Counted from the first letter of the stretch, positions 1-64,000 are shown. The stretch: 64,000 bases of DNA from an uncultured Chryseobacterium sp. (GCA_964488745.1 CAZAVP010000009.1:15729-79728), one strand, 5' to 3'. The notes: a model not told the origin generated them from the sequence alone. Program-made: numbers and translations.

Positions 1-842
1 TTTTGAGCTTTATTTCCGTGAATTGCCATTGCAGTAATGTTGTGTTTCAACAACATTTTCACCACTTTATCAGCGCCGTGCTTTGTCCGTGTAAAAACCA
101 AAACCGATTCAATATCAGGATTATCCAAGAGGTGAACCAATAACGCGTTTTTATTTTCTTTATCTACAAAAAATAATTCTTGTTCAATCGTTTCGGCAGT
201 TGTAGATTCTGGAGTAACTTCTACTTTATCCGGATTGTGTAAAATCGTACCAGCCAGTTCAACAATTGTTGGAGCCATCGTTGCAGAGAAAAACAATGAT
301 TGACGTTTGGTTGGAATTACCTTCAACAAACGTTTTACGTCGTGAATGAATCCCATATCCAACATTCTGTCGGCTTCGTCTAAAACAAAAATTTCCAAAT
401 GTTGCAAAGAAATCTCTCCTTGAGAAATCAAATCCAATAGTCTTCCTGGAGTTGCTACCAAAACATCCACACCATTTTTCAAGCGGTTGACTTGTGGGTT
501 TTGATTCACACCACCAAAAATAACGGTGTTTTGGATGTCTAATTCTGTACTGTATGCCGTTAAGTTTTCGCCTATTTGAATGGCGAGCTCACGGGTTGGT
601 GTAACGATTAACGCTCTAATTTTCTTTTGATTCCCGCGACGAACGTCTTTTGCCAAGTGCATTAAAATTGGAATAGAAAACGCTGCCGTTTTTCCGGTGC
701 CTGTTTGCGCACAAGCCAATAAATCTCCTCCTTTAATTACGATTGGGATTGCTTGTTCTTGAATGGGTGTTGGGTTGGTATATCCTTGTGTTTTAAGTGC
801 CTTAAGGATAGGTGCACTGATGTTTAATTCTTCAAAGGTCAT
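1..842 (-). CDS. DEAD-box ATP-dependent RNA helicase, C-terminus runs off the window edge
   Basis: My reverse translation from ATG at 842: [21 protein letters not shown]. Motifs [11 protein letters not shown] (Walker A), VLDEADRML (DEAD) and SAT are present. Open to position 1. Confidence 0.9.
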
Positions 843-981
843 AAATTCTGTGTGGAGCACTTTGGATGAAAAATGAATAAAGTGCTCATTAAGCTACAAA
901 GTAACGACAAATAAACGGATTATGCAATTGACAAAGGAAATGGGAAGCGGCAGAGAGATCTAAAAAGGATTTTTAATCCAC

Positions 982-1013
982 AAAAAAACCGTAAGACTGT
1001 GTGGTCTTACGGT
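982..1013 (-). terminator. Rho-independent terminator downstream of the 1047..1400 gene
   Basis: 10-bp stem accgtaagac/gtcttacggt (988-997/1004-1013) with a 6-nt loop. The A7 run at 982-988 is a T-run on the minus strand. Confidence 0.7.
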
Positions 1014-1046
1014 TTAAAATAGCACATTTGAAGTTATTGCTTAGAG

Positions 1047-1400
1047 TTAATCTTCCTCATCTTCCTCATCTTCTTCGGCGACGTCGTAATCTTCCTCTTC
1101 CTCGTCCTCAACATCATCTTCAACGTCTTTAACGTCCACAGCTACTTCTTCGAAATCATCATCTTCGTCGTCATCGTCTTCATCAGCAACAGCTTTGATT
1201 GGTTTCACAACAGGTTTGTTGAGTTTAATCAAATAAATTACTTCTTCTGTTTCCCACAAAAGTGCATCTAAGATTTCACCTGTTGGTGTTTTAATCTGTG
1301 TCATTCCCTCACTGAAACCATCCGGGAATGCGATTGAAAGTTGTTTTTTTTGATCAATTGTTAGTTTGTCGTAGCTAACAATCGCACGCTTTTTTGTCAT
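1047..1400 (-). CDS. Hypothetical protein with a poly-acidic C-terminal tail
   Basis: 117-aa ORF. The last ~45 residues are almost entirely D/E. It sits 6 nt downstream of, and co-oriented with, the 1407..1715 ORF. Confidence 0.55.
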   Translation of the reverse strand: MTKKRAIVSYDKLTIDQKKQLSIAFPDGFSEGMTQIKTPTGEILDALLWETEEVIYLIKLNKPVVKPIKAVADEDDDDEDDDFEEVAVDVKDVEDDVEDEEEEDYDVAEEDEEDEED

Positions 1401-1406
1401 AATTAC

Positions 1407-1715
1407 TTATATTTCTAGTTTAAGTATTCTATTTATAGGTAGTACGGTATGTTGTTTCAGTACAATTGCGGTGTCTGTCACAGCCCAAATTGTTGTATCT
1501 ACTCGTTTTTCTCCTTCATCATCTACAAAATAAATTCGCACTTTGTGATGTTCTAAGTTTCCGAGAGAAATTGCACGCTCAATCGAAGTAGCTCTTTCTT
1601 TACGTTCTCGTGTGCTTGTTAGAATTTCTTCAGCAGGAAAGTGAAGTAAGTTTACTTCTTCCTTTTCGATTAATTGAATGTTGGGATTGTTCATTTCACT
1701 TGAATTATATGGCAA
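1407..1715 (-). CDS. Small conserved hypothetical protein, paralog of 26744..27022
   Basis: 102 aa. Shares the block LGN-x3-HKV-x-IYF-x-D-x-EG-x-KRV-x-TTIWAV with the 92-aa ORF at 26744. Confidence 0.6.
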   Translation of the reverse strand: MPYNSSEMNNPNIQLIEKEEVNLLHFPAEEILTSTRERKERATSIERAISLGNLEHHKVRIYFVDDEGEKRVDTTIWAVTDTAIVLKQHTVLPINRILKLEI

Positions 1716-1999
1716 AAATAAATGAAAAGCTGAATTGAACGAACATTTTGAAATAAATTCATTAAAAAAATTAAAAAATATTATTATTTCCTGAACTAGA
1801 TTAAATTGTTGCCATTTTCATAACCCTTGTTATTAGTGCTTTAACCTGTTATTTTGTTGAGTTGTTGATTTGTAATTAATCTATATTAATATTGTCGTAA
1901 TCCGAATAAAATAGTTGAAAATTGAAAATAAATATCGTTGTATTGGTGCATACTTTTGATTATAAGTCAATGCGGTTTGCGAAATCGAAATAGGAAAAC

Positions 2000-3127
2000 T
2001 TAAATTTGATATCGAAATTTTAACCAGAGTTTTAACAATTTATCTTGCACTTCATAATACGGTTCATTTTCACTGCTATGGTAGAATACCATTCCTTTTT
2101 CGGCCAATGCTTCCAAGGATCGCTTTACGCCAGAGGCTGTAAAGCTGTGTTTTTTGACAAATGCTTTGGAATATGGTTTAGCTACTTTTTCTTCAATTGC
2201 GATTGCAATCAATAATTCCCACTGAGCAGGGGTTAAGAGACTTCTGTATTGGTAAAAAATCATCTCATTTTCCAATAAAATATACTGGATAACTTGATGT
2301 GCTTCTTCGATTCCAACTTTTCTAAATTTGGATGCGTACAATTCATGAAATATTTTTTGAACAAAATAAGTATGCGTATTGGTTTTATCTAAAACATAGG
2401 TTATGGCGCGCTCTTCGATTATTACTTTCTTTTTGTCAAATTGGTATTTACAAAATTCGATGTACTTTGAAGCTTCAATTTTTTGAAGTGACATATTGGA
2501 ACAACTGGCATAAAATGGACGTTTTGAATTGTTGAAAATCTCATTCATCAAATGTTGATGACTTCCACAGAATATAAATTGAACGTTTTTTAAACTTTGT
2601 ATACAAGATCTTAAAATGGCTTCTACGTTCTTTTCAGGATAGGATAGTATCTGTTGGAATTCATCAAAAGCAATGACAAATTTTATTTCCTGTTCATCCA
2701 GATAGGTTAATAGTTGAGGAACAGTTCTTTCGATGCTTTGACTTCTGGTGATGTCCAACGTTACCTCTAAGTTTCCAGTTAGCTCATTCATGGAAATAAT
2801 TGGACGTAACAGTTTGATTTTTTCTAAGAACAGCTGGCCTTTTTTCTTTTTTTGGTAGGTCTGATAGATTGAATTTGCCAATAAATCTGTAAGATCTTTT
2901 AGATTTAAACTTGGAAATAAATCGATGTAAATACAGTTGTAATCTTCTTTTTTTAAATAAAAAACTTGTTTTATCAACGCGGATTTTCCGATTCTTCGTT
3001 GCGCAAATAGTGCTGTATTTGTTTGATTTTCAATATTTTTAATTAAGAGCAACGTTTCTTCTTCTCTGTCGCAAAAATATTCTGGACTGATGTAGTTATT
3101 AATTAAAAAAGGATTCAGAGTTACCAT
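2000..3127 (-). CDS. AAA-type ATPase with a C-terminal winged-helix-like region (archaeal-ATPase/DUF234-like architecture)
   Basis: 375 aa. FCDREEE...QRRIGKSALIKQ is the Walker A context and VIAFDEFQ is the Walker B. The tail reads GVKRSLEALAEKGMV. Confidence 0.7.
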   Translation of the reverse strand: MVTLNPFLINNYISPEYFCDREEETLLLIKNIENQTNTALFAQRRIGKSALIKQVFYLKKEDYNCIYIDLFPSLNLKDLTDLLANSIYQTYQKKKKGQLFLEKIKLLRPIISMNELTGNLEVTLDITRSQSIERTVPQLLTYLDEQEIKFVIAFDEFQQILSYPEKNVEAILRSCIQSLKNVQFIFCGSHQHLMNEIFNNSKRPFYASCSNMSLQKIEASKYIEFCKYQFDKKKVIIEERAITYVLDKTNTHTYFVQKIFHELYASKFRKVGIEEAHQVIQYILLENEMIFYQYRSLLTPAQWELLIAIAIEEKVAKPYSKAFVKKHSFTASGVKRSLEALAEKGMVFYHSSENEPYYEVQDKLLKLWLKFRYQI

Positions 3128-3217
3128 ATATCAAATTCTTTCATCACAAATTTACAAAACTTTTTGTGTTATACAAAATGTATAATTCAAAATGTATAAT
3201 TTTAAAACATTGATAAA

Positions 3218-3250
3218 CAAAAAAGCCTCAACTAATAAAAGTTGAGGCTT
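3218..3250 (-). terminator. Rho-independent terminator 3 nt after tRNA-Phe
   Basis: 10-bp stem aagcctcaac/gttgaggctt (3223-3232/3241-3250). The adjacent A-run is a T-run on the minus strand. Confidence 0.75.
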
Positions 3251-3253
3251 TTG

Positions 3254-3326
3254 TGGGAACGGAGGGAATCGAACCCACGACACAAGGATTTTCAGTCCTT
3301 TGCTCTACCGACTGAGCTACGTTCCC
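3254..3326 (-). tRNA. tRNA-Phe (anticodon GAA)
   Basis: Manual cloverleaf. Acceptor GGGAACG/CGTTCCC, D arm GCTC-AGTCGGTA-GAGC, anticodon arm AAGGA-CTGAAAA-TCCTT, T arm GTGGG-TTCGATT-CCCTC with one U.U mismatch. Discriminator is A and no CCA is encoded. Confidence 0.9.
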
Positions 3327-3406
3327 GCCTTATTTGAGGTGCAAAGGTAATAACTTTTTTTTAACCTCAAAGTGTTTATTTATTTATTTTATGTTTTTTT
3401 TCAATG

Positions 3407-3414
3407 TATCTTTG
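3407..3414 (+). promoter_or_regulatory. Bacteroidota -7 promoter box TAnnTTTG (TATCTTTG) upstream of coaX
   Basis: Exact octamer TATCTTTG ends 5 nt before the coaX ATG at 3420. Confidence 0.45.
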
Positions 3415-3419
3415 TGGCG

Positions 3420-4151
3420 ATGGAAAAAAAGAAACGTTTCTTAGTCATTGATGCTGGAAATTCACGTATTAAAATGGGAATTTACAATCAGACTGAAATG
3501 GTTGATAACCTTGTTTTTACGAATGATGAATTGCCTAAGATGAAGTCCTTTTTATCGGGGAATCGTTTTGATGGTGCGATCATCTCTTCCGTTCGATCAA
3601 AAAAAGACACGCAATGGATGCTTCAATTGGTTCAGGGGGCGAAATTATTCCAAACGTTAAAAGATATTCCCCTTAAAGTGGATTACGATACACCAGAAAC
3701 ATTGGGTGCTGATCGCATCGCGAATGCTATTGGAGCGTATTCGATTAGCAAAAACACGTGTTTGGTGGTTGATATTGGCACATGCATCAAGTTTGATTTG
3801 GTAGGTTCGGAGGGTACGTACTTAGGCGGTTCAATTTCTCCCGGTTTAAGAATGAGATATCGCGCAATGAATGAGTTTACGGCTGGATTACCTTTGGTAA
3901 ATAATTTCAAACCTGCAAAATTAATCGGCAAATCTACCGTTGATTGTATGCACATCGGTGTGATGCGCGGTATGCAAGCGGAATTAGATGCTTTCATTAA
4001 AAGTTATGTGGCTGATTTTCAATATTTAGACATATTTATAACGGGCGGAGATGCGCATTACTTTGATTTCGATTCAAAAAACAACATCTTTGTCAACGAA
4101 AACATAACCATTCATGGTTTATTTATTACATTACAAGCACATGCAAATTAA
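3420..4151 (+). CDS. coaX: Type III pantothenate kinase
   Basis: FLVIDAGNSRIK, GADRIANAIGA, VVDIGTCIKFD and GGSISPG motifs. Start moved to MEKKKRF because the 3372 GTG extension is hydrophobic junk. Confidence 0.9.
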   Translation: MEKKKRFLVIDAGNSRIKMGIYNQTEMVDNLVFTNDELPKMKSFLSGNRFDGAIISSVRSKKDTQWMLQLVQGAKLFQTLKDIPLKVDYDTPETLGADRIANAIGAYSISKNTCLVVDIGTCIKFDLVGSEGTYLGGSISPGLRMRYRAMNEFTAGLPLVNNFKPAKLIGKSTVDCMHIGVMRGMQAELDAFIKSYVADFQYLDIFITGGDAHYFDFDSKNNIFVNENITIHGLFITLQAHAN

Positions 4152-5484
4152 ACTATTAAGTATTTTTATTGTTGGTTTTTCTCTTTTTTCAAGTGCACAA
4201 AAAACTGCAAATTCTCCCTACAGTTCTTACGGAATAGGTGAATATGGAGGATTAGACCACGCAACTTTTAGCGGAATGGGAAACAACTCGGTTGCTTTCA
4301 TAGATTCGGTAACGCTCAACTACAACAATCCTTCATCGTATTCATTCTTAGGAATAGGTCAGCCTTTATTCTCCACGGGAATCTCTGCTCGTTTTTCTGA
4401 TTTTAAATCGGGTAGTGGACATTATAACACCAAATACATTGGAATCAATCATTTTGCCATTGGTATTCCTTTCGCGAAACATTTCGGTATGGCGGCAGGT
4501 TTAAAACCTTTCTCCCGGACAGGATATGATTTTAGAGATTCTGAAATCATAGGAAATCAAGAAATGAAATATGCTTATCGAGGTTCAGGTGGAACCAATG
4601 AACTCTTTTTTGGGTTTTCAGCAGCCCTTTTTAACATCAAAGGTCATCGCTTAGGAATCGGAGCAAATGTTGGTTATGTTTTTGGTTCTACGGTAAATGA
4701 GCGAATCTCTTACTTGAATACTTCTAGTGTGGCAAGTGGCGGAATCGATAATCAAGGCTATACATTCAATGCTGTAAACCTTGATTTTGGAATGAATTAT
4801 TTATGGAAAGTTACTCCAAATTCTTCCCTTATCATCGGCGGAGTTTATACTCCTAACTTGAAATTTGCGGTTAAAAGAAATGAGTTTTTAGCGTATGCCT
4901 TGGATGTTGCAAACCCGAATAGTTACACCTATTTGTTTGAGAATAATGACAAAGGAACGATTGGAATGCCTTCAACCATCGGTGTGGGTGTGAATTATGT
5001 TACACGACCAAAAAGTTTGGAAAACAGAACGAAGATCTATGAACTTTCGATCAACGGGGAGGTTAAGATAATGGATTGGTCCAATTATGAAACTTCTTTT
5101 TCTGGCGTAACAACACGAAGTGATTTTGAAAATACCATCCGATATGGAATCGGACTTCAGTTTGTGCCTCACTATAATTTCCTAGAACGTACAGGAGGCT
5201 CCAAATACATTAACCGAATCCGTTACCGTGCTGGATTTAATTATGCTACCTTGCCCATTGCAGTGATGAACAAGCAGCAAACAGACGTCGCGGTTACAGC
5301 GGGATTTGGATTCCCGATTGCGATTCAACGATCTTCTTCTTCGGTTAATGTTGGTTTCGCTTTAGGAAAAAGAGGAGATGGGTCTGCGACAACAGTGAAT
5401 GAAAGTTATTTAGGGATCAACTTCGGAGTAACCATTTCTCCAGGTGTAAACGACCGTTGGTTTAGAAGATTTAAAATTGATTAA
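4141..5484 (+). CDS. Putative outer-membrane beta-barrel protein
   Basis: Signal peptide MQIKLLSIFIVGFSLFSSAQ. Alternating, G/Y/F/N-rich composition and a C-terminal aromatic residue context. Family not recognised. Confidence 0.5.
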   Translation: MQIKLLSIFIVGFSLFSSAQKTANSPYSSYGIGEYGGLDHATFSGMGNNSVAFIDSVTLNYNNPSSYSFLGIGQPLFSTGISARFSDFKSGSGHYNTKYIGINHFAIGIPFAKHFGMAAGLKPFSRTGYDFRDSEIIGNQEMKYAYRGSGGTNELFFGFSAALFNIKGHRLGIGANVGYVFGSTVNERISYLNTSSVASGGIDNQGYTFNAVNLDFGMNYLWKVTPNSSLIIGGVYTPNLKFAVKRNEFLAYALDVANPNSYTYLFENNDKGTIGMPSTIGVGVNYVTRPKSLENRTKIYELSINGEVKIMDWSNYETSFSGVTTRSDFENTIRYGIGLQFVPHYNFLERTGGSKYINRIRYRAGFNYATLPIAVMNKQQTDVAVTAGFGFPIAIQRSSSSVNVGFALGKRGDGSATTVNESYLGINFGVTISPGVNDRWFRRFKID

Positions 5485-5498
5485 ACAGAAGGATTGGA

Positions 5499-6053
5499 AT
5501 GAAAAAGAAGTTTGATTTCGTTTTTATACTGATAATTTTTCTTTCTTTATTTGTTCTCACTTCGTGCGTGAATGATTTAGACACCATTCGAAAAATAACG
5601 TATAAATCAACTGATCCAGATGATCGAACACGTGACTTAGTTGTGCTATACACCGACAGTGGTTATGCTAAAGTACAGGTGTTTGCTAAAATTGCGGAGA
5701 CTTATTCGAAGCCAATACAAGTGATGAAACTGAAGGATGGGGTGAAAGTGAATTTCTTTTCTGAAGACGGAGAAATCGTATCTGTTTTAACTGCTTTATA
5801 TGGCGAAGTTCATCAAAACGATGGAACCATGTTTGTTCGTGATTCAGTTGTTTTACTCAACCTGGAAAAAAAACAACGCTTAGAAACGGAGGAATTGCAT
5901 TGGAATCAAAAAGACTCATCCATTTATACCAACAAAGCCGTTGTAGTTCGGAAAGATCATGCAATTCTCTTTGGTCAAGGGATAAAAACCAAACAAGATT
6001 TTACAGAATATGAATTCATGCAACCAAGAGGAAGTATGGAAATAAACAAATAA
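5499..6053 (+). CDS. lptC: LptC-like lipoprotein (LPS export periplasmic component), tentative
   Basis: Lipobox LTSC. The size of 184 aa and an OstA/LptC-like beta-jellyroll pattern (LHWNQKDSSIYTNKAVVV...ILFGQG) fit LptC. Confidence 0.45.
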   Translation: MKKKFDFVFILIIFLSLFVLTSCVNDLDTIRKITYKSTDPDDRTRDLVVLYTDSGYAKVQVFAKIAETYSKPIQVMKLKDGVKVNFFSEDGEIVSVLTALYGEVHQNDGTMFVRDSVVLLNLEKKQRLETEELHWNQKDSSIYTNKAVVVRKDHAILFGQGIKTKQDFTEYEFMQPRGSMEINK

Positions 6054-6057
6054 CAAA

Positions 6058-6279
6058 ATGAAAACATATAACAATTTAATGCTTTATTTTTGGATGGCTA
6101 TGGGAATCGTAACTACGGTTTCTGTAACTTATTTTGGGATTAAAGAAGGGTTTGATCGTTGGTATCACTTTTATTTATTTGCGATCATTGCTTTTTTAAT
6201 GTACTTTCTTCGTCGCACGATGATGAAAAGAATGGAAAAACATCAGAAATTTCTGGAAGACCAAAAAAATAATCAATAA
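6058..6279 (+). CDS. Small two-TM membrane protein
   Basis: 73-aa ORF with two hydrophobic spans and a basic tail, tightly spaced after the upstream gene. Confidence 0.4.
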   Translation: MKTYNNLMLYFWMAMGIVTTVSVTYFGIKEGFDRWYHFYLFAIIAFLMYFLRRTMMKRMEKHQKFLEDQKNNQ

Positions 6280-6308
6280 TTCGCTCTAACAAATCCCTAA
6301 AAATATTC

Positions 6309-8780
6309 ATGAATCTCGCTAGTAAGTTTTTACTGCTTTTTTTCTTATGTATTTCAGTAGGCTTGCAAGCACAGCATTCCTTGAAAGGGAAAGTTGTGGA
6401 TGAACGGAACGTCTCTATTCCTTTTGCGACTGTTTACGTTAAAAACAATAGCGAATTGCGAACAGTAGCCAATGTTAATGGTGAATATGAAATGCGCTTA
6501 TTGAATGGTGAATATTTTTTAGTTTTTTCCGCTTCGGGTTATGAAGATCGAGAATCGTATGTGACGATTTCCAATGGCGATGTGAAACGAAATATCCAAC
6601 TATTCCCAATTATAGTTGAAGAGTTAGAGGAATTTGACTTTGTTGTTAAAAGAACAAATCCTGGTCGCGACATCATCATGAAAGTGGTCGAACATCGGGA
6701 GAAAATTAATCCTTGGGCTATTCCACATTCGGTTGATGTTTACATCAAGGCCACCGAGAAAATTACCCGAACAGGAAAGAAAGCAAAGAAAAACGATGAG
6801 GGAGAGCCGATAGATCCATTTGAAAATGGGGAAATGAGTCAGGGCACAACAGACAATGACATCAATTTTTTGGAAACAAAACTTCAACGAAATTTTTCTC
6901 CACCAAATAAAGTAAAAGAATACCGCAATGCATATACGCTGAGGGGAAACGATAAACAACTTTATTATACCACAACTTCTAAATCCAATTTCGATTTTTT
7001 TCAAAACTTGATGTATCTAAACGATTTACATCAAACGCCAATCATGTCACCAATTTCTAATCCAGGATCAATTTCTTATAAATACCGATTGGAAGCACAG
7101 TACCTGGAGGATGGTCAAAAAATTCATAAAATTAAAATCATTCCTCGTTCGTCCTCTACTTCAACATTGTCAGGGTATATTTATGTAATTGATTCTATTT
7201 GGATGATTCAAAAATTGGATTTAACCTTATCCAAAGGAAATTTATTGAGATACGACTATTTTCAAATTCAACAAACATACAGTCACCCTGGTGATACTTT
7301 AAATGTTTTGACCAGTCAAATATTTACCTACGGAAACAAATTTAAAGATGAGATTTCAGAATGCCAGACGGTAGCAAGTTTTACGAATTACTTCTTTAAT
7401 CCGCAATTTTCAATGAAATTCTTCGGAAATGAAGTTTCAGTTACCGAAAAAGAAGCATATAAAAAAGATTCCGTCTTTTGGACTGGCGCCAGAACGACTG
7501 CATTAACGGAAGAAGAAAAAAAAATCATTCTCTTTAAAGATAGTATTCGCGATCGTGTCAATCAAAAAGAATACATCGACTCTGTTGACCGCGCTTTTAA
7601 TAAAGTTACCTTCTGGAAAGTAGTTTGGTTTGGAATTGATCATCGAAATCGAGCGAAGAAAATTCAGTGGACAATCAACTCAATTGCAGCTTCATCACGA
7701 CCAATATATGTCGCGGGTCCACGAGCAGCGCCAGGGTTTAGTTTTTTCAAAAAATGGGAAAATGAGAAGTACGTTGATTCTTATACCGAACTTTCATACG
7801 GATTCAAAAACAACGACCTCAAAGGTAGAACGAGTTGGAAATACAGATACGATCCATTCAGGCAAGGATCCATTGGAGCTTTTTTCTCACACGATTTTGA
7901 AGCCATTCGCAGTTACGATGCGATTTCACAAATTTTTAAACGGTCTAACTTTATTGAAGCAACGCAATTGCGTTTGTCGTATGACCTCGAACTTTTTAAT
8001 GGATTTTACATCAATCCCGAAGTCCAATTCATAGAACGTAGGACTTTGAAAGGATATAAATTTGTTGAGATTTTAGACAGTGTTTTAAACAACGATCAAC
8101 CGAGCGATTTTGAATCCTACCAAGCCGCGATTGCCAATATTACAATCAGTTATACACCTGGACAAAAATACATGCGTGAGCCAAATCGAAAAGTGATATT
8201 AGGTTCCCGATGGCCTACATTTTATGGTTATTATGAGAAAGGATTACCAAATGTTTTCGGAAGCGATGTAGATCACGATTATTTATTGTTCGGAATCAGA
8301 CAAACCTTTAAGATTGGAACAATCGGAACTTCGAGTTATCACATCAAAGGAGGACAATTTCTCAATACCCGTTCGCTCAAGGATGCAGACATGAAATTTA
8401 ATCGACGAAGTGATTTCTTATGGTTTTCCAATCCGCTATATTCTTTTCAAGGATTGTATACACTTTTGCCTACAAGTAGAACAATTTATGAAGGACACAT
8501 CATTCACCACGACAATGGTTCAATCCTCAATAAAATTCCATTCATGAAAAAGACCGGAATTGGTTTGGCGTTTGGAGCTGGGGCGCTGTATGTTACTGAA
8601 TATAAATGGCAGCATTATGAAATATTAGGTGGTTTAGAACGGAATTTTAAATTCTCTAAACGGCGCTTGCGAATCGGAGTTTATTGTGCTTTATCAACCG
8701 GAAACAACCTCAAACCTCGAACAGATTTTAAAATCTCTTTCGCTGTCTTGGATGACAGAAGTATGAAATGGAATTTCTAA
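6309..8780 (+). CDS. Carboxypeptidase-regulatory-like domain plus large beta-barrel-like protein (DUF5686-type architecture)
   Basis: Signal peptide, then LKGKVVDERNVSIPFATVYV (CarboxypepD_reg-like). 823 aa, aromatic C-terminus. Confidence 0.65.
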   Translation: MNLASKFLLLFFLCISVGLQAQHSLKGKVVDERNVSIPFATVYVKNNSELRTVANVNGEYEMRLLNGEYFLVFSASGYEDRESYVTISNGDVKRNIQLFPIIVEELEEFDFVVKRTNPGRDIIMKVVEHREKINPWAIPHSVDVYIKATEKITRTGKKAKKNDEGEPIDPFENGEMSQGTTDNDINFLETKLQRNFSPPNKVKEYRNAYTLRGNDKQLYYTTTSKSNFDFFQNLMYLNDLHQTPIMSPISNPGSISYKYRLEAQYLEDGQKIHKIKIIPRSSSTSTLSGYIYVIDSIWMIQKLDLTLSKGNLLRYDYFQIQQTYSHPGDTLNVLTSQIFTYGNKFKDEISECQTVASFTNYFFNPQFSMKFFGNEVSVTEKEAYKKDSVFWTGARTTALTEEEKKIILFKDSIRDRVNQKEYIDSVDRAFNKVTFWKVVWFGIDHRNRAKKIQWTINSIAASSRPIYVAGPRAAPGFSFFKKWENEKYVDSYTELSYGFKNNDLKGRTSWKYRYDPFRQGSIGAFFSHDFEAIRSYDAISQIFKRSNFIEATQLRLSYDLELFNGFYINPEVQFIERRTLKGYKFVEILDSVLNNDQPSDFESYQAAIANITISYTPGQKYMREPNRKVILGSRWPTFYGYYEKGLPNVFGSDVDHDYLLFGIRQTFKIGTIGTSSYHIKGGQFLNTRSLKDADMKFNRRSDFLWFSNPLYSFQGLYTLLPTSRTIYEGHIIHHDNGSILNKIPFMKKTGIGLAFGAGALYVTEYKWQHYEILGGLERNFKFSKRRLRIGVYCALSTGNNLKPRTDFKISFAVLDDRSMKWNF

Positions 8781-8911
8781 GTTTTTAACAGGGACTTGCT
8801 ACTTCAGGATGATTTAACTATTTTTACTATTTAGGGTTATTTTATTGACAGTTAATCTGTTAATGGTTTAGCTCAAATTTATGATTAAAATGAATATCTA
8901 AAAATTACATT

Positions 8912-9298
8912 ATGAAAGAGATTTTAACTTTAACTTTTATTGTATTCATGAGTTTAACCACCTTTTCACAGGATGTCACATCACCAACCTATTCTTATGC
9001 ATATATTACTGTGGAGAGAAAGCCTTTTTCTAAACAACTAAAAGTAACTGTTGATTTAGGAGATACACCCGAGCAGTTAAAAACGGGAGAAAAATATTCC
9101 GAAGAATTAACGAATAAAGAATCTCAGGTTGCTATACTAAATTATATGGGAGAGCGACAGTATGAACTCATTGAAACACGTAATCGCGATCAAAATTTCA
9201 CTTTACAGCAAGGTGTTGGAAAAACATCAGAAATCAGGGGTAGTACGGCGGTTATTTTTATAATGAGAAAAAAGCAGCTCTATAAACTAGAAAGATAA
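8912..9298 (+). CDS. Hypothetical secreted protein
   Basis: 128-aa ORF with an N-terminal signal-like segment. Confidence 0.4.
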   Translation: MKEILTLTFIVFMSLTTFSQDVTSPTYSYAYITVERKPFSKQLKVTVDLGDTPEQLKTGEKYSEELTNKESQVAILNYMGERQYELIETRNRDQNFTLQQGVGKTSEIRGSTAVIFIMRKKQLYKLER

Positions 9299-9407
9299 TG
9301 CGTTTTATAGATAGTTGATTTTAACTTGTGAAAATAGAAGTAAAACGGGATTAAAGTGTGATTCCTTATTAATATGTAAATTTGCAAACAGCAATAGAAT
9401 TTAAAAC

Positions 9408-10664
9408 ATGATACTATCACCAGGTTCAAACGGTTGGATTACAAAATATGGAGATCTTCTTGCAAAAGGGGAAATAAAAGCTGAATTTACTATTCCAGCA
9501 GACATGGATGTTGATTCCTATAAACATCTTGTTTTTAGCAAATCAGGGATCGTATTTGGATTTGTAGCAGAAATGCTTTTCGCAAAACAATTGGACTTTA
9601 GAAATTGGACAGACGAAGAGCGATTAAAGTTGTTGTTGTTTGAATCTCATTTGCTTGTATTTATTGCGCATGGCGGAGATCCAGTCAAAGATTTTGAAAA
9701 ATTCACGGATTCTTTATTGAAATTCTACGGAAATCACGGAACCAAATCTTTGTTGAGAATGGTCACTTTTTTCATAAAAGAAAATAAAGAAACCAAATTG
9801 GAATTCATGTTAACCAAGCGGACAGATATTCGTTCCAACATCATCGATAAAACACAATGGGTTAGTTATGTCAGCAATGTTTTTGTTTATTTAGACATTT
9901 TGCTTTACGAAGATTTTTTGAAAACAAATCAAGTCATTCAAGAATCCAATTACGAAGACTACGCATACAATGCAATGATTGCTTTGATTTTATCTATTCA
10001 CGCAGATGGAGCAATAGAAGACAAAGAAAAATACATTTTTCAGGTGTTTTTAAACTCGGCACACTTGGACGATGAACAGAAGAAAATCACGCAGAACAAA
10101 TTCAAAGAGGGTGCTTCGTTTGAAGATTTTACAGAAGAACCTCTTGAAAACATTCGATTTAAGCGCTTTTTATTAAATATCTCTGCATTGACAATTTATT
10201 CAAGTCATTTGGTTTCACCTGCAGAATCTGATTTTTTAGTTCGTTTAAGTAAGCGTTTAGAAATTTCAGAAACTGAATTGTTTGAAACACAATTGATGAT
10301 TGAAAATTTCGTGTTAAATCACAACGATGAAATTGTTTTTTTGCAAGACACTAACAGTTACGAGAAACTATATGGAAGTTTAACTAACAAATGGATTAAG
10401 ATTTTAACTCGCAACAAAGATAAACTCGCCACAGAGTTGAGAGGAAGCAAAGAATTGGTTTTTTTAATAAAGAAATCTGCCACAACAGAATTGACAAAAG
10501 AGGAAAAAGAAAAAGTCAAAACGCAATTTCTGGACATTGTAAAATCCATGCCTGCACTGGCAATTTTTTTATTGCCTGGTGGTGCGTTATTGTTGCCGAT
10601 TGTGCTAAAAATTATTCCAAGTTTAATTCCTTCTGCTTTCAGAAATAACGAAATTGATAATTAA
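9408..10664 (+). CDS. TerB-like plus LETM1-like membrane-anchored protein (resembles LETM1-related biofilm-associated proteins)
   Basis: The LSIHADGAIEDKEKYIF motif is TerB-like. The C-terminal ELTKEEKEKVK...MPALAIFLLPGGALLLPIV is a LETM1-like TM segment. Confidence 0.45.
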   Translation: MILSPGSNGWITKYGDLLAKGEIKAEFTIPADMDVDSYKHLVFSKSGIVFGFVAEMLFAKQLDFRNWTDEERLKLLLFESHLLVFIAHGGDPVKDFEKFTDSLLKFYGNHGTKSLLRMVTFFIKENKETKLEFMLTKRTDIRSNIIDKTQWVSYVSNVFVYLDILLYEDFLKTNQVIQESNYEDYAYNAMIALILSIHADGAIEDKEKYIFQVFLNSAHLDDEQKKITQNKFKEGASFEDFTEEPLENIRFKRFLLNISALTIYSSHLVSPAESDFLVRLSKRLEISETELFETQLMIENFVLNHNDEIVFLQDTNSYEKLYGSLTNKWIKILTRNKDKLATELRGSKELVFLIKKSATTELTKEEKEKVKTQFLDIVKSMPALAIFLLPGGALLLPIVLKIIPSLIPSAFRNNEIDN

Positions 10665-10669
10665 GTTTG

Positions 10670-11512
10670 ATGAAAATTAGTCTGCTTATTTTATTGGTTT
10701 TCAGTATCACTTTCGGAAATGCTCAGAAATTGAAATTGATTCAAAAACTGCCCGACAGTCTTCATGAAATTTCAGGATTGACATTTTTAAATGATACTAT
10801 TCTCGTGACACACAACGATGGAGGCAACGATGCCATTCTTTATTTTTTAAATTTAAACGGCGAAGTGATTCACCAAGTTGAAATTGATGGTGCTAAAAAT
10901 ACAGATTGGGAAGCAATTACTTTGGATGGTGAATTCTTGTACATCGGGGATATTGGGAACAATAGCAATAATCGGAAAGACTTAATAATTTATAAAGTTT
11001 CATGCGTTGACATTTTGAATAAAAAATCCGTTGCAGCAGAGAAAATTGAAATAAGTTATCAAGATCAAGTTGCTTTTCCTCCATCAGAAAGCAGTTTTCA
11101 TTATGATGCTGAAGCGATGACTTTTTATAAAGATTCATTACATATCTTCACGAAATGCAATTCGAAACCATTTGATGGCAATTCCTACCATTACATTGTC
11201 TCCACTAAACCCGGTAAATATACCTTAACCAAAAGAGGAAATGTGTATGTTGGAACAAAAGGATTTTTCAAAGATGCAATTACGGATGTAACAATTCACG
11301 ATGAAACTTATTGGTTTTTAACCTATAATCGAATGATTGGCTATAAATTGATTGATGATAAATTTAAACTAATTAAGACAATTCCCCTGAAACCTTACAG
11401 TCAAAAAGAAGCAATAATAACGAAAGATAATAAGCTATTTTATATCGCTGATGAAAAGCATCCAATTTTAGGAGGTGGGAAACTGTATCAATTAACGATA
11501 AATGGAAAATAA
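10670..11512 (+). CDS. Secreted beta-propeller-like hypothetical protein
   Basis: Signal peptide, then ISGLTF...DWEAITLDG..LYIGDIGNN, which resembles SdiA-regulated/phytase-like propellers. ATG at 10670 is preferred over TTG at 10667. Confidence 0.5.
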   Translation: MKISLLILLVFSITFGNAQKLKLIQKLPDSLHEISGLTFLNDTILVTHNDGGNDAILYFLNLNGEVIHQVEIDGAKNTDWEAITLDGEFLYIGDIGNNSNNRKDLIIYKVSCVDILNKKSVAAEKIEISYQDQVAFPPSESSFHYDAEAMTFYKDSLHIFTKCNSKPFDGNSYHYIVSTKPGKYTLTKRGNVYVGTKGFFKDAITDVTIHDETYWFLTYNRMIGYKLIDDKFKLIKTIPLKPYSQKEAIITKDNKLFYIADEKHPILGGGKLYQLTINGK

Positions 11513-12176
11513 CGAATTAAGTCTAATCGGTATTGAAGCCGTCATTTTTGACATGGATGGCGTTTTAATTGATTCAGAACCAGTTTGGAAAGATGCCATG
11601 GAAGAAGTTTTTAAGTCCGTCGGTTGTCCGTTAACGAGAGAAGACTTTCAATTAACCGTGGGTTTACGTTTGGATGAGGTAATTGCTTTCTGGTACAAAG
11701 TTTCTCCATGGAAATTGGCATCGCCTGAAGAAGTTCTCCAGCGAATTATTAATCGCATGGTTGAATTATTGAGTGCGAATGGAAAACCCTTACAAGGCGT
11801 TGTAGCAATGCTGGAATTCTTAAAACAAAAAGGACTGAAAATTGGATTGGCCACTTCTTCTTATGAAGTGCTGATTGACTGTGTTTTAGATACCTTAAAA
11901 ATCCGTCAATACTTTGATTTTACACATTCAGCAGAAAGAGAAGCGCATGGGAAACCACATCCCGCAGTCTATATCACAACAGCTGAAAATTTAGGTGTTC
12001 ACCCGCAACATTGTTTGGTGATAGAAGATAGCATCAACGGTGTAATTTCGGGAAAAGCTGCGCGAATGCAAGTTGTTTGTATTCCTGAAAAAACACATAT
12101 CCCGAATCCTAAGTTGATTTTAGCTGATTATCAATTTGAAAACATGGAAGACATGTTGACAGCACTTAAATTATAA
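11502..12176 (+). CDS. HAD-superfamily phosphatase (beta-phosphoglucomutase/hexitol phosphatase subfamily)
   Basis: The four HAD motifs are present: VIFDMDGVLIDSE, LATSS, GKPHP and IEDSINGV. Confidence 0.85.
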   Translation: MENNELSLIGIEAVIFDMDGVLIDSEPVWKDAMEEVFKSVGCPLTREDFQLTVGLRLDEVIAFWYKVSPWKLASPEEVLQRIINRMVELLSANGKPLQGVVAMLEFLKQKGLKIGLATSSYEVLIDCVLDTLKIRQYFDFTHSAEREAHGKPHPAVYITTAENLGVHPQHCLVIEDSINGVISGKAARMQVVCIPEKTHIPNPKLILADYQFENMEDMLTALKL

Positions 12177-12180
12177 ATGA

Positions 12181-12951
12181 TTACACTTCTTCTTCAATAG
12201 CAAATAGCACGGGACGGCTAGGGGTGGCGTCATTTTCAAAAGGTGCGGTTTGTAAATTCAAAATATAATCACCATCTGGTACTTCTTCGGGAACGTATAT
12301 TAATTCGGTAATGGTTTTATGAAATTGAAGATTTTCAGGCACTCCCCAAAAGGCATGGTGAAATGCTAATTTTCCACCATCATTTTCTCGATCAACCGAA
12401 GGTAAATCAAGGAGTAAATGTTGAATATTGGATTGATTTAGAATTTGAACCACTTTTACATCAATGTAGGCAGGATTTGTACCCGCATAATTCACGTGTT
12501 TTTTGGATTCTTCATTCGGCAAAGTGCGAATAACCAAAGCTTCTGTTTCAACACCAGTTAAAAGTGGTTTAAATTGCTCGGGAGTTAAAATGAAATCTTC
12601 TTCAATGGTTTCTCCATTGATTACGCACATGGGCTCAATGGTTACAAGTTTTGCGCGAAAGAACGACTCCTTTAAATTCTGATTGATGGAATGTATTTCT
12701 TCTGTGATGTGGCCTAGGCATTCTGTATGCGTGCCATGCCCATGTGGATTGAAGAAAATATTTCTGAAATTAACCGATCCACCTTCTTGGATAGATCCTG
12801 TAAATTGCTTGTTTCGAACTGGTTCAATCACGGGTGCGTCCACATACCAAGCCCGTGGATTTTGATCATTGCCTTCCAAAGGAATTGAAATGTCAAATCC
12901 TTTGGAAGTGTCAATAAATGTATTTTTGGTTAAATACAATTTCATGCGCAA
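12181..12951 (-). CDS. Cyclase-family (arylformamidase-like) protein
   Basis: HGHGTHTECLGH metal motif. 256 aa. Confidence 0.55.
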   Translation of the reverse strand: MRMKLYLTKNTFIDTSKGFDISIPLEGNDQNPRAWYVDAPVIEPVRNKQFTGSIQEGGSVNFRNIFFNPHGHGTHTECLGHITEEIHSINQNLKESFFRAKLVTIEPMCVINGETIEEDFILTPEQFKPLLTGVETEALVIRTLPNEESKKHVNYAGTNPAYIDVKVVQILNQSNIQHLLLDLPSVDRENDGGKLAFHHAFWGVPENLQFHKTITELIYVPEEVPDGDYILNLQTAPFENDATPSRPVLFAIEEEV

Positions 12952-12959
12952 GGTGTTTT

Positions 12960-13796
12960 TTATCTACGAATAATTGGAATGACAATTTTTACATCTAGCG
13001 CCTTAATCATTGCTTGATATTCACTGGAGTATGTTTGCGTTCCCAAACAACCTAAATCTTTCTTAGCATTGTGAAAATGTTCAATGCGATTCGCCGGATT
13101 TGGATGCGTACTTAAGAATTCAATTTGTTTTCCACCTTTGCTCATTTGTTCTATTTTCTGGAAAAATCCAGCTCCACCAGCTGCGTTGTATGGTGTTGGA
13201 CATAAGTATTCAACTGAACGTTGATCTGCTTCAGTTTCATGGTCACGAGAGAATTTTAAACCTACGATGGATTCTGTTACTTGTTTTACCATTTCGTACT
13301 TTCCAGCGATGATGTTCAACAAAACATCCACTCCGTATAATTTGGTCATTTGACGGGTCGAGTGACGCATGTCTGCATGTGCAATTTCATGCCCTAACAC
13401 ACCGGCAAACTGATCTTCCGAGTCCATGAATTTCAAAATACCTGTATAAACGTAAATGTATCCTCCAGGAGTACAGAATGCATTGAGGATAGAGTCGTTG
13501 TTAATTACCCGTATTCTCCATTGAAAGTCATCTTTGTGTTGCACTTTACCGGAGTTCAAGATGTTGTCTCGAACTTTATAGATATAGGCATACACTTCCT
13601 TGTATTTGGCAGAGTCTAAAATTGGATATTCTGTCGGATTTCCATCTATTTCTGCTGCTACTTGTGCACCAAACTCCCGATCTTGTTGGATTGTGAATAC
13701 ATTGATTCCTTCTTCTTTCACTTTGTTGAAAAGACTGCAAGAACTCACTGTGAAAATGGTAAGAAGTAGAAGTAATGTTTTGTTTAAATTGCTCAT
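12960..13796 (-). CDS. M48-family zinc metalloprotease lipoprotein
   Basis: Lipobox VSSC, and the HEIAHADMRH motif (HExxH). Confidence 0.85.
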   Translation of the reverse strand: MSNLNKTLLLLLTIFTVSSCSLFNKVKEEGINVFTIQQDREFGAQVAAEIDGNPTEYPILDSAKYKEVYAYIYKVRDNILNSGKVQHKDDFQWRIRVINNDSILNAFCTPGGYIYVYTGILKFMDSEDQFAGVLGHEIAHADMRHSTRQMTKLYGVDVLLNIIAGKYEMVKQVTESIVGLKFSRDHETEADQRSVEYLCPTPYNAAGGAGFFQKIEQMSKGGKQIEFLSTHPNPANRIEHFHNAKKDLGCLGTQTYSSEYQAMIKALDVKIVIPIIRR

Positions 13797-13817
13797 TTTA
13801 TTGTTTTTAGATTAAGA

Positions 13818-14489
13818 TTATTTTATTAGTGGGAGATAAATTATAAATAATTTCAACACGATGAGTGCTGAGAAAAAGCCAAGCAGGTATCCTGATATTA
13901 CTTCTCGTAACGAATGTTTTTCGAGATAGATACGAGACGAAAGAATGATTCCGCCTAACAGGATAACTGCCAATAAAACATACAGGTTAAAATGGGATTG
14001 CATTTGATAATAGACCAAAATAAATCCAAATAGCATTCCCGCACCTATTCCATGTAAACTTATTTTTTCGTAACGGTTGATAACAGCAGCAATGCCTCCA
14101 GATAATACACCTGCCCATGGCAAGGCAAAGAGGAGCGGAGAAATGGCATCTTTCGGTATCTGTGTCCAGAGAAAAACGCCTAAAATAAAGCCATAAATGA
14201 CGGTTACCGCAATGGGATACGTTCGTTCTTTTCTGTTATCGATTTGTAAATCAGCTATTCTGTTTTGACGTTTCATCATCATCAACGAAAAACCGGGGGC
14301 AAGCACGATCAGAATGGTAAACAAGAGTAAAATGTATATTTTATTTTGATTTGGCAGGTCGTAAAAATTGTATTGTTGTAGCAGTGCGGTTTTACTAATT
14401 GCAGGTATGTACATTACAATTAACAAACCATAAATCGGCATGAACAATGGGATGAAAATCCAGGAGACGATATTTGAAAATAACTTCAT
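13818..14489 (-). CDS. Polytopic membrane protein, PAP2-like
   Basis: Six hydrophobic spans. SRIYLEKHSLRE matches SR-x5-H-x3-(D/E). The start overlaps the rpoN stop (TAATG). Confidence 0.4.
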   Translation of the reverse strand: MKLFSNIVSWIFIPLFMPIYGLLIVMYIPAISKTALLQQYNFYDLPNQNKIYILLLFTILIVLAPGFSLMMMKRQNRIADLQIDNRKERTYPIAVTVIYGFILGVFLWTQIPKDAISPLLFALPWAGVLSGGIAAVINRYEKISLHGIGAGMLFGFILVYYQMQSHFNLYVLLAVILLGGIILSSRIYLEKHSLREVISGYLLGFFSALIVLKLFIIYLPLIK

Positions 14490-15955
14490 TACAATTCTTT
14501 GCGCAATCTAGCTACGGGAATATTGAGTTGCTCTCGGTATTTGGCAACTGTTCTTCGAGCAATGTTATAGCCTTTTTCGGTCAAAATGGCTGTTAATTTA
14601 TCATCTGTTAAGGGACGAATTTTATCTTCGTTTTCAATTGCTTCAGAAAGGATCATTTTCACTTCACGTGTGGAAACCTCTTCACCAGAATCGGTGGATA
14701 ATGATTCTGAAAAGAAGTATTTCAAAGGGAAAATTCCTTGTGCTGTCTGAACATATTTGCTGTTAGCGACCCTAGAAATGGTTGAAATATCCATGTTTAC
14801 GATGTCTGCAATGTCTTTTAAGATCATCGGACGTAAATTGGTTTCATCACCTGTTAAAAAATAGTCTTTCTGATAATTCATGATTGCATTCATGGTAAAT
14901 AACAAGGTGTTTTGTCGTTGACGAATGGCATCAATGAACCATTTTGCGCCATCCAATTTTTGCTTCACGAAAGTCAAAGCGTCTCTGTCTGATTTTGAGG
15001 TTTTAGCTCCTTCAGAGTATCCTCGAAGCATGCGTTCATATTCCCGACTTACTTTCAATTCAGGAGCATTTCTACCGTTGATTGTCAATTCTAAGCGCCC
15101 TTCATTTTCATAAATCACGAAATCAGGAATGATTTGTTGCATGGATTTAGAAGATTCCTTCATTGATCCACCTGGTTTTGGGTTCAAACGGATTATTTCT
15201 GCAACAGCGTCTTTTAAGTCCGCATCACTAATTTCTAGTTTTTTTTGAATTTTATCGTAATGTTTCTTCGTAAATTCTTCAAAATGATTTTCTAATATCT
15301 TCTTTGCTGTAAAACGGGTAATATCGCCATCTTGCTTTCTGTTTATTTGAATCAAAAGACATTCTTTGAGCGATCGAGCACCAACTCCCGCGGGATCTAG
15401 TTCTTGAACCATTGAAAGAACTTCTTCCACCTCTTGTTCAGTTACCATTAGGTTTATTGAAAAAGCTAAATCATCAACAATCGCTTCCAAGGCTCTGTTT
15501 AAGTATCCCGATTCATCTAAATTTCCAATGATTGTCTCCGCAATAGCAGTTTGCTTTTCGTTTAGATACAACAATTGTAATTGCTCTGATAATCGCTCTT
15601 GAAATGATTTTTCTCCTGAAAGCGGGATAACACGCTCTTCGTCATCTTTGCTGGTGTTGTTGACTTGTGTTTTATAATCGGGCGTGTCGTCATCCATGTA
15701 GTCCGAGATGTCAAAGTCATTCTCATTGTCCTTTGAATCTTCAGAATCAGGGTCTTTATCATCATAATCACTTTCTAAAGAATCTAAATCATCATCATCT
15801 TCCTTTCCTTCTTCCAAGGCAGGATTTTCTTCAATTTCTTGTTTGATTCGTTGGTCTAATTCCATAGTAGGCACCTGCAATAATTTCATTAACTGAATTT
15901 GCTGTGGTGAGAGTCTTTGCTCTAGTTTCTGAGATAAAAATTGTTTTAATGCCAT
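14489..15955 (-). CDS. rpoN: RNA polymerase sigma-54 factor
   Basis: Acidic region II, ARSLKECLLIQ, and the RpoN box ARRTVAKYRE. 488 aa. Confidence 0.95.
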   Translation of the reverse strand: MALKQFLSQKLEQRLSPQQIQLMKLLQVPTMELDQRIKQEIEENPALEEGKEDDDDLDSLESDYDDKDPDSEDSKDNENDFDISDYMDDDTPDYKTQVNNTSKDDEERVIPLSGEKSFQERLSEQLQLLYLNEKQTAIAETIIGNLDESGYLNRALEAIVDDLAFSINLMVTEQEVEEVLSMVQELDPAGVGARSLKECLLIQINRKQDGDITRFTAKKILENHFEEFTKKHYDKIQKKLEISDADLKDAVAEIIRLNPKPGGSMKESSKSMQQIIPDFVIYENEGRLELTINGRNAPELKVSREYERMLRGYSEGAKTSKSDRDALTFVKQKLDGAKWFIDAIRQRQNTLLFTMNAIMNYQKDYFLTGDETNLRPMILKDIADIVNMDISTISRVANSKYVQTAQGIFPLKYFFSESLSTDSGEEVSTREVKMILSEAIENEDKIRPLTDDKLTAILTEKGYNIARRTVAKYREQLNIPVARLRKEL

Positions 15956-16186
15956 GACGTCGTAAAAATACGATAAACTATCGAAATTTTGAATGAATAT
16001 TATTGAAAAGGAGAATTATTTAAAGCTTATATGCGTTTTTCAAAATAACTAATAATTTTTTTGGATTACATTCTGAATTCTTCCCCAATAATCAAATCCA
16101 CTAACTACAAAAAAAAATCAAGCAAAGATAGATCTTTCTTACAGTCCATTACCCGAAAACCCCTAAAAGAATAAGGGATTGACAAT

Positions 16187-16305
16187 TTCCCACCCACACT
16201 TCGCATACATTTATTTGAGAAATCTGCGGGATATCCCTTTCACATCAGCTTCCCCACCCACACTTCGCGTACATCTGCGAAATCTGTGGGACACTACCTT
16301 CCCCC
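16187..16305. repeat. Two tandem REP-like hairpin units
   Basis: Units at 16187-16240 and 16250-16305 share CCCACCCACACTTCGC(A/G)TACAT...GAAATCTG(C/T)GGGA. Unit B folds as CCCACA-C-TTCGC/GCGAA-ATC-TGTGGG. Confidence 0.6.
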
Positions 16306-16314
16306 AACAATAAC

Positions 16315-16354
16315 CCACAAAAAAAACCGATTGAAGAATTAACTTCTACCGGTT
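16315..16354 (-). terminator. Rho-independent terminator after the PPIase gene
   Basis: Stems aaccg/cggtt and gaag/cttc, with an A-run at 16319-16326 that is a T-run on the minus strand. Confidence 0.6.
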
Positions 16355-16381
16355 TTCACAATAGTAACAATTGTTTATCTC

Positions 16382-17455
16382 TTATTTCAAATCCACAATC
16401 TCCAATTCAAAAACTAAATCAGAATACGGAGGAATCGCGCCAGGTCTTCCTTGTGGACCATAAGCATCAAAATAAGGGATGATGAAAATTCCTTTTCCGC
16501 CTTTGCCCAACATCGCTAATCCTTCTTCAAATCCAGGAATCATCGATTGAACTTTATATTGGAAATCCATCGGTTGACCGCGATCTACAGAGGAATCAAA
16601 TTTTGTTCCGTCCATGAATTTACCAGTGTAATGAACAGATAAATTGGTTCCAGAAACAGGTTTTACACCTTCGCCAGCATTTTCAATTACGAAAACCAAA
16701 CCAGACTCAGTTTGCTGCGCATTTGGATATTTCTTTCTCACCTGATCCAATAAATACGGTTTGTATTCATCTTTTGTCATCGTTGCAATTTTTGCGAATT
16801 GTGCGTTTTTTTCGTCATCAATTGCTTTTTGTTTGCCGTATGCTTCAGCGAAAGCCTTAGTAGCATCCCAATTTTTTGCGTCTTTTCCAATTCGCTCGAT
16901 GGTTACTTTAATCATAATGTCATCTTGTTGAATTGCATCAACAACATTTTGTCCTGCCACAACGTGACCAAAAACGGTATGTTTTCCATCTAAGTGTGGA
17001 GTAGGTACGTGTGTGATAAAGAATTGACTTCCGTTAGTTGCTGGGCCAGAATTCGCCATGGAAAGTATTCCAGGTTTGCCGTGTTTTAAAGTCGCGTCAA
17101 TTTCGTCGTAAAAACTATAACCTGGACCACTCGAACCTGTTCCTGTTGGATCTCCACCTTGAATCATGAAATTAGCAATTACTCGGTGAAATTTAAGTCC
17201 ATCATAATAAGGAGTTGTAAATTTTTTACCTAGTGCTTCAAATTTCCCTTCCGCTAAACCGACGAAGTTGGCAACAGTCATTGGTGTTTTTTGATACTCC
17301 AATTGAATGATGATTTCTCCACGAGTGGTTTCAAATTTGGCATAAATACCATCTGATAAATGTGTATGTCCTTCGTGCGCTACCGAAGTGTTTTCTGCTT
17401 TAACGTTGCTAAAAAAAGCAAACATCAACGAAAGTGCTAGCATTGATTTTTTCAT
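16382..17455 (-). CDS. Secreted dual-family peptidylprolyl isomerase (cyclophilin domain fused to FKBP domain)
   Basis: Signal peptide. FHRVIANFMIQGGDP and GSQFFIT are cyclophilin motifs. VHYTGKFMDGTKFDSS...GFEEGL is the FKBP part. Confidence 0.9.
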   Translation of the reverse strand: MKKSMLALSLMFAFFSNVKAENTSVAHEGHTHLSDGIYAKFETTRGEIIIQLEYQKTPMTVANFVGLAEGKFEALGKKFTTPYYDGLKFHRVIANFMIQGGDPTGTGSSGPGYSFYDEIDATLKHGKPGILSMANSGPATNGSQFFITHVPTPHLDGKHTVFGHVVAGQNVVDAIQQDDIMIKVTIERIGKDAKNWDATKAFAEAYGKQKAIDDEKNAQFAKIATMTKDEYKPYLLDQVRKKYPNAQQTESGLVFVIENAGEGVKPVSGTNLSVHYTGKFMDGTKFDSSVDRGQPMDFQYKVQSMIPGFEEGLAMLGKGGKGIFIIPYFDAYGPQGRPGAIPPYSDLVFELEIVDLK

Positions 17456-17591
17456 ATAAATTTTGTTTAACTAGTGATTTTTGGATTCACAAGGGTAAAA
17501 ATATTGATTTTTAATATATAATGAACTCATTTAGCAAACTTTGTTCCATAAACTCTTTTCAGTTCTCAATCTGTTAATTCTTTTTTTGAAT

Positions 17592-17599
17592 TATCTTTG
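17592..17599 (+). promoter_or_regulatory. -7 promoter box TATCTTTG upstream of glyQS
   Basis: Exact octamer ends 4 nt before the ATG at 17604. Confidence 0.45.
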
Positions 17600-17603
17600 T
17601 GCC

Positions 17604-19139
17604 ATGGAACAAAAAGATGATAAATTAAAAGAAGTGATATCGCATGCCAAAGAGTATGGATTTGTTTTCCCTTCTTCTGAGATATACGACGGATTAGCAG
17701 CAACTTATGACTACGGCCCATTGGGTGCTGAATTGAAAAATAACATCAAAAATTATTGGTGGAAATCCATGGTGCAAATGAATGACAACATTGTAGGAAT
17801 TGATTCTGCGATTTTTATGCATCCTTCAATTTGGAAAGCTTCTGGTCACGTAGATGCTTTCAATGATCCATTGATTGACAATAAAGACTCCAAAAAAAGA
17901 TACCGTGCAGATGTTTTGATTGAAGAGCACGTTGAGAAAATTCGCTTAAAAATTGAAAAAGAAGTTCAAAAAGGGGCAAAGAAATTTGGTGCTGACTTTG
18001 ATGAAATTCAATTTAAACTCACCAATCCAAACGTACTTCGAAATTCTGAGAAAATTCACGAAATTGAAGCGCGTTTCAAAGAAACATTAGACAACGATGA
18101 TTTAGAAGGTGTTCACCAATTGATTGTTGATTTGGATATCGTTTGTCCCATTTCTGGAACGAAGAATTGGACGGAAGTTCGTCAGTTTAATTTGATGTTT
18201 TCTACTGAATTGGGTTCTGTCTCTGGAGATGCTTCTAAAATTTACCTGCGACCAGAAACGGCGCAAGGTATTTTTGTAAACTTCTTGAACGTACAAAAGT
18301 CAAGCAGAATGAAAGTTCCTTTTGGAATTGCACAAATTGGTAAAGCGTTTAGAAATGAAATTGTTGCACGTCAATTTATTTTCCGCATGCGTGAATTCGA
18401 ACAAATGGAAATGCAGTTTTTCGTTCGTCCGGGTGAAGAAATGAAATGGTATGAGCATTGGAAACAAAAAAGAATCGCTTGGCATCACTCTCTTGGGTTA
18501 GGCGAAAATTTATACAGAACGCACGACCATATTAAATTGGCACACTACGCAAATGCCGCCTGTGATGTTGAGTTTAATTTCCCCATGGGATTCAAAGAAC
18601 TGGAAGGAATTCACTCCAGAACAGATTTTGATTTGAAACAACACGAAGAGTTTTCTGGTAAAAAAATGCAATATTTCGACCCAGAAATCAATCAAAATTA
18701 CATTCCTTACGTAGTTGAAACTTCGGTTGGATTGGATCGTTTGTTTCTGTCGATTATGAGTGCATCCCACAAAAATGAAATCCTAGAAGATGGTTCCGAA
18801 CGTACCGTATTAAATCTGCCACCAGCGTTGGCACCTTATAAAGTTGCGATTATGCCGTTGACGAGAAAAGATGGTTTGTCTGAAAAAGCAACGGAAGTTT
18901 GGAACATGTTGAAAATGGATTTCAATTGTCAATACGACGAAAAAGATTCTCCAGGAAAACGCTACCGTCGCCAAGATGCGATTGGAACGCCTTTCTGCGT
19001 GATGATCGACCACCAAACAATGGAAGACAACACGGTTACAATTCGCGACCGTGATACGATGAAGCAAGAACGCGTTGCCATTGCTGATTTAAATAAATTG
19101 ATTGACGATAAAACCAATGTGAAACACATGTTGAAATAA
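17604..19139 (+). CDS. glyQS: Glycine--tRNA ligase (dimeric class II type)
   Basis: EIYDGLAATYDYGPLG, LRPETAQGIFVNF, FRNEI and the ETSVGLDR motif. Start at MEQKDDK; the upstream extension of the track ORF was rejected. Confidence 0.95.
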   Translation: MEQKDDKLKEVISHAKEYGFVFPSSEIYDGLAATYDYGPLGAELKNNIKNYWWKSMVQMNDNIVGIDSAIFMHPSIWKASGHVDAFNDPLIDNKDSKKRYRADVLIEEHVEKIRLKIEKEVQKGAKKFGADFDEIQFKLTNPNVLRNSEKIHEIEARFKETLDNDDLEGVHQLIVDLDIVCPISGTKNWTEVRQFNLMFSTELGSVSGDASKIYLRPETAQGIFVNFLNVQKSSRMKVPFGIAQIGKAFRNEIVARQFIFRMREFEQMEMQFFVRPGEEMKWYEHWKQKRIAWHHSLGLGENLYRTHDHIKLAHYANAACDVEFNFPMGFKELEGIHSRTDFDLKQHEEFSGKKMQYFDPEINQNYIPYVVETSVGLDRLFLSIMSASHKNEILEDGSERTVLNLPPALAPYKVAIMPLTRKDGLSEKATEVWNMLKMDFNCQYDEKDSPGKRYRRQDAIGTPFCVMIDHQTMEDNTVTIRDRDTMKQERVAIADLNKLIDDKTNVKHMLK

Positions 19140-19158
19140 ACGTTCTTAGAAATAACAG

Positions 19159-19192
19159 AAAAGCCTCTTGAATCAATCAAAAGGCTTTTTTT
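19159..19192 (+). terminator. Rho-independent terminator after glyQS, possibly shared with convergent msrA
   Basis: Stem aaaagcct/aggctttt (19159-19166/19082 region excluded; arms at 19159-19166 and 19182-19189) with inner pairing, then a T-run to 19192. Confidence 0.7.
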
Positions 19193-19221
19193 ATGCTTCT
19201 ATTTTTACAGTTTTATTCTGA

Positions 19222-19890
19222 TCAAGGTTTTATTAAATCGGGATTATTTTGTTTGTATTTCTCAATTCTCGGTTTGGAAACACCGCGAACGTAAGCGTTA
19301 TTCGGATTGTTCTTTTCGAAATCTTGGTGATAAATTTCTGCTTCGTAAAAAACAGTCAGCGGTACAACTTCTGTTACAATTTTTGGATACACTTTATCCT
19401 TTAGCAATTGCTGTATGTAGTTATTTGCCAAGTTCTTTTCCTTTTCATTCTGATAGAAAATCATCGAACGGTATTGTGGACCCGTGTCTGGACCTTGACT
19501 ATCAATCGTGGTGGGATTATGAGAACCAAAAAATACTTTCAAAAGCGTTTCATAATTAACAACGGTAGAATCGTAATACACTTTTACAACTTCCGCGTGG
19601 CGCGTTTTGCCAGAAGAAACCAATTCGTAGGTTGGATTTTTCTCTGTGCCACCAGAATAACCGCTAACAACTTCTTCAACACCTTTGGTGGCTTCGTAAA
19701 CACCCTCAACGCACCAAAAACAACCGCTGGCAAAATAGGCGGTGGAATAATTAGTTAAATCTTTGTTTGTCTGTTCTACTTTTGGTGATATTGGATCGGC
19801 TGAATTTGCTTTTCGAATTTCTGGCGAATTTGAAAAAGTGCAAGATAATAAGAGAAAGCCTGAAAAAATGGAAGTTAAGGTGATATTCAT
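19222..19890 (-). CDS. msrA: Peptide-methionine (S)-S-oxide reductase, exported/lipoprotein form
   Basis: GCFWCVEG active-site motif. The N-terminal signal carries LLSC. Confidence 0.9.
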   Translation of the reverse strand: MNITLTSIFSGFLLLSCTFSNSPEIRKANSADPISPKVEQTNKDLTNYSTAYFASGCFWCVEGVYEATKGVEEVVSGYSGGTEKNPTYELVSSGKTRHAEVVKVYYDSTVVNYETLLKVFFGSHNPTTIDSQGPDTGPQYRSMIFYQNEKEKNLANNYIQQLLKDKVYPKIVTEVVPLTVFYEAEIYHQDFEKNNPNNAYVRGVSKPRIEKYKQNNPDLIKP

Positions 19891-19962
19891 ACGAAATTTG
19901 TTTCTTTTTTTAAATAAGTTTGATTTAACTTATAAAGCGCAATAACTGATTTCCTTTTAAAA

Positions 19963-19991
19963 CAAAAAAACGGATGAAAAATTGCATCCGT
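19963..19991 (-). terminator. Rho-independent terminator after the XRE/membrane gene pair
   Basis: Stem acggatg/catccgt. The A8 run at 19963-19970 is a T-run on the minus strand. Confidence 0.7.
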
Positions 19992-20030
19992 TTTTAATTG
20001 TTTTTTTAAAATTATAGTTAAAATGAACAC

Positions 20031-20231
20031 TTAATCGTCCTCCTCTAGTTGAAAAATATCGTGTACACTTTTGTTAAATACCTCGGCTAGTTTTAGCGCT
20101 AAAATGGTAGAAGGGACATAACGATTTTTCTCAATCGAATTGATGGTTTGTCTTGACACGCCAATTTTTTCAGCCAAGTTTTCTTGTGTGAGATCTTGGA
20201 TGGCTCGTTCGATTTTAATTGTATTTTTCAC
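20031..20231 (-). CDS. XRE-family helix-turn-helix transcriptional regulator
   Basis: 66 aa. LTQENLAEKIGVSRQTINSIEKNRYVPS is a classic Cro/C1 HTH. GTG start overlaps the upstream stop by 1 nt. Confidence 0.85.
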   Translation of the reverse strand: MKNTIKIERAIQDLTQENLAEKIGVSRQTINSIEKNRYVPSTILALKLAEVFNKSVHDIFQLEEDD

Positions 20232-20668
20232 TATCTTCTTCTTTTTAGAATAAATGATATGGCAAAATAAACTAAAAACATTCTAATCAACATACTCGTT
20301 CCATTCATTTCAGAAAAATATTCTCCTTCGATGATTAAATGAACGATGGGTTGAAAAATGACTTCTAACACACCAAACAAAAAAGCCGTTGCTAAAGCCG
20401 TCATTCTAATTTTGATTGTCAGTTCATCTTCAATTTTGTCTTTACTGATCGCTAATAGTAAGAAGGAAATTAATAAGCCAATTGTAGCGATGGATTTTAA
20501 GAGTTCTCCCTCAACTGCCAATACTTGGCTTTTACCCGTAATATTAATAATTACGCTGATTAGCAATAACCCGATTCCTACTTTTTTAAATTGTACAGGT
20601 AACAAGCTTAATTCCATTAAATTTTTTTTCATAGTTTTTGATTTTAAAATGTAAAATGTTTTGTTCAT
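20231..20668 (-). CDS. Four-TM membrane protein co-transcribed with the XRE regulator
   Basis: 145 aa with four hydrophobic spans. Its stop overlaps the regulator start. Confidence 0.55.
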   Translation of the reverse strand: MNKTFYILKSKTMKKNLMELSLLPVQFKKVGIGLLLISVIINITGKSQVLAVEGELLKSIATIGLLISFLLLAISKDKIEDELTIKIRMTALATAFLFGVLEVIFQPIVHLIIEGEYFSEMNGTSMLIRMFLVYFAISFILKRRR

Positions 20669-20819
20669 TATGTATAGTTTGTTATTCTATTTGTCAAATA
20701 TACTTTACATCTTTATTCAAAACAATTTTCGGACAGACTTTTTTCAAAATTTAACATTTCAACAAATGTAAAACGCTGTAAATCTGAATTTTAATTATTT
20801 TTTAAGAGAATTCGGAGAA

Positions 20820-21401
20820 TTATCCTTGTTTCTTCACGAATTTCGTCAAGATCACAATCGTTTGACCGTCGATTTTTCCTTCGATTTGTTCTGGATTGTC
20901 ATGAACCAAACGAATCATGCGTACCGCCGTTCCAATTTTTGCGTTTAAACTGGAACCTTTTACATCCAAGTCTTTGATTAAGGTCACGGTATCTCCTTGT
21001 TGAAGAATGACGCCGTTGCAGTCTTTGTGAAGTTCTTCGTTTCCATCAGAATGCTGGTCACCAGAAGCTTCCGCCCATTCTCTCACTTCGTCTTCTAAAT
21101 ACAACATCTCTAAATTTTCGACTGCCCACGTTTCTTGTTTTAAGCGGTTTAAAAGTCTCCACGCAACAACTTGTACAGCAGGAAATTCACTCCACATGGA
21201 AGTAGATAAACACGACCAATGTTCCGGATTCATTTCAGCTCTCCGTTCAATTTGTGCAATGCATGTTTCGCAAGCGTAGATGGATTCATCTGCAAATTTT
21301 CCAGTTGAAGCTGGAACCATAAATGCTTTTAAATCTGTTACGGATGAACATAATTCACAAGCATTGTTGCTTCTTTCTTTCAATTGATCTACGGTCTTCA
21401 T
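20820..21401 (-). CDS. phnA: PhnA-domain protein
   Basis: N-terminal Cys pairs (CELC, CETC). The C-terminal block GDTVTLIKDLDVKGSS...IEGKIDGQ is typical of PhnA. Confidence 0.75.
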   Translation of the reverse strand: MKTVDQLKERSNNACELCSSVTDLKAFMVPASTGKFADESIYACETCIAQIERRAEMNPEHWSCLSTSMWSEFPAVQVVAWRLLNRLKQETWAVENLEMLYLEDEVREWAEASGDQHSDGNEELHKDCNGVILQQGDTVTLIKDLDVKGSSLNAKIGTAVRMIRLVHDNPEQIEGKIDGQTIVILTKFVKKQG

Positions 21402-21502
21402 GTTGTATTTGATATTTAAAATTTAAAGAACAAAGATAAGGTTTTTAATTGAGGTTTTTGAATGGATTTCGTGTGCAAAAAATTAGATGAGATTAATACA
21501 AA

Positions 21503-21537
21503 CAAAAAAAACCGATGAAAAAAGATTCATCGGTTTT
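21503..21537 (-). terminator. Rho-independent terminator after the 21587..22300 gene
   Basis: Stem accgatgaa/ttcatcggt-like, with an A-run at 21503-21510 that is a T-run on the minus strand. Confidence 0.7.
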
Positions 21538-21586
21538 AGTAAAATCTGTCAACCAAGTTTTTTGGAGATCCAATAGGATTCTTCTC

Positions 21587-22300
21587 TTATTCTTTGATTA
21601 ATTTCAATGTTTCCATTCCATTCACATCATATATGTTCACAAAATATAAACCAACATTCAATTCGGAAGTGTTGATTTCCATTGTATTTTCGTTTACTTG
21701 ATACGTGTTGATCATTTTACCAGAAGCATCTGTCAATTCGATTTTATCGATGTTTTTGTTGTCCAAACCTTGAATACTCACCTTGTCAGTTGCTGGATTT
21801 GGGAACATGTTGAATTTAGAAGCCACGAGTTTGTTTAATCCAACAGGAGTACAATCTGAAACAACAATTTTGTAATAGTCTAAAGTGAAATCTTGAGGCG
21901 CTGGACCAACGTATGCTTTTAAGCTAAAAACAACGGTATAAGTACCAGCAGTTGTTGGTGTTCCACTAATAATAGCACAACCTGTTGTTCCACCAGCAAA
22001 TGCACAATTTCCATTGTTACATTCAAAAGTTAACCCTGGAGGAAGACCTGTTACATCTACAACGACGATGCTATCAATCGGAAAGGGAACTGGAAACCCC
22101 ATAATTAAAATGCTCGTGTCAGCAGGAACCACATTCGTAATTAATTGCATATACGGTTGTCCTATACATGCTGGAAGAAAGTTCGTTGCACTATCAGGAT
22201 AAATACCTGAAGATGTATATTGTGGATCTGGCGTGCACTGAGCACTTAAATTTAGTGTCAATAACAAGGTTGCTGACGCAAGGAGTAATAGTTTTTTCAT
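21587..22300 (-). CDS. T9SS type A C-terminal sorting domain protein
   Basis: Signal peptide. The C-terminus FPNPATDKVSI...GLYFVNIYDVNGMETLKLIKE is the T9SS CTD pattern. Confidence 0.8.
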   Translation of the reverse strand: MKKLLLLASATLLLTLNLSAQCTPDPQYTSSGIYPDSATNFLPACIGQPYMQLITNVVPADTSILIMGFPVPFPIDSIVVVDVTGLPPGLTFECNNGNCAFAGGTTGCAIISGTPTTAGTYTVVFSLKAYVGPAPQDFTLDYYKIVVSDCTPVGLNKLVASKFNMFPNPATDKVSIQGLDNKNIDKIELTDASGKMINTYQVNENTMEINTSELNVGLYFVNIYDVNGMETLKLIKE

Positions 22301-22381
22301 ATCGAAATTATTAGTTTATAACCACAAAGATATTATTTATCTTGTTAGTCAATGAAAGAAATACACTTTAATTTTAGTAAA

Positions 22382-23506
22382 TCAAACTAATTTAAATCGA
22401 TTGCCAGGCAAGGTTTTAATCATTCCTAGAAACTCTAAGTTTAGTAAGTTAACACTCACGTCACTAACAGATTCGCCACTTTTAAAAGAAATAAAATCCA
22501 AACTTGCAGATTCTTTTTGTTTCAGAATATTCACTAATTTGCTTTCTAATTCAGATAAATCTGCTTGGAATAAATTTTGTTGTTTTGGTGTAATGGAAGG
22601 TTTTGATTCCCAACCCATAATTTGAAAAAAATCTTTACTGCTGGTAATTAAATGTGCTCGATTTTGTTGAATCAAGGAATTGCAACCCTTGGAATATTCC
22701 CGTGAAATATCTCCAGGATATGCGAAAACATCTCTACTATAGTCGTTGGCCAACTCAGCGGTAATTAAAGAGCCGCCTTTAGATCCACTTTCAATGACAA
22801 TCGTTGCATCGCACATACCTGCCACAATTCTATTTCGCATGGGAAAGTTCATGCGATCAGGAAGTGTTCCGGGTAAAAATTCCGTAAGCAAGCCCCCATT
22901 TTGCAACATCTGCTTTGCAATGAGTTTATGCGCAGAAGGATAAACTCGATCTAAGCCATGCCCTAAAACACCTATCGTTTGAATTCCCAACTGCACACAC
23001 AATTGGTGTACGTAGATATCAATTCCATAAGCTAGACCACTTACCACAACTACATTTTTTCCAACCAATGCATGCAATAATTCATCGCAAATGGCTTTTC
23101 CATAATCTGTCGCATTTCGGGTTCCAACAATGGAAATTATTTTCGGCGGATTGAGATCTATATCACCTTGGCTGAAAAGTAAAATTGGAGCATCATCACA
23201 TTGATTTAGACGAGATGGAAAATCAGTATCTTGAAAAAAATGTACTTTCATGTCCTTCTTTTCGAAAAAAGAAATAAAAGGTTCAGCTTTGCGCATCGCT
23301 TCTTCTCGGTTCATTTGTATCAACGAAGCCTTTCCAACTCCCGGAATTTTTAAAAGGTTGTGTTTTTTTTCTTGAAAGAAAAATTCCACACTTGGAAGGT
23401 GTGCCAAGATGTTTCGCATTTTTTTTCTTCCTGTTCCATTCAAAAAAGTTAATGCGATTTGCTGTTGTAAAATTAGTTTATTCAATTTTATTGGTACTTT
23501 AGGCAT
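22382..23506 (-). CDS. dprA: DNA-processing protein DprA
   Basis: IVGTRNATDYG, VVSGLAYGID, ESGSKGGSLITA. Start set at the MPKVPIK codon to avoid overlap with the divergent gene. Confidence 0.85.
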   Translation of the reverse strand: MPKVPIKLNKLILQQQIALTFLNGTGRKKMRNILAHLPSVEFFFQEKKHNLLKIPGVGKASLIQMNREEAMRKAEPFISFFEKKDMKVHFFQDTDFPSRLNQCDDAPILLFSQGDIDLNPPKIISIVGTRNATDYGKAICDELLHALVGKNVVVVSGLAYGIDIYVHQLCVQLGIQTIGVLGHGLDRVYPSAHKLIAKQMLQNGGLLTEFLPGTLPDRMNFPMRNRIVAGMCDATIVIESGSKGGSLITAELANDYSRDVFAYPGDISREYSKGCNSLIQQNRAHLITSSKDFFQIMGWESKPSITPKQQNLFQADLSELESKLVNILKQKESASLDFISFKSGESVSDVSVNLLNLEFLGMIKTLPGNRFKLV

Positions 23507-23515
23507 CTTAAAGCT

Positions 23516-25855
23516 ATGAAAATAATCTCTATGAAACAAGTCTTACTTCTTTTATTTTTTCCTTTTCTCTCCTTTGGTCAAAGCGTTGAAGGAAAGGTGG
23601 TTGATGCTTCTGAAAACACTCCCTTACCCAGTGTAAGAATCCATACATCGGAGGGAAATAAAGCGATTTCGAATGCGGATGGTACTTTTCGTGTTGCCTA
23701 TACAAGGTTTCCTTTTCAAGTGATTGTGACGAGTCTTTCGTTTCAGACAGATACCATTTTGGTTACGAACAGTTCTTTTTTGGAAATTAAAATGAAACCA
23801 GAAGTGGAGGAAATCGAATCGTTGGTAGTGACTGCATCCAGAAGAGGTCAAAACGTTGAAGATGTTTCCATCTCGATGGAAGTTTTAAAACCCGTTTTAA
23901 TCGACAACAAAGCAATCACTAATTTAGAATCAGCAGTTGATCAGAGTCCAGGCGTTTTTGCAATGGATGGTCAAGTCGTGATTCGAGGCGGAAGCGGTTA
24001 CTCATACGGTGCCGGGAGTCGCGTTTTGTTACTTTGGAATGATGTTCCGTTTATTTCCGCAGATGCTGGAGATGCGAAGTGGAACTCTGTTCCGTTGGAA
24101 CTTGCTTCTCACATTGAAGTAATTAAAGGTGCTTCTTCTGTTTTATACGGAAGTGGGGCATTAAATGGAATCATTGCCGTTACGGAAAGAGAGCCTACAA
24201 AAAAGCCGCAAATAAGAGCTAAGTTACAAGCTGGTTTTTACGACCAAGCTAAAAGAACCAGTTTGAGGCGAAACAACACTTCCTATTTTCAACTAGCTGA
24301 AGCGTCGTACGGTAGGATGTATCGGAAATTTGGGTTCAACATTGCTGTAAACGGTGTGAATGATCAAGGGTACAGAGAAGGAGAAATTGAAGAAAGAGGG
24401 CGCGTTTCTGGCACCCTGTTTTTTCTGCCAAGCAAATTGAAAGGATTAAAGGTTGGAGTGGGCTATACTTTTCAAGCACAAAAAATGGGATCTTTCTTGG
24501 TATGGGAAAATGACTCGTTGGCATACAAACCACAAGGTGGCGCGGACATTACTGTTCCAGGATCTTCTTTGTCTGTTATGAAGAGTATTCGCTTTGCGGT
24601 TGATCCCTATTTGAAGTATATCGGAAAGAATGGAAATAAACACCATTTAAAAACACGTGCTTATAATGTAAGCAATACCAGTTTGTCAAATAGTTCTCAA
24701 AGTTCATTTGCCACCAATTACTATTTGGATTATCAGTACTCTAAAAATTGGTCCGACAGTTGGTTTCTAAGTACAGGAATTGCCACAAATCGTGCAGAGG
24801 TAAGGTCCGCATTGTATGGCAATCACTTTTCAAATAACCACTCTTTATACGGTCAAATAGAGAAAAAATTTCAGAAATTTGACATCACAGGTGGTGTTCG
24901 GTTGGAATATTTTGATCAAGACAAAAAGCGCGGAGATTCTGATTTTTACTTGGGAAAAGATTCCGTTAAAATTCCCGTTGTTCCTATTTTTAGGTTGGCT
25001 GCACATTATCAGCCTTTTGAACACACACACATTCGTGCATCTTTTGGACAAGGTGTTCGATATCCAGCCATTGCAGAAAGATACACACAAACTTCCGTGG
25101 GAAGCTTGAATGTTTTTCCAAATCCAAATTTAAAACGAGAAACAGGTTGGGCTGCAGAGATTGGAATCAAACAAGGAGTGAAAATTGGAAACTGGAAAGG
25201 ATTTCTAGATGTGGCAGGTTTTATCAATGAATACGATAACATGATGGAATTTACTTTTGGATACTTTAAACCCGATTCCATTCCGCCTAGCAACAACCCG
25301 AACAATCCGGGATATGTTTTAAAATGGATTGGTTTTCAAGCACAAAATGCGGAGAAAGCAAGAATTTCAGGTGTTGAGTTTTCTTTTAGTAGCGAAGGAA
25401 AAATAGGAGAAGTGGAAGTTCGTTCCATGATTGGTTACACTTATATGAACCCCATCAGTTTGAATGACAACAGTTCGTATAGGGCTACTTTTTCTGATAC
25501 CACGGGAAACATTTTAAAGTATCGGTTTAAGCATTTGGCAAAAGCAGATGTAGAAGTAGAATACAAAGGAATTTCACTCGGTTTTTCTGCTAGATACAAC
25601 AGTTACATATCGAATATTGATCGCGTATTTGAGGAAAGTATTTCTGGTACTTACATTTTACCAGGCTTAAAAGAGTACCGGGCGAAAAATCAAAAAGGAG
25701 CTCTGGTATTTGATGCGCGTGTTGGCTACAGCATTCAGGAAACATATCGAATTGGTTTTGTCGTAAATAACCTTTTAAATACAGAATACATGGGGCGCCC
25801 AGGAGACATTCAGGCACCGCGTAGTTTTATTTTACAACTCCAATTTAAGATATAA
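23516..25855 (+). CDS. TonB-dependent receptor with N-terminal carboxypeptidase-regulatory-like domain
   Basis: Signal peptide, VEGKVVDASENTPLPSVRI, plug motifs (IEVIKGASSVLYGSGALNG), and a C-terminal F-K-I barrel end. Confidence 0.85.
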   Translation: MKIISMKQVLLLLFFPFLSFGQSVEGKVVDASENTPLPSVRIHTSEGNKAISNADGTFRVAYTRFPFQVIVTSLSFQTDTILVTNSSFLEIKMKPEVEEIESLVVTASRRGQNVEDVSISMEVLKPVLIDNKAITNLESAVDQSPGVFAMDGQVVIRGGSGYSYGAGSRVLLLWNDVPFISADAGDAKWNSVPLELASHIEVIKGASSVLYGSGALNGIIAVTEREPTKKPQIRAKLQAGFYDQAKRTSLRRNNTSYFQLAEASYGRMYRKFGFNIAVNGVNDQGYREGEIEERGRVSGTLFFLPSKLKGLKVGVGYTFQAQKMGSFLVWENDSLAYKPQGGADITVPGSSLSVMKSIRFAVDPYLKYIGKNGNKHHLKTRAYNVSNTSLSNSSQSSFATNYYLDYQYSKNWSDSWFLSTGIATNRAEVRSALYGNHFSNNHSLYGQIEKKFQKFDITGGVRLEYFDQDKKRGDSDFYLGKDSVKIPVVPIFRLAAHYQPFEHTHIRASFGQGVRYPAIAERYTQTSVGSLNVFPNPNLKRETGWAAEIGIKQGVKIGNWKGFLDVAGFINEYDNMMEFTFGYFKPDSIPPSNNPNNPGYVLKWIGFQAQNAEKARISGVEFSFSSEGKIGEVEVRSMIGYTYMNPISLNDNSSYRATFSDTTGNILKYRFKHLAKADVEVEYKGISLGFSARYNSYISNIDRVFEESISGTYILPGLKEYRAKNQKGALVFDARVGYSIQETYRIGFVVNNLLNTEYMGRPGDIQAPRSFILQLQFKI

Positions 25856-25856
25856 C

Positions 25857-25864
25857 TACCTTTG
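25857..25864 (+). promoter_or_regulatory. -7 promoter box TAnnTTTG (TACCTTTG) upstream of kdsB
   Basis: The motif lies 20 nt upstream of the ATG at 25885. Confidence 0.35.
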
Positions 25865-25884
25865 TCATCAAATAAAAATTAAAA

Positions 25885-26616
25885 ATGAATGTTTTAGGAA
25901 TTATTCCAGCTCGGTATGGATCTTCTCGTTTTCCCGGTAAACCATTGATCCATCTCAAAGGGAAGACCATGATTCAACGGGTTTACGAAGGCGCTGTTCT
26001 TTCCCAAAAAATCAATTCAGTTGTGGTTGCAACAGACGATCAACGTATATACGATGAGGTCATACGTTTTGGAGGAAATGCAATGATGACCAGTGATGAA
26101 CATTTATCTGGAACAGATCGCTGTGGAGAAGTTTTGGAAAAATACACCGATGTAGAGGTGGTTATTAACATTCAAGGCGACGAACCGTTGATTGACTACA
26201 GGCAATTAGACACTTTAATTGAAGTGTTTGAAAAGCCTGAAATTCAAATTGCCACCCTGGGGATCAAAACCAACTCGATGGAAGATATTTTAAATCCAAA
26301 TCGCATTAAAATTGTTGTAGATCGAAACGAAAAAGCGCTCTATTTTTCCAGAAGTCCAATTCCCAATTTCAATAATTATTCAAATGATCCGGTGGAATTC
26401 TATCCTTTTTTAAGACACATTGGAGTTTATGCTTACCGTTCTGAAGTCTTAAAACAGTTGACACAACTCGCTCCAACGGCGTTAGAAAAAATAGAATCCT
26501 TGGAACAATTGCGCTGGATATACCATGGCTTTCCGATTCACGTTGCATATACTGAAATTGAAACACCAAACATCGATACGCCTGATGATGTTCACTCGGT
26601 ATTAGAGAGACTCTAG
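25885..26616 (+). CDS. kdsB: 3-deoxy-manno-octulosonate cytidylyltransferase
   Basis: IIPARYGSSRFPGKPL, VNIQGDEPL, EQLR motifs. 243 aa. Confidence 0.9.
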   Translation: MNVLGIIPARYGSSRFPGKPLIHLKGKTMIQRVYEGAVLSQKINSVVVATDDQRIYDEVIRFGGNAMMTSDEHLSGTDRCGEVLEKYTDVEVVINIQGDEPLIDYRQLDTLIEVFEKPEIQIATLGIKTNSMEDILNPNRIKIVVDRNEKALYFSRSPIPNFNNYSNDPVEFYPFLRHIGVYAYRSEVLKQLTQLAPTALEKIESLEQLRWIYHGFPIHVAYTEIETPNIDTPDDVHSVLERL

Positions 26617-26743
26617 CTTTTAGGTAAATCAATTGTAATTCAATGTGTTGCGAAATATAATATTCTGTTCCCATAAAATTGATTAACAAAAATTTGGTTT
26701 TTCCATTTCTTAATTCTAAATTTCTTCTCTAATACGATGAGTC

Positions 26744-27022
26744 ATGGAACTACTACTAGTCAAAACAGTTGAAAAAGAGTCAATTGAATTTTTATCTTTT
26801 CAAGGTGAAAAAAACTTCAAACAACATCCTGATTTAATACATCAATTAAATCAAGCAATGCGATTGGGAAACGGCTACCACACCAAAGTCTCGATCTATT
26901 TCCACGATAGCGAAGGTAAAAAACGTGTGGAAACCACCATTTGGGCTGTCGGGAACAAATACGTTTTATTGAAAGGTGGTGTTTGGATTCCAATAGATAG
27001 CATACAAGAGATTAAACTTTAA
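26744..27022 (+). CDS. Small conserved hypothetical protein, paralog of 1407..1715
   Basis: 92 aa. LGNGYHTKVSIYFHDSEGKKRVETTIWAV aligns with the 102-aa ORF. Confidence 0.6.
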   Translation: MELLLVKTVEKESIEFLSFQGEKNFKQHPDLIHQLNQAMRLGNGYHTKVSIYFHDSEGKKRVETTIWAVGNKYVLLKGGVWIPIDSIQEIKL

Positions 27023-27123
27023 GTTAATAATCAATGTGTTATGCCGTTTACCCTTTAAATTTAGGTCAATACAACTCCAATATTTATTAAGAACTCGTTA
27101 ACATCATTATCCGTTTCATTTAG

Positions 27124-27131
27124 TAATTTTG
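27124..27131 (+). promoter_or_regulatory. -7 promoter box TAnnTTTG (TAATTTTG) upstream of the dsbD gene pair
   Basis: The motif lies 39 nt upstream of the ATG at 27171. Confidence 0.3.
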
Positions 27132-27170
27132 ATAAATGTTTGAATTTTCGAATATTTCCAAATTTAAAGA

Positions 27171-27608
27171 ATGAAACGGATTTTCTTTTTTTATTTAATT
27201 GCCTCATTTTCGCTTCACGCAAGCGCACAAGAAGAGGTAGTTACTTGGATTACAGGTTTCAATTCCAATACTTCAGAAATAGAAATTACGGCTAATCTTG
27301 CACCGGGTTGGCACATTTTCTCTCAATACCTTGAAGGTGGAATTGGTCCCGTGCCAACCCAAATTGTTTTTGAAGAAAACGCCTCGATTTCTTTCATTGG
27401 AAGGATGACAGAACCTGTTTCTGTCAATCAATTCGATGCCAATTTTGAAAGCATGCTTCATTTTTTTGAAAATGAAGTAAAATTCACTCAAAAGGTAAAT
27501 ACAACTCAAACAACCATCTTAAAAGGTACCATTACCTACATGGCATGCAATGAGTTTGAATGCATTCCTCCATTAGACCAAATAATTACAATCAAAATAA
27601 CCAGATAA
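27171..27608 (+). CDS. Stand-alone DsbD N-terminal-domain-like periplasmic protein
   Basis: Signal peptide, GWHIFSQ and CNEFECIPP motifs as found in DsbD-alpha/DsbC-type domains. Confidence 0.55.
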   Translation: MKRIFFFYLIASFSLHASAQEEVVTWITGFNSNTSEIEITANLAPGWHIFSQYLEGGIGPVPTQIVFEENASISFIGRMTEPVSVNQFDANFESMLHFFENEVKFTQKVNTTQTTILKGTITYMACNEFECIPPLDQIITIKITR

Positions 27609-27612
27609 AAAC

Positions 27613-29718
27613 ATGAGAATCAAAAGCATCCAATCCTTTTTATTTTTAATTCTTTCTTTCTTTCTTTTTTCAAATACTTTTGCTCAACCTTGGAAAAATC
27701 AATTAGCTTTGGATCACTGTTTGGTGAAAAAAGGGGACAACAAAGCTGCTTTAATAATCAAGGCGACCATGATTCCGGGTTTTCATATTTTCTCAGTGGA
27801 TCACGACCCTTTAAAAGCAGATTTTACAGGTCAGCCCTCGGCAATTGAACTCTTGGAACCTTCAAAGAACATCAAACTGCTTGGAAAATTAAAAGAATCT
27901 CGGAAACCAATTGTCCATAACGACGAATTTGGAACCAGTTTATGGTTTGAAAAAAGCGTTGAATTCATCCAAGAGATCGAGGTTCTAACCGACAAAACCT
28001 TTAATTTAACTTTTGTGTTTTCAGGTCAAATTTGCGATGAGAACGGTTGTGTTTTTGTTGAAAGAGATATGCCTGTTAGCTTTAAAGATTTTAAAATAAC
28101 ACAAACAGCTAATTCAATTCCTGCCGAAATCAACAATACACCAGTACAAGAAACGGTTGCAGCAAATCTTCCGAAAGAGATTACTTCCCATGGTGACTCG
28201 TTAAATACAGATGAAACAACGAGTTTGAATGCAATGGAAGTTTCAACTACAAACAATGAAGTCGATTCTGAAAAAGATTTTTCTGGGTTGTTCATTTTCA
28301 TTACTGGATTTGGTGGCGGATTAATTGCTTTATTGACCCCTTGTGTTTTCCCGATGATTCCCATGACGGTCACTTTTTTCACCAAACAGTCAGGAACCCG
28401 TAAAAAAGGAATTATCAATGCGTTGCTCTATGGTGTTTCAATCATTGTTATTTACGTTGCCATTGGACTTTTGATAACTGCAATCATGGGACCTGCTGGA
28501 TTGAATGACTTGTCAACCAACGTGTGGATGAACTTATTCTTCTTTGCGATTTTCATGGTGTTTGCCTTCTCCTTTTTGGGAGCATTTGAAATTCAATTGC
28601 CGGCTTCATGGGTGAACAAAGCAGATGCAAATTCGGACAAAGGTGGATTGATTGGCATCTTTTTCATGGCTTTTACCTTGAGTTTGGTGTCTTTTTCTTG
28701 TACTGGTCCAATCATCGGAACACTTCTGGTAGAATCTTCTCAAAGTGGCATGATGGGCCCAGCAATTGGAATGGCTGGATTTGCCTTGGCATTGGCAATT
28801 CCTTTTACTTTGTTTGCCATTTTCCCTGGTTGGTTAAATACTTTGCCCAAATCAGGTGGTTGGCTAAACTCCGTAAAAGTGGTTTTGGGATTGTTGGAAT
28901 TGGCGTTGGCATTTAAGTTCCTATCAGGCGTAGATTTGGCGTATCATTGGGGGATTTTAACACGAGAAGTTTTCATCGCCATTTGGATTGTCGTTTTCCT
29001 TGCGATCGGACTTTATTTGCTTGGAAAAATTCAATTTGCGCACGATTCACCTGTTGTGAAATTATCCGTGACGCGTTTCATGTTTGCATTGACGGCCTTG
29101 GTTTTTACCGTCTATTTAATCCCAGGAATGTGGGGCGCACCCTTGCGATTGATTGATGGAATTGCACCACCGAGAACGCATTCAGAAGATCACTTTCGAT
29201 TTGTTCGAGGAGAATCAACTGGAAATTCAAGCGCTGTTACCGATCCACTTTTTGCGGAATACAAGAAGGACATGCACGAAGTGGATGGCAATATTTTCGT
29301 ATTCCACGACCTGGAAAAAGGGCAAGAATACGCCAAAAAAGCAAACAAACCCATTTTATTGGATTTTACAGGATACAACTGTCCAAATTGTCGCAGAACC
29401 GAGTCAACCATTTGGACAAACCCTAAAATAAGTCCTGTTTTAAAAAATGACTTGGTAATTATTTCTTTGTATGTAGATGACAAAACAAAATTGCCGAAAG
29501 AAGAATGGAAATATTCCAAAGCTTTGGAAAGTGAAATCAGAACTGTTGGAAACAAATGGGGAGATTATCAAGTTCGTCATTATGGTCAATTAAGTCAGCC
29601 TTTGTATGTGTTTACAGATCCCGATGGAAATGATTTGATAAAGCCAATAGGATACACTCCAAGCGTTGACAAATACCTAGACTTTTTGCAAAAAGGTGTT
29701 GCTAGTTATAAGAAATAA
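27613..29718 (+). CDS. dsbD: Protein-disulfide reductase, DsbD family (N-domain, TM core, thioredoxin)
   Basis: GFHIFS N-domain. TM core with LLTPCVFPMIP and SFSCTGP. C-terminal thioredoxin YNCPNC. Confidence 0.85.
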   Translation: MRIKSIQSFLFLILSFFLFSNTFAQPWKNQLALDHCLVKKGDNKAALIIKATMIPGFHIFSVDHDPLKADFTGQPSAIELLEPSKNIKLLGKLKESRKPIVHNDEFGTSLWFEKSVEFIQEIEVLTDKTFNLTFVFSGQICDENGCVFVERDMPVSFKDFKITQTANSIPAEINNTPVQETVAANLPKEITSHGDSLNTDETTSLNAMEVSTTNNEVDSEKDFSGLFIFITGFGGGLIALLTPCVFPMIPMTVTFFTKQSGTRKKGIINALLYGVSIIVIYVAIGLLITAIMGPAGLNDLSTNVWMNLFFFAIFMVFAFSFLGAFEIQLPASWVNKADANSDKGGLIGIFFMAFTLSLVSFSCTGPIIGTLLVESSQSGMMGPAIGMAGFALALAIPFTLFAIFPGWLNTLPKSGGWLNSVKVVLGLLELALAFKFLSGVDLAYHWGILTREVFIAIWIVVFLAIGLYLLGKIQFAHDSPVVKLSVTRFMFALTALVFTVYLIPGMWGAPLRLIDGIAPPRTHSEDHFRFVRGESTGNSSAVTDPLFAEYKKDMHEVDGNIFVFHDLEKGQEYAKKANKPILLDFTGYNCPNCRRTESTIWTNPKISPVLKNDLVIISLYVDDKTKLPKEEWKYSKALESEIRTVGNKWGDYQVRHYGQLSQPLYVFTDPDGNDLIKPIGYTPSVDKYLDFLQKGVASYKK

Positions 29719-29745
29719 TTTTTCATCTATAACCCATGACTTTTT

Positions 29746-30684
29746 ATGTCTAAAAGCCTGTTGAGCTGGTCATTACTCATTGTATTGTCTTTGATTTGGG
29801 GAAGCTCTTTCATTCTCATGAAAAGAGGTATGACGGCTTTAGATGGTACACCCATTTTTACGCACACACAAGTGGCAGCGCTTCGCATGTGTATTGCTGG
29901 AACTGCACTGTTGCCTTTCACGATTAGGGCTTTTAAAAAACTGAAATCCATTCAAGTATTTCTATTGTTTCTAATTATTGGACTCACAGCCAACTTTTTT
30001 CCTGCGTTTTTATTTACGTATGCGGAAACAGAAGTTTCTTCGGGTTTTGCTGGAATGCTCAACAGTTTTACTCCCGTTTTCACCGTGGTGATTAGCGTGT
30101 TGTTTTTCAGCCAAAAGATGACGCCTATTCAGTTGTTTGGAACCTTTGTGGCAATTGTCGGAAGTGTTTTGCTGATGTTTTCAGGTTACAACGTTTCTTT
30201 CCAAGGTTCTTGGTCGCACATTTTGGCAATCGTTTTAGCGACCTTGTTTTATGGCATTTCGATGAACCTCATCAAATACAAACTAACAGGATTTACATCC
30301 ATGGAGGTTACTTCCTTGGCATACGGGTCTTTTATCATTCCTGCCTATTTTGTTTTGTTTGCAGGCGGAACTCATGAAGTCATCCAATCTTCTCCAAAAG
30401 CGATGGAAGGGCTCTTTTTTATCGGTATTTTGGCTTTGGTTGGAACTGCTTTTTCTGGGGTAGTTTTTAATAAATTGATTGCCAATTCAACAACCGTTTT
30501 TGCAAGTAGCGTCACGTATTTCATTCCAATTGTGGCTGTGTTTATCGGGTTCTTGATTGGTGAGGATTTGAATATGAATCAAGTTGCTTCGATGATGATT
30601 GTCATTTTAGGCGTTTTTACCATTAATTTCTTTTCTAATCGTCCGGAAATCAATTTTATCAAGTTGCTAAAAAAATCGCGCTAA
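29746..30684 (+). CDS. EamA/DMT-family transporter
   Basis: 10 hydrophobic spans in a two-fold repeat. LIWGSSFILMK start is typical of EamA. Confidence 0.8.
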   Translation: MSKSLLSWSLLIVLSLIWGSSFILMKRGMTALDGTPIFTHTQVAALRMCIAGTALLPFTIRAFKKLKSIQVFLLFLIIGLTANFFPAFLFTYAETEVSSGFAGMLNSFTPVFTVVISVLFFSQKMTPIQLFGTFVAIVGSVLLMFSGYNVSFQGSWSHILAIVLATLFYGISMNLIKYKLTGFTSMEVTSLAYGSFIIPAYFVLFAGGTHEVIQSSPKAMEGLFFIGILALVGTAFSGVVFNKLIANSTTVFASSVTYFIPIVAVFIGFLIGEDLNMNQVASMMIVILGVFTINFFSNRPEINFIKLLKKSR

Positions 30685-30716
30685 GAACGATATTTCCATT
30701 TTTAAAAGAGTTATAT

Positions 30717-32003
30717 TTGATTCTAAAATCCCTCAAAGTGAAGCGATTTGGTACTGGTTTGATTTTGTTTTCTCTTTTGTTCACGGGCTGTGGCATGAAT
30801 TTGCCAAAGAACAAACGCGTTTTCATCGAGATGAATTCCAATGTGATTTCAAACGAACTTTATTTGTCAACCATTTTAGATCGATTAAATCAGTTGGAGA
30901 ACCAATCCAATTTGGATACTGATCCACTTTGTATTCTTCACCTTGGCGATTCACACGTGCAAATGGGACATTTCACCAATGCGATTCGAAATGGAATGCA
31001 AGCGGAATTTGGGGGAAGTGAATTGGGCATTTTTTTCCCATACGCTTTATGTGATGGTTACAATCCTGCTGAAATTGACATCCGTTCCAATGCTACGTGG
31101 AAATGTGCCACCAATTCAAGGCCAGATTCTAGCATTCAAGTAGGAATTACTGGAGCGACCGCACAAACGACTGATTCCATTAGTCAAATTCAGTTCGCCT
31201 TCAAGGGAAATAAAAAACTGAAAACTGTTTCTGTTTATCATCAGAATTTGGCAAATCAATTTGAAATTCGGTGTGAAGGTGCCCTTATTCAAACCCATTC
31301 CAACGGTCGCCAAACAGCTTTTACAATCATTGCCTTGGCTGAAGAAGCCGCTGAAATTCAAATTGAAATCATAAAATTAACTGCCGATGATAAGCATTTC
31401 TCCCTTTATGGTGTTTCTATGAATCAATTACCATCCGAAGGAATTGACTATCATGCATTTGGTGTTTCAGGAAATCAATATCCATTTTACGCAGACTTAA
31501 GTCCCTTGTTTGAAGCGCAATTGAGAGATTTGAATCCAGATTTAATCATTCTTTCCCTGGGCTCTAATGACGCTTATCGAAAAGGCATAGATTCGATTCA
31601 TTACCAACAATTGATAACTGCTTTCATAACGACCATTCAAGGGATTGCACCAAAAATCTCCTTGATCATCACTTCACCTCCAGACACAAAATATAAAAAC
31701 CAGCGACCTGCTTCCGAAAACATCATTTTGAACAGCATTCGTCAAGCATCGCAATTGACACAAATTTCGACTTGGGACTTTCATACTTTGATGGGCGGAT
31801 TTGAAAGCAATCCTCAATGGCAAAAAATGAACCTTGCAAACAAAGATGGTTTGCACCTTACTGATGAAGGTTATCAGCTTGAGGGAAAGCTTTTTAATAT
31901 CGCCTTGGCAAAAGCTTTGAAAAACAAATATCCCAGCAGTACTTGGTTGGAGAAATCTGAAAAAGAATACCAAAATCAAATTTTGAAAGCAAAACTATTT
32001 TAA
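30717..32003 (+). CDS. SGNH/GDSL-family hydrolase lipoprotein
   Basis: HLGDSH, SLGSNDA, DGLHLT blocks. A more likely start is GTG 30738, giving MKRFGTGLILFSLLFTGC. Confidence 0.65.
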   Translation: MILKSLKVKRFGTGLILFSLLFTGCGMNLPKNKRVFIEMNSNVISNELYLSTILDRLNQLENQSNLDTDPLCILHLGDSHVQMGHFTNAIRNGMQAEFGGSELGIFFPYALCDGYNPAEIDIRSNATWKCATNSRPDSSIQVGITGATAQTTDSISQIQFAFKGNKKLKTVSVYHQNLANQFEIRCEGALIQTHSNGRQTAFTIIALAEEAAEIQIEIIKLTADDKHFSLYGVSMNQLPSEGIDYHAFGVSGNQYPFYADLSPLFEAQLRDLNPDLIILSLGSNDAYRKGIDSIHYQQLITAFITTIQGIAPKISLIITSPPDTKYKNQRPASENIILNSIRQASQLTQISTWDFHTLMGGFESNPQWQKMNLANKDGLHLTDEGYQLEGKLFNIALAKALKNKYPSSTWLEKSEKEYQNQILKAKLF

Positions 32004-32054
32004 TTCAAAATTAAAAATTGCATTCCTGCTTTCCATTTCAAGAAATAGATTGCG

Positions 32055-32062
32055 TATCTTTG
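32055..32062 (+). promoter_or_regulatory. -7 promoter box TATCTTTG upstream of queD
   Basis: Exact octamer 16 nt upstream of the GTG at 32079. Confidence 0.45.
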
Positions 32063-32078
32063 CCTTTTAAATAGAATC

Positions 32079-32510
32079 GTGAGAACAGTTTATATCATTA
32101 GAAAAGAGCATTTTAACGCAGCGCATAAGTTGTGGAGAGAAGAATGGAGTTCCGAAAAAAATGAAGAAGTTTTTGGGAAATGCAGCAATAAAAATTGGCA
32201 CGGACATAATTTCAACCTGTTTGTTACTGTTAAAGGAATTCCGAATCCAGAGACTGGCTTTGTAATTGATTTGAAGACTTTGAGTAAAATCATCAAACGC
32301 GACGTGATTGAAGCTTTGGATCACAAGAATTTGAACCTAGATGTTCCATTTTTACAAGGAATGTTGCCGTCCACAGAAAATTTAATCATCGAGATTTGGA
32401 AAATCTTAGAAAAATCAATCCAATTAGAAGGAGGCGTTTTGGCCAAATTGAGATTGGAAGAAACGGAGAATAATGCGGTTGAATATTTTGGAGGCAAGGA
32501 GCCTTATTAA
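32079..32510 (+). CDS. queD: 6-carboxytetrahydropterin synthase / 6-pyruvoyl-tetrahydropterin synthase family
   Basis: FNAAHKL, CSNKNWHGHNF and LDHKNLN motifs. GTG start. Confidence 0.85.
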   Translation: MRTVYIIRKEHFNAAHKLWREEWSSEKNEEVFGKCSNKNWHGHNFNLFVTVKGIPNPETGFVIDLKTLSKIIKRDVIEALDHKNLNLDVPFLQGMLPSTENLIIEIWKILEKSIQLEGGVLAKLRLEETENNAVEYFGGKEPY

Positions 32511-32596
32511 AACGCAAAGCTTCAAAAAGGTTACTTTCAAACGATTAAATTTCCTAATTTTTAGATAAAAAGGAATTCTGTTATGAGATAACTGTT

Positions 32597-32604
32597 TATC
32601 TTTG
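32597..32604 (+). promoter_or_regulatory. -7 promoter box TATCTTTG upstream of folE
   Basis: Exact octamer 79 nt upstream of the ATG at 32684. Confidence 0.4.
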
Positions 32605-32683
32605 AGCATAAAAAAGCAAAACATGTTTGTTAAATTACCAAACCCATCCCATGAATTAGCTGATTAAGAGACATTAAATAAAA

Positions 32684-33268
32684 ATGAATATAAAAGACGA
32701 AGAAATCACCAAAAAAATCGCTGGGGTTTACAGCGACATCATCCTTGATTTGGGTGAAGATCCAACCAGAGAAGGCTTGCTTAAAACACCTGAAAGAGTT
32801 GCAAAATCACTTCAATTTTTAACACACGGAAGTAAAATCAATCCAGCAGAAATATTAAAAACTGCGTTGTTTCAAGAAGATTATTCTGAAATGGTCATCG
32901 TGAAAGACATTGAATTATACTCACTTTGCGAACATCACATGCTTCCATTTTTTGGAAAAGCGCACATTGCCTACATTCCAAACGGAACGATTGTGGGTTT
33001 GAGCAAAATTCCTAGAGTGGTAGATGCTTTTGCACGCAGACTGCAAGTTCAAGAACGTTTGACGATTGAGATCAGAGATTGCATTCAAGAAACTCTTAAG
33101 CCTCTTGGCGTAGCGGTGGTAATTGAATGTGCTCACATGTGTATGCAAATGAGAGGAATTCAAAAGCAAAATTCTGTTACTACAACCAGTGCATTTACAG
33201 GAGTTTTCTTGAAAAATGACTCTACAAGAAAAGAATTTATTAATTTAGTAAAATCAAATTTACATTAA
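32684..33268 (+). CDS. folE: GTP cyclohydrolase I
   Basis: [38 protein letters not shown]. Confidence 0.95.
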
Positions 33269-33277
33269 GCTAAAAAA

Positions 33278-33997
33278 ATGGAAAATTATTTAGATCAACA
33301 ACAACATGAAGGAATGACGCGTGAATTGACACGTGATTTTTTTAAGAATGTGTATGGTTACATGTTCATGGCCCTTTTGGTTTCAGGAGCAATTGCTTAT
33401 TACGTGGGTAGTTCCAGCGATTTATTTGCTCAGTTCTTTGTAACTGAAACAGGCGGAATCAGTCCACTGTTTTATGTAATCATGTTTTCTCCTTTGGTAT
33501 TGACATTCATTATTCAAGGCGGATACCGTCGTTTTTCTTTGCCGACATTGACTGTTTTATACGTCATCTATTCTGCTTTGATGGGATTGATGTTAAGCAC
33601 CATCTTCCTTGCCTATTCCATGAATTCCATTGCAATTACTTTCTTCGTATCCGCTGGAGCCTTTGGAGGAATGGCTGTTTTAGGCTACACAACCAAAACC
33701 GATTTAACCAAATTCGGTAGTTTGTTATACATGGCTTTCATTGGTTTATTCATCGCCATGATTGTAAACATTTTCATGAAAAGTGGCATGATGGACTTCG
33801 TGATTTCGATCGCTGGAGTTTTCATCTTTACTGGTTTGACGGCTTACTGGATGCAAAAATTAAAATCAACTGCTGAAGACAACATGTTGGACGGCATTGA
33901 AAGAAGAAAATTAGCCTTGGTTGGCGGAATGACTTTGTACATCTTATTCATCAACTTGTTCTTATCGCTTTTGCGTTTAATGGGAAATAGAGAATAA
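33278..33997 (+). CDS. Bax inhibitor-1/YccA-family membrane protein
   Basis: Seven TM spans and a family-typical C-terminal basic end. 239 aa. Confidence 0.8.
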   Translation: MENYLDQQQHEGMTRELTRDFFKNVYGYMFMALLVSGAIAYYVGSSSDLFAQFFVTETGGISPLFYVIMFSPLVLTFIIQGGYRRFSLPTLTVLYVIYSALMGLMLSTIFLAYSMNSIAITFFVSAGAFGGMAVLGYTTKTDLTKFGSLLYMAFIGLFIAMIVNIFMKSGMMDFVISIAGVFIFTGLTAYWMQKLKSTAEDNMLDGIERRKLALVGGMTLYILFINLFLSLLRLMGNRE

Positions 33998-34022
33998 TCG
34001 CAGTTGAAATGAGTATATGGAA

Positions 34023-34050
34023 GGAGAAAATTTCGGTTTTCTCCTTTTTT
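34023..34050 (+). terminator. Rho-independent terminator
   Basis: Stem ggagaaaa/ttttctcc followed by T6. Confidence 0.8.
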
Positions 34051-34129
34051 GTTAACCTTAATTTTTCAAAGAGTCGGAGAAAAACTTAAAACTTTTCAAC
34101 ATAAAACTTTTATCAATTCTTTTTTTGTG

Positions 34130-34137
34130 TATCTTTG
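34130..34137 (+). promoter_or_regulatory. -7 promoter box TATCTTTG upstream of rplU-rpmA
   Basis: Exact octamer 26 nt upstream of the ATG at 34164. Confidence 0.5.
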
Positions 34138-34163
34138 CCCCTCATTATATTATAAAATAAGCT

Positions 34164-34514
34164 ATGTACGCAATTGTAGAGATAGCAGGGCAGCAAATTA
34201 AAGTGCAAAAAGACCAAAAGGTTTTTGTTCACAGATTGAAAGCTGAAGCAGGGTCAAAAGTAGAATTTGACAAAGTGCTTTTAGTTGATAACGAAGGAGC
34301 AATCACATTAGGCGCCCCGGCTATAGAAGGAGCATTGATTACCGCAGAGGTAATTGAGCACGTTAAAGGTGATAAAGTAATCGTTTTCAGAAAGAAAAGA
34401 AGAAAGGGTTACAGAAAGAAAAACGGTCACCGTCAATCGTTTACAGCGATCACAATTTCTGGAATCAACCTTCCTTCTGCAAAGAAAGAGAAGAAAGAAA
34501 AAGCAGAAGCGTAA
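34164..34514 (+). CDS. rplU: 50S ribosomal protein L21
   Basis: [14 protein letters not shown] start and [15 protein letters not shown]. Confidence 0.95.
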
Positions 34515-34559
34515 ATAACCTTATCTGATGTTTAGACATTAGATGTAAAAAATAAAAAA

Positions 34560-34829
34560 ATGGCACATAAGAAAGGAGCGGGTAGTTCAAAAAACGGTCG
34601 TGAGTCAGAAAGTAAACGTCTAGGCGTTAAAATTTATGGAGGTCAAGCTGCTATCGCTGGGAACATCATTGTTCGTCAACGCGGTACTGCACACCACCCA
34701 GGAGCAAATGTTGGAATTGGAAAAGACCATACTTTGTTTGCTTTGACAGATGGATTAGTTGAATTTCGCAAGAAAAAAGACAATCGTTCGTTTGTATCAG
34801 TAGTACCTTTTGAAACTACCGAGGCATAA
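34560..34829 (+). CDS. rpmA: 50S ribosomal protein L27
   Basis: [24 protein letters not shown]...IIVRQRGT. Confidence 0.95.
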
Positions 34830-34850
34830 TCGAACTTAAAACATTCAAAA

Positions 34851-34884
34851 ACGGATTTCGAAAGCTCGAAGTCCGTTTTTTTTT
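34851..34884 (+). terminator. Rho-independent terminator after rpmA
   Basis: Stem acggatttcga/tcgaagtccgt followed by T9. Confidence 0.8.
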
Positions 34885-34965
34885 CACCCTGTATTTTGAA
34901 GAATTTCTAAATTGAAGAAAGTCAAAATATAGAATCATTTAGTAATTTAGCGCCAAAAAGATATC

Positions 34966-36237
34966 ATGTTAGAAATACAACGCATTCGCACAGAAAAAGA
35001 GGCAGTTATCGAAGGATTGAAGAAAAGACACTTTGATGCGACACCAATCGTAGAAGCACTTTTAACGAAAGACCAAGAATGGAGAGAAACCAAAACCGAA
35101 TTAGAATCCATTTCAGCGGAATTAAACCAAATTTCCAAATTGGTTGGCGAATTATTTCAACAAGGTAAAACTGCTGAAGCAAATGAAGCTAAAGAAAAAA
35201 CGGCTACTTTAAAAACACAGGAAACTGCGTTAAAAGATAAAGTAAGTGCATTAGATGCTGCTATCTTAGAATTGATGTATCAATTGCCAAACGTTCCAAA
35301 CGCGTTGGTTAAGGCTGGTAAAAGCGAGCAAGAAAACGAAATCATTGACGAAGTTGGCAGCAAACATATTTTTGAAGGCGAAGCTTTGCCACACTGGGAT
35401 ATTACCAAAAAATACGACCTCATCGATTTTGAATTAGGCGTTAAAATTACCGGTGCAGGATTCCCAGTTTACAAAGGAAAAGGTGCCAAATTACAACGAG
35501 CCTTGATTCAGTTTTTCTTGGATGAAGCGGATAAAGCAGGTTATGAAGAACACATGGTTCCACTTTTGGTTAACGAAGCGTCTGGAATTGGAACGGGACA
35601 ATTGCCTGATAAAGAAGGTCAAATGTACCATTGCGAAGTAGATGATTTGTATTTAATTCCAACTTCTGAAGTTCCATTGACCAACATTTACAGAGATGTA
35701 ATTCTTCCAAACGAAGATTTCTCGATTAAATTAACCGGTTTTACTTCTTGTTTTAGAAGAGAAGCAGGTTCTTACGGAAAAGATGTTCGCGGATTAAACC
35801 GTTTGCACCAATTTGAAAAGGTAGAAATCGTTCGCATCGAACATCCAAAAAATTCCGAAAAGGCCTTGGAGGAAATGGTAGATCACGTGCGCGGAATCCT
35901 ATCTAAATTGGGCTTACATTACCGAATTTTAAGATTGTGTGGTGGCGATACGGGATTTGCTTCTGCAATAACGTACGACTTTGAAGTATATTCCGCAGCA
36001 CAAGAAAGATGGTTGGAAGTTTCTTCCGTTTCTTTGTTCAACACCTTCCAAGCAAATCGCTTAAAACTGAGATTTAAAACAGAAGATAAGAAAACACAAT
36101 TAGCACATACTTTGAACGGCTCTGCTATGGCATTGCCAAGAATTATCGCTGCGATGTTGGAGAATTACCAAACAGATGAAGGCGTTGTGATTCCAGAGGT
36201 GTTGCATCCATATTTGAATTTTAAGATCATTCAATAA
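34966..36237 (+). CDS. serS: Serine--tRNA ligase
   Basis: N-terminal coiled-coil arm, FRREAGS, GLNRLHQFEKVE, TLNGSA. Confidence 0.95.
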   Translation: MLEIQRIRTEKEAVIEGLKKRHFDATPIVEALLTKDQEWRETKTELESISAELNQISKLVGELFQQGKTAEANEAKEKTATLKTQETALKDKVSALDAAILELMYQLPNVPNALVKAGKSEQENEIIDEVGSKHIFEGEALPHWDITKKYDLIDFELGVKITGAGFPVYKGKGAKLQRALIQFFLDEADKAGYEEHMVPLLVNEASGIGTGQLPDKEGQMYHCEVDDLYLIPTSEVPLTNIYRDVILPNEDFSIKLTGFTSCFRREAGSYGKDVRGLNRLHQFEKVEIVRIEHPKNSEKALEEMVDHVRGILSKLGLHYRILRLCGGDTGFASAITYDFEVYSAAQERWLEVSSVSLFNTFQANRLKLRFKTEDKKTQLAHTLNGSAMALPRIIAAMLENYQTDEGVVIPEVLHPYLNFKIIQ

Positions 36238-36270
36238 ATTAAATAAGCAGATCAAGAGTTTTTACAAAAG

Positions 36271-36301
36271 CCTAAAGAGTTTCGACTTTTTAGGTTTTTT
36301 T
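36271..36301 (+). terminator. Rho-independent terminator after serS
   Basis: Stem cctaaa/tttagg followed by T7. Confidence 0.6.
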
Positions 36302-36406
36302 GGTTTTGGGTGCAAACGAATATCAACAGATTTTCAAAATAAACTTCAATCAATTTATAAAATTGAAATCGAGATATTGAGAAATAAAGACTAATTTTAG
36401 TAGACT

Positions 36407-36577
36407 AGGGCAAACGCATTTAAAATTTTCTAAGTCTAAATTTTAGAAAAGACAATTTTATCAAGCGGTGGATTAATCCACCGCTTGATTGCAAACTGAG
36501 ATGAGTTGTTTGTGGCATGCGTTTTTGTTTAAAAACCATGACATAAACCAATTTTGAAGTTAAATGCGTTTGCCCTG
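36407..36577. mobile_element. 171-bp MITE, copy 1
   Basis: 17-bp terminal inverted repeats AGGGCAAACGCATTTAA. Flanking direct repeat TTTAGTAGACT at 36396-36406 and 36578-36588. Internal 26-bp perfect palindrome at 36462-36487. Second copy at 56606. Confidence 0.85.
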
Positions 36578-36660
36578 TTTAGTAGACTAATGCTTTTTGA
36601 ATTTGAAAAAATTATTGGCATTGACGTAAAGAAATTATTGAAAAACAATGAAGAGTAAGC

Positions 36661-37856
36661 ATGGAATTAGATAACGAATATAAAAATTGGCTAAGCGAGC
36701 TAAAACTCAAAATCCGTTCAGCTCAAATGAAGGCAGCGATTGCTGTCAACCAAGAGTTGATTCTCTTTTATTGGGATTTGGGCAACATGCTGTCTGATAA
36801 AATTAAAACCAGCAATTGGGGAGCTAAAGTGCTTGAAAATGTTTCTAAGGATTTGAAAGCTGAGTTTCCTCAAATGAAGGGTTTTTCTGTTACTAATTTA
36901 AAATATAGCAAACTTTTTTATGAGTACTTTCAAATTAGTCCCCAGCTTGGTGACCAATTAAATTCAATAAAAAATACAATTAGTCAACAAGCTGTTGACC
37001 AATTACAAGACACTGAACACCAAGAAAATATAAAAAGTCAACATGCTGTTGACCAAATAGAAAATGAGCAAACAATAAATCGTTCACAAGCCGTGAACCA
37101 AAATAGAAATTTCTCAATAATACAACAACTTGTTGCCCAAATTCCTTGGGGGTCATATTATTATAATAATTGCTAAGATTAAAGACACGAAAGAAGCTAT
37201 TTTCTACATCCAAAAAACCAAAGAAAACAATTGGAGTAGAGATGTGTTAAGTTTGCAAATAAAATCGAATCTTTACCAAAGACAAGGTACGTCCATAAAT
37301 AATTTCTCCACTACATTACCTGAGCCATTTTCGGATTTGGCCAAACAAACTTTAAAGGATCCTTATGTCTTTGATTTTCTACAACTATCAGAAGGTTACA
37401 AGGAAAGAGATATTGAAAAACAGCTAGTCAATCACATCAAAAAATTTCTACTAGAATTAGGCAAAGGATTTGCATTTGTGGGGCAACAATACCATCTTGA
37501 TGTTGCTGATAAAGACTACTACATCGATTTGCTTTTTTACCACGTCAAGCTTAAATGCTACGTAGTTATTGAGCTCAAAAAACACTGCTTTTATCCCTGA
37601 ATATGCTGGTAAATTGAACTTTTATTTGTCAGCTGTTGATAGTATTTTGAAAGAAATAGACGACAAACCTACGATTGGTATTTTGCTTTGCCGTGAAAAA
37701 AATAACATTGAAGCGGAATTTGCTTTACGAGACATCAACAAACCAATGGGCGTAAGCGAATTTGATTTAACCAACATGCTTCCCGATAATCTGAAATCTT
37801 CTTTACCTACCATTGAAGAGATCGAACAAAACCTTGCAAGTGATGAATTTGATTGA
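36661..37856 (+). pseudogene. PD-(D/E)XK nuclease, DUF1016/YhcG-like, disrupted by two +1 frameshifts
   Basis: Three consecutive ORFs in frames 1, 2 and 0 join into one YhcG-like protein (IPWGH..., ENNWSRDVL, KDPYVFDFL, YIDLLFYH, VVIELK..F.PEYAGKLNFYL). Breaks lie at the G5 run 37148-37152 and the A6 run 37577-37582. Confidence 0.8.
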
Positions 37857-38134
37857 ATAAGATGATACAATCGTAATCACTTAAAATTGAGATTTAAAAT
37901 GTCGATGAATTGACTGGAAATGTAGATGGATTTTATATATTTACATCCAACAATCAACAATAGCTATGAAACTATCGGGATTTGGACGATTGGAAGTGAA
38001 CGGTAAGCGATTGGAAAAGGATTTGTTGTTTATTTACAGAAGATTAACTAAAATAGATATAATGGATATTTACCCAATTGGGTAAAGCCAATTGTTGGGT
38101 GCAAGCTTAAAAAGACACCGATAAAGATTAAATT

Positions 38135-40723
38135 ATGACAAAAATTGAAAGAGGTTCAGACTGGAGAAAATGGGATTTACATTTTCATACACCTTCATCA
38201 TATGACTATGGTGACAAATCCATTACAAATCAAGAAATAATTGATACTTTATCGGCAAATCAAATTTCTGTGGTTGCAATTACAGACCACCATAAAATAG
38301 ACATTGAAAGAATTCAAGAGTTACAACGTCTCGGAAAAGAAAAAGACATATTGGTTCTTCCGGGTATTGAATTTTTGTCAGATGCAAGAGGAAAAGTACC
38401 AATTCATTTTATTGGTATATTCTCAGAAAATTGTAATCTCGAATACATTTGGGGACAACTCGAGAATACCACTAATATAAAAAAGATTAAGGGAGAAGGA
38501 AAAGAGCCAAATCAAGTGTACTGTGACTTAGAAGAAACAATTAAACTAGTTAAAAGTCTTGGAGGAATAACCACAATACACGCAGGAGATAAGACAAATA
38601 GCATTGAAAATATAACCCATTCATTACCGCACGGTGAGGCACAAAAGACCGAAATAGCTAATCAAATTGATATTTATGAATTGGGTAAAGTAGATGACAA
38701 AGATGGATATATCAATGTTGTATTCCCAGCAATAGGAAAGCATATTCCTATGATTATCTGTTCAGATAATCATAATATCAAGAAATACGTTTTAAAAGAA
38801 AATTGTTGGATAAAAGCTGATTGTTCATTTGAAGGACTCAAACAAGTAATTTATGAACCAAAACAAAGGGTTAGGATTCAAGCACTAAAACCTCACGAAA
38901 AGGCGGAATATCAAGTTATTGATTCGGTTCAAATATCACATAGTGATTTCTACAGTCAAAAAATTCATTTCAATCAAAACCTTAACTCCATAATTGGAGG
39001 TCGTTCAACTGGCAAGTCTGTGCTTTTAGGTGCAATTGCAAAGAAATTGAACTGTGATAAGGAAGTGAAATTCAATAATGAAGATTATACAAAATTCGTA
39101 AATGAAGTTGTCGGTAGCATTACCGTAACTTGGAAAGACGGAGTTATAAATAACGATAGAAATATTGAGTATTTTCCACAAAGTTATATGTACCGTCTTG
39201 CTCAAAACAAAAACAATGAACTAGACAAACTTATTGAAGAAATTGTAAGACAAGATAAAGCTAAAAATAATCTAATTGCAGATTACGAAACTTACAGTGC
39301 AGAGAACAATACGGACATAACCAATAAGCTAAATAAATTATTTCAGCTACAAGATGAATTAGTCAAAAAGAATGCGCAATTAAAGGAAAAAGGTGATGAA
39401 AAAGGAATCCGAAGTGAAATTGATAAACTTGAAAGAGAATCAAAGGAATTAAAAACAAAAATCAATATTTCTGATTCTGAACTACAAGAATATAACAATT
39501 TAAAAAGTGAAACCGATACGCTTGTAAAACTTAATGAAAATTTACAGTCACAAATTTTAAAGCTGCAATCGTTAAAGTCAAAATTTTTAATCAACAAAGA
39601 TTTAGAGTTTGATATAGTTGCTTTAAGCGATTCTAATAAAGACGAGGTAAGAGCAAAGTATGATGATTTGAAACTGCGTTTTGAAAAGGAATGGCAAGAC
39701 GCCATAGAAAAAATATCGCAGAAAAATTCAGATGAAGTAAAGGCAAACAATCAAAAAATTGAGTCAATTCAAAGCAGTCCAGTTTATATAAAGGGTATAG
39801 AGACATTTAAAAATAATAGACAGTACAAGGAACTTGAAGAAAAATTAAAGATTCAAAAAGACAAATTGGCTGACATAACTCTGATTAAAAAAGAAAATGA
39901 AGAGTTACGACTACAAATAACAAGCTTTGTTTCTTTAATCAAAGAGGCGCATAGGAACTATTTCAAGAAAATCGAAGAAATGAAAAGTTCTCTTAATATT
40001 GCTAAAGACAAACTTGAAATAAAAGCTTCTGCTCGATTAAATTCTCAAGGATATAAGGATTTATTAAATTTTGGAATTAACCAACAAAGCTATCAAGGTC
40101 AATCAATTGTTAATGAAAAAATTGAAACTATCGAAGATTTTTTCACATCAACTCACGCTTTGTTTGACAAGTTGCTTCTGAATAATATTACACTAAAAGG
40201 AGGTAATACTAACATTAGCTTTGCACAAAAAGTGCTTTCAACTAATTTCTTTGAAATTACCTATGATATTATTTATGAAGATACGTTCAAAAAGATGTCC
40301 GAAGGTAAAAAAGCGTTTGTTGTCCTAATGCTACTTTTAGACTTTAGTAACAAAGACTGCCCGATATTGATTGACCAGCCAGAAGATGATTTGGATAACC
40401 GAGCAATCTATAAAGACCTAGTTAAATACCTAAAGAACAAAAAGAAAGAAAGACAAATCATTCTTGTGACACATAACCCAAACATTGTTGTAGGAGCTGA
40501 TTCGGAATTAGTAATTGTTGCTAACCAAAATGGAATTGACACTCCAAATATTGGCGGGGCTAAATTTCAATATACTTCAGGTAGTTTAGAAAATACCAAA
40601 GAGCTTGACAACTCAATTAAGGTAACTCTCAACTCACAAGGAATTAAAGAGCACGTTTGTGAAATACTCGAAGGAGGAAATGAAGCATTTAAACAAAGGG
40701 AGAAAAAATATGACATCAAATAG
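38135..40723 (+). CDS. PHP phosphoesterase domain fused to a Rad50/SbcC-like coiled-coil ABC ATPase (candidate defence protein)
   Basis: PHP ligand pattern: DLHFHTP (14-20), TDHH (50-53), GIEF, IHA, CSDNH. ATPase: Walker A GGRSTGKS (288-295), coiled coil ~360-640, SEGKK (722-726), ILIDQPEDDLD (744-754), VTHN (778-781). Confidence 0.85.
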   Translation: MTKIERGSDWRKWDLHFHTPSSYDYGDKSITNQEIIDTLSANQISVVAITDHHKIDIERIQELQRLGKEKDILVLPGIEFLSDARGKVPIHFIGIFSENCNLEYIWGQLENTTNIKKIKGEGKEPNQVYCDLEETIKLVKSLGGITTIHAGDKTNSIENITHSLPHGEAQKTEIANQIDIYELGKVDDKDGYINVVFPAIGKHIPMIICSDNHNIKKYVLKENCWIKADCSFEGLKQVIYEPKQRVRIQALKPHEKAEYQVIDSVQISHSDFYSQKIHFNQNLNSIIGGRSTGKSVLLGAIAKKLNCDKEVKFNNEDYTKFVNEVVGSITVTWKDGVINNDRNIEYFPQSYMYRLAQNKNNELDKLIEEIVRQDKAKNNLIADYETYSAENNTDITNKLNKLFQLQDELVKKNAQLKEKGDEKGIRSEIDKLERESKELKTKINISDSELQEYNNLKSETDTLVKLNENLQSQILKLQSLKSKFLINKDLEFDIVALSDSNKDEVRAKYDDLKLRFEKEWQDAIEKISQKNSDEVKANNQKIESIQSSPVYIKGIETFKNNRQYKELEEKLKIQKDKLADITLIKKENEELRLQITSFVSLIKEAHRNYFKKIEEMKSSLNIAKDKLEIKASARLNSQGYKDLLNFGINQQSYQGQSIVNEKIETIEDFFTSTHALFDKLLLNNITLKGGNTNISFAQKVLSTNFFEITYDIIYEDTFKKMSEGKKAFVVLMLLLDFSNKDCPILIDQPEDDLDNRAIYKDLVKYLKNKKKERQIILVTHNPNIVVGADSELVIVANQNGIDTPNIGGAKFQYTSGSLENTKELDNSIKVTLNSQGIKEHVCEILEGGNEAFKQREKKYDIK

Positions 40724-40885
40724 AAAGCCAGCACCCAACAGCACCTACCCAAAAGTGGCGGTTCAGTGGTTAAATCAAGCTTTGTGCTTCTATCAAAGTT
40801 TGTGCTTGACTGACAGTGAAGTGCTTCAAAATCGCCACCTTCGGGTAGCTGCAAAACGTTATACGCAACAACGAACACTCAACCT

Positions 40886-41377
40886 ATGATTAAAATAATA
40901 TTGGTTTTTCTTTTAACAATAATTCAATCAATAGCTTTTACCCAAATTGAGATTGACGGAAATTGGTATGTATATGAAAAGGACAATCCAGCGGAAATAA
41001 ATAATTATATTAAAGACTCTCTTACTCATGGATACAGTCAAATTGACTTTGCTTTAGGTTTCCCGAAAAAGTTCAATTTATCACGAGACAAAGAAACTTA
41101 TATGATACCCGAGGACGAATTGAAATGCACGGAACAACTATTATTCAAATCTAATGAAGTACAAAACATGACTGAATGTACTGGAATCAAAGATCAAAGC
41201 TATTGGATGAACGGTGGGAAAAATGGTGTTTATGAATGGGTCAATAAAAAAACCATTCGAATCTCATATATTGTTGGACTTGGAGAATTCGTTTGTGTTT
41301 ATAAGGTAAAAGAAAAGAAAAACATATTAACTTTTATAATTCAAGGGAACGTTGAATTCACTAAACTTGAAGAATAA
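40886..41377 (+). CDS. Hypothetical exported protein
   Basis: 163 aa with a signal peptide. The mature N-terminus has a GNW motif (lipocalin-like start). Confidence 0.5.
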   Translation: MIKIILVFLLTIIQSIAFTQIEIDGNWYVYEKDNPAEINNYIKDSLTHGYSQIDFALGFPKKFNLSRDKETYMIPEDELKCTEQLLFKSNEVQNMTECTGIKDQSYWMNGGKNGVYEWVNKKTIRISYIVGLGEFVCVYKVKEKKNILTFIIQGNVEFTKLEE

Positions 41378-41471
41378 ATGCGTATAATAACACTTCGTTT
41401 TCGACATTTTAAAATCAGAGATTTAAAAACAGCCATAAACTACGTTCGTTACCTGCAAATTTAACTAAACA

Positions 41472-41840
41472 ATGAGAAAATTTATCTTACTTTTAATTTT
41501 GACAACTTTTGTTCTAACGTCTTGTGGTCAACGAAAAAATGAAATAACACTTCCACAACCGCACAAGAATTTTATTGGAAAATGGAGTTCTAATGAATTA
41601 ACAATATACATAAAGCCAGATAGCATTATTGTATGGCATAATCGTAGAAATATGAAAGTCATAGAAGTCCCGAGTCAAAAAACAACAGAATTTAAGGTCA
41701 TTAAAAACAATGATTTTGAATATGAAATCCTTGAAGAAAGAGAAAACAAAGGAGTTACACTCAAACACCCTTTTACATACAATAAAGAAGACAATTCTAT
41801 AAAGTATGTTGACAAAGTAGTTTTTAAAGATGAAAATTAA
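41472..41840 (+). CDS. Hypothetical lipoprotein
   Basis: 122 aa with lipobox LTSC and a GKW motif near the mature N-terminus. Confidence 0.5.
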   Translation: MRKFILLLILTTFVLTSCGQRKNEITLPQPHKNFIGKWSSNELTIYIKPDSIIVWHNRRNMKVIEVPSQKTTEFKVIKNNDFEYEILEERENKGVTLKHPFTYNKEDNSIKYVDKVVFKDEN

Positions 41841-42110
41841 ATGAGCTATCCGAAAGAAGTTTTAAGAGAAGCATTGAAATTTTTTTAGTTGAAAGACTTG
41901 AGAAGTTGACTTTAAATTTAACGAAAAAGACCTAAAATTTACACGAGATTTTGGAGAAATTGGGAAGAGATTTACGATTATATCGTTAAACATCTCAAAA
42001 AAGGTAAATGTTAAAGACAGAAGTGAGTGGATATTCTCTGAAACGGGAAAACATTCTTGTAAATTTGAACTGCAAATAGACAACACGGGGTTTTAAATGA
42101 TGAAAAAATA

Positions 42111-42165
42111 ACCACAGAGACACTAAGAACATAAAGAAAATCAGTGCCTTCTGTGTCTTTATGGT
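42111..42165 (+). repeat. Degenerate hairpin module upstream of the GxxExxY gene
   Basis: Arms accacagagacac (42111-42123) and gtgtctttatggt (42153-42165) with 2 mismatches, followed by GAAAAAAA. Confidence 0.6.
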
Positions 42166-42182
42166 GAAAAAAACAGAAAGAT

Positions 42183-42560
42183 ATGACTGAAAACGAAATT
42201 TCAAAAATAGTAATTGGAGCTGCCATTGAAGTTCATAAACAATTAGGTCCAGGCTTATTGGAAAGTAGTTATGAAGTTTGCTTGGCATACGAATTAAGGC
42301 AACAAGGATTAAGCATTCAGACCCAAGTTGCTTTGCCAGTTGTTTATAAAGGAGTGAAACTAGAAGCAGGTTATAGAATAGATATTCTTGTAGAAAATAA
42401 AATAATTATTGAAATTAAAGCTGTTGAAGCTCTTGCAGATATTCATACAGCACAACTTTTAACTTACTTGAAACTAAAAGATTTAAAACTCGGATTATTG
42501 ATAAACTTCAATAGTGTAAGGGTAATTGATGGTGTAAAACGTATTGTGAATAATTTATAA
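42183..42560 (+). CDS. GxxExxY protein (PD-(D/E)XK-like fold family)
   Basis: [10 protein letters not shown] carries the GxxExxY signature. [17 protein letters not shown] is the D..ExK-like core. 125 aa. Confidence 0.85.
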
Positions 42561-42607
42561 CCGCAGAGTCGCAAAGAAAACCTCTGCGTTCTCTGCGACT
42601 CTGCGGT
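42560..42607 (+). repeat. Perfect 14-bp-stem hairpin module downstream of the GxxExxY gene
   Basis: Arms accgcagagtcgca (42560-42573) and tgcgactctgcggt (42594-42607), followed by GAAAAAAA. It overlaps the stop codon. Confidence 0.75.
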
Positions 42608-42666
42608 GAAAAAAAGAAATATGGAGCTAAAATCTATTGTCAAAAATCACCCACACGTTTTACAAC

Positions 42667-43515
42667 TCAAGATTCCATGCTATCTCCACCATTGATATGA
42701 ATGAATTGACCCGTTATATAACTACTGTCTTCACTCGCTAAAAACACGTATGCGGGCGCTACTTCACTCGGTTGACCAGCACGTTTCATCAGGGTATCTT
42801 GTCCGAAATCGGAAACTTTATCGAAGGAAGCGGGAATTAAAGGTGTCCAAATTGGTCCGGGAGCGACGCCGTTGACCCGAATTTTCTTTTTCGCCAACAT
42901 CAGCGCCAATGAACGGGTAAAAGTGGTAATCGCGCCTTTTGTACTGCTGTAATCTAATAAATGATCACTTCCTCGATAGGCCGTTACTGAACTGGTATTT
43001 ATAATCGTATCTCCATCTTTTAAATGGGGAAGCGCTGCTTGCACGAAATAAAAATAAGGGTAAATGTTTGTCTCAAACGTTTGATGTAATTGCGCATCAC
43101 TGATATCCTCTACCTTGCTTACTGAAAATTGAACGGCGGCATTATTGACCAGGATATTTAGGGTACCATATTGCTTCACGCACTTTTTAACCACGGTTTC
43201 ACAAAACTTTTTGTCGCTGACATCGCCTTTGAAAAAGATACACTTTCTATTTTCTTTCTCAACGAGATTTTTGGTAATTTCAGCATCTTTATCTTCCTCT
43301 AAATAAACAATCGCAACATCGGCACCTTCTCTAGCGAAGTGAACCGCCACGCTTCTTCCAATTCCGCTGTCTCCACCAGTAATTAAAGCTATTTTATTGA
43401 GGAGTTTGTCGCTTCCTTGGTAATTTTTTCGAATTACTTCTGGTTGCGGTTTCATCTCATGTTCATCGCCTGGTAAAGGCTGACTTTGCGCAGGAAATTT
43501 CTTTGGTTTACTCAT
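42667..43515 (-). CDS. SDR-family oxidoreductase
   Basis: TGGDSGIGR (cofactor motif), NNAA, YSSTKGA (YxxxK). 282 aa. Confidence 0.85.
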   Translation of the reverse strand: MSKPKKFPAQSQPLPGDEHEMKPQPEVIRKNYQGSDKLLNKIALITGGDSGIGRSVAVHFAREGADVAIVYLEEDKDAEITKNLVEKENRKCIFFKGDVSDKKFCETVVKKCVKQYGTLNILVNNAAVQFSVSKVEDISDAQLHQTFETNIYPYFYFVQAALPHLKDGDTIINTSSVTAYRGSDHLLDYSSTKGAITTFTRSLALMLAKKKIRVNGVAPGPIWTPLIPASFDKVSDFGQDTLMKRAGQPSEVAPAYVFLASEDSSYITGQFIHINGGDSMES

Positions 43516-43784
43516 AATTCTTTGAATTTTAGCTTGGTTTTAACTCTTCTCCTACTAATTTAAAGAATATTTCAACCGTACTAAAATTTGCGTTTTGAAT
43601 ACAACAAAAATTAACAGATGGTGGATCTCGAGCGAATTGAATTGCTCGAAGAAATAAAAGTCAGCATAGATAATTGGTCAGAGATAATGAATGACATACC
43701 TTGACAGTTTACCCAAAAATATCCAAAGACTTCATTTTAGCCCTGTATTTGGGTTCTATTTCAAAGCTTTAACAGCTTTTCATC

Positions 43785-44750
43785 TCAAGGCATTAATTCT
43801 TTCAATTCCATCGTTGGTGCACCTTTCTGACCAAAATCATCATAATAATCCAAAAAGTGCAATTTATAAACCTTCCCGTTCACCGTTTTAACAATGAAAC
43901 TCTTGGTTGGATCCACCGCGTAAACACTCGTATCAAAATTATATGCTTTCCAATCAAAACCAATTACGTTGATGTTCGTTCCAAAATTGGAAGCAAGGTA
44001 ATCTGTGTAATCAATGTCTTTAAATTCCTTGTTGGTGGCTACCACGCGAACCATATTTCGATTAGATACAACACCTGCAACAATGTAAGGCATACCGTCT
44101 GGATACACATGGGTGTAAGAAGTAAAAGAGATGTCCCATTTGGATTTGTCTGGCTCTACAGACACAGCCTGATTGTTTATCAATGAAAAGTACACAAATG
44201 AAGCGCTTGTATTCTTAGAAATGACCGCTGTGGTGTAATTACTGCCATTCAAATCAGCAAATTCAAGTTGATATTCCGTTGAATTAACGGCATTTATTTT
44301 TACCTTTTTCCGACCAAACGGAACACCTAAAACACTCATTCCCAAATCAACTACATAAACTTTTTCGTTCAAATTCCAATCTGCAAAAGCGGTGGAATCT
44401 AGGTTTCCTGAAGGAGAATCATAAAGCCAAACAGCACCCTCGGTAGAAGTAATATCGGATAAGGAAGTTGCATTGGTAAGGGCAACTTTTACAAGTTTTG
44501 AACCGTTCAAAATGATTCGATAACCAGCTTCACTTGCTTCAAAAGCCAAGTCCCAAATAGCGCGATCGTTGTGACTAACAATTATTTGATCTTCCAAGCT
44601 GTAAAACAATTGGTTGCGATAATCCGAACCGGTTGAAACAGTTATTAAACTCGCATCGCTTACAGCCATTTTTGGTCTGGGGATTTCAGCTTTTTCACAG
44701 GCGAAATTCAGGGATACTAATAATAAAATCAAGTAGTTAATTTTTTTCAT
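43785..44750 (-). CDS. hmuY: HmuY-family heme-binding lipoprotein
   Basis: Lipobox NFAC. Sits immediately downstream of a TonB-dependent receptor in a heme locus. Shares motif blocks with the 417-aa protein at 50827. Confidence 0.6.
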   Translation of the reverse strand: MKKINYLILLLVSLNFACEKAEIPRPKMAVSDASLITVSTGSDYRNQLFYSLEDQIIVSHNDRAIWDLAFEASEAGYRIILNGSKLVKVALTNATSLSDITSTEGAVWLYDSPSGNLDSTAFADWNLNEKVYVVDLGMSVLGVPFGRKKVKINAVNSTEYQLEFADLNGSNYTTAVISKNTSASFVYFSLINNQAVSVEPDKSKWDISFTSYTHVYPDGMPYIVAGVVSNRNMVRVVATNKEFKDIDYTDYLASNFGTNINVIGFDWKAYNFDTSVYAVDPTKSFIVKTVNGKVYKLHFLDYYDDFGQKGAPTMELKELMP

Positions 44751-44754
44751 TTTT

Positions 44755-46983
44755 TCACTTTGAATTGTTTAATAAAAATTGAAGTTTCACATAACCACTT
44801 CTTCCCCAAGAAATAGGTGCACTTCCGTTTCCTGATGAATGCGCACCCGTGGTCATTGAGCTCGTCACATTGGTCACATTGAGCAAGTTCTTACCTCCTA
44901 CGGAAACGTTGATTCTGTTCTTCCAAAAAGCGCGACTTACGTTGAAATCTAACATGTTGTAATCATCCATAAAGAATCGAATGGATTCAACATCAGTTGT
45001 TAAATAACTTTCTGTTTTGCCAGTGTATTTGTAATATACGTTGAATTTAATGCCTGATTTTTTCCAGTCGTAACTTGCTAAAAAATTGAATTCTGGAGAA
45101 TAATAAAAACGTCCATTGCCCAGACTGCTTTTCACACCAGTGTATGAAAAACCAGGTTTCAATTCCAAGTTTTTATAATTCCAACTCAACTGAGTCCGAA
45201 TACCAATTGATTCAAATTGATCGATGTTAAAATAAGTGTATTGAATTCCCGTAGCATCTTGACTAAGAGAGATTTTATCCTTTACTTTTTGATAAAAGGA
45301 TGATATTTCCAAGTGTGTTTTTGATTTTCCGATTTTCAATTGTTGGGTGTACCACGCCTGAAAATGATTCGATCTTTCAGCAACCAACTGGTCATTTCCA
45401 GTGACATTGTGGTTGACATCCACAAAATTCATGTGCAATTCTTTAATCGACGGAGACCGAAATCCTTGCGCATAACTACCTCTAAACACTGCTTTTTTTA
45501 TCCCATATTTTAAATTGAGAGAAGGCGTTAGTGAAGTTCCATAGCTCGAATTTAAACCCAAACGGGCGGCAGGTTTAACAACCAATTGAGAAGTAATGTG
45601 CCAATCTAAAGATCCAAAAGCGGCATAATCACCGATTGTTTTTTTTTGATTTTCAATTCTTTTTCCTTTCGCAATTTCGTAATTCAAATCATATCCTACT
45701 TCATAATTTAATTTTTCAGATTTGGAAGTTTGAGAATAGGTTGCCCGAGACATAAATACACGGAAATCGGAAGTGTCATGATCGGAATCATTCAGCGTTA
45801 ATTGCTGTGTTAAATCTGTTAAATCTTTTAAATAGGTGTTTTTAATTCGCTGGTAATAATTGTGCGCTAAAACTCCTTGAATTTTAAATCGAGGTTTAAT
45901 TTGGGTTTGAAAACTCACTCCTTGATCGTTTCGATTGGTGAAATAAAAATCATCAAAAGCTTGAATAAAATAAGGCGCTCGAGGCAATCCCTTGTTGGTG
46001 ATTTTCTCTTTAAAAAAGTGGACGGATGGCGAAATGGTGGTATTCTTGAATTGAAAAGTGTAATCCAACCCTAGGGTAAATTGTTCTTTGGGTTTCCAAG
46101 TTTGAAAACGACCTGAATCTGCCACTTTTGATTTTGGAAGCACCGTCAAAGGTTCTCCAGTTGACCAACCATCAAAATAATTTCGTCCTCCATGAATGGA
46201 AAATTTGTGTTTATTAAAATTAACCGTAGCACGACCATCTAAGTTATAATTCCCAACCGTTTCGTAATAAGAAGTAAGTTGAAATTCTTGTCCACTTTTC
46301 AGATTTTTTTTGCTGATTAAATTGATGGTTCCTGCAATGGCATGACTTCCATAAGCCACACTCAAAGGGCCTTCAATCATCTCAATGCGTTGGATGTTTG
46401 CCAAATTAATTTGACTTAAATCGATTTCTCCATTCATTCTTCCAATAATTGGAACTCCGTCCAATAAAATCAATACACCTTCGCCACTTACGCCTTGTAT
46501 GGAAAGTCCACTGCCGAGAATTTGGTCTTGGTTAATTCGAATATTTAATTCATTTTGGAGTACATCTCTCAAACTTACAGCTCCTTTTGCATCGATCGTT
46601 TCTCGGTCAATTACCCGTATTTTTTGAATTGCATTTTGAGTGGTTGTCGCTCGGATTTGACCTGTAATTACCAATTCCTCAAACTCTTTTATGACAGGAG
46701 AAAGATAAATACTTCGCGGCAAATTGGTATTCATTGAGTCAGAATAATTTTCGAAACCTGTCGCTTGTACGCTTATGAATACGGAATTAGAAGTAGGTGA
46801 AAATGTGAAACCCCCCCGATTATTGGTCGTGGTGGTTGTTTTACCATGAAGAAAAGTAATTTCGATTTTGGCAAAAGGAATTGGCTCGTTGTTCTCTATA
46901 GACGATACTTGAACTTCAATTTGTGAAAACACAAACGGAGGTAAAATAAAACAAATTATAAAAAATAATCGAGAGATTTTCAT
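44755..46983 (-). CDS. TonB-dependent heme/hemin receptor
   Basis: Signal peptide, CarboxypepD_reg-like N-terminus, plug (IEMIEGPLSVAYGSHAIAG), barrel. Context lies between the HemS-like and HmuY-like genes. Start at MKISRLFF. Confidence 0.8.
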   Translation of the reverse strand: MKISRLFFIICFILPPFVFSQIEVQVSSIENNEPIPFAKIEITFLHGKTTTTTNNRGGFTFSPTSNSVFISVQATGFENYSDSMNTNLPRSIYLSPVIKEFEELVITGQIRATTTQNAIQKIRVIDRETIDAKGAVSLRDVLQNELNIRINQDQILGSGLSIQGVSGEGVLILLDGVPIIGRMNGEIDLSQINLANIQRIEMIEGPLSVAYGSHAIAGTINLISKKNLKSGQEFQLTSYYETVGNYNLDGRATVNFNKHKFSIHGGRNYFDGWSTGEPLTVLPKSKVADSGRFQTWKPKEQFTLGLDYTFQFKNTTISPSVHFFKEKITNKGLPRAPYFIQAFDDFYFTNRNDQGVSFQTQIKPRFKIQGVLAHNYYQRIKNTYLKDLTDLTQQLTLNDSDHDTSDFRVFMSRATYSQTSKSEKLNYEVGYDLNYEIAKGKRIENQKKTIGDYAAFGSLDWHITSQLVVKPAARLGLNSSYGTSLTPSLNLKYGIKKAVFRGSYAQGFRSPSIKELHMNFVDVNHNVTGNDQLVAERSNHFQAWYTQQLKIGKSKTHLEISSFYQKVKDKISLSQDATGIQYTYFNIDQFESIGIRTQLSWNYKNLELKPGFSYTGVKSSLGNGRFYYSPEFNFLASYDWKKSGIKFNVYYKYTGKTESYLTTDVESIRFFMDDYNMLDFNVSRAFWKNRINVSVGGKNLLNVTNVTSSMTTGAHSSGNGSAPISWGRSGYVKLQFLLNNSK

Positions 46984-47004
46984 AATAAAAGACATGCTTG
47001 TATT

Positions 47005-48057
47005 TTAAACAGCTGCTGTTTTTTGACTGATTTCACGAACGATTTCTCTCCATGATTCCAATTCAGGAATACCTGGTTTACGAGCACCAAAAAGAGAGCA
47101 AATCAATTCATTTTTAGCATTAAACAATTCCAAAGAGGTCACAATTCCATCGGTTGTTGGTTTGCGTACAATCCATGTTTGTGCAATTGCGTTTTCTCTT
47201 AAGTGCAAATTGAATTTTGGATCCAAAATGTTAATCCATTCTTTAAAATCAACAACGTTGGCGATTTCTCCCGTATGAATTTGAATCATTCCATCGTTAC
47301 CCACAAAAACCATGATGTTGACTTGTTTAGCAACTGCCAAGTTCAATATTTTTCTCAAACCATCGTTGTCAATTGATTCTGCTAAGTCAGAAGGTGCCAA
47401 ACGCAAAGCTTGAGTTCTCGTTACCTTATACTTTCTCATCATTCCGAAAAAGTCATGCGTGTCTTTCAAGTTTTTCCAATCTGTTTGAAATGCACTTTGA
47501 TCAATTTCGTTGTCGGGAAGTTCAACTTCCTGTGGTTTAACAGTTGATTCAATTTCTTGAATTTTACTTTGATCTTCATTCGTGAAGCGTGCAACCAATT
47601 CGTGGTACTTTTCGATGTTACTTGTTGGTTCCATGTAAATTTTGTGTACTGCTTCGCCACGGTTATTGAAAAACTGCAAGCTGTAACGTGTTTTGTCCTT
47701 ATTTGTTTCTGCAACAGCAAAGGCTGAACTCCAAGTTCTCAAGAAGATTCTTAAATCAATGTCGGCTCCAACAAATAAGCTTCCGTGTGGATTTGAAAAA
47801 TCGCCATTTAAATAGACTCCTTTTCTTTCATGAACAGCATCGTCGTTTCTAGATAATGCCATTACGTAGCCTAATTCTTCTACGCTTAAAAGGATGTCTG
47901 AGAATTCTGGGCGCAACCGAGTAACGTGTTCTCCGCATCCTAAAACGAGGACTTCCACTTCACTTACACCTAATTTTTTAGCAATGTCACGAATGCGTAA
48001 CGTTCCGTTTTCTGCTTTTACCTCGTCATAACGAGATTTTAAATTTGTATTGGACAT
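47005..48057 (-). CDS. Hemin-degrading/transport factor (HemS/ChuS/PhuS family)
   Basis: 350 aa with a two-repeat architecture. N-terminal LRIRDIAKKLGVSEVEVL is typical of the family. Adjacent to a heme ABC transporter. Confidence 0.75.
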   Translation of the reverse strand: MSNTNLKSRYDEVKAENGTLRIRDIAKKLGVSEVEVLVLGCGEHVTRLRPEFSDILLSVEELGYVMALSRNDDAVHERKGVYLNGDFSNPHGSLFVGADIDLRIFLRTWSSAFAVAETNKDKTRYSLQFFNNRGEAVHKIYMEPTSNIEKYHELVARFTNEDQSKIQEIESTVKPQEVELPDNEIDQSAFQTDWKNLKDTHDFFGMMRKYKVTRTQALRLAPSDLAESIDNDGLRKILNLAVAKQVNIMVFVGNDGMIQIHTGEIANVVDFKEWINILDPKFNLHLRENAIAQTWIVRKPTTDGIVTSLELFNAKNELICSLFGARKPGIPELESWREIVREISQKTAAV

Positions 48058-48075
48058 ATATTTTATTTATTTTGG

Positions 48076-48906
48076 TTATTGATTACTAAATTCTTCGCTC
48101 ATCTGAACGTGTTTTACTTCATTCTTTTTTGGTTTCATGGAAAAGAAAACTTCATTTCCAACTTGATTTTTCTGAATTCCAATGTCAAAAATGGCTTCTA
48201 AAACTTCAGGATCCAACGCCAATTCTTTTGTGTTATCAGCCACCACGTGACCATTTTTTACAAGGATGATTCGATCGGCAAAGGAATATGCCATGTTGAT
48301 GTCATGCAAAACAGCGATTACAATTCCCCCTTGATGGATTATTTTTTGTTGTGCCAACTCCATCAGCGAATACTGATAATGCATGTCTAAGTTATTCAAT
48401 GGCTCATCCAGGAAAAGTATTTTTTCAGGATGTTTGGAACGCTGTTCAGTTTCTAATTGAATGATTGCTCTTGCAAATTGAACCCGCTGTTGTTCTCCGC
48501 CGGATAAAGTTTGATAACTTTGATGTCGCTTTGCAAATAATTTTAATTCAATCAACATTTCATCTGTAATTCGCTGTTGTTCTTCTCGAGATTCCTGATA
48601 TGGATACCTTCCCATTTCCACGATTTCTTGAACCGTAAACGATCCAAACACATTGCTTTGCTGGTGAAGATAAGCTCGGTTTTTAGCCAAGAGATCAGTT
48701 TTCCAATTTTTCAAATCTTGATTGTGATAGCTTACGTTACCAACCGTTGGATCTAAGTAACCCGCTAACAATTGAATCAAGGTGCTTTTTCCAGCGCCAT
48801 TTGGACCTAAAATCACCACCAACTCGGAACGTTTAAATTCCATTGAAAAAGGATTTAAAAGCATTCTTCCATCAATTCCAAAACCTACATTTTTAACTGA
48901 AATCAT
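48076..48906 (-). CDS. Heme ABC transporter ATP-binding protein
   Basis: GPNGAGKSTL, LSGGEQQRV, ILFLDEPLNNLD. The true start MISVKNV at 48906 overlaps the permease stop as ATGA. Confidence 0.9.
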   Translation of the reverse strand: MISVKNVGFGIDGRMLLNPFSMEFKRSELVVILGPNGAGKSTLIQLLAGYLDPTVGNVSYHNQDLKNWKTDLLAKNRAYLHQQSNVFGSFTVQEIVEMGRYPYQESREEQQRITDEMLIELKLFAKRHQSYQTLSGGEQQRVQFARAIIQLETEQRSKHPEKILFLDEPLNNLDMHYQYSLMELAQQKIIHQGGIVIAVLHDINMAYSFADRIILVKNGHVVADNTKELALDPEVLEAIFDIGIQKNQVGNEVFFSMKPKKNEVKHVQMSEEFSNQ

Positions 48907-49952
48907 ACAAATAGCGTTCGTTTTTGTTTTAAGATGATGATTAATAAGATTGGCGCGCCGATGATGGAAGTCAAAATACCAATTGGGATTTCGATTGGAT
49001 TGATCAATGTTCGACTCACTAAATCCGCCAGACAAATGAGTAAAGCTCCTGCTAAAGCTGAAAGCGGCATTAAATCGCGGTGATTTGGCCCGATTATCAA
49101 ACGCAAAATGTGTGGAATGACCAATCCTACAAATCCTATAATTCCTGAAAAAGCAACGGTTGCACCAACCATCGCAGTTGAACAAAGTAAGACCGTAAAT
49201 TTGACTTTTTTGGTATCAACTCCAATAAAATAGGCTGATTTTTCTCCCAAAGCGAAGGCATTTAGCGCTTTACGAAAACGCATTAGAAGAAATGTAGGGA
49301 TTAAAACAAAAAATGCTAAAATACCTAAACTCAACCAAGTTGCTCCGCTTAAGCTACCTAAAGTCCAAAAAGTGATGTCGCGTAGTTGTCTATCATCAGC
49401 GAAATACGTGAGTAAACCCGTTAATGAACCAGATACTGCATTTAGCGCCACACCTGCTAAAATCAACATCGTGATGTTGATTTTGCCATTGTGCAAAGAA
49501 ACCCGATAAACCAAAAAGGCGGTTAAAGCGGCACCAATGAACGCCACGAAAGCCATGGTCAGTTGTGCGTTAAAGAATGAGAAGAAAGAAAAAAAGGAGC
49601 TTAAAACGATAAAACAAGAGGCTAAAAGAGAGGCGCCGGAAGCAATCCCAATCAAGCCAGAATCAACCAAAGGATTTCGAAAAATACCTTGCAATGCAAC
49701 GCCAGAAACGCCCAGAGCCACACCAACTAAAATGCCAAAAAGAACACGTGGAAAGCGCAAAATCCAAAAGACATTTTCTTGCGTCGTTGTAAAGTTTTGC
49801 ATTCCATCGAATCCCATTCGATTTAAAATCAAACTAAAAATTTGTTTGATTTCAATCGAAACACTTCCTATGGAAATAGAAACTAAGCAGCTCACAATTA
49901 GTAAACTGCTTAGTATCCAATAAAGCCATCTTGTTTTATTCATGCCATTCAA
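48903..49952 (-). CDS. Iron/heme ABC transporter permease (FecCD family)
   Basis: 349 aa, about 9 TM spans. LRFPRVL and GIIGFVGLVIPH motifs. Confidence 0.9.
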   Translation of the reverse strand: MNGMNKTRWLYWILSSLLIVSCLVSISIGSVSIEIKQIFSLILNRMGFDGMQNFTTTQENVFWILRFPRVLFGILVGVALGVSGVALQGIFRNPLVDSGLIGIASGASLLASCFIVLSSFFSFFSFFNAQLTMAFVAFIGAALTAFLVYRVSLHNGKINITMLILAGVALNAVSGSLTGLLTYFADDRQLRDITFWTLGSLSGATWLSLGILAFFVLIPTFLLMRFRKALNAFALGEKSAYFIGVDTKKVKFTVLLCSTAMVGATVAFSGIIGFVGLVIPHILRLIIGPNHRDLMPLSALAGALLICLADLVSRTLINPIEIPIGILTSIIGAPILLIIILKQKRTLFV

Positions 49953-49961
49953 GCCTTTTTT

Positions 49962-50819
49962 TTACAATTCGTTCAATTTTTGATTGATTTCAACCAATGC
50001 TTTCCCGATTCTTGGTCCAAAACCACTTACGTATAAACCGTCCATGCTTAAGAATTTTTTATTTTTCCCTGCGGGTGTCATTTTTACGCCAGGAATCTGA
50101 AGTAAACCTTCTCCGCCACTTAGGCTTTCTGTGCCCGAATTAAACAAAAACAATAAGTCTGGTTTTGCGGCAATGACTGATTCTGGTGTCAATGGCTTAA
50201 AATCTTCAAACCCGCTAACGGCATTTTTTCCTCCAGCCAATTCAATCATTTTGTCCATTTGGGTATTTTCACCAGCGACCATCAACATACCAACGCCTCT
50301 TGCATAAACAAAAAGTACGTTGGGTTGATTTTTCAATTGGACCATGCCTTTTAGGTCTTCATCAATTTGATTGATTAATTTTTCGCCTTCATCCGTTTTT
50401 CCAAACCATTTTGAAATTTCTGAAATGGTGCTTTTTACTCCTGCAATTGAATATGCTCTTTCAAAAAGAACCACTTCAATTTTAGCTGCTTCTAATTGGG
50501 CGATTAATGCTGCCGGCATTTCATCTTGGAAACCCAATACATGTGTTGGAGCCAATCCTAAAATCGCTTCTGCTGAAACTCCTGAAAGATGTCCTAAATT
50601 AGGAAGTGCTGCAGTTTTCTTTTCAGGAAAAGAACTCGTAACATCGATCCCAACCAACTGATCACCTTCTTGTAAATCAAAAATGATTTCGGTGATTGTT
50701 CCATTTAAAGAAACTATTTTTTTAGCAACCACTGTTTCAGAAACGGTTGTTTTTTCAGTTTTAGAACCGCAAGAAGCTAGCGCTATTACTGCAATTAACG
50801 TAAAGAGGATTTTTTTCAT
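49962..50819 (-). CDS. Heme ABC transporter substrate-binding lipoprotein
   Basis: Lipobox LASC. Class III periplasmic binding fold pattern. Position in the operon. Confidence 0.8.
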   Translation of the reverse strand: MKKILFTLIAVIALASCGSKTEKTTVSETVVAKKIVSLNGTITEIIFDLQEGDQLVGIDVTSSFPEKKTAALPNLGHLSGVSAEAILGLAPTHVLGFQDEMPAALIAQLEAAKIEVVLFERAYSIAGVKSTISEISKWFGKTDEGEKLINQIDEDLKGMVQLKNQPNVLFVYARGVGMLMVAGENTQMDKMIELAGGKNAVSGFEDFKPLTPESVIAAKPDLLFLFNSGTESLSGGEGLLQIPGVKMTPAGKNKKFLSMDGLYVSGFGPRIGKALVEINQKLNEL

Positions 50820-50826
50820 TAAAATT

Positions 50827-52080
50827 TTATTGTACGATTAATTTTTGAGAAGAAACTTTTTTGTCAGAAGAAACCATTACATGGTAAATTCCTGCTTGGA
50901 AATCAGTTACGTTCACATTCACAACTTGTAACCCAGTTGTTTGAACATTTTCTTGATAAACTACTTGACCCAAAGCATTTACAATTTTCACATCAACAGC
51001 AACTTGATTGTCAAATACAATTGAAGCAACATCGCTTGATGGATTTGGATATACATTCAAGAAAATATTTGCGTTCAATTCATCAATACCTAAAGCATCA
51101 ACTATTTTCTCTTTAGAGAATACATTCGAATTGATCGAAGTTCCTGAACCTGTTGTAAATTCAGTAAAAATCAATTTCCAAATGCTGTTATTTCTGTCTT
51201 TCACAAAGTAAACTACATCCGTTGGAACCGTTTGTGCTTGTGCATTTTTCCAGTTGTAACCTATAACGTTGATATCAGTACTAAAAGTCTGTGATTGATA
51301 ATCTACAAAAGTTGCTGGATCTGTTACTGCACTCACTTTCACAGATTCCACACCAACATTACTCAAAATACCAAATGAAGTATATTTCATGGTTGGTGAA
51401 AGTGTTGCCAAATATTGCATGAACGTTAAATCCCAAGACGCAGAAGCAGGTTCTCTGTTCAAAATTTGATTGTCTTTTACTGAAAAATAAACAAAATTAC
51501 GATCTGTCATTGTGGCGTAATCCACTTCAGATACGGTTGGTGTAGCACTGCTTAAATCAGCAAACGTAATGGAATACTTTTTACCTGTGGTATTTAAAGA
51601 AATCATCACTTTTTTGTACGTGTTGTCTGTATATTTGATTACAAAAATTCTGTTTGCTTCCAAGTTGTGCGTAATCATGCTGTATTCTCCCCAACCGTAA
51701 TCAAACTGTCCAGTTGGTGTTACATCACTAAACGCACCTTCACCCCATTTAGAGTCACTATTTTGCAATACTCCGTTTGCAACCATTCCAGCAGTATCTA
51801 ATGTTGCGAAATCTGCTGGTAAAGCACCCGCAACAGTATAAAGAGTACCTATTTTGTGATTAAAACGAATTGCTGCAGAAAGTTCAGAACTTTGTGCAGC
51901 AGTCGCAGCCAAAGCAATTTCCCAATTGTTATCAACGGCTCTAGCTTGTTCATCATTTTCTAAACTATACCATACATTGTCTGTGTATCCATTACCTGTT
52001 ATTACCGTGTCAACAACAACTTGAGCACTTACATTTTGTATTGCCACAAAGGCACATACGGCTAATACTATTTTTTTCAT
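50827..52080 (-). CDS. HmuY-like domain protein with T9SS type A C-terminal sorting domain
   Basis: The blocks NFVYFSVKDNQ...SWDLTF, INVIGYNWK and IWKLIF align with the 321-aa HmuY-like protein. The C-terminus VYPNPSSDVASI...GIYHVMVSSDKKVSSQKLIVQ is a T9SS CTD. Confidence 0.7.
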   Translation of the reverse strand: MKKIVLAVCAFVAIQNVSAQVVVDTVITGNGYTDNVWYSLENDEQARAVDNNWEIALAATAAQSSELSAAIRFNHKIGTLYTVAGALPADFATLDTAGMVANGVLQNSDSKWGEGAFSDVTPTGQFDYGWGEYSMITHNLEANRIFVIKYTDNTYKKVMISLNTTGKKYSITFADLSSATPTVSEVDYATMTDRNFVYFSVKDNQILNREPASASWDLTFMQYLATLSPTMKYTSFGILSNVGVESVKVSAVTDPATFVDYQSQTFSTDINVIGYNWKNAQAQTVPTDVVYFVKDRNNSIWKLIFTEFTTGSGTSINSNVFSKEKIVDALGIDELNANIFLNVYPNPSSDVASIVFDNQVAVDVKIVNALGQVVYQENVQTTGLQVVNVNVTDFQAGIYHVMVSSDKKVSSQKLIVQ

Positions 52081-52164
52081 TTTCCTTATTTTTAATTAGT
52101 CTAAATTAACGGAACAAAAGTATAGAGAGAATGTTTTACCCACAATCCCCTTGATAGGGGAAAT

Positions 52165-52791
52165 TCAAATCAACCCATTTTTATAGGCATAACGGGTCAC
52201 ATCAGAAGCTGAACTTACGCCAAGTTTTTTCATCAAACTTTTACGATGTGAGTGAACGGTATGCGGACTAATGCATAAAATTTCAGCAATTTGTTTATTG
52301 GTATTTCCTTCGGCAATGTGTTTTGCAATTTCACTTTCGCGTTGGGTTAAGGGAACGCTAACGCAGATTGCACCATCTTCCGTTTTAAAATTTAAAACTT
52401 TTGATAAAACACGGTTACAGAAAAAAGTCTCGTTGTTCGTCAAATGTGTTAATGCTTTTTCGATTTCTTCTTCATTGCAATCATACGTTAAATAGGCCTG
52501 AACGCCCATGTCAATGATTTCAGAAATTTCAGAAACGGCATCTAAATCGGATAAAACAATGATCTTTAAGTCTAGAAAACGAATACGCGTTTCTTTCAAT
52601 AAAGTGTGGGTGAAAATAGAGGTGTTGTTTTTGTCGTAAAATAATACGGAAGGTCGAATAACTTCCAAACTGTTCATATATACAGTAGAAGAATCGCACA
52701 ACAATTCAGTCACCTCTGCCGACAAACCACTTACAATGTGCTGTATTCCAGACTTAATAAGTGTATTATTACTTGCTATTACTACTCTCAT
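52165..52791 (-). CDS. LuxR-family DNA-binding regulator with a degenerate receiver-like N-domain
   Basis: C-terminal LTQRESEIAKHIAEGNTNKQIAEILCISPHTVHSHRKSLMKKLG. The N-domain has SNN where the acidic pair is expected and lacks the conserved Lys context. Confidence 0.8.
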   Translation of the reverse strand: MRVVIASNNTLIKSGIQHIVSGLSAEVTELLCDSSTVYMNSLEVIRPSVLFYDKNNTSIFTHTLLKETRIRFLDLKIIVLSDLDAVSEISEIIDMGVQAYLTYDCNEEEIEKALTHLTNNETFFCNRVLSKVLNFKTEDGAICVSVPLTQRESEIAKHIAEGNTNKQIAEILCISPHTVHSHRKSLMKKLGVSSASDVTRYAYKNGLI

Positions 52792-52928
52792 CTAAATTAG
52801 AATGATTCTAAACAACAAAGGTTGGAGTTTTAAATTGAGCAAACAATACCCTCAACGGGGTAATTTGAACAAATGAAATAATCAAAAAAATATCCTCAAT
52901 AATTTGTACTTTTGATAAAAAAAACAAA

Positions 52929-53753
52929 ATGAAAATTGCAGTTGTTGGATTTGGTTGGCTTGGTTTTCCCTTGGGGAAAGAATTTCTCAAAAAGGGTCAT
53001 CTAGTAGTTGGTTCGACGACAAATTCTGAAAAAATTCAAGGATTAAAAAAGGAGGGTTTAGAAGCCATTCTGCTTAACACAGAAAATGATTTTCCGCAAA
53101 ATACAACGGAATTTTTCGAAGATACGGACATTTGTATCTTGAATGTACCACCCAGCGGGAAATCCAATGCGGAAGGTTTACAACAAAATGTACAAGATTA
53201 TGGCAATCGAATGGTGCGAATAGCAAAACTATTTCCTGCTCAAACGCGGTTTGTTTTTGTTAGTTCTACGGGTATCTATCCCAATGAAATTGGAATTGCG
53301 AAAGAAAATGAATTTGATCGAACTTTATATCTTTCGACCAATTCTTTGGCATTCGCAGAAGAGACCTTGCATCAATTTTTAGGTAAGCGATTAACCATTT
53401 TACGTCTTTCAGGCTTGATCGGTAGTGAACGCCAAATTGGAAAATATTTTGCAGGTCGCAAAGCGATTTCAAACGGAGATTCACCAGTTAATTTAATTCA
53501 TCAAACGGACTGCATTCGACTGATCGAACGCATCATCGAAACCGATTCTTGGGGTGAAATTTTCAATGGGTCTGCCAGCGAACATCCGTCTCGAAAAGAA
53601 TATTATACAACTTATTGTAAAGAAAACAATTTGCCTCTTCCTGAATTTTTGAATGAAGAAAATCAAGTTATCGGAAAGTTAATTGACAATCAAGAATCAA
53701 AAGAAAAATTGAATTTTAAATATCTTTACGATAATCCTTTTAAGATGCGTTAA
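52929..53753 (+). CDS. NAD(P)-binding Rossmann-fold protein (epimerase/SDR-like)
   Basis: KIAVVGFGWLGFPLG dinucleotide-binding motif. 274 aa. Confidence 0.65.
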   Translation: MKIAVVGFGWLGFPLGKEFLKKGHLVVGSTTNSEKIQGLKKEGLEAILLNTENDFPQNTTEFFEDTDICILNVPPSGKSNAEGLQQNVQDYGNRMVRIAKLFPAQTRFVFVSSTGIYPNEIGIAKENEFDRTLYLSTNSLAFAEETLHQFLGKRLTILRLSGLIGSERQIGKYFAGRKAISNGDSPVNLIHQTDCIRLIERIIETDSWGEIFNGSASEHPSRKEYYTTYCKENNLPLPEFLNEENQVIGKLIDNQESKEKLNFKYLYDNPFKMR

Positions 53754-53804
53754 TTATTTTAGAATGAAAACAACTAAAAACGCAAGAAAACGTTTAATAG
53801 ACAC

Positions 53805-56492
53805 ATGAATTTCAAAAGATTATTAATCCTATCTCTGATTCTCATCTCCAGTTTGAGAGCCAATGCAACCCACATTATTGGGGGTGAGATATATTATGAT
53901 TATCTTGGAAACAATAACTATCGAATTTACATCGTTTTATACCGAGATTGTGCTACTGTAAATGGCGCTCCTTATGATAACCCGCTCAGTTTGGGAATAT
54001 ACAGTGCCAATAATGTGTTGGTCAGAACAGTGCAAGTTCCTTTTCCTGGAAGTGTCGTTTTGCCCATTGTTTTCGACAATCCTTGTGTAGTTCCACCAAC
54101 GGGATTTTGCAATGAAAAAGCCGTTTATACTACCGAGGTAAATTTGCCACCAACTCCTGGCGGTTATAATGTGAGCTATCAGCGATGTTGTCGTAGACCG
54201 GATGTGATTAACATTCAAAACCCCGGAGATACAGGCTTGACAGTTACCACACACATTACTGGAACGGATTCGAACGCATTGGTCAATAATTCGCCACGGT
54301 TTACCAATTATCCTCCCATGGTATTGTGTAATAATGAAGTTCTCGTCTTTGATCATTCAGCAACAGATGCAGACGGTGATGAATTGAGGTACGAATTGAT
54401 TACGCCTTATTCGGGTGCTACGGATGTGTCTCCACAGCCCAATCCGCCACCACCGCCACCGTATGGTTTGGTGTTTTGGGGTGCAGGTTTTACAGCAAAC
54501 AACCCTTTTGGTGCGGGTGCGACCATTTCCATCGATCCGATTACAGGAATCCTAACAGCTGACCCTTTAATGCTTGGGATGTTTGTTGTTGGTGTGCGCG
54601 TGAAAGAATATCGGAATGGAACTTTGATAGGCAAAACCGATCGTGATTTTATTTTTAAGGTAATCAATTGCAACATCACCTTGCAAGCAGTTATAACGCC
54701 TCAAAATCAAATGACCACGTTTGTTTCTTATTGCGAAGGAACTACCATCACATTCGATAATCAAAGTTATGGCGCAAATTCTTATGTATGGGATTTTGGG
54801 GTGGCAGGTATAACAACTGACGTAAGCACGGCTTTCGAACCTACGTACACTTTTCCTGCACCAGGGATTTATACGGTGACTTTAGTAGCAAATCCAGGTT
54901 GGCCTTGCACGGATACATCGGTTCAAATTTTTGAAGTCAATGAGAAGCTGGAAATTAGTTTTACCAAAGACAATCCCATGTGTTTTAAAAACAATTCATT
55001 TGATTTTAATGGAATATTAAATGGTCCTGCTGGGACGGCATTGACATGGGATTTTGGTCCAGATGCCACGCCAATGACATCCAATCAGCTAAACGTAAAT
55101 AACGTCACATTCTCACAAAGTGGGTACATGCCTGTAACGTTGTCAGCGGTATTTAGTTCTTGTAACAAAATCTTTAAGGATTCCGTTTTGGTTATGCCGC
55201 AATCGAACGCTGATTTTGAATTGCCACCAGGAGCTGTTTGTGAAGGATTTACCAAGAGTTTTCAAAATACATCTCAGAGTGCGGTCAATTTTTCATGGGA
55301 TTTTGGGGTGCCTGGAATTACAGATGATGTAAGTTCAGCAGTAAATCCAACATACACTTACAACGCAGCGGGAAGCTATGAAGTAACTTTAATTGCTAAC
55401 AACAACAATGCTTGTAACGACACCATAAAAAAAATCGTTAAAGTAGAAGAACAACTAGCCGCCTCGTTCACACACACTGATTCGTTGTGCATCACGGGAA
55501 ATAGTTTTGACTTTGTGGGAGCTGCATCCGGTCCTTCTGGGTTTAACATCACTTGGGATTTTGGTCCAGATGCAACGCCCAATACTTCCAGTCAATTAAC
55601 GGTCAACGGGGTTTCGTATTCTTCCGCAGGAAATCATCCTGTAACATTCACTATTGCTACCGATGATTGCAGTGAATCAGTTACATCTAGTATTTTTATT
55701 TTCCGAGAACCAACGGTTGATTTTGAAATGGACGATAAGCTAAAGTGCGCACCTTACCTAGGGCAATTTACCAACCTAAGCACTTCAGATACTCCTGCAC
55801 AATATTTATGGGATTTTGGTGACGGAACCACGTCAACGGATAAAAACCCTCAACACGTTTACGAGAATCCAGGAGCTTATCAAATTCAATTGACGCTAAT
55901 CACCACTTCAGGATGTGTTCGAACATTGACTTTGAATCATCCCAATTTGGTTACGGTGCATCCCACTCCCGTGTCTAAATTTTCGGTTGATCCCTTGATT
56001 ACCAATGTTTGCGATTCCAAAATCACGTTTACCGATCTCTCCTCTGGTGCGATGAGTTATTTCTATTTGCTGGATGACAACGGCGGATATTCTACCGAGC
56101 AAAATCCAATACATTATTATCAATCAAGCGGGCAGAAACGTCCACGCCAAATTGTGACCAATGAATTTGGTTGTCAAGACACCAGTTTTCAGCAGTTGTA
56201 CATTGAGCCGTTCACCGTCTATATCCCAAATACATTTACACCGGATGGAAATCAATTCAACAACGTTTTCGACGCCGTAATCTATCTTCCAATTACCTTT
56301 TGGGAATTTAAAATCTATGACCGTTGGGGAGAATTGCTATTTGTTTCAGAAAATCCCGATTATGGTTGGGACGGAACATACAATGGCGTAATTGTGCAAG
56401 ATGATACGTACACGTACGTTTTGAAATACATTTCATGTGAGGATAATGTGAAAGAACACGTTGTTACTGGGCATGTTAATTTGTTGAGATAA
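53805..56492 (+). CDS. Large PKD-repeat surface protein with T9SS type B (gliding-motility CHU_C-type) C-terminal sorting domain
   Basis: Repeated W(D)FG(D/P)...T motifs (PKD-like) occur about 4 times. The C-terminus is IPNTFTPDGNQFNNVF...YDRWGELLF...GWDGTYNG...DDTYTYVLKY. Confidence 0.8.
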   Translation: MNFKRLLILSLILISSLRANATHIIGGEIYYDYLGNNNYRIYIVLYRDCATVNGAPYDNPLSLGIYSANNVLVRTVQVPFPGSVVLPIVFDNPCVVPPTGFCNEKAVYTTEVNLPPTPGGYNVSYQRCCRRPDVINIQNPGDTGLTVTTHITGTDSNALVNNSPRFTNYPPMVLCNNEVLVFDHSATDADGDELRYELITPYSGATDVSPQPNPPPPPPYGLVFWGAGFTANNPFGAGATISIDPITGILTADPLMLGMFVVGVRVKEYRNGTLIGKTDRDFIFKVINCNITLQAVITPQNQMTTFVSYCEGTTITFDNQSYGANSYVWDFGVAGITTDVSTAFEPTYTFPAPGIYTVTLVANPGWPCTDTSVQIFEVNEKLEISFTKDNPMCFKNNSFDFNGILNGPAGTALTWDFGPDATPMTSNQLNVNNVTFSQSGYMPVTLSAVFSSCNKIFKDSVLVMPQSNADFELPPGAVCEGFTKSFQNTSQSAVNFSWDFGVPGITDDVSSAVNPTYTYNAAGSYEVTLIANNNNACNDTIKKIVKVEEQLAASFTHTDSLCITGNSFDFVGAASGPSGFNITWDFGPDATPNTSSQLTVNGVSYSSAGNHPVTFTIATDDCSESVTSSIFIFREPTVDFEMDDKLKCAPYLGQFTNLSTSDTPAQYLWDFGDGTTSTDKNPQHVYENPGAYQIQLTLITTSGCVRTLTLNHPNLVTVHPTPVSKFSVDPLITNVCDSKITFTDLSSGAMSYFYLLDDNGGYSTEQNPIHYYQSSGQKRPRQIVTNEFGCQDTSFQQLYIEPFTVYIPNTFTPDGNQFNNVFDAVIYLPITFWEFKIYDRWGELLFVSENPDYGWDGTYNGVIVQDDTYTYVLKYISCEDNVKEHVVTGHVNLLR

Positions 56493-56605
56493 AATTTAGA
56501 ATAGGCATCACGAAATTATGCGGAGTTACATCCATTGATATTTTTTTCTTCATCAAATAGGATAATCTAAAACAAGTGAAAAGTATAAATAATACGACAA
56601 TCCAC

Positions 56606-56776
56606 AGGGCAAACGCATTTAAAATTTGGTAAGTCTAAATTTTAGAAAAGACAATTTTATTAAGCGGTGGATTCATCCACCGCTTGATTGCAAACTGAGA
56701 TGAGTTGTTTGTGGCATGCGTTTTTGTTTAAAAACCATGACATAAACCAATTTAGAAGTTAAATACGTTTGCCCTG
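56606..56776. mobile_element. 171-bp MITE, copy 2
   Basis: Same length and orientation as copy 1, with 6 substitutions and no indels by manual alignment. Flanking direct repeat CGACAATCC at 56595-56603 and 56777-56785. Confidence 0.85.
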
Positions 56777-56893
56777 CGACAATCCGAAAATAATTTTTTT
56801 ATTGTTAATTAATTCTTAATTTGCACCACAAACAAACTAAAATAAATTTATTTATGAAAAATACCATCTACACTACTTGTCTGATTTCTCACG

Positions 56894-57338
56894 GTGGAAG
56901 TCAATGGAAAATTAACGCTTAAAGCGGGAGATTTCATTCATCTTTTTAATGGAACGCATTTTAAAGCAGGATCAGACGTGCACATTGTACCAGAGTATCA
57001 GGCATGTACTGATTATCGGATTGCACGTAGTCCTGAGTCTGATGAAAACAATTCTCAAAAAACAATGAATAAAGATTTTGAACAAGTAGTTCCAACGAGA
57101 GCGACAAACAATTCTTTTTTTCATTTTCCCTAATCCAAGTAATGAAAGTATTGAAATAGGATCGGATAATATGCCATGGACACAAGTGAAAATATTTGAT
57201 TTAAATGGGATATTGCTTGGCATCTACCAATTCGAAGACAGTAATAAAATAAATGTTAGTTTATTTTATGCAGGAATATATATCGTTCAGATACAAAGTG
57301 AAAATAACATCGAAACACATAAATTTCTTAAATTATGA
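56894..57338 (+). pseudogene. Remnant of a T9SS-sorted surface protein (coathanger-like repeat plus type A CTD), frameshifted
   Basis: Frame 2 gives GKLTLKAGDFIHLFNGTHFKAGSDVHI. After the T7 run at 57115-57121, frame 0 gives IFPNPSNESIEI...GIYIVQIQSENNIETHKFLKL (T9SS CTD). There is no proper N-terminal region. Confidence 0.65.
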
Positions 57339-57568
57339 AAAATCTAGCTTTTTATATTATCCTTTCGATTTCTGCCCTTTCTTGCACCAAGCTCGGAAAA
57401 AACGTAACCATTGAAGGTCGTGTAATGAATCCAATTAAGGGTGAAGGAATTGAAGGAATAGAACTTGAATTGTTGCGCACAACAGCTGGTTTACCAGGCG
57501 GTTATAAAAGTGTAAAATCTACAAATTCCAATTCAGATGGAAGTTATGAAAGAAATCTACTAATTTGA
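57335..57568 (+). CDS. Small lipoprotein with a carboxypeptidase-regulatory-like fragment
   Basis: Lipobox LSC, then VTIEGRVMNPIKGEGIEGIELEL. Only 77 aa, possibly truncated. Confidence 0.4.
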   Translation: MKNLAFYIILSISALSCTKLGKNVTIEGRVMNPIKGEGIEGIELELLRTTAGLPGGYKSVKSTNSNSDGSYERNLLI

Positions 57569-57624
57569 TAATTCTCGTTCCTTCGCCCAATTTTATTATT
57601 TTTGTATAAAAGAGAGATTCAAAA

Positions 57625-58176
57625 ATGAAAATTTTCCTGCTTAGCATCTTGTCACTTTTGATCTTGGCGTCTTGTCACGACTTGAAAAAGCAAAAACAAG
57701 TGAAGAGAATGGATGAGTTGATTCACACCGTATCTGAAATTTCTCAAGAACTGAAAGAAATGGACTCCACGAAGATGAAAATGATTTTGGCTGAAGTGAC
57801 GAAAGTTCGAACAAGCATTCAAGAGAATTACCAAGCAGATACGCTTACAATTGAACTGGGTCAGCAATTAGAAGATTATAAATTGGTAGGTAAACAAGCA
57901 CTTTGGGTAAAGAATAATCTATCAATTGCATCGAAAACTATCTATGAAACTGAAAGTAGATTAAAGCAACTGCGAGCTAATATCGCAGCTGGAAATGGTG
58001 AAAGAGAGAAATACGATTCTTACATTCAAAATGAATTTAAACAGGTGGAAGATTTGAAAAAATTGCATCAATCCTTGCTAAAAAACAGTTTGGAAGCCGT
58101 TCAAAAATACCAAGAATTAAACGACAAAATGATAGAATACAGCAAAAGTCTGATTTTAAAAAATAACGCTATATGA
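57625..58176 (+). CDS. Coiled-coil lipoprotein, function unknown
   Basis: Lipobox LASC. 183 aa and helical/charged. Its stop overlaps the next start (ATGA). Confidence 0.55.
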   Translation: MKIFLLSILSLLILASCHDLKKQKQVKRMDELIHTVSEISQELKEMDSTKMKMILAEVTKVRTSIQENYQADTLTIELGQQLEDYKLVGKQALWVKNNLSIASKTIYETESRLKQLRANIAAGNGEREKYDSYIQNEFKQVEDLKKLHQSLLKNSLEAVQKYQELNDKMIEYSKSLILKNNAI

Positions 58177-59999
58177 AGAGTATAATTGTTCTTATTTCGC
58201 TGTTTTTCTGTTTCAATTTGTTTGCACAAACAGGAACCGACCAGCAATTGGCGAATTATTATTTCAGCGCTGGCGAATATGAGAAAGCACTTCCTTACGC
58301 TCAGAAAGTGTTTAACAAAGACAATAACAAAGCGAATTTTATGCGCTATTTCGATTGTTTGAATTACGTCGGCGACGAAAAACAAGCGGAGAAAATCTTA
58401 AAAAAACAAATCAGTGACGACCGAAATCAGTTGGAATATTCCATCTTACTCGGAAGTTTTTACGAAACCAAAGGTCGCGCCAAGGAAGCAACAAAGGTTT
58501 ACCAGAATTTGGTGGATGATTATGCTAATTCTACCTTAACAATTACCGATCTGTATCACGCATTTAAGTCCAACGGGAAATTAGATTGGGCACTGATTAC
58601 GCTTGAAAAAGGAAGGAAAATATTCAAAAGCGCTTATCCTTTAAACCTTCAGTTTGCCGAAATTTATGGTTTACAGCAAAAAAAGGATAAGATGATTGAC
58701 GAGTACTTTCAATTTTTAGATGAAAATTCGAGCAATTCAACTTTGGTCCAAAATGCGTTGGAAGATAGAATTATTTTTGCGCCTGAGAATCCCGACTATG
58801 AGTTGGTTAAAGAAAAACTGATCGTTAAATCTCAAAAGAAACCAAACGAGTCCATTTACACGGAAATGCTGATTTGGTTGTTTTCTCAAGGCAAGCAATT
58901 TAATGCAGCCTTCGTACAGGCGCAAGCTTTGGACAAAAGACAACAAGGTGCTGGAAAATATGTTTATGAATTGGGAATAACTTGTGTGCAAAATAAAGAA
59001 TATCAAGTCGCACGCAAAGCTTTTCAATACGTTGTGGGATTAGGAGATAAAAGTTATCTATTTCTCGAAGCTGAATACGCACTTTTGAATACCCGTTACT
59101 ACGAAATCACGCAGTTTCGAAATTATGCTACAGAAGAATTGAATGCGGCGATTTCCGATTATGAAACAACCATTCAACGGGTTGGAAAAAATAGAAATAC
59201 CTTGCGATTAATTATGGAATTGGCAGAAATAAAGGCGTTCTACGCCAATCGATCCAGCGATGCACAGAAATTATTGGAGGATGCGTTACTGATTCCAGGT
59301 TTAACCAATATACAACAAGCGGAAATTAAAATTGCATTGGGTGACATATTCGTAATTCAAGACGATATTTGGTCGGCGTCCATTCTGTACATGCAAGTCG
59401 ATCGTGATTTCAAATACGAACCAATCGGTTTTGAAGCGAAATTTAAAAATGCGCGCATTTTCTATTACGATGGAGATTTCGACTTTGCCCAAAATCAATT
59501 GGATGTTTTGAAGCAATCTACCAGTAAATTAATCGCCAACGATGCCATGAAATTATCCTTGTTGATTACCGAAAATTACGGTTTGGATAGCAATTACACT
59601 GCGATGAGCAAATTTGCCAAAGCAGATTTATTGATCCAGCAACACCAATACGACCAAGCATTCTCCATCTTCGATTCCATCATTGCCGAATTTCCTTTTC
59701 ATGAATTGAGTGATGAGATTCTACTACGCAAATCACTCGCAATGCAAAATCAAGGTAAATGGACAGAAGCAATTTCATATCTCAACGAACTTTTAAAGTA
59801 TCATTCCGATCAAATCTTAGCCGACGATGCCGTTTTCCAACTTGGCGACATTTATGAAAACCACCTCATAGATACCGAAAAAGCCATGGAATATTATAAG
59901 ATAATTTTATTTGATTACAAAGGCAGTTTGTACACCAACGAAGCGCGAAAACGTTTGAGAATATTGCGAGGTGATGTTTTGGTAGGGGAAGAATTGTAA
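58173..59999 (+). CDS. Tetratricopeptide-repeat protein
   Basis: Signal peptide and repeated A/Y/L TPR-like helices. 608 aa. Confidence 0.7.
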   Translation: MKSIIVLISLFFCFNLFAQTGTDQQLANYYFSAGEYEKALPYAQKVFNKDNNKANFMRYFDCLNYVGDEKQAEKILKKQISDDRNQLEYSILLGSFYETKGRAKEATKVYQNLVDDYANSTLTITDLYHAFKSNGKLDWALITLEKGRKIFKSAYPLNLQFAEIYGLQQKKDKMIDEYFQFLDENSSNSTLVQNALEDRIIFAPENPDYELVKEKLIVKSQKKPNESIYTEMLIWLFSQGKQFNAAFVQAQALDKRQQGAGKYVYELGITCVQNKEYQVARKAFQYVVGLGDKSYLFLEAEYALLNTRYYEITQFRNYATEELNAAISDYETTIQRVGKNRNTLRLIMELAEIKAFYANRSSDAQKLLEDALLIPGLTNIQQAEIKIALGDIFVIQDDIWSASILYMQVDRDFKYEPIGFEAKFKNARIFYYDGDFDFAQNQLDVLKQSTSKLIANDAMKLSLLITENYGLDSNYTAMSKFAKADLLIQQHQYDQAFSIFDSIIAEFPFHELSDEILLRKSLAMQNQGKWTEAISYLNELLKYHSDQILADDAVFQLGDIYENHLIDTEKAMEYYKIILFDYKGSLYTNEARKRLRILRGDVLVGEEL

Positions 60000-60110
60000 G
60001 TGATGAAGGTTTACTGATTGCCATTTTTTAATTTCAGTTTAAAAGGAACTTTATAAATATCAACCCATTTCCACGACAATTCAATATTATTCACTATCGT
60101 CCGATAAAAA

Positions 60111-60279
60111 GATTTCTCAAGGCAAAGCCTTTTCGAAATGACAGGTTTTGTGACGTTTGTTTGCTTTTTTCATTTGAGCAGTCGATGTATCGACTCTCAA
60201 ATGAAAAAAACAACGACGCACATAAGAAATTGTCATTTCGAAAAATTTTATGCACGCAGTAAATGAAATTTGAGAAATC
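60111..60279. repeat. 169-bp nested imperfect palindrome (MITE/REP-like) between convergent genes
   Basis: Three nested arm pairs: gatttctca/tgagaaatc (60111-60119/60271-60279), tttcgaaatgaca/tgtcatttcgaaa (60131-60143/60231-60243), and ttttttcatttgag/ctcaaatgaaaaaa (60165-60178/60196-60209). The core is gtcgat-gt-atcgac. Confidence 0.7.
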
Positions 60280-60461
60280 AATGATATCTTAATTCCTTTC
60301 CATCAATGCATTAAGTTTTTTTAACCACCATTTCAAAAAAATCGAATCAAGGGTTTATTTTTATTGTGGAGGTGCAATTAAGCGCATCTCCACAATAAAA
60401 TGATGGGTTCCACTCTTATTTGTGTGGAAAATGTTAAGTCCCAATCTTCCGATTGGAATTC

Positions 60462-61367
60462 TTAATCTTCTAAAACTCCAAATTTTCCTTGGTTGAAATC
60501 GTTGAAAGCCTGAACTAACTCTTCTTGCGTGTTCATCACAAACGGTCCGTGAGACGCAATAGGTTCATTAATCGGTTCTCCACTTAGAACTAAAACCACT
60601 GCTTCTTCTGTTGCTTCAATCTCAAATTGTTCTCCGTCGTTTGCCATCAATGCCAAATGATTCGTTGGCGCAGCTTCTGAACCGTTCACGATAATCGCAC
60701 CTTCAATAACTAATAAAACTGTATTATAATGTGCAGGAAAACTAAATGTTGCTTTACCACCTACTTTCAGTTTCGCATTCAACATGTTGATTGGGGTAAA
60801 CGTTGTTGCTGCGCCATCGGTTTGATGATATTCTCCAGCAATGACCTCGATTTGTCCCATCTCATTTTCTAAATTTACTCTTGGAATATCCTGATATTTA
60901 ATCGCTTGATATTTGGGCGTACTCATTTTGTCTTTTTGAGGTAAGTTTACCCAAAGTTGCACCATTTGAAATTCACCACCGGTTTTACTCCATTCTTTTT
61001 CGTGGTATTCTTTGTGCAAAACGCCGCTTGCAGCAGTCATCCATTGTACGTCGCCTTCGCCGATGATTCCGCCACCGCCACTGCTATCGTGATGCTGAAC
61101 TCTTCCTTTGTAGGCAATTGTAACGGTTTCAAATCCACGGTGTGGATGCACGCCAACACCTCTTGGTGAATCAGTGGGTGAAAAATTGTATTTCGAACCG
61201 TAATCCAACATGATAAACGGATCCATGCGTTTCATGTCCATGCGGTAACCGCTCGGAATGAAATTATGAACTCTAAAACCGTCACCTACAAAATGTGGTT
61301 CGCGTGGGCTTGCTATTAATTCTACTGTTTTTGTTTCCATATCATTTATTTTAATTGAATCTTTCAT
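60462..61367 (-). CDS. Pirin-family protein
   Basis: HPHRGFETVT cupin metal motif and a bicupin length of 301 aa. An alternative start is METKTV at 61340. Confidence 0.9.
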   Translation of the reverse strand: MKDSIKINDMETKTVELIASPREPHFVGDGFRVHNFIPSGYRMDMKRMDPFIMLDYGSKYNFSPTDSPRGVGVHPHRGFETVTIAYKGRVQHHDSSGGGGIIGEGDVQWMTAASGVLHKEYHEKEWSKTGGEFQMVQLWVNLPQKDKMSTPKYQAIKYQDIPRVNLENEMGQIEVIAGEYHQTDGAATTFTPINMLNAKLKVGGKATFSFPAHYNTVLLVIEGAIIVNGSEAAPTNHLALMANDGEQFEIEATEEAVVLVLSGEPINEPIASHGPFVMNTQEELVQAFNDFNQGKFGVLED

Positions 61368-61428
61368 AAAGCAAAGTTAAGTTCAACTCACTCGTTTTGC
61401 ATTGATGTATGATAAGAAAATCGTTGTA

Positions 61429-62013
61429 CTACTTTTTGTGAGCAATTTCTTTTCGAACACGGCTCAAGCTTTCGGGTGTAATTCCCAAATAGGAAGCAAT
61501 CATGGTTTGGGGAACACGTAATGCAACATCGGGATACATTGCTATAAAATTCAAATAGCGTTCTTCAGCTGTAGCACTTAGCAGCATTCCGATACGATCT
61601 TGTAAATGTCGGATGTGATTGTGTAATAACCGGTTATTAAAAGCTGTAAACCCAGGCACTAATTCTGCCATTTTATTCATAAAATTTTCATCCATCAAAA
61701 CAACGACGCTATCTTCTAGCGCTTGAATGTTATACATCGAAGGTTGATTAAAATATACGCTGTCACGATCAGTAACGATCCAATTTTCAGGAGCAAACGA
61801 AAGAATGTGTTCTTTGCCATTTTCCGTCAAAGCATATTGGCGAAATAATCCATTTTCAACGAAAAAAGAATGTTTGCAATAATCACCTTGATTTAATAAA
61901 ATATAATTTTTCTTGACTGATAAACGTTCGCATTGATTCAACAAAGTAATGACATCAGATTCTTTGACATCCAAATTGGAAGTGAAAAACCGAATAAAAT
62001 TTGGACAGTCCAT
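61429..62013 (-). CDS. Crp/Fnr-family transcriptional regulator
   Basis: N-terminal cNMP-binding-like barrel. C-terminal HTH QTMIASYLGITPESLSRVRK. Confidence 0.85.
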   Translation of the reverse strand: MDCPNFIRFFTSNLDVKESDVITLLNQCERLSVKKNYILLNQGDYCKHSFFVENGLFRQYALTENGKEHILSFAPENWIVTDRDSVYFNQPSMYNIQALEDSVVVLMDENFMNKMAELVPGFTAFNNRLLHNHIRHLQDRIGMLLSATAEERYLNFIAMYPDVALRVPQTMIASYLGITPESLSRVRKEIAHKK

Positions 62014-62077
62014 TTCAATGTAAAATTAAAATTATTGCTGAAAATCAAAAGAATAACTACCAATTAACGATCAAATA

Positions 62078-62791
62078 TCATTCATTGAATAACGTTTTGA
62101 AAGGATCAAATTGATTCAAATTATCTACTTCTTTCATTTTCCCATTGGCAACTCTGAAAACACGACCAGGGAATTTCTCAACCATCGACATATCATGCGT
62201 AGCCATAACAACAGCCGATTTTTCCTCTTTTGCAACCGCAATCAACAAACGCATGATTTCTTCGGATGTTTCGGGATCTAAATTTCCCGTTGGTTCATCG
62301 GCCAAAATCAAAGGTGGGTTATTCAAAAGTGCTCTGGCAATGGAAACGCGTTGTTGTTCTCCTCCTGATAAAGTGTGCGGCATTTGATTTGCTTTGTGAT
62401 CAATTCCAACCATTTTTAAAACTGCTTCAGCACGACTTTTCATTAAATTCTTATCTGTCCAACCCGTTGCTTGCATGACAAAAATTAAGTTTTTCATCAC
62501 AGAGCGATCCGTGAGTAATTGAAAGTCCTGAAATACAATGCCAATTTTTCGGCGAAGCATTGGGATGTCTTTTTTCCCCAAGGTGCGTAGGTCTATCCCT
62601 GAAACAGAACCTTTTCCTTTTTTTAACAACAATTCACCGTAAAGGGTTTTCAATAAACTGCTTTTCCCACTTCCTGTTTTTCCAATTAGATAAACCAGAT
62701 CATTGTCATTGACATCGAAATGGATGTCGTCTAGCACCAGTTCACTTTGTTGGTAAATTTGTACGTCTTTTAATTCAATAATATTTCCCAC
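62078..62791 (-). CDS. ftsE: Cell-division ABC ATPase FtsE-like
   Basis: GKTGSGKSSLLK, LSGGEQQRVSIARAL, ILADEPTGNLD. GTG start. Confidence 0.8.
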   Translation of the reverse strand: MGNIIELKDVQIYQQSELVLDDIHFDVNDNDLVYLIGKTGSGKSSLLKTLYGELLLKKGKGSVSGIDLRTLGKKDIPMLRRKIGIVFQDFQLLTDRSVMKNLIFVMQATGWTDKNLMKSRAEAVLKMVGIDHKANQMPHTLSGGEQQRVSIARALLNNPPLILADEPTGNLDPETSEEIMRLLIAVAKEEKSAVVMATHDMSMVEKFPGRVFRVANGKMKEVDNLNQFDPFKTLFNE

Positions 62792-62948
62792 AGATCCATG
62801 ATTTATCGTAAAGTTGAGAATAATAACTGCATCAAAACAATTTGAATTGAAATAATCTTAACAGAATCACGTTTAAAACTTTTAAGAAAGTCCTCTCCAA
62901 AGACCTTTAAAGTCTCTTAATTTTACTCTTTTATAAAACAGCAATTCA

Positions 62949-64000
62949 ATGAACCGATTTCTGGTATTTTTAATTTTAGCAATTTCCTTTCTTTCAAGCG
63001 CTCAAACTTCTGAGAAATACAACAGCGATTATGCCGGTTTTTTTAGAGGAGAAAAACTGTTTGAAAAAGAACAATACGGAGCTGCTCGAAAAGAATTTAG
63101 AGATTTCATCCATGCTTTTGATCATAAGAACGATCCTCTTTATATCAAAGCATTGTATTATGAAGGGATTTCTGCGATTGAATTATACAACAACGACGGT
63201 TTGGTTTTATTAGAAAACTTTAATCGAAATTACCCCGAAAGCATTTATAAAACAAAAATTTACTACCGATTAGGTCGTTTTTACTTTCAGCAGAAAAAAT
63301 ACAAAGAAGCAGTTGCTTGGTTTGATAAGCTGCACCATTTAGACATGGAGGAAGATGATCGTAATGAGTATTACTTCAAGAAAGGTTATGCCAATTTTCA
63401 AGAAAAAAACTTTACAGAAGCCCGCTCTTCTTTTTACGAAGTGAAAGACACAACTTCTCAATACAGTTCTCCCTCTCTGTATTATTTTTCGCACATCGCT
63501 TACCAAGAAAAAGCCTATCAAACTGCTTTAGAGGGGTTTGAGAAGTTGTTAAGCGACGAACGGTTTAAAGAAGTTGTTCCTTATTACATTACACAGATTT
63601 ATTACTTGCAAGGGCGTTACGATGAAATTACGCGTTTCTCTCCTTTGTTGGTTGACGATGTGAAAAGTTCCAATACCAATAGCATGAATCATTTGATTGG
63701 AGATGCTTTTTACCGAGTTGGAAAATACGATGAGGCAGTTGCTTATCTTGAAAAATACAATGCCAAATCAAAAACCACACGGGGTGAAGATTATCAGTTA
63801 GGCTATGCATATTATCGCATTGGAGATTACTTGAAAGCAATTAAATTGTTTGATAACGTTTCACAAGAGAAAGATTCTCTCGGACAAATCGCATTTTATC
63901 ACGTAGGCGAATGTTATTTGAAGAGTGGTAATAATGTTTACGCTCGTACAGCTTTCGAAGCAGCTTCCAGAATAGATGTTGATAAAAAAATCCAAGAAGA
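62949..64000 (+). CDS. Tetratricopeptide-repeat protein, N-terminal part (continues past the window)
   Basis: My translation from ATG 62949 reads MNRFLVFLILAISFLSSAQ..., with repeated Y/A/L TPR-like helices. Open to the window end, and absent from the track because no stop falls in the window. Confidence 0.7.
   Translation, partial: MNRFLVFLILAISFLSSAQTSEKYNSDYAGFFRGEKLFEKEQYGAARKEFRDFIHAFDHKNDPLYIKALYYEGISAIELYNNDGLVLLENFNRNYPESIYKTKIYYRLGRFYFQQKKYKEAVAWFDKLHHLDMEEDDRNEYYFKKGYANFQEKNFTEARSSFYEVKDTTSQYSSPSLYYFSHIAYQEKAYQTALEGFEKLLSDERFKEVVPYYITQIYYLQGRYDEITRFSPLLVDDVKSSNTNSMNHLIGDAFYRVGKYDEAVAYLEKYNAKSKTTRGEDYQLGYAYYRIGDYLKAIKLFDNVSQEKDSLGQIAFYHVGECYLKSGNNVYARTAFEAASRIDVDKKIQE

What the first reader, a model, noticed from the sequence alone, without database searches (positions are those of the whole stretch)
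38135..40723. 862-aa fusion of a PHP phosphoesterase to a Rad50/SbcC-like coiled-coil ABC ATPase: a single-chain nuclease-ATPase and candidate defence system
Seen in sequence: one intact 862-codon ORF.
- PHP (polymerase/histidinol-phosphatase) metal-ligand pattern: residues 14-20 DLHFHTP (HxH), 50-53 TDHH, 77-80 GIEF, 148-150 IHA, 209-213 CSDNH.
- ATPase head: residues 288-295 GGRSTGKS (Walker A), 722-726 SEGKK (signature-like), 744-754 ILIDQPEDDLD (Walker B/D-loop), 778-781 VTHN (H-loop).
- Between the two head halves, residues ~360-640 are a K/E/L/Q-rich helical stretch. It contains no Cys, so there is no Rad50-type CxxC zinc hook.

Established knowledge: an ABC head split by a long coiled coil is the SMC/Rad50/SbcC/RecN architecture. 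SbcCD and Mre11-Rad50 pair that ATPase with a separate calcineurin-fold nuclease. PHP domains can act as metal-dependent nucleases or exonucleases.

Inference: here PHP would take the Mre11/SbcD role inside a single polypeptide. The context argues for defence against foreign DNA rather than housekeeping repair. That context is a MITE, a decayed PD-(D/E)XK nuclease gene, a GxxExxY gene, orphan genes and no housekeeping partner.

From memory only, a one-gene PHP+ATPase system called Ppl was reported in a 2020 defence-system screen. Whether this protein belongs to it or is a distinct family is not established here, and the mechanism would be unknown either way.
Basis: partly seen in the sequence, partly recalled or inferred. 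Interest (0 to 1): 0.8.

Follow-up and report, generated by a model that had tools for sequence, protein, structure and literature searches.

The report
Integron-cassette PHP nuclease–ABC ATPase (TrlF family)
The 862-codon gene is real and encodes a one-chain metal-dependent nuclease fused to a Rad50/SMC-like ATPase. It belongs to the already named but untested TrlF family, a full-length relative of the anti-phage protein Ppl, and here it travels as a single-gene integron-type cassette.

Summary
There is one intact 862-aa ORF at 38135-40723, and every quoted motif sits at the stated residue.

- **Family:** NCBIfam files it as a TrlF family AAA-like ATPase (568 bits, cut-off 350). It is not Ppl (133 bits, cut-off 1000).
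- **Relation to Ppl:** a profile comparison aligns it end to end with E. coli Ppl (99.96% probability). TrlF and Ppl are sister families with one architecture.
- **Structure:** an AlphaFold model (pLDDT 90) matches RNase AM and Pol III PHP domains. It also matches SMC, MukB, JetC and Rad50 heads with coiled coils.
- **Conservation:** the main catalytic residues of both enzymes are conserved in 94-100% of 90 diverse homologues.
- **Family context:** the family is large, patchy and mobile. Members sit inside type I restriction operons, on hundreds of plasmids and in a P2-like phage.
- **New point:** the gene is an integron-type cassette (38095-40858) with a 132-nt attC-like site (40733-40864). 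Copies 95-98.5% identical sit in unrelated loci.
- **Cassette test:** the G|TT and R''/R' pairing rule holds in 7 of 10 cassettes in other Bacteroidota. No integrase lies in the window.

Defence is likely but untested. A Ppl-like mechanism is an inference.

The parts
38135..40723 (+). TrlF-family gene, 862 aa: PHP nuclease fused to a coiled-coil ABC ATPase
   Evidence: The ORF is intact. NCBIfam NF045780 scores 568 bits against a cut-off of 350, matching residues 6-859 to model positions 1-943 of 944. Codon differences from copies elsewhere are mostly synonymous: 93 synonymous to 20 nonsynonymous, and 26 to 7.
38153..38884 (+). PHP metal-dependent phosphoesterase domain (about residues 7-250)
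   Evidence: Pfam PHP scores 21 bits, below its gathering score. PADLOC Ppl matches residues 7-311. Foldseek matches RNase AM (7ug9, 9etk), BAD_1165 (3o0f) and the Pol III alpha PHP domain (4gx8, 2hnh). The main metal ligands D14, H16, H18, D51, E79, D211 and H213 are conserved in 94-100% of 90 homologues.
38918..39205 (+). ABC head, N-terminal half (about residues 262-357): Walker A GGRSTGKS, Q349
   Evidence: Pfam AAA_29 and SMC_N hits start here. K294 and Q349 are invariant. The model shows strands and helices typical of an ABC N-lobe.
39209..39994 (+). Antiparallel coiled-coil insertion (about residues 359-620); apex near 482-498; no Cys, so no zinc hook
   Evidence: The AF2 model has long helices at 375-481 and 499-620 at high confidence. 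Foldseek matches SMC, MukB, JetC and Rad50 heads with coiled coils. No Cys in residues 360-640.
39998..40534 (+). ABC head, C-terminal half (about residues 622-800): signature SEGKK, Walker B/D-loop DQPEDDLD, H-loop H780
   Evidence: Hits to AAA_21, SMC_N, AriA and SMC. D747, E750, D754 and H780 are invariant.
40535..40720 (+). Conserved C-terminal extension (residues 801-862; H840, C842, E846-G-G, R855)
   Evidence: Conserved in 90 homologues. It aligns with the C-terminus of E. coli Ppl, including the EGG-x-EAF motif.
38094..38100 (+). GTTGGGT: left cassette boundary, the R' core of a lost or decayed upstream attC. Crossover point is G|TT.
   Evidence: Homology with copies in unrelated loci starts here. 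The heptamer is the exact reverse complement of the R'' heptamer ACCCAAC of the downstream attC. A faint covariance-model hit at 38057-38100 ends exactly here.
38095..40858 (+). Integron-type gene cassette, 2764 bp: 40-nt leader, trlF, attC up to its G
   Evidence: It is 98.5% identical to L090/L092 and 95% identical to L088, with unrelated flanks. The cassette in L090 has the same length of 2764 bp.
40733..40864 (+). attC-like recombination site, 132 nt: an imperfect palindrome running from ACCCAAC to GTTATAC
   Evidence: The covariance model scores it 149 bits. RNAalifold predicts 35 pairs, 19 with compensatory changes. On 27 copies, 79.5% of cells are paired against 54.6% in shuffles, and the covariation score is 0.586 against 0.06-0.10 for slid controls.

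Best explanation
The gene encodes a TrlF-family protein. One polypeptide holds a catalytically intact PHP-type metal-dependent nuclease or phosphoesterase. This is joined to an SMC/Rad50-like ABC ATPase whose two head halves are separated by a coiled coil of about 260 residues.

It is carried on a 2.76-kb integron-type gene cassette (38095-40858) that ends in a 132-nt attC-like hairpin. The cassette has landed on its own downstream of serS, in a low-GC islet.

The most likely role is defence against phage or other invading DNA, acting as a single-gene system.

The mechanism is inferred from the full-length homologue Ppl. In that model the ABC head and coiled coil bind nucleotide and sense DNA ends or structures. 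Nucleotide binding keeps the PHP nuclease off. When infection depletes NTPs or creates free 3' ends, the PHP domain degrades nucleic acid and stops the infection.

Shown here: the family membership, the fold, conservation of both active sites, purifying selection, the cassette anatomy, and the mobile and defence-linked contexts of the family.

Inferred: the defence role of this copy, the substrate, and the trigger.
For: **Identity**
- NF045780 TrlF scores 568 bits against a cut-off of 350, over the full length.
- RefSeq names the >=90%-identical cluster member WP_324068965.1 (P0269) and more distant homologues TrlF family.

**Fold**
- The AF2 model has pLDDT 89.8 and pTM 0.74.
- Foldseek matches PHP enzymes and SMC, MukB, JetC, Rad50, LmuB and AriA.

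**Activity**
- The main PHP metal ligands (94-100%) and all ABC motif residues are conserved across 90 homologues.
- Synonymous changes far outnumber nonsynonymous ones between copies.

**Homology to Ppl**
- hhalign gives 99.96% probability, E=8e-39, with 757 columns spanning both proteins.
- BLASTP gives 25% identity in the PHP part and 31% in the C-lobe.
- Ppl is reported to be an NTP-inhibited 3'-5' ssDNA exonuclease that senses 3'-OH ends (PMC12904381; Xu et al., Mol Cell 2026, cited in PMC13434339).

**Defence-type context of the family**
- hsdS, hsdM or hsdR flank TrlF in 9 of about 77 loci, with overlapping reading frames in L073.
- Type IIG restriction-modification genes are adjacent in 6 loci.
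- On a Klebsiella plasmid the gene lies next to an Abi protein, a possible Gabija-like ATP-binding/UvrD-helicase pair and ccdAB. On a Lactococcus plasmid it lies next to a type III R-M system.
- A family member lies between gpA and portal gpQ of a P2-like Yersinia phage.
- A 95%-identical copy (L088) lies between a TIR-STING gene and a type III R-M system.

**Cassette**
- Searches support the cassette anatomy.
- Integron cassettes are known stores of defence genes (10.1101/2024.07.02.601719; PMC12614218).
Against: - No experiment exists for any TrlF protein. In the only study of the type locus, no mutation in trlF was recovered, and the phenotype mapped to trlG (PMC7554251).
- The protein fails the Ppl cut-off (133 against 1000 bits) and shares only about 25-31% identity in the alignable parts. 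Trigger and substrate may therefore differ.
- The nearest solved PHP domains by structure are RNase AM and TrpH-type enzymes, which act on RNA or nucleotides, not DNA.
- The immediate neighbours in this window are a pseudogene and orphan ORFs, not recognised defence genes.
- The cassette has only a 40-nt leader and there is no integron promoter or integrase in the window. This copy may be poorly expressed.
- Pfam PHP and SMC_N hits are below their gathering scores.
Confidence: 0.6

Rival explanations
1. It is a housekeeping DNA-repair enzyme, a one-chain analogue of SbcCD or Mre11-Rad50 that processes hairpins or broken ends of the cell's own chromosome.
For: The fold is shared with Rad50, SMC and MukB heads and their coiled coils. 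PHP domains proofread in Pol III and PolX (established knowledge). Some depositors annotate relatives as 'DNA repair ATPase'.
Against: - Distribution is patchy across many phyla.
- Copies 95-98.5% identical sit in three unrelated loci.
- The gene sits on an attC-flanked cassette.
- An estimated several hundred plasmids (extrapolated from an evenly spaced sample of the 1119 matching records) and a few phages carry the family.
- Neighbours are restriction genes, not repair operons.
Confidence: 0.05
2. It is the TrlF component of a TRL-type growth-control module, as in Photorhabdus. There it works only together with TrlG (Schlafen AlbA_2 plus HATPase_c_4) and TrlR to arrest growth under stress.
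For: The family takes its name from that operon (PMC7554251). TrlG-like genes lie next to TrlF in L039, L046 and L070, with a deaminase variant in L047. They also lie next to TrlF on some plasmids, annotated as 'RNA-binding domain-containing protein'.
Against: - No TrlG-like ORF exists anywhere in the 64-kb window.
- Only 4 of 136 immediate neighbours in 75 loci carry HATPase_c_4.
- The mobile unit is the single gene.
- In Photorhabdus the phenotype needed trlG, and no trlF mutants were recovered (PMC7554251).
- That temperature arrest could itself be autoimmunity of a defence module.
Confidence: 0.1
3. It acts on RNA or nucleotides rather than DNA. Examples would be a 5'-3' exoribonuclease or a pAp or signalling-nucleotide phosphatase, gated by the ATPase, in defence or in counter-defence.
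For: The best structural matches for the PHP part are RNase AM (7ug9, TM 0.64; 9etk) and TrpH-like phosphoesterases (3o0f, 2yb1). There are weak NCBIfam hits to RNase RNM and to 3',5'-bisphosphate phosphatase.
Against: The full-length homologue Ppl is reported as a DNA exonuclease (PMC12904381). The SMC/Rad50-type head and coiled coil are DNA-handling modules in all solved relatives. The NCBIfam hits are far below their cut-offs.
Confidence: 0.15
4. It is a selfish or competition module: an anti-plasmid or anti-MGE nuclease, or an addiction-like gene that stabilises the cassette array or plasmid that carries it, rather than an anti-phage system.
For: Most matching plasmids are conjugative (827 of 1119). 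SMC-like defence systems such as Wadjet target plasmids (PMC12904381). Large integron arrays are known to hold stabilising modules (PMC11023631).
Against: There is no antitoxin-like partner in the cassette. The sister family Ppl protects against phages (PMC11482910, PMC12904381). The gene's presence in a P2-like phage hotspot fits inter-virus competition or defence.
Confidence: 0.1

Closest known systems
TrlF family AAA-like ATPase (NCBIfam NF045780; type member in the Photorhabdus laumondii temperature restriction locus trlR-trlF-trlG)
   Same: It passes the family cut-off over the full length. The domain order is the same. RefSeq uses this name for a >=90%-identical cluster member (P0269) and for more distant sequences.
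   Different: There is no trlG or trlR partner here. The gene is a solitary attC-flanked cassette in a Flavobacteriia-type genome, not a three-gene operon next to polA. The family itself has no demonstrated function (PMC7554251).
Ppl, the single-gene anti-phage protein of E. coli (NCBIfam NF042955; PADLOC PDLC02208)
   Same: - Same architecture and near-equal length (862 against 891 aa).
- Aligned end to end (hhalign 99.96%).
- Shared N-terminal GSxWxKxDxHxHTPxSxDY motif.
- Shared Walker A, DQPEDDLD and C-terminal EGGxxAF motifs.
- Both are single-gene and plasmid-borne.
   Different: It scores 133 bits against a cut-off of 1000, so it is not a Ppl equivalog. Identity is about 25-31% in the heads, and the coiled coil cannot be aligned by BLAST. 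Ppl's trigger (NTP depletion plus 3'-OH ends) is untested for TrlF.
Rad50/SbcC-Mre11/SbcD and SMC-type defence ATPases (JetC of Wadjet, LmuB of Lamassu)
   Same: ABC head split by an antiparallel coiled coil. These are the top Foldseek matches.
   Different: - The nuclease is a fused PHP domain, not a separate calcineurin-fold (Mre11/SbcD), Toprim (JetD) or Cap4-type (LmuA) partner.
- There is no CxxC zinc hook.
- The coiled coil is much shorter.
- Pfam SMC_N and PADLOC LmuB hits are weak.
PrrC and RloC: ABC-ATPase-nuclease fusions linked to type I restriction operons (from my own knowledge; named as ABC-ATPase defence proteins in 10.1101/2024.01.29.577857)
   Same: One chain combines an ABC ATPase with a nuclease. 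RloC also has a Rad50-like coiled-coil insertion. TrlF relatives are embedded between hsdS and hsdR much as prrC is.
   Different: In those proteins the nuclease is a C-terminal anticodon nuclease acting on tRNA. Here it is an N-terminal PHP domain. No sequence relationship was detected.
Integron gene cassettes that carry phage-defence genes (Kieffer et al. and Darracq et al., Science 2025, as cited in 10.64898/2026.03.17.712381)
   Same: One ORF is followed by an imperfect-palindrome attC with ..AAC and GTT.. cores, and exchange occurs at G|TT. Arrays are all in one orientation. Neighbouring cassettes hold conflict-type genes.
   Different: - No integron integrase or attI was found within the window or within 10 kb of any related locus.
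- The hosts are Bacteroidota and Chlorobi, where integrons are reported as rare (PMC9024848).
- The cassette is large at 2.8 kb.
- The spacer between the R and L boxes is asymmetric (1 nt against 5 nt), and no clear extrahelical bases are seen.

Membership tests
TrlF family AAA-like ATPase (NF045780) | Whole-protein score at or above the curated cut-off of 350 bits, with full-length coverage | tested here: met
   568.2 bits; residues 6-859 match model positions 1-943 of 944.
TrlF family AAA-like ATPase (NF045780) | Operon with TrlG (AlbA_2 plus HATPase_c_4) and TrlR, as in the type locus. This is a context feature, not part of the protein model. | tested here: not met
   No TrlG-like ORF in the 64-kb window. 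Neighbours have other or no domains. Only 4 of 136 immediate neighbours across 75 loci are TrlG-like.
Ppl anti-phage protein (NF042955 / PADLOC Ppl) | Whole-protein score at or above the curated cut-off of 1000 bits | tested here: not met
   132.6 bits. PADLOC Ppl gives 95 bits, with its best stretch on residues 7-311.
Ppl anti-phage protein (NF042955 / PADLOC Ppl) | PHP domain plus split ABC NTPase in one chain, collinear with Ppl | tested here: met
   hhalign of the 90-sequence TrlF profile against E. coli Ppl WP_015059139.1 gives probability 99.96%. Profile columns 11-860 align to Ppl residues 3-886.
Ppl anti-phage protein (NF042955 / PADLOC Ppl) | Protection against phage; NTP-inhibited 3'-5' ssDNA exonuclease activity | not testable with these tools
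   Needs expression and biochemistry. Known for Ppl only from the literature (PMC12904381, PMC11482910).
Spaf_1101 family AAA-like ATPase (NF045781) | Score at or above 475 bits | tested here: not met
   160 bits.
PHP (polymerase/histidinol phosphatase) superfamily | Pfam PF02811 at or above its gathering score of 26.4 bits | tested here: not met
   21.1 bits, E=4e-4, covering only residues 14-108.
PHP (polymerase/histidinol phosphatase) superfamily | PHP fold with the HxH, D/H, E, H and DxH metal ligands | tested here: met
   Foldseek matches 7ug9, 9etk, 3o0f, 4gx8 and 2hnh with E between 1e-7 and 1e-5. D14, H16, H18, D51, E79, D211 and H213 are 94-100% conserved. H52, H91 and H149 are 73-76% conserved.
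SMC/Rad50/SbcC-type ABC ATPases | Walker A, Q-loop, signature, Walker B/D-loop and H-loop in a head split by an antiparallel coiled coil | tested here: met
   The motif residues are invariant. The model shows helices at 375-481 and 499-620 between the two head halves. The Foldseek top hit is an SMC head with coiled coil, 5xei, E=4e-10.
SMC/Rad50/SbcC-type ABC ATPases | Rad50/SbcC CxxC zinc hook, or an SMC hinge, at the coiled-coil apex | tested here: not met
   No Cys in residues 360-640. The apex is a short loop near residues 482-498.
SMC/Rad50/SbcC-type ABC ATPases | Pfam SMC_N at or above its gathering score of 40 bits | tested here: not met
   19.6 bits.
Integron gene cassette | attC site: an imperfect palindrome of 57-141 nt with a 5' ...AAC (R'') core and a 3' GTT... 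(R') core, and a conserved structure despite variable sequence | tested here: met
   The site is 132 nt, running from ACCCAAC to GTTATAC. AAC(A) and (C)GTT are near-invariant in 27 copies. All 20 basal-stem pairs show compensatory changes. The covariation score is 0.586 against 0.18 for shuffles and 0.06-0.10 for slid controls.
Integron gene cassette | Cassette boundaries at G|TT of the R' cores | tested here: met
   Identity with unrelated loci runs from 38094 (GTTGGGT) to 40861 (…CGTTA) and stops there.
Integron gene cassette | The R'' of a cassette's attC is complementary to the G plus the first six bases of the same cassette | tested here: met
   The window gives 7/7. Seven of 10 consecutive attC pairs in other loci give 7/7, while an attC's own R''/R' pair mostly gives 3-4/7.
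Integron gene cassette | Integron integrase (IntI) and attI next to the array | tested here: not met
   - No tyrosine recombinase was found in the 64-kb window or in the loci that hold arrays.
- The best candidate, L032 20892-22013, scores 191 bits on TIGR02249 against a cut-off of 265.
- Many arrays lie at contig ends, so absence is not proven there.
Integron gene cassette | Extrahelical bases on the recombined strand; detection by IntegronFinder's attC model | tested here: inconclusive
   The consensus fold shows three 1x1 mismatches and a 1-nt against 5-nt spacer, but no clear bulged bases. IntegronFinder is not available here. Rfam has no match to the site.

The most novel reading that the evidence does not exclude
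TrlF may be an untested single-gene immune family distinct from Ppl, spread in Bacteroidota and Chlorobi as cargo of integron-type cassettes that share a characteristic attC of about 132 nt. These cassette arrays hold other conflict genes and occur in classes where integrons are regarded as nearly absent. If so, they would form an overlooked defence 'biobank' served by an integrase that is still unidentified or lies far away. TrlF's embedding in type I and type IIG restriction operons would point to cooperation with restriction, for example finishing off DNA ends made by cleavage.
Probability: 0.4. Interest if true: 0.65.

Novelty: new member of a known kind. Interest (0 to 1): 0.45.

Why it matters
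The protein is an ordinary member of a named family. That family is large, with more than 1200 clusters at 50% identity at E<=1e-30. It is widespread on conjugative plasmids of Klebsiella and E. coli and on dairy Lactococcus plasmids, and it has never been tested.

Showing that TrlF is a full-length sister of the now-characterised Ppl gives it a concrete, testable mechanism.

The cassette finding adds two things:
- It explains how a 2.8-kb single gene turns up 95-98.5% identical in unrelated loci.
- It points to integron-type cassette arrays with defence-like cargo across Bacteroidota. Surveys of complete genomes reported almost none in that phylum.

If confirmed, this would widen the known range of integron-like gene capture and give a simple way to mine new defence genes in these bacteria.

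Tried and rejected
- **Single-sequence AlphaFold.** It gave a useless model (pLDDT 35). The run with a 90-sequence alignment was used instead.
- **Sequence search of the PDB.** It found only the C-terminal ABC motif region of AriA and SMC, and no Ppl structure.
- **Literature.** Only one paper mentions TrlF. No paper was found on 'Ppl-like' or 'PHP-ATPase' systems. The Ppl mechanism paper is not held.
- **An obligatory partner gene.** Clustering the neighbours in about 77 loci found no universal partner. TrlG-like genes are rare.
- **MITE or REP element.** The downstream palindrome was first read this way. That reading was rejected for three reasons:
  - Only one copy exists in the window.
  - All copies have one orientation next to ORFs.
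  - They obey the attC R''/R' cassette rule.
- **More attC sites around the neighbouring ORFs.** None was found with filters off. There is only a faint remnant at 38057-38100, and a GTATAATAAC string after orf163 that does not fold like an attC.
- **An integron integrase.** Iterated HMM searches and NCBIfam found none in the window or the array loci.
- **Rfam.** No family covers the attC region.
- **A 25-nt repeat shared by the serS 3' end and the spacer before trlF.** It was examined as a possible att duplication. The similarity does not extend beyond the repeat.


Full report
**1. The observation**

The window has one ORF at 38135-40723 on the + strand, 862 codons long, with an ATG start and no internal stop. 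It also confirmed that residues 360-640 lack Cys and are rich in K, E, L and Q.

The motifs are not accidental. In an alignment of 90 homologues down to 31% identity:
- The PHP ligands D14, E79 and D211 are invariant.
- H16, H18, D51 and H213 are 94-99% conserved.
- K294 (Walker A), Q349 (Q-loop), D747 and E750 (Walker B), D754 (D-loop) and H780 (H-loop) are invariant.

Between this copy and two near-identical copies elsewhere, synonymous codon changes outnumber nonsynonymous ones, 93 to 20 and 26 to 7. The gene is therefore under purifying selection.

**2. What the protein is**

Family models give a clear answer:
- NCBIfam places it in NF045780, 'TrlF family AAA-like ATPase', with 568 bits against a cut-off of 350 and end-to-end coverage.
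- It fails the sister models Spaf_1101 (160 against 475) and Ppl (133 against 1000).
- PADLOC's best hit is Ppl at 95 bits, with its best stretch on residues 7-311.
- Pfam sees PHP, SMC_N, AAA_21 and AAA_29, all below their gathering scores.

RefSeq already uses the TrlF name for a member of the >=90%-identity cluster (WP_324068965.1 = P0269, Flavobacterium sp.) and for homologues in Balneola, Flavobacterium, Myroides and Pedobacter.

The family is large. An exhaustive HMMER search of 1.84 billion cluster representatives found 1215 at E<=1e-30 and 4483 at E<=1e-10.

The name comes from the Photorhabdus temperature restriction locus trlR-trlF-trlG. There the growth-arrest phenotype mapped to trlG, and no trlF mutation was recovered. 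TrlF therefore has no demonstrated function (PMC7554251). No other paper on it was found.

**3. Structure**

A single-sequence prediction failed. With a 90-sequence alignment, AlphaFold2 gave pLDDT 89.8 and pTM 0.74. The model has these parts:
- A beta/alpha PHP domain at about residues 9-250.
- An ABC N-lobe at about 262-357.
- Long helices at 375-481 and 499-620 that form an antiparallel coiled coil, with its apex near 482-498.
- An ABC C-lobe at about 622-800.
- A conserved C-terminal extension.

Foldseek against the PDB matched the ATPase part to:
- an SMC head with coiled coil (5xei, E=4e-10)
- MukB
- JetC of Wadjet
- Rad50
- LmuB
- AriA

It matched the PHP part to:
- RNase AM (7ug9, 9etk)
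- BAD_1165 (3o0f)
- the Pol III alpha PHP domain (4gx8, 2hnh)

There is no zinc hook.

**4. Relation to Ppl**

A Ppl gene annotated by PGAP on E. coli plasmid pGUE-NDM was fetched.
- BLASTP aligns the PHP region plus Walker A (25% identity, E=3e-18) and the C-lobe plus C-terminus (31%, E=3e-16).
- The TrlF profile aligns with Ppl over 757 columns, from residue 3 to residue 886 of 891, at 99.96% probability.

TrlF, Ppl and Spaf_1101 are therefore sister families with one architecture.

A 2026 review describes Ppl as a single-gene 3'-5' ssDNA exonuclease. NTPs bound to both its PHP and NTPase domains inhibit it. It is activated by nucleotide depletion and by 3'-OH ends made by phage homing endonucleases (PMC12904381). 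The primary reference is Xu et al., Mol Cell 2026, listed in PMC13434339. A phage counter-defence gene against Ppl has also been reported (PMC11482910).

This is the basis of the mechanism I propose for TrlF. It is an inference from homology.

**5. Genomic context of the family**

A scan of one genome per species returned 303 loci. This is a lower bound, because only two peptide patterns were used. The loci come from the following groups, a patchy spread:
- Bacteroidota
- Bacillota
- Pseudomonadota
- Spirochaetota
- Acidobacteriota
- Bdellovibrionota
- candidate phyla

*Chromosomal neighbours.* Neighbours within 6 kb in about 77 loci were clustered and the clusters scanned against Pfam.
- Type I hsdS, hsdM and hsdR lie around TrlF in 9 loci.
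- In L073 the order is hsdS, trlF, hsdR, with a 4-nt overlap between trlF and hsdR.
- Type IIG Eco57I-like enzymes are adjacent in 6 loci.
- TrlG-like proteins are adjacent in only 3-4 loci.
- Among 136 immediate neighbours, the commonest families are Methylase_S (7), N6_Mtase (5), HATPase_c_4 (4) and HSDR_N (3), followed by SWI2_SNF2 (3), GmrSD_N (2) and Eco57I (2).
- A control set 6.5 kb or more away held fewer such genes, though still some (Abi_2, Mrr_cat, nSTAND3).

*Plasmids.* The protein matches 1119 plasmid records, 827 of them conjugative. In an evenly spaced sample of 60 records, about 60% are annotated TrlF and about 25% Ppl.
- On Klebsiella pKP30086-2 the gene lies between an IS5 and an Abi protein, near an ATP-binding/UvrD-helicase gene pair that may be Gabija-like, and ccdAB.
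- On a Lactococcus plasmid it lies next to a type III restriction-modification system.

*Phages.*
- A family member (465 bits) lies between gpA and the portal gene gpQ of a P2-like Yersinia phage. From my own knowledge, this is the position of the P2 tin/old defence hotspot.
- A split homologue lies next to the integrase of a Vibrio prophage.

**6. The gene is a mobile cassette**

Proteins more than 90% identical to this one occur in unrelated places:
- In a Flavobacterium MAG, between a TIR-STING gene and a type III R-M system (L088).
- In other metagenomes, between a PKD/CHU_C protein and a GyrI-like gene (L090-L092).

DNA identity with these loci (98.5% and 95%) covers only window 38094-40861. 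That is the gene plus 41 nt upstream and 138 nt downstream.

The downstream part is a 132-nt imperfect palindrome. The same element is 92% identical right after trlF in Algoriphagus (L022), although that gene is only 70% identical. Further copies lie about 40 nt upstream of trlF in L090, L022 and a Chlorobiaceae MAG.

Every copy starts with ....AAC and ends with GTT...., the R'' and R' cores of integron attC sites.
- RNAalifold on six copies predicts 35 pairs, 19 of them with compensatory changes.
- A covariance model built from the six copies found 35 matches at E<=1 in 84 sources. All but the weakest few are full-length, on the strand of trlF, and placed just before or just after ORFs.
- Several matches form arrays: L036 has four, and L044 and L006 have three each.
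- On 27 copies, all 20 basal-stem pairs covary. The covariation score is 0.586, against 0.18 in shuffles and 0.06-0.10 when the partners are slid. One caveat is that this alignment was fitted to the model.

**7. A specific test of the integron model**

Integron recombination cuts between G and TT of the R' core. The last six bases of an R' therefore belong to the next cassette, and they should pair with the R'' of that cassette's own attC.

In the loci with consecutive sites, R' of the upstream site equals the reverse complement of R'' of the downstream site at 7/7 positions in 7 of 10 pairs. A site's own R'' and R' mostly share only the 3-4 positions fixed by AAC and GTT. The three failures have long or odd intervals and may hide an undetected site.

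In the window, GTTGGGT at 38094-38100 is the exact complement of ACCCAAC at 40733-40739. The cassette length of 2764 bp equals that in L090.

I therefore read 38095-40858 as an integron-type gene cassette.

Several limits remain:
- Only one attC is present in the window, plus a faint remnant ending at 38100.
- No tyrosine recombinase is encoded in the 64 kb, or within 10 kb of the arrays I could see. Many of those arrays sit at contig ends.
- No clear extrahelical bases are visible.

Solitary cassettes are known to arise by integrase-mediated insertion at non-classical genomic sites (Loot et al. 2024, listed in PMC11023631).

Two points from the literature bear on this:
- Integron cassettes are now recognised as stores of phage-defence genes (10.1101/2024.07.02.601719; PMC12614218).
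- IntegronFinder 2 reported, for Bacteroidetes, only integrases without cassettes in its first survey and later one complete integron in Salinibacter, besides Chlorobi and Ignavibacteriae (PMC9024848).

Cassette arrays in Flavobacteriia, Cytophagia, Bacteroidia, Sphingobacteriia and Saprospiria may therefore be under-reported. I could not test whether standard tools already detect them.

Other cassettes in these arrays encode:
- a STAND-like ATPase
- a UvrD-like helicase
- DUF1848
- a 2CompART-2CompARG pair

In L027 a type IIG enzyme and trlF share one 6.8-kb cassette.

**8. Local setting**

The cassette lies in a low-GC stretch (0.30-0.33, against about 0.36-0.39 in the flanks) from about 36.0 to 42.5 kb. 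This stretch sits between serS and an SDR gene.

Its neighbours are:
- a DUF1016/YhcG nuclease gene broken by two frameshifts
- two ORFs without a Pfam match (both start with hydrophobic, signal-like N-termini)
- a PDDEXK_3 gene

None of these is shared with the other loci that hold the cassette. The cassette leader is 40 nt, and no integron promoter is present, so expression of this copy is uncertain.

**9. Verdict**

The protein is a member of the named TrlF family and a full-length sister of Ppl. It is not a new fusion.

A defence role is likely, given the family-wide context and the cassette carriage. It remains untested. A Ppl-like mechanism, an NTP-gated exonuclease, is the best available model.

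The added finding is that the gene is an attC-flanked, integron-type cassette, and that such cassettes recur across Bacteroidota.

Noticed in passing
L006, L022, L027, L028, L036, L044, L058 and other loci (coordinates): attC-like sites of about 131-133 nt form same-strand arrays around ORFs. The genomes come from Flavobacteriia, Cytophagia, Bacteroidia, Sphingobacteriia, Saprospiria and Chlorobi. No integrase was visible within 10 kb, and many arrays sit at contig ends.
   Followed up: partly
L027 5904-12856; L023 6455-12862; L004: A type IIG (DUF7149-DUF7814-Eco57I) restriction-modification gene lies directly upstream of trlF. In L027 the two genes share one 6.8-kb cassette bounded by matching R'/R'' cores.
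   Followed up: partly
L073 8774-15948; also L052, L057, L047, L050, L060, L074, L024, L015: trlF is embedded in or next to type I restriction operons. In L073 it lies between hsdS and hsdR, with overlapping stop and start codons, much as prrC does in EcoprrI.
   Followed up: partly
window 36661-37856: A DUF1016/YhcG PD-(D/E)XK nuclease gene is split into three pieces in three frames by two frameshifts. Intact relatives lie near trlF in L047, L069 and L072.
   Followed up: partly
window 36926-37062: Three copies of a 38-nt unit, spaced 45-54 nt apart, lie inside the first DUF1016 fragment. Each unit contains a GTCAACA..TGTTGAC palindrome. They also score as terminator-like hairpins on the minus strand.
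   Followed up: no
window 36407-36576: Perfect 17-nt inverted repeats (AGGGCAAACGCATTTAA / TTAAATGCGTTTGCCCT) lie 136 nt apart between serS and the DUF1016 gene. There is a weak sub-threshold Rfam TD-1 hit here.
   Followed up: no
window 36055-36079 and 37875-37899 (weaker third copy at 41412-41428): A 25-nt direct repeat, AATCRCTTAAAAYTGAGATTTAAAA (23/25 identical), occurs once inside the 3' end of serS and once just after the DUF1016 pseudogene. It may be an insertion scar. The similarity does not extend beyond the repeat.
   Followed up: partly
window 42150-42173, 42554-42615: The PDDEXK_3 (GxxExxY) gene is flanked by similar 24-nt motifs ending in GGTGAAAAAAA. It is followed by a 25-nt hairpin that is 88% complementary. 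This may be a small mobile unit or a terminator.
   Followed up: no
window 36000-42500: A low-GC islet (0.30-0.33, against about 0.36-0.39 in the flanks) lies between serS and an SDR gene. It holds only accessory or orphan genes.
   Followed up: partly
window 43785-49185: A haem-uptake cluster lies on the minus strand. It comprises an HmuY-like protein, a 746-aa ORF read by eye as a TonB-dependent receptor (not scanned), a ChuX/HemS haem-degrading protein and an ORF read by eye as an ABC ATPase (not scanned). Only HmuY and ChuX/HemS were checked against Pfam.
   Followed up: no
L085 4992-7610 (Yersinia phage vB_YenM_42.18); L086 1343-3959 (Vibrio prophage PE001): A TrlF-family gene lies between gpA and the portal gene of a P2-like phage. 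A split copy lies next to the integrase of a Vinavirales prophage. Depositors annotated them as 'chromosome partition protein' and as hypothetical proteins.
   Followed up: partly
L002 10001-12595 (Balneola vulgaris): A 67%-identical trlF is inserted alone after nuoH, in the middle of the NADH dehydrogenase gene cluster.
   Followed up: no
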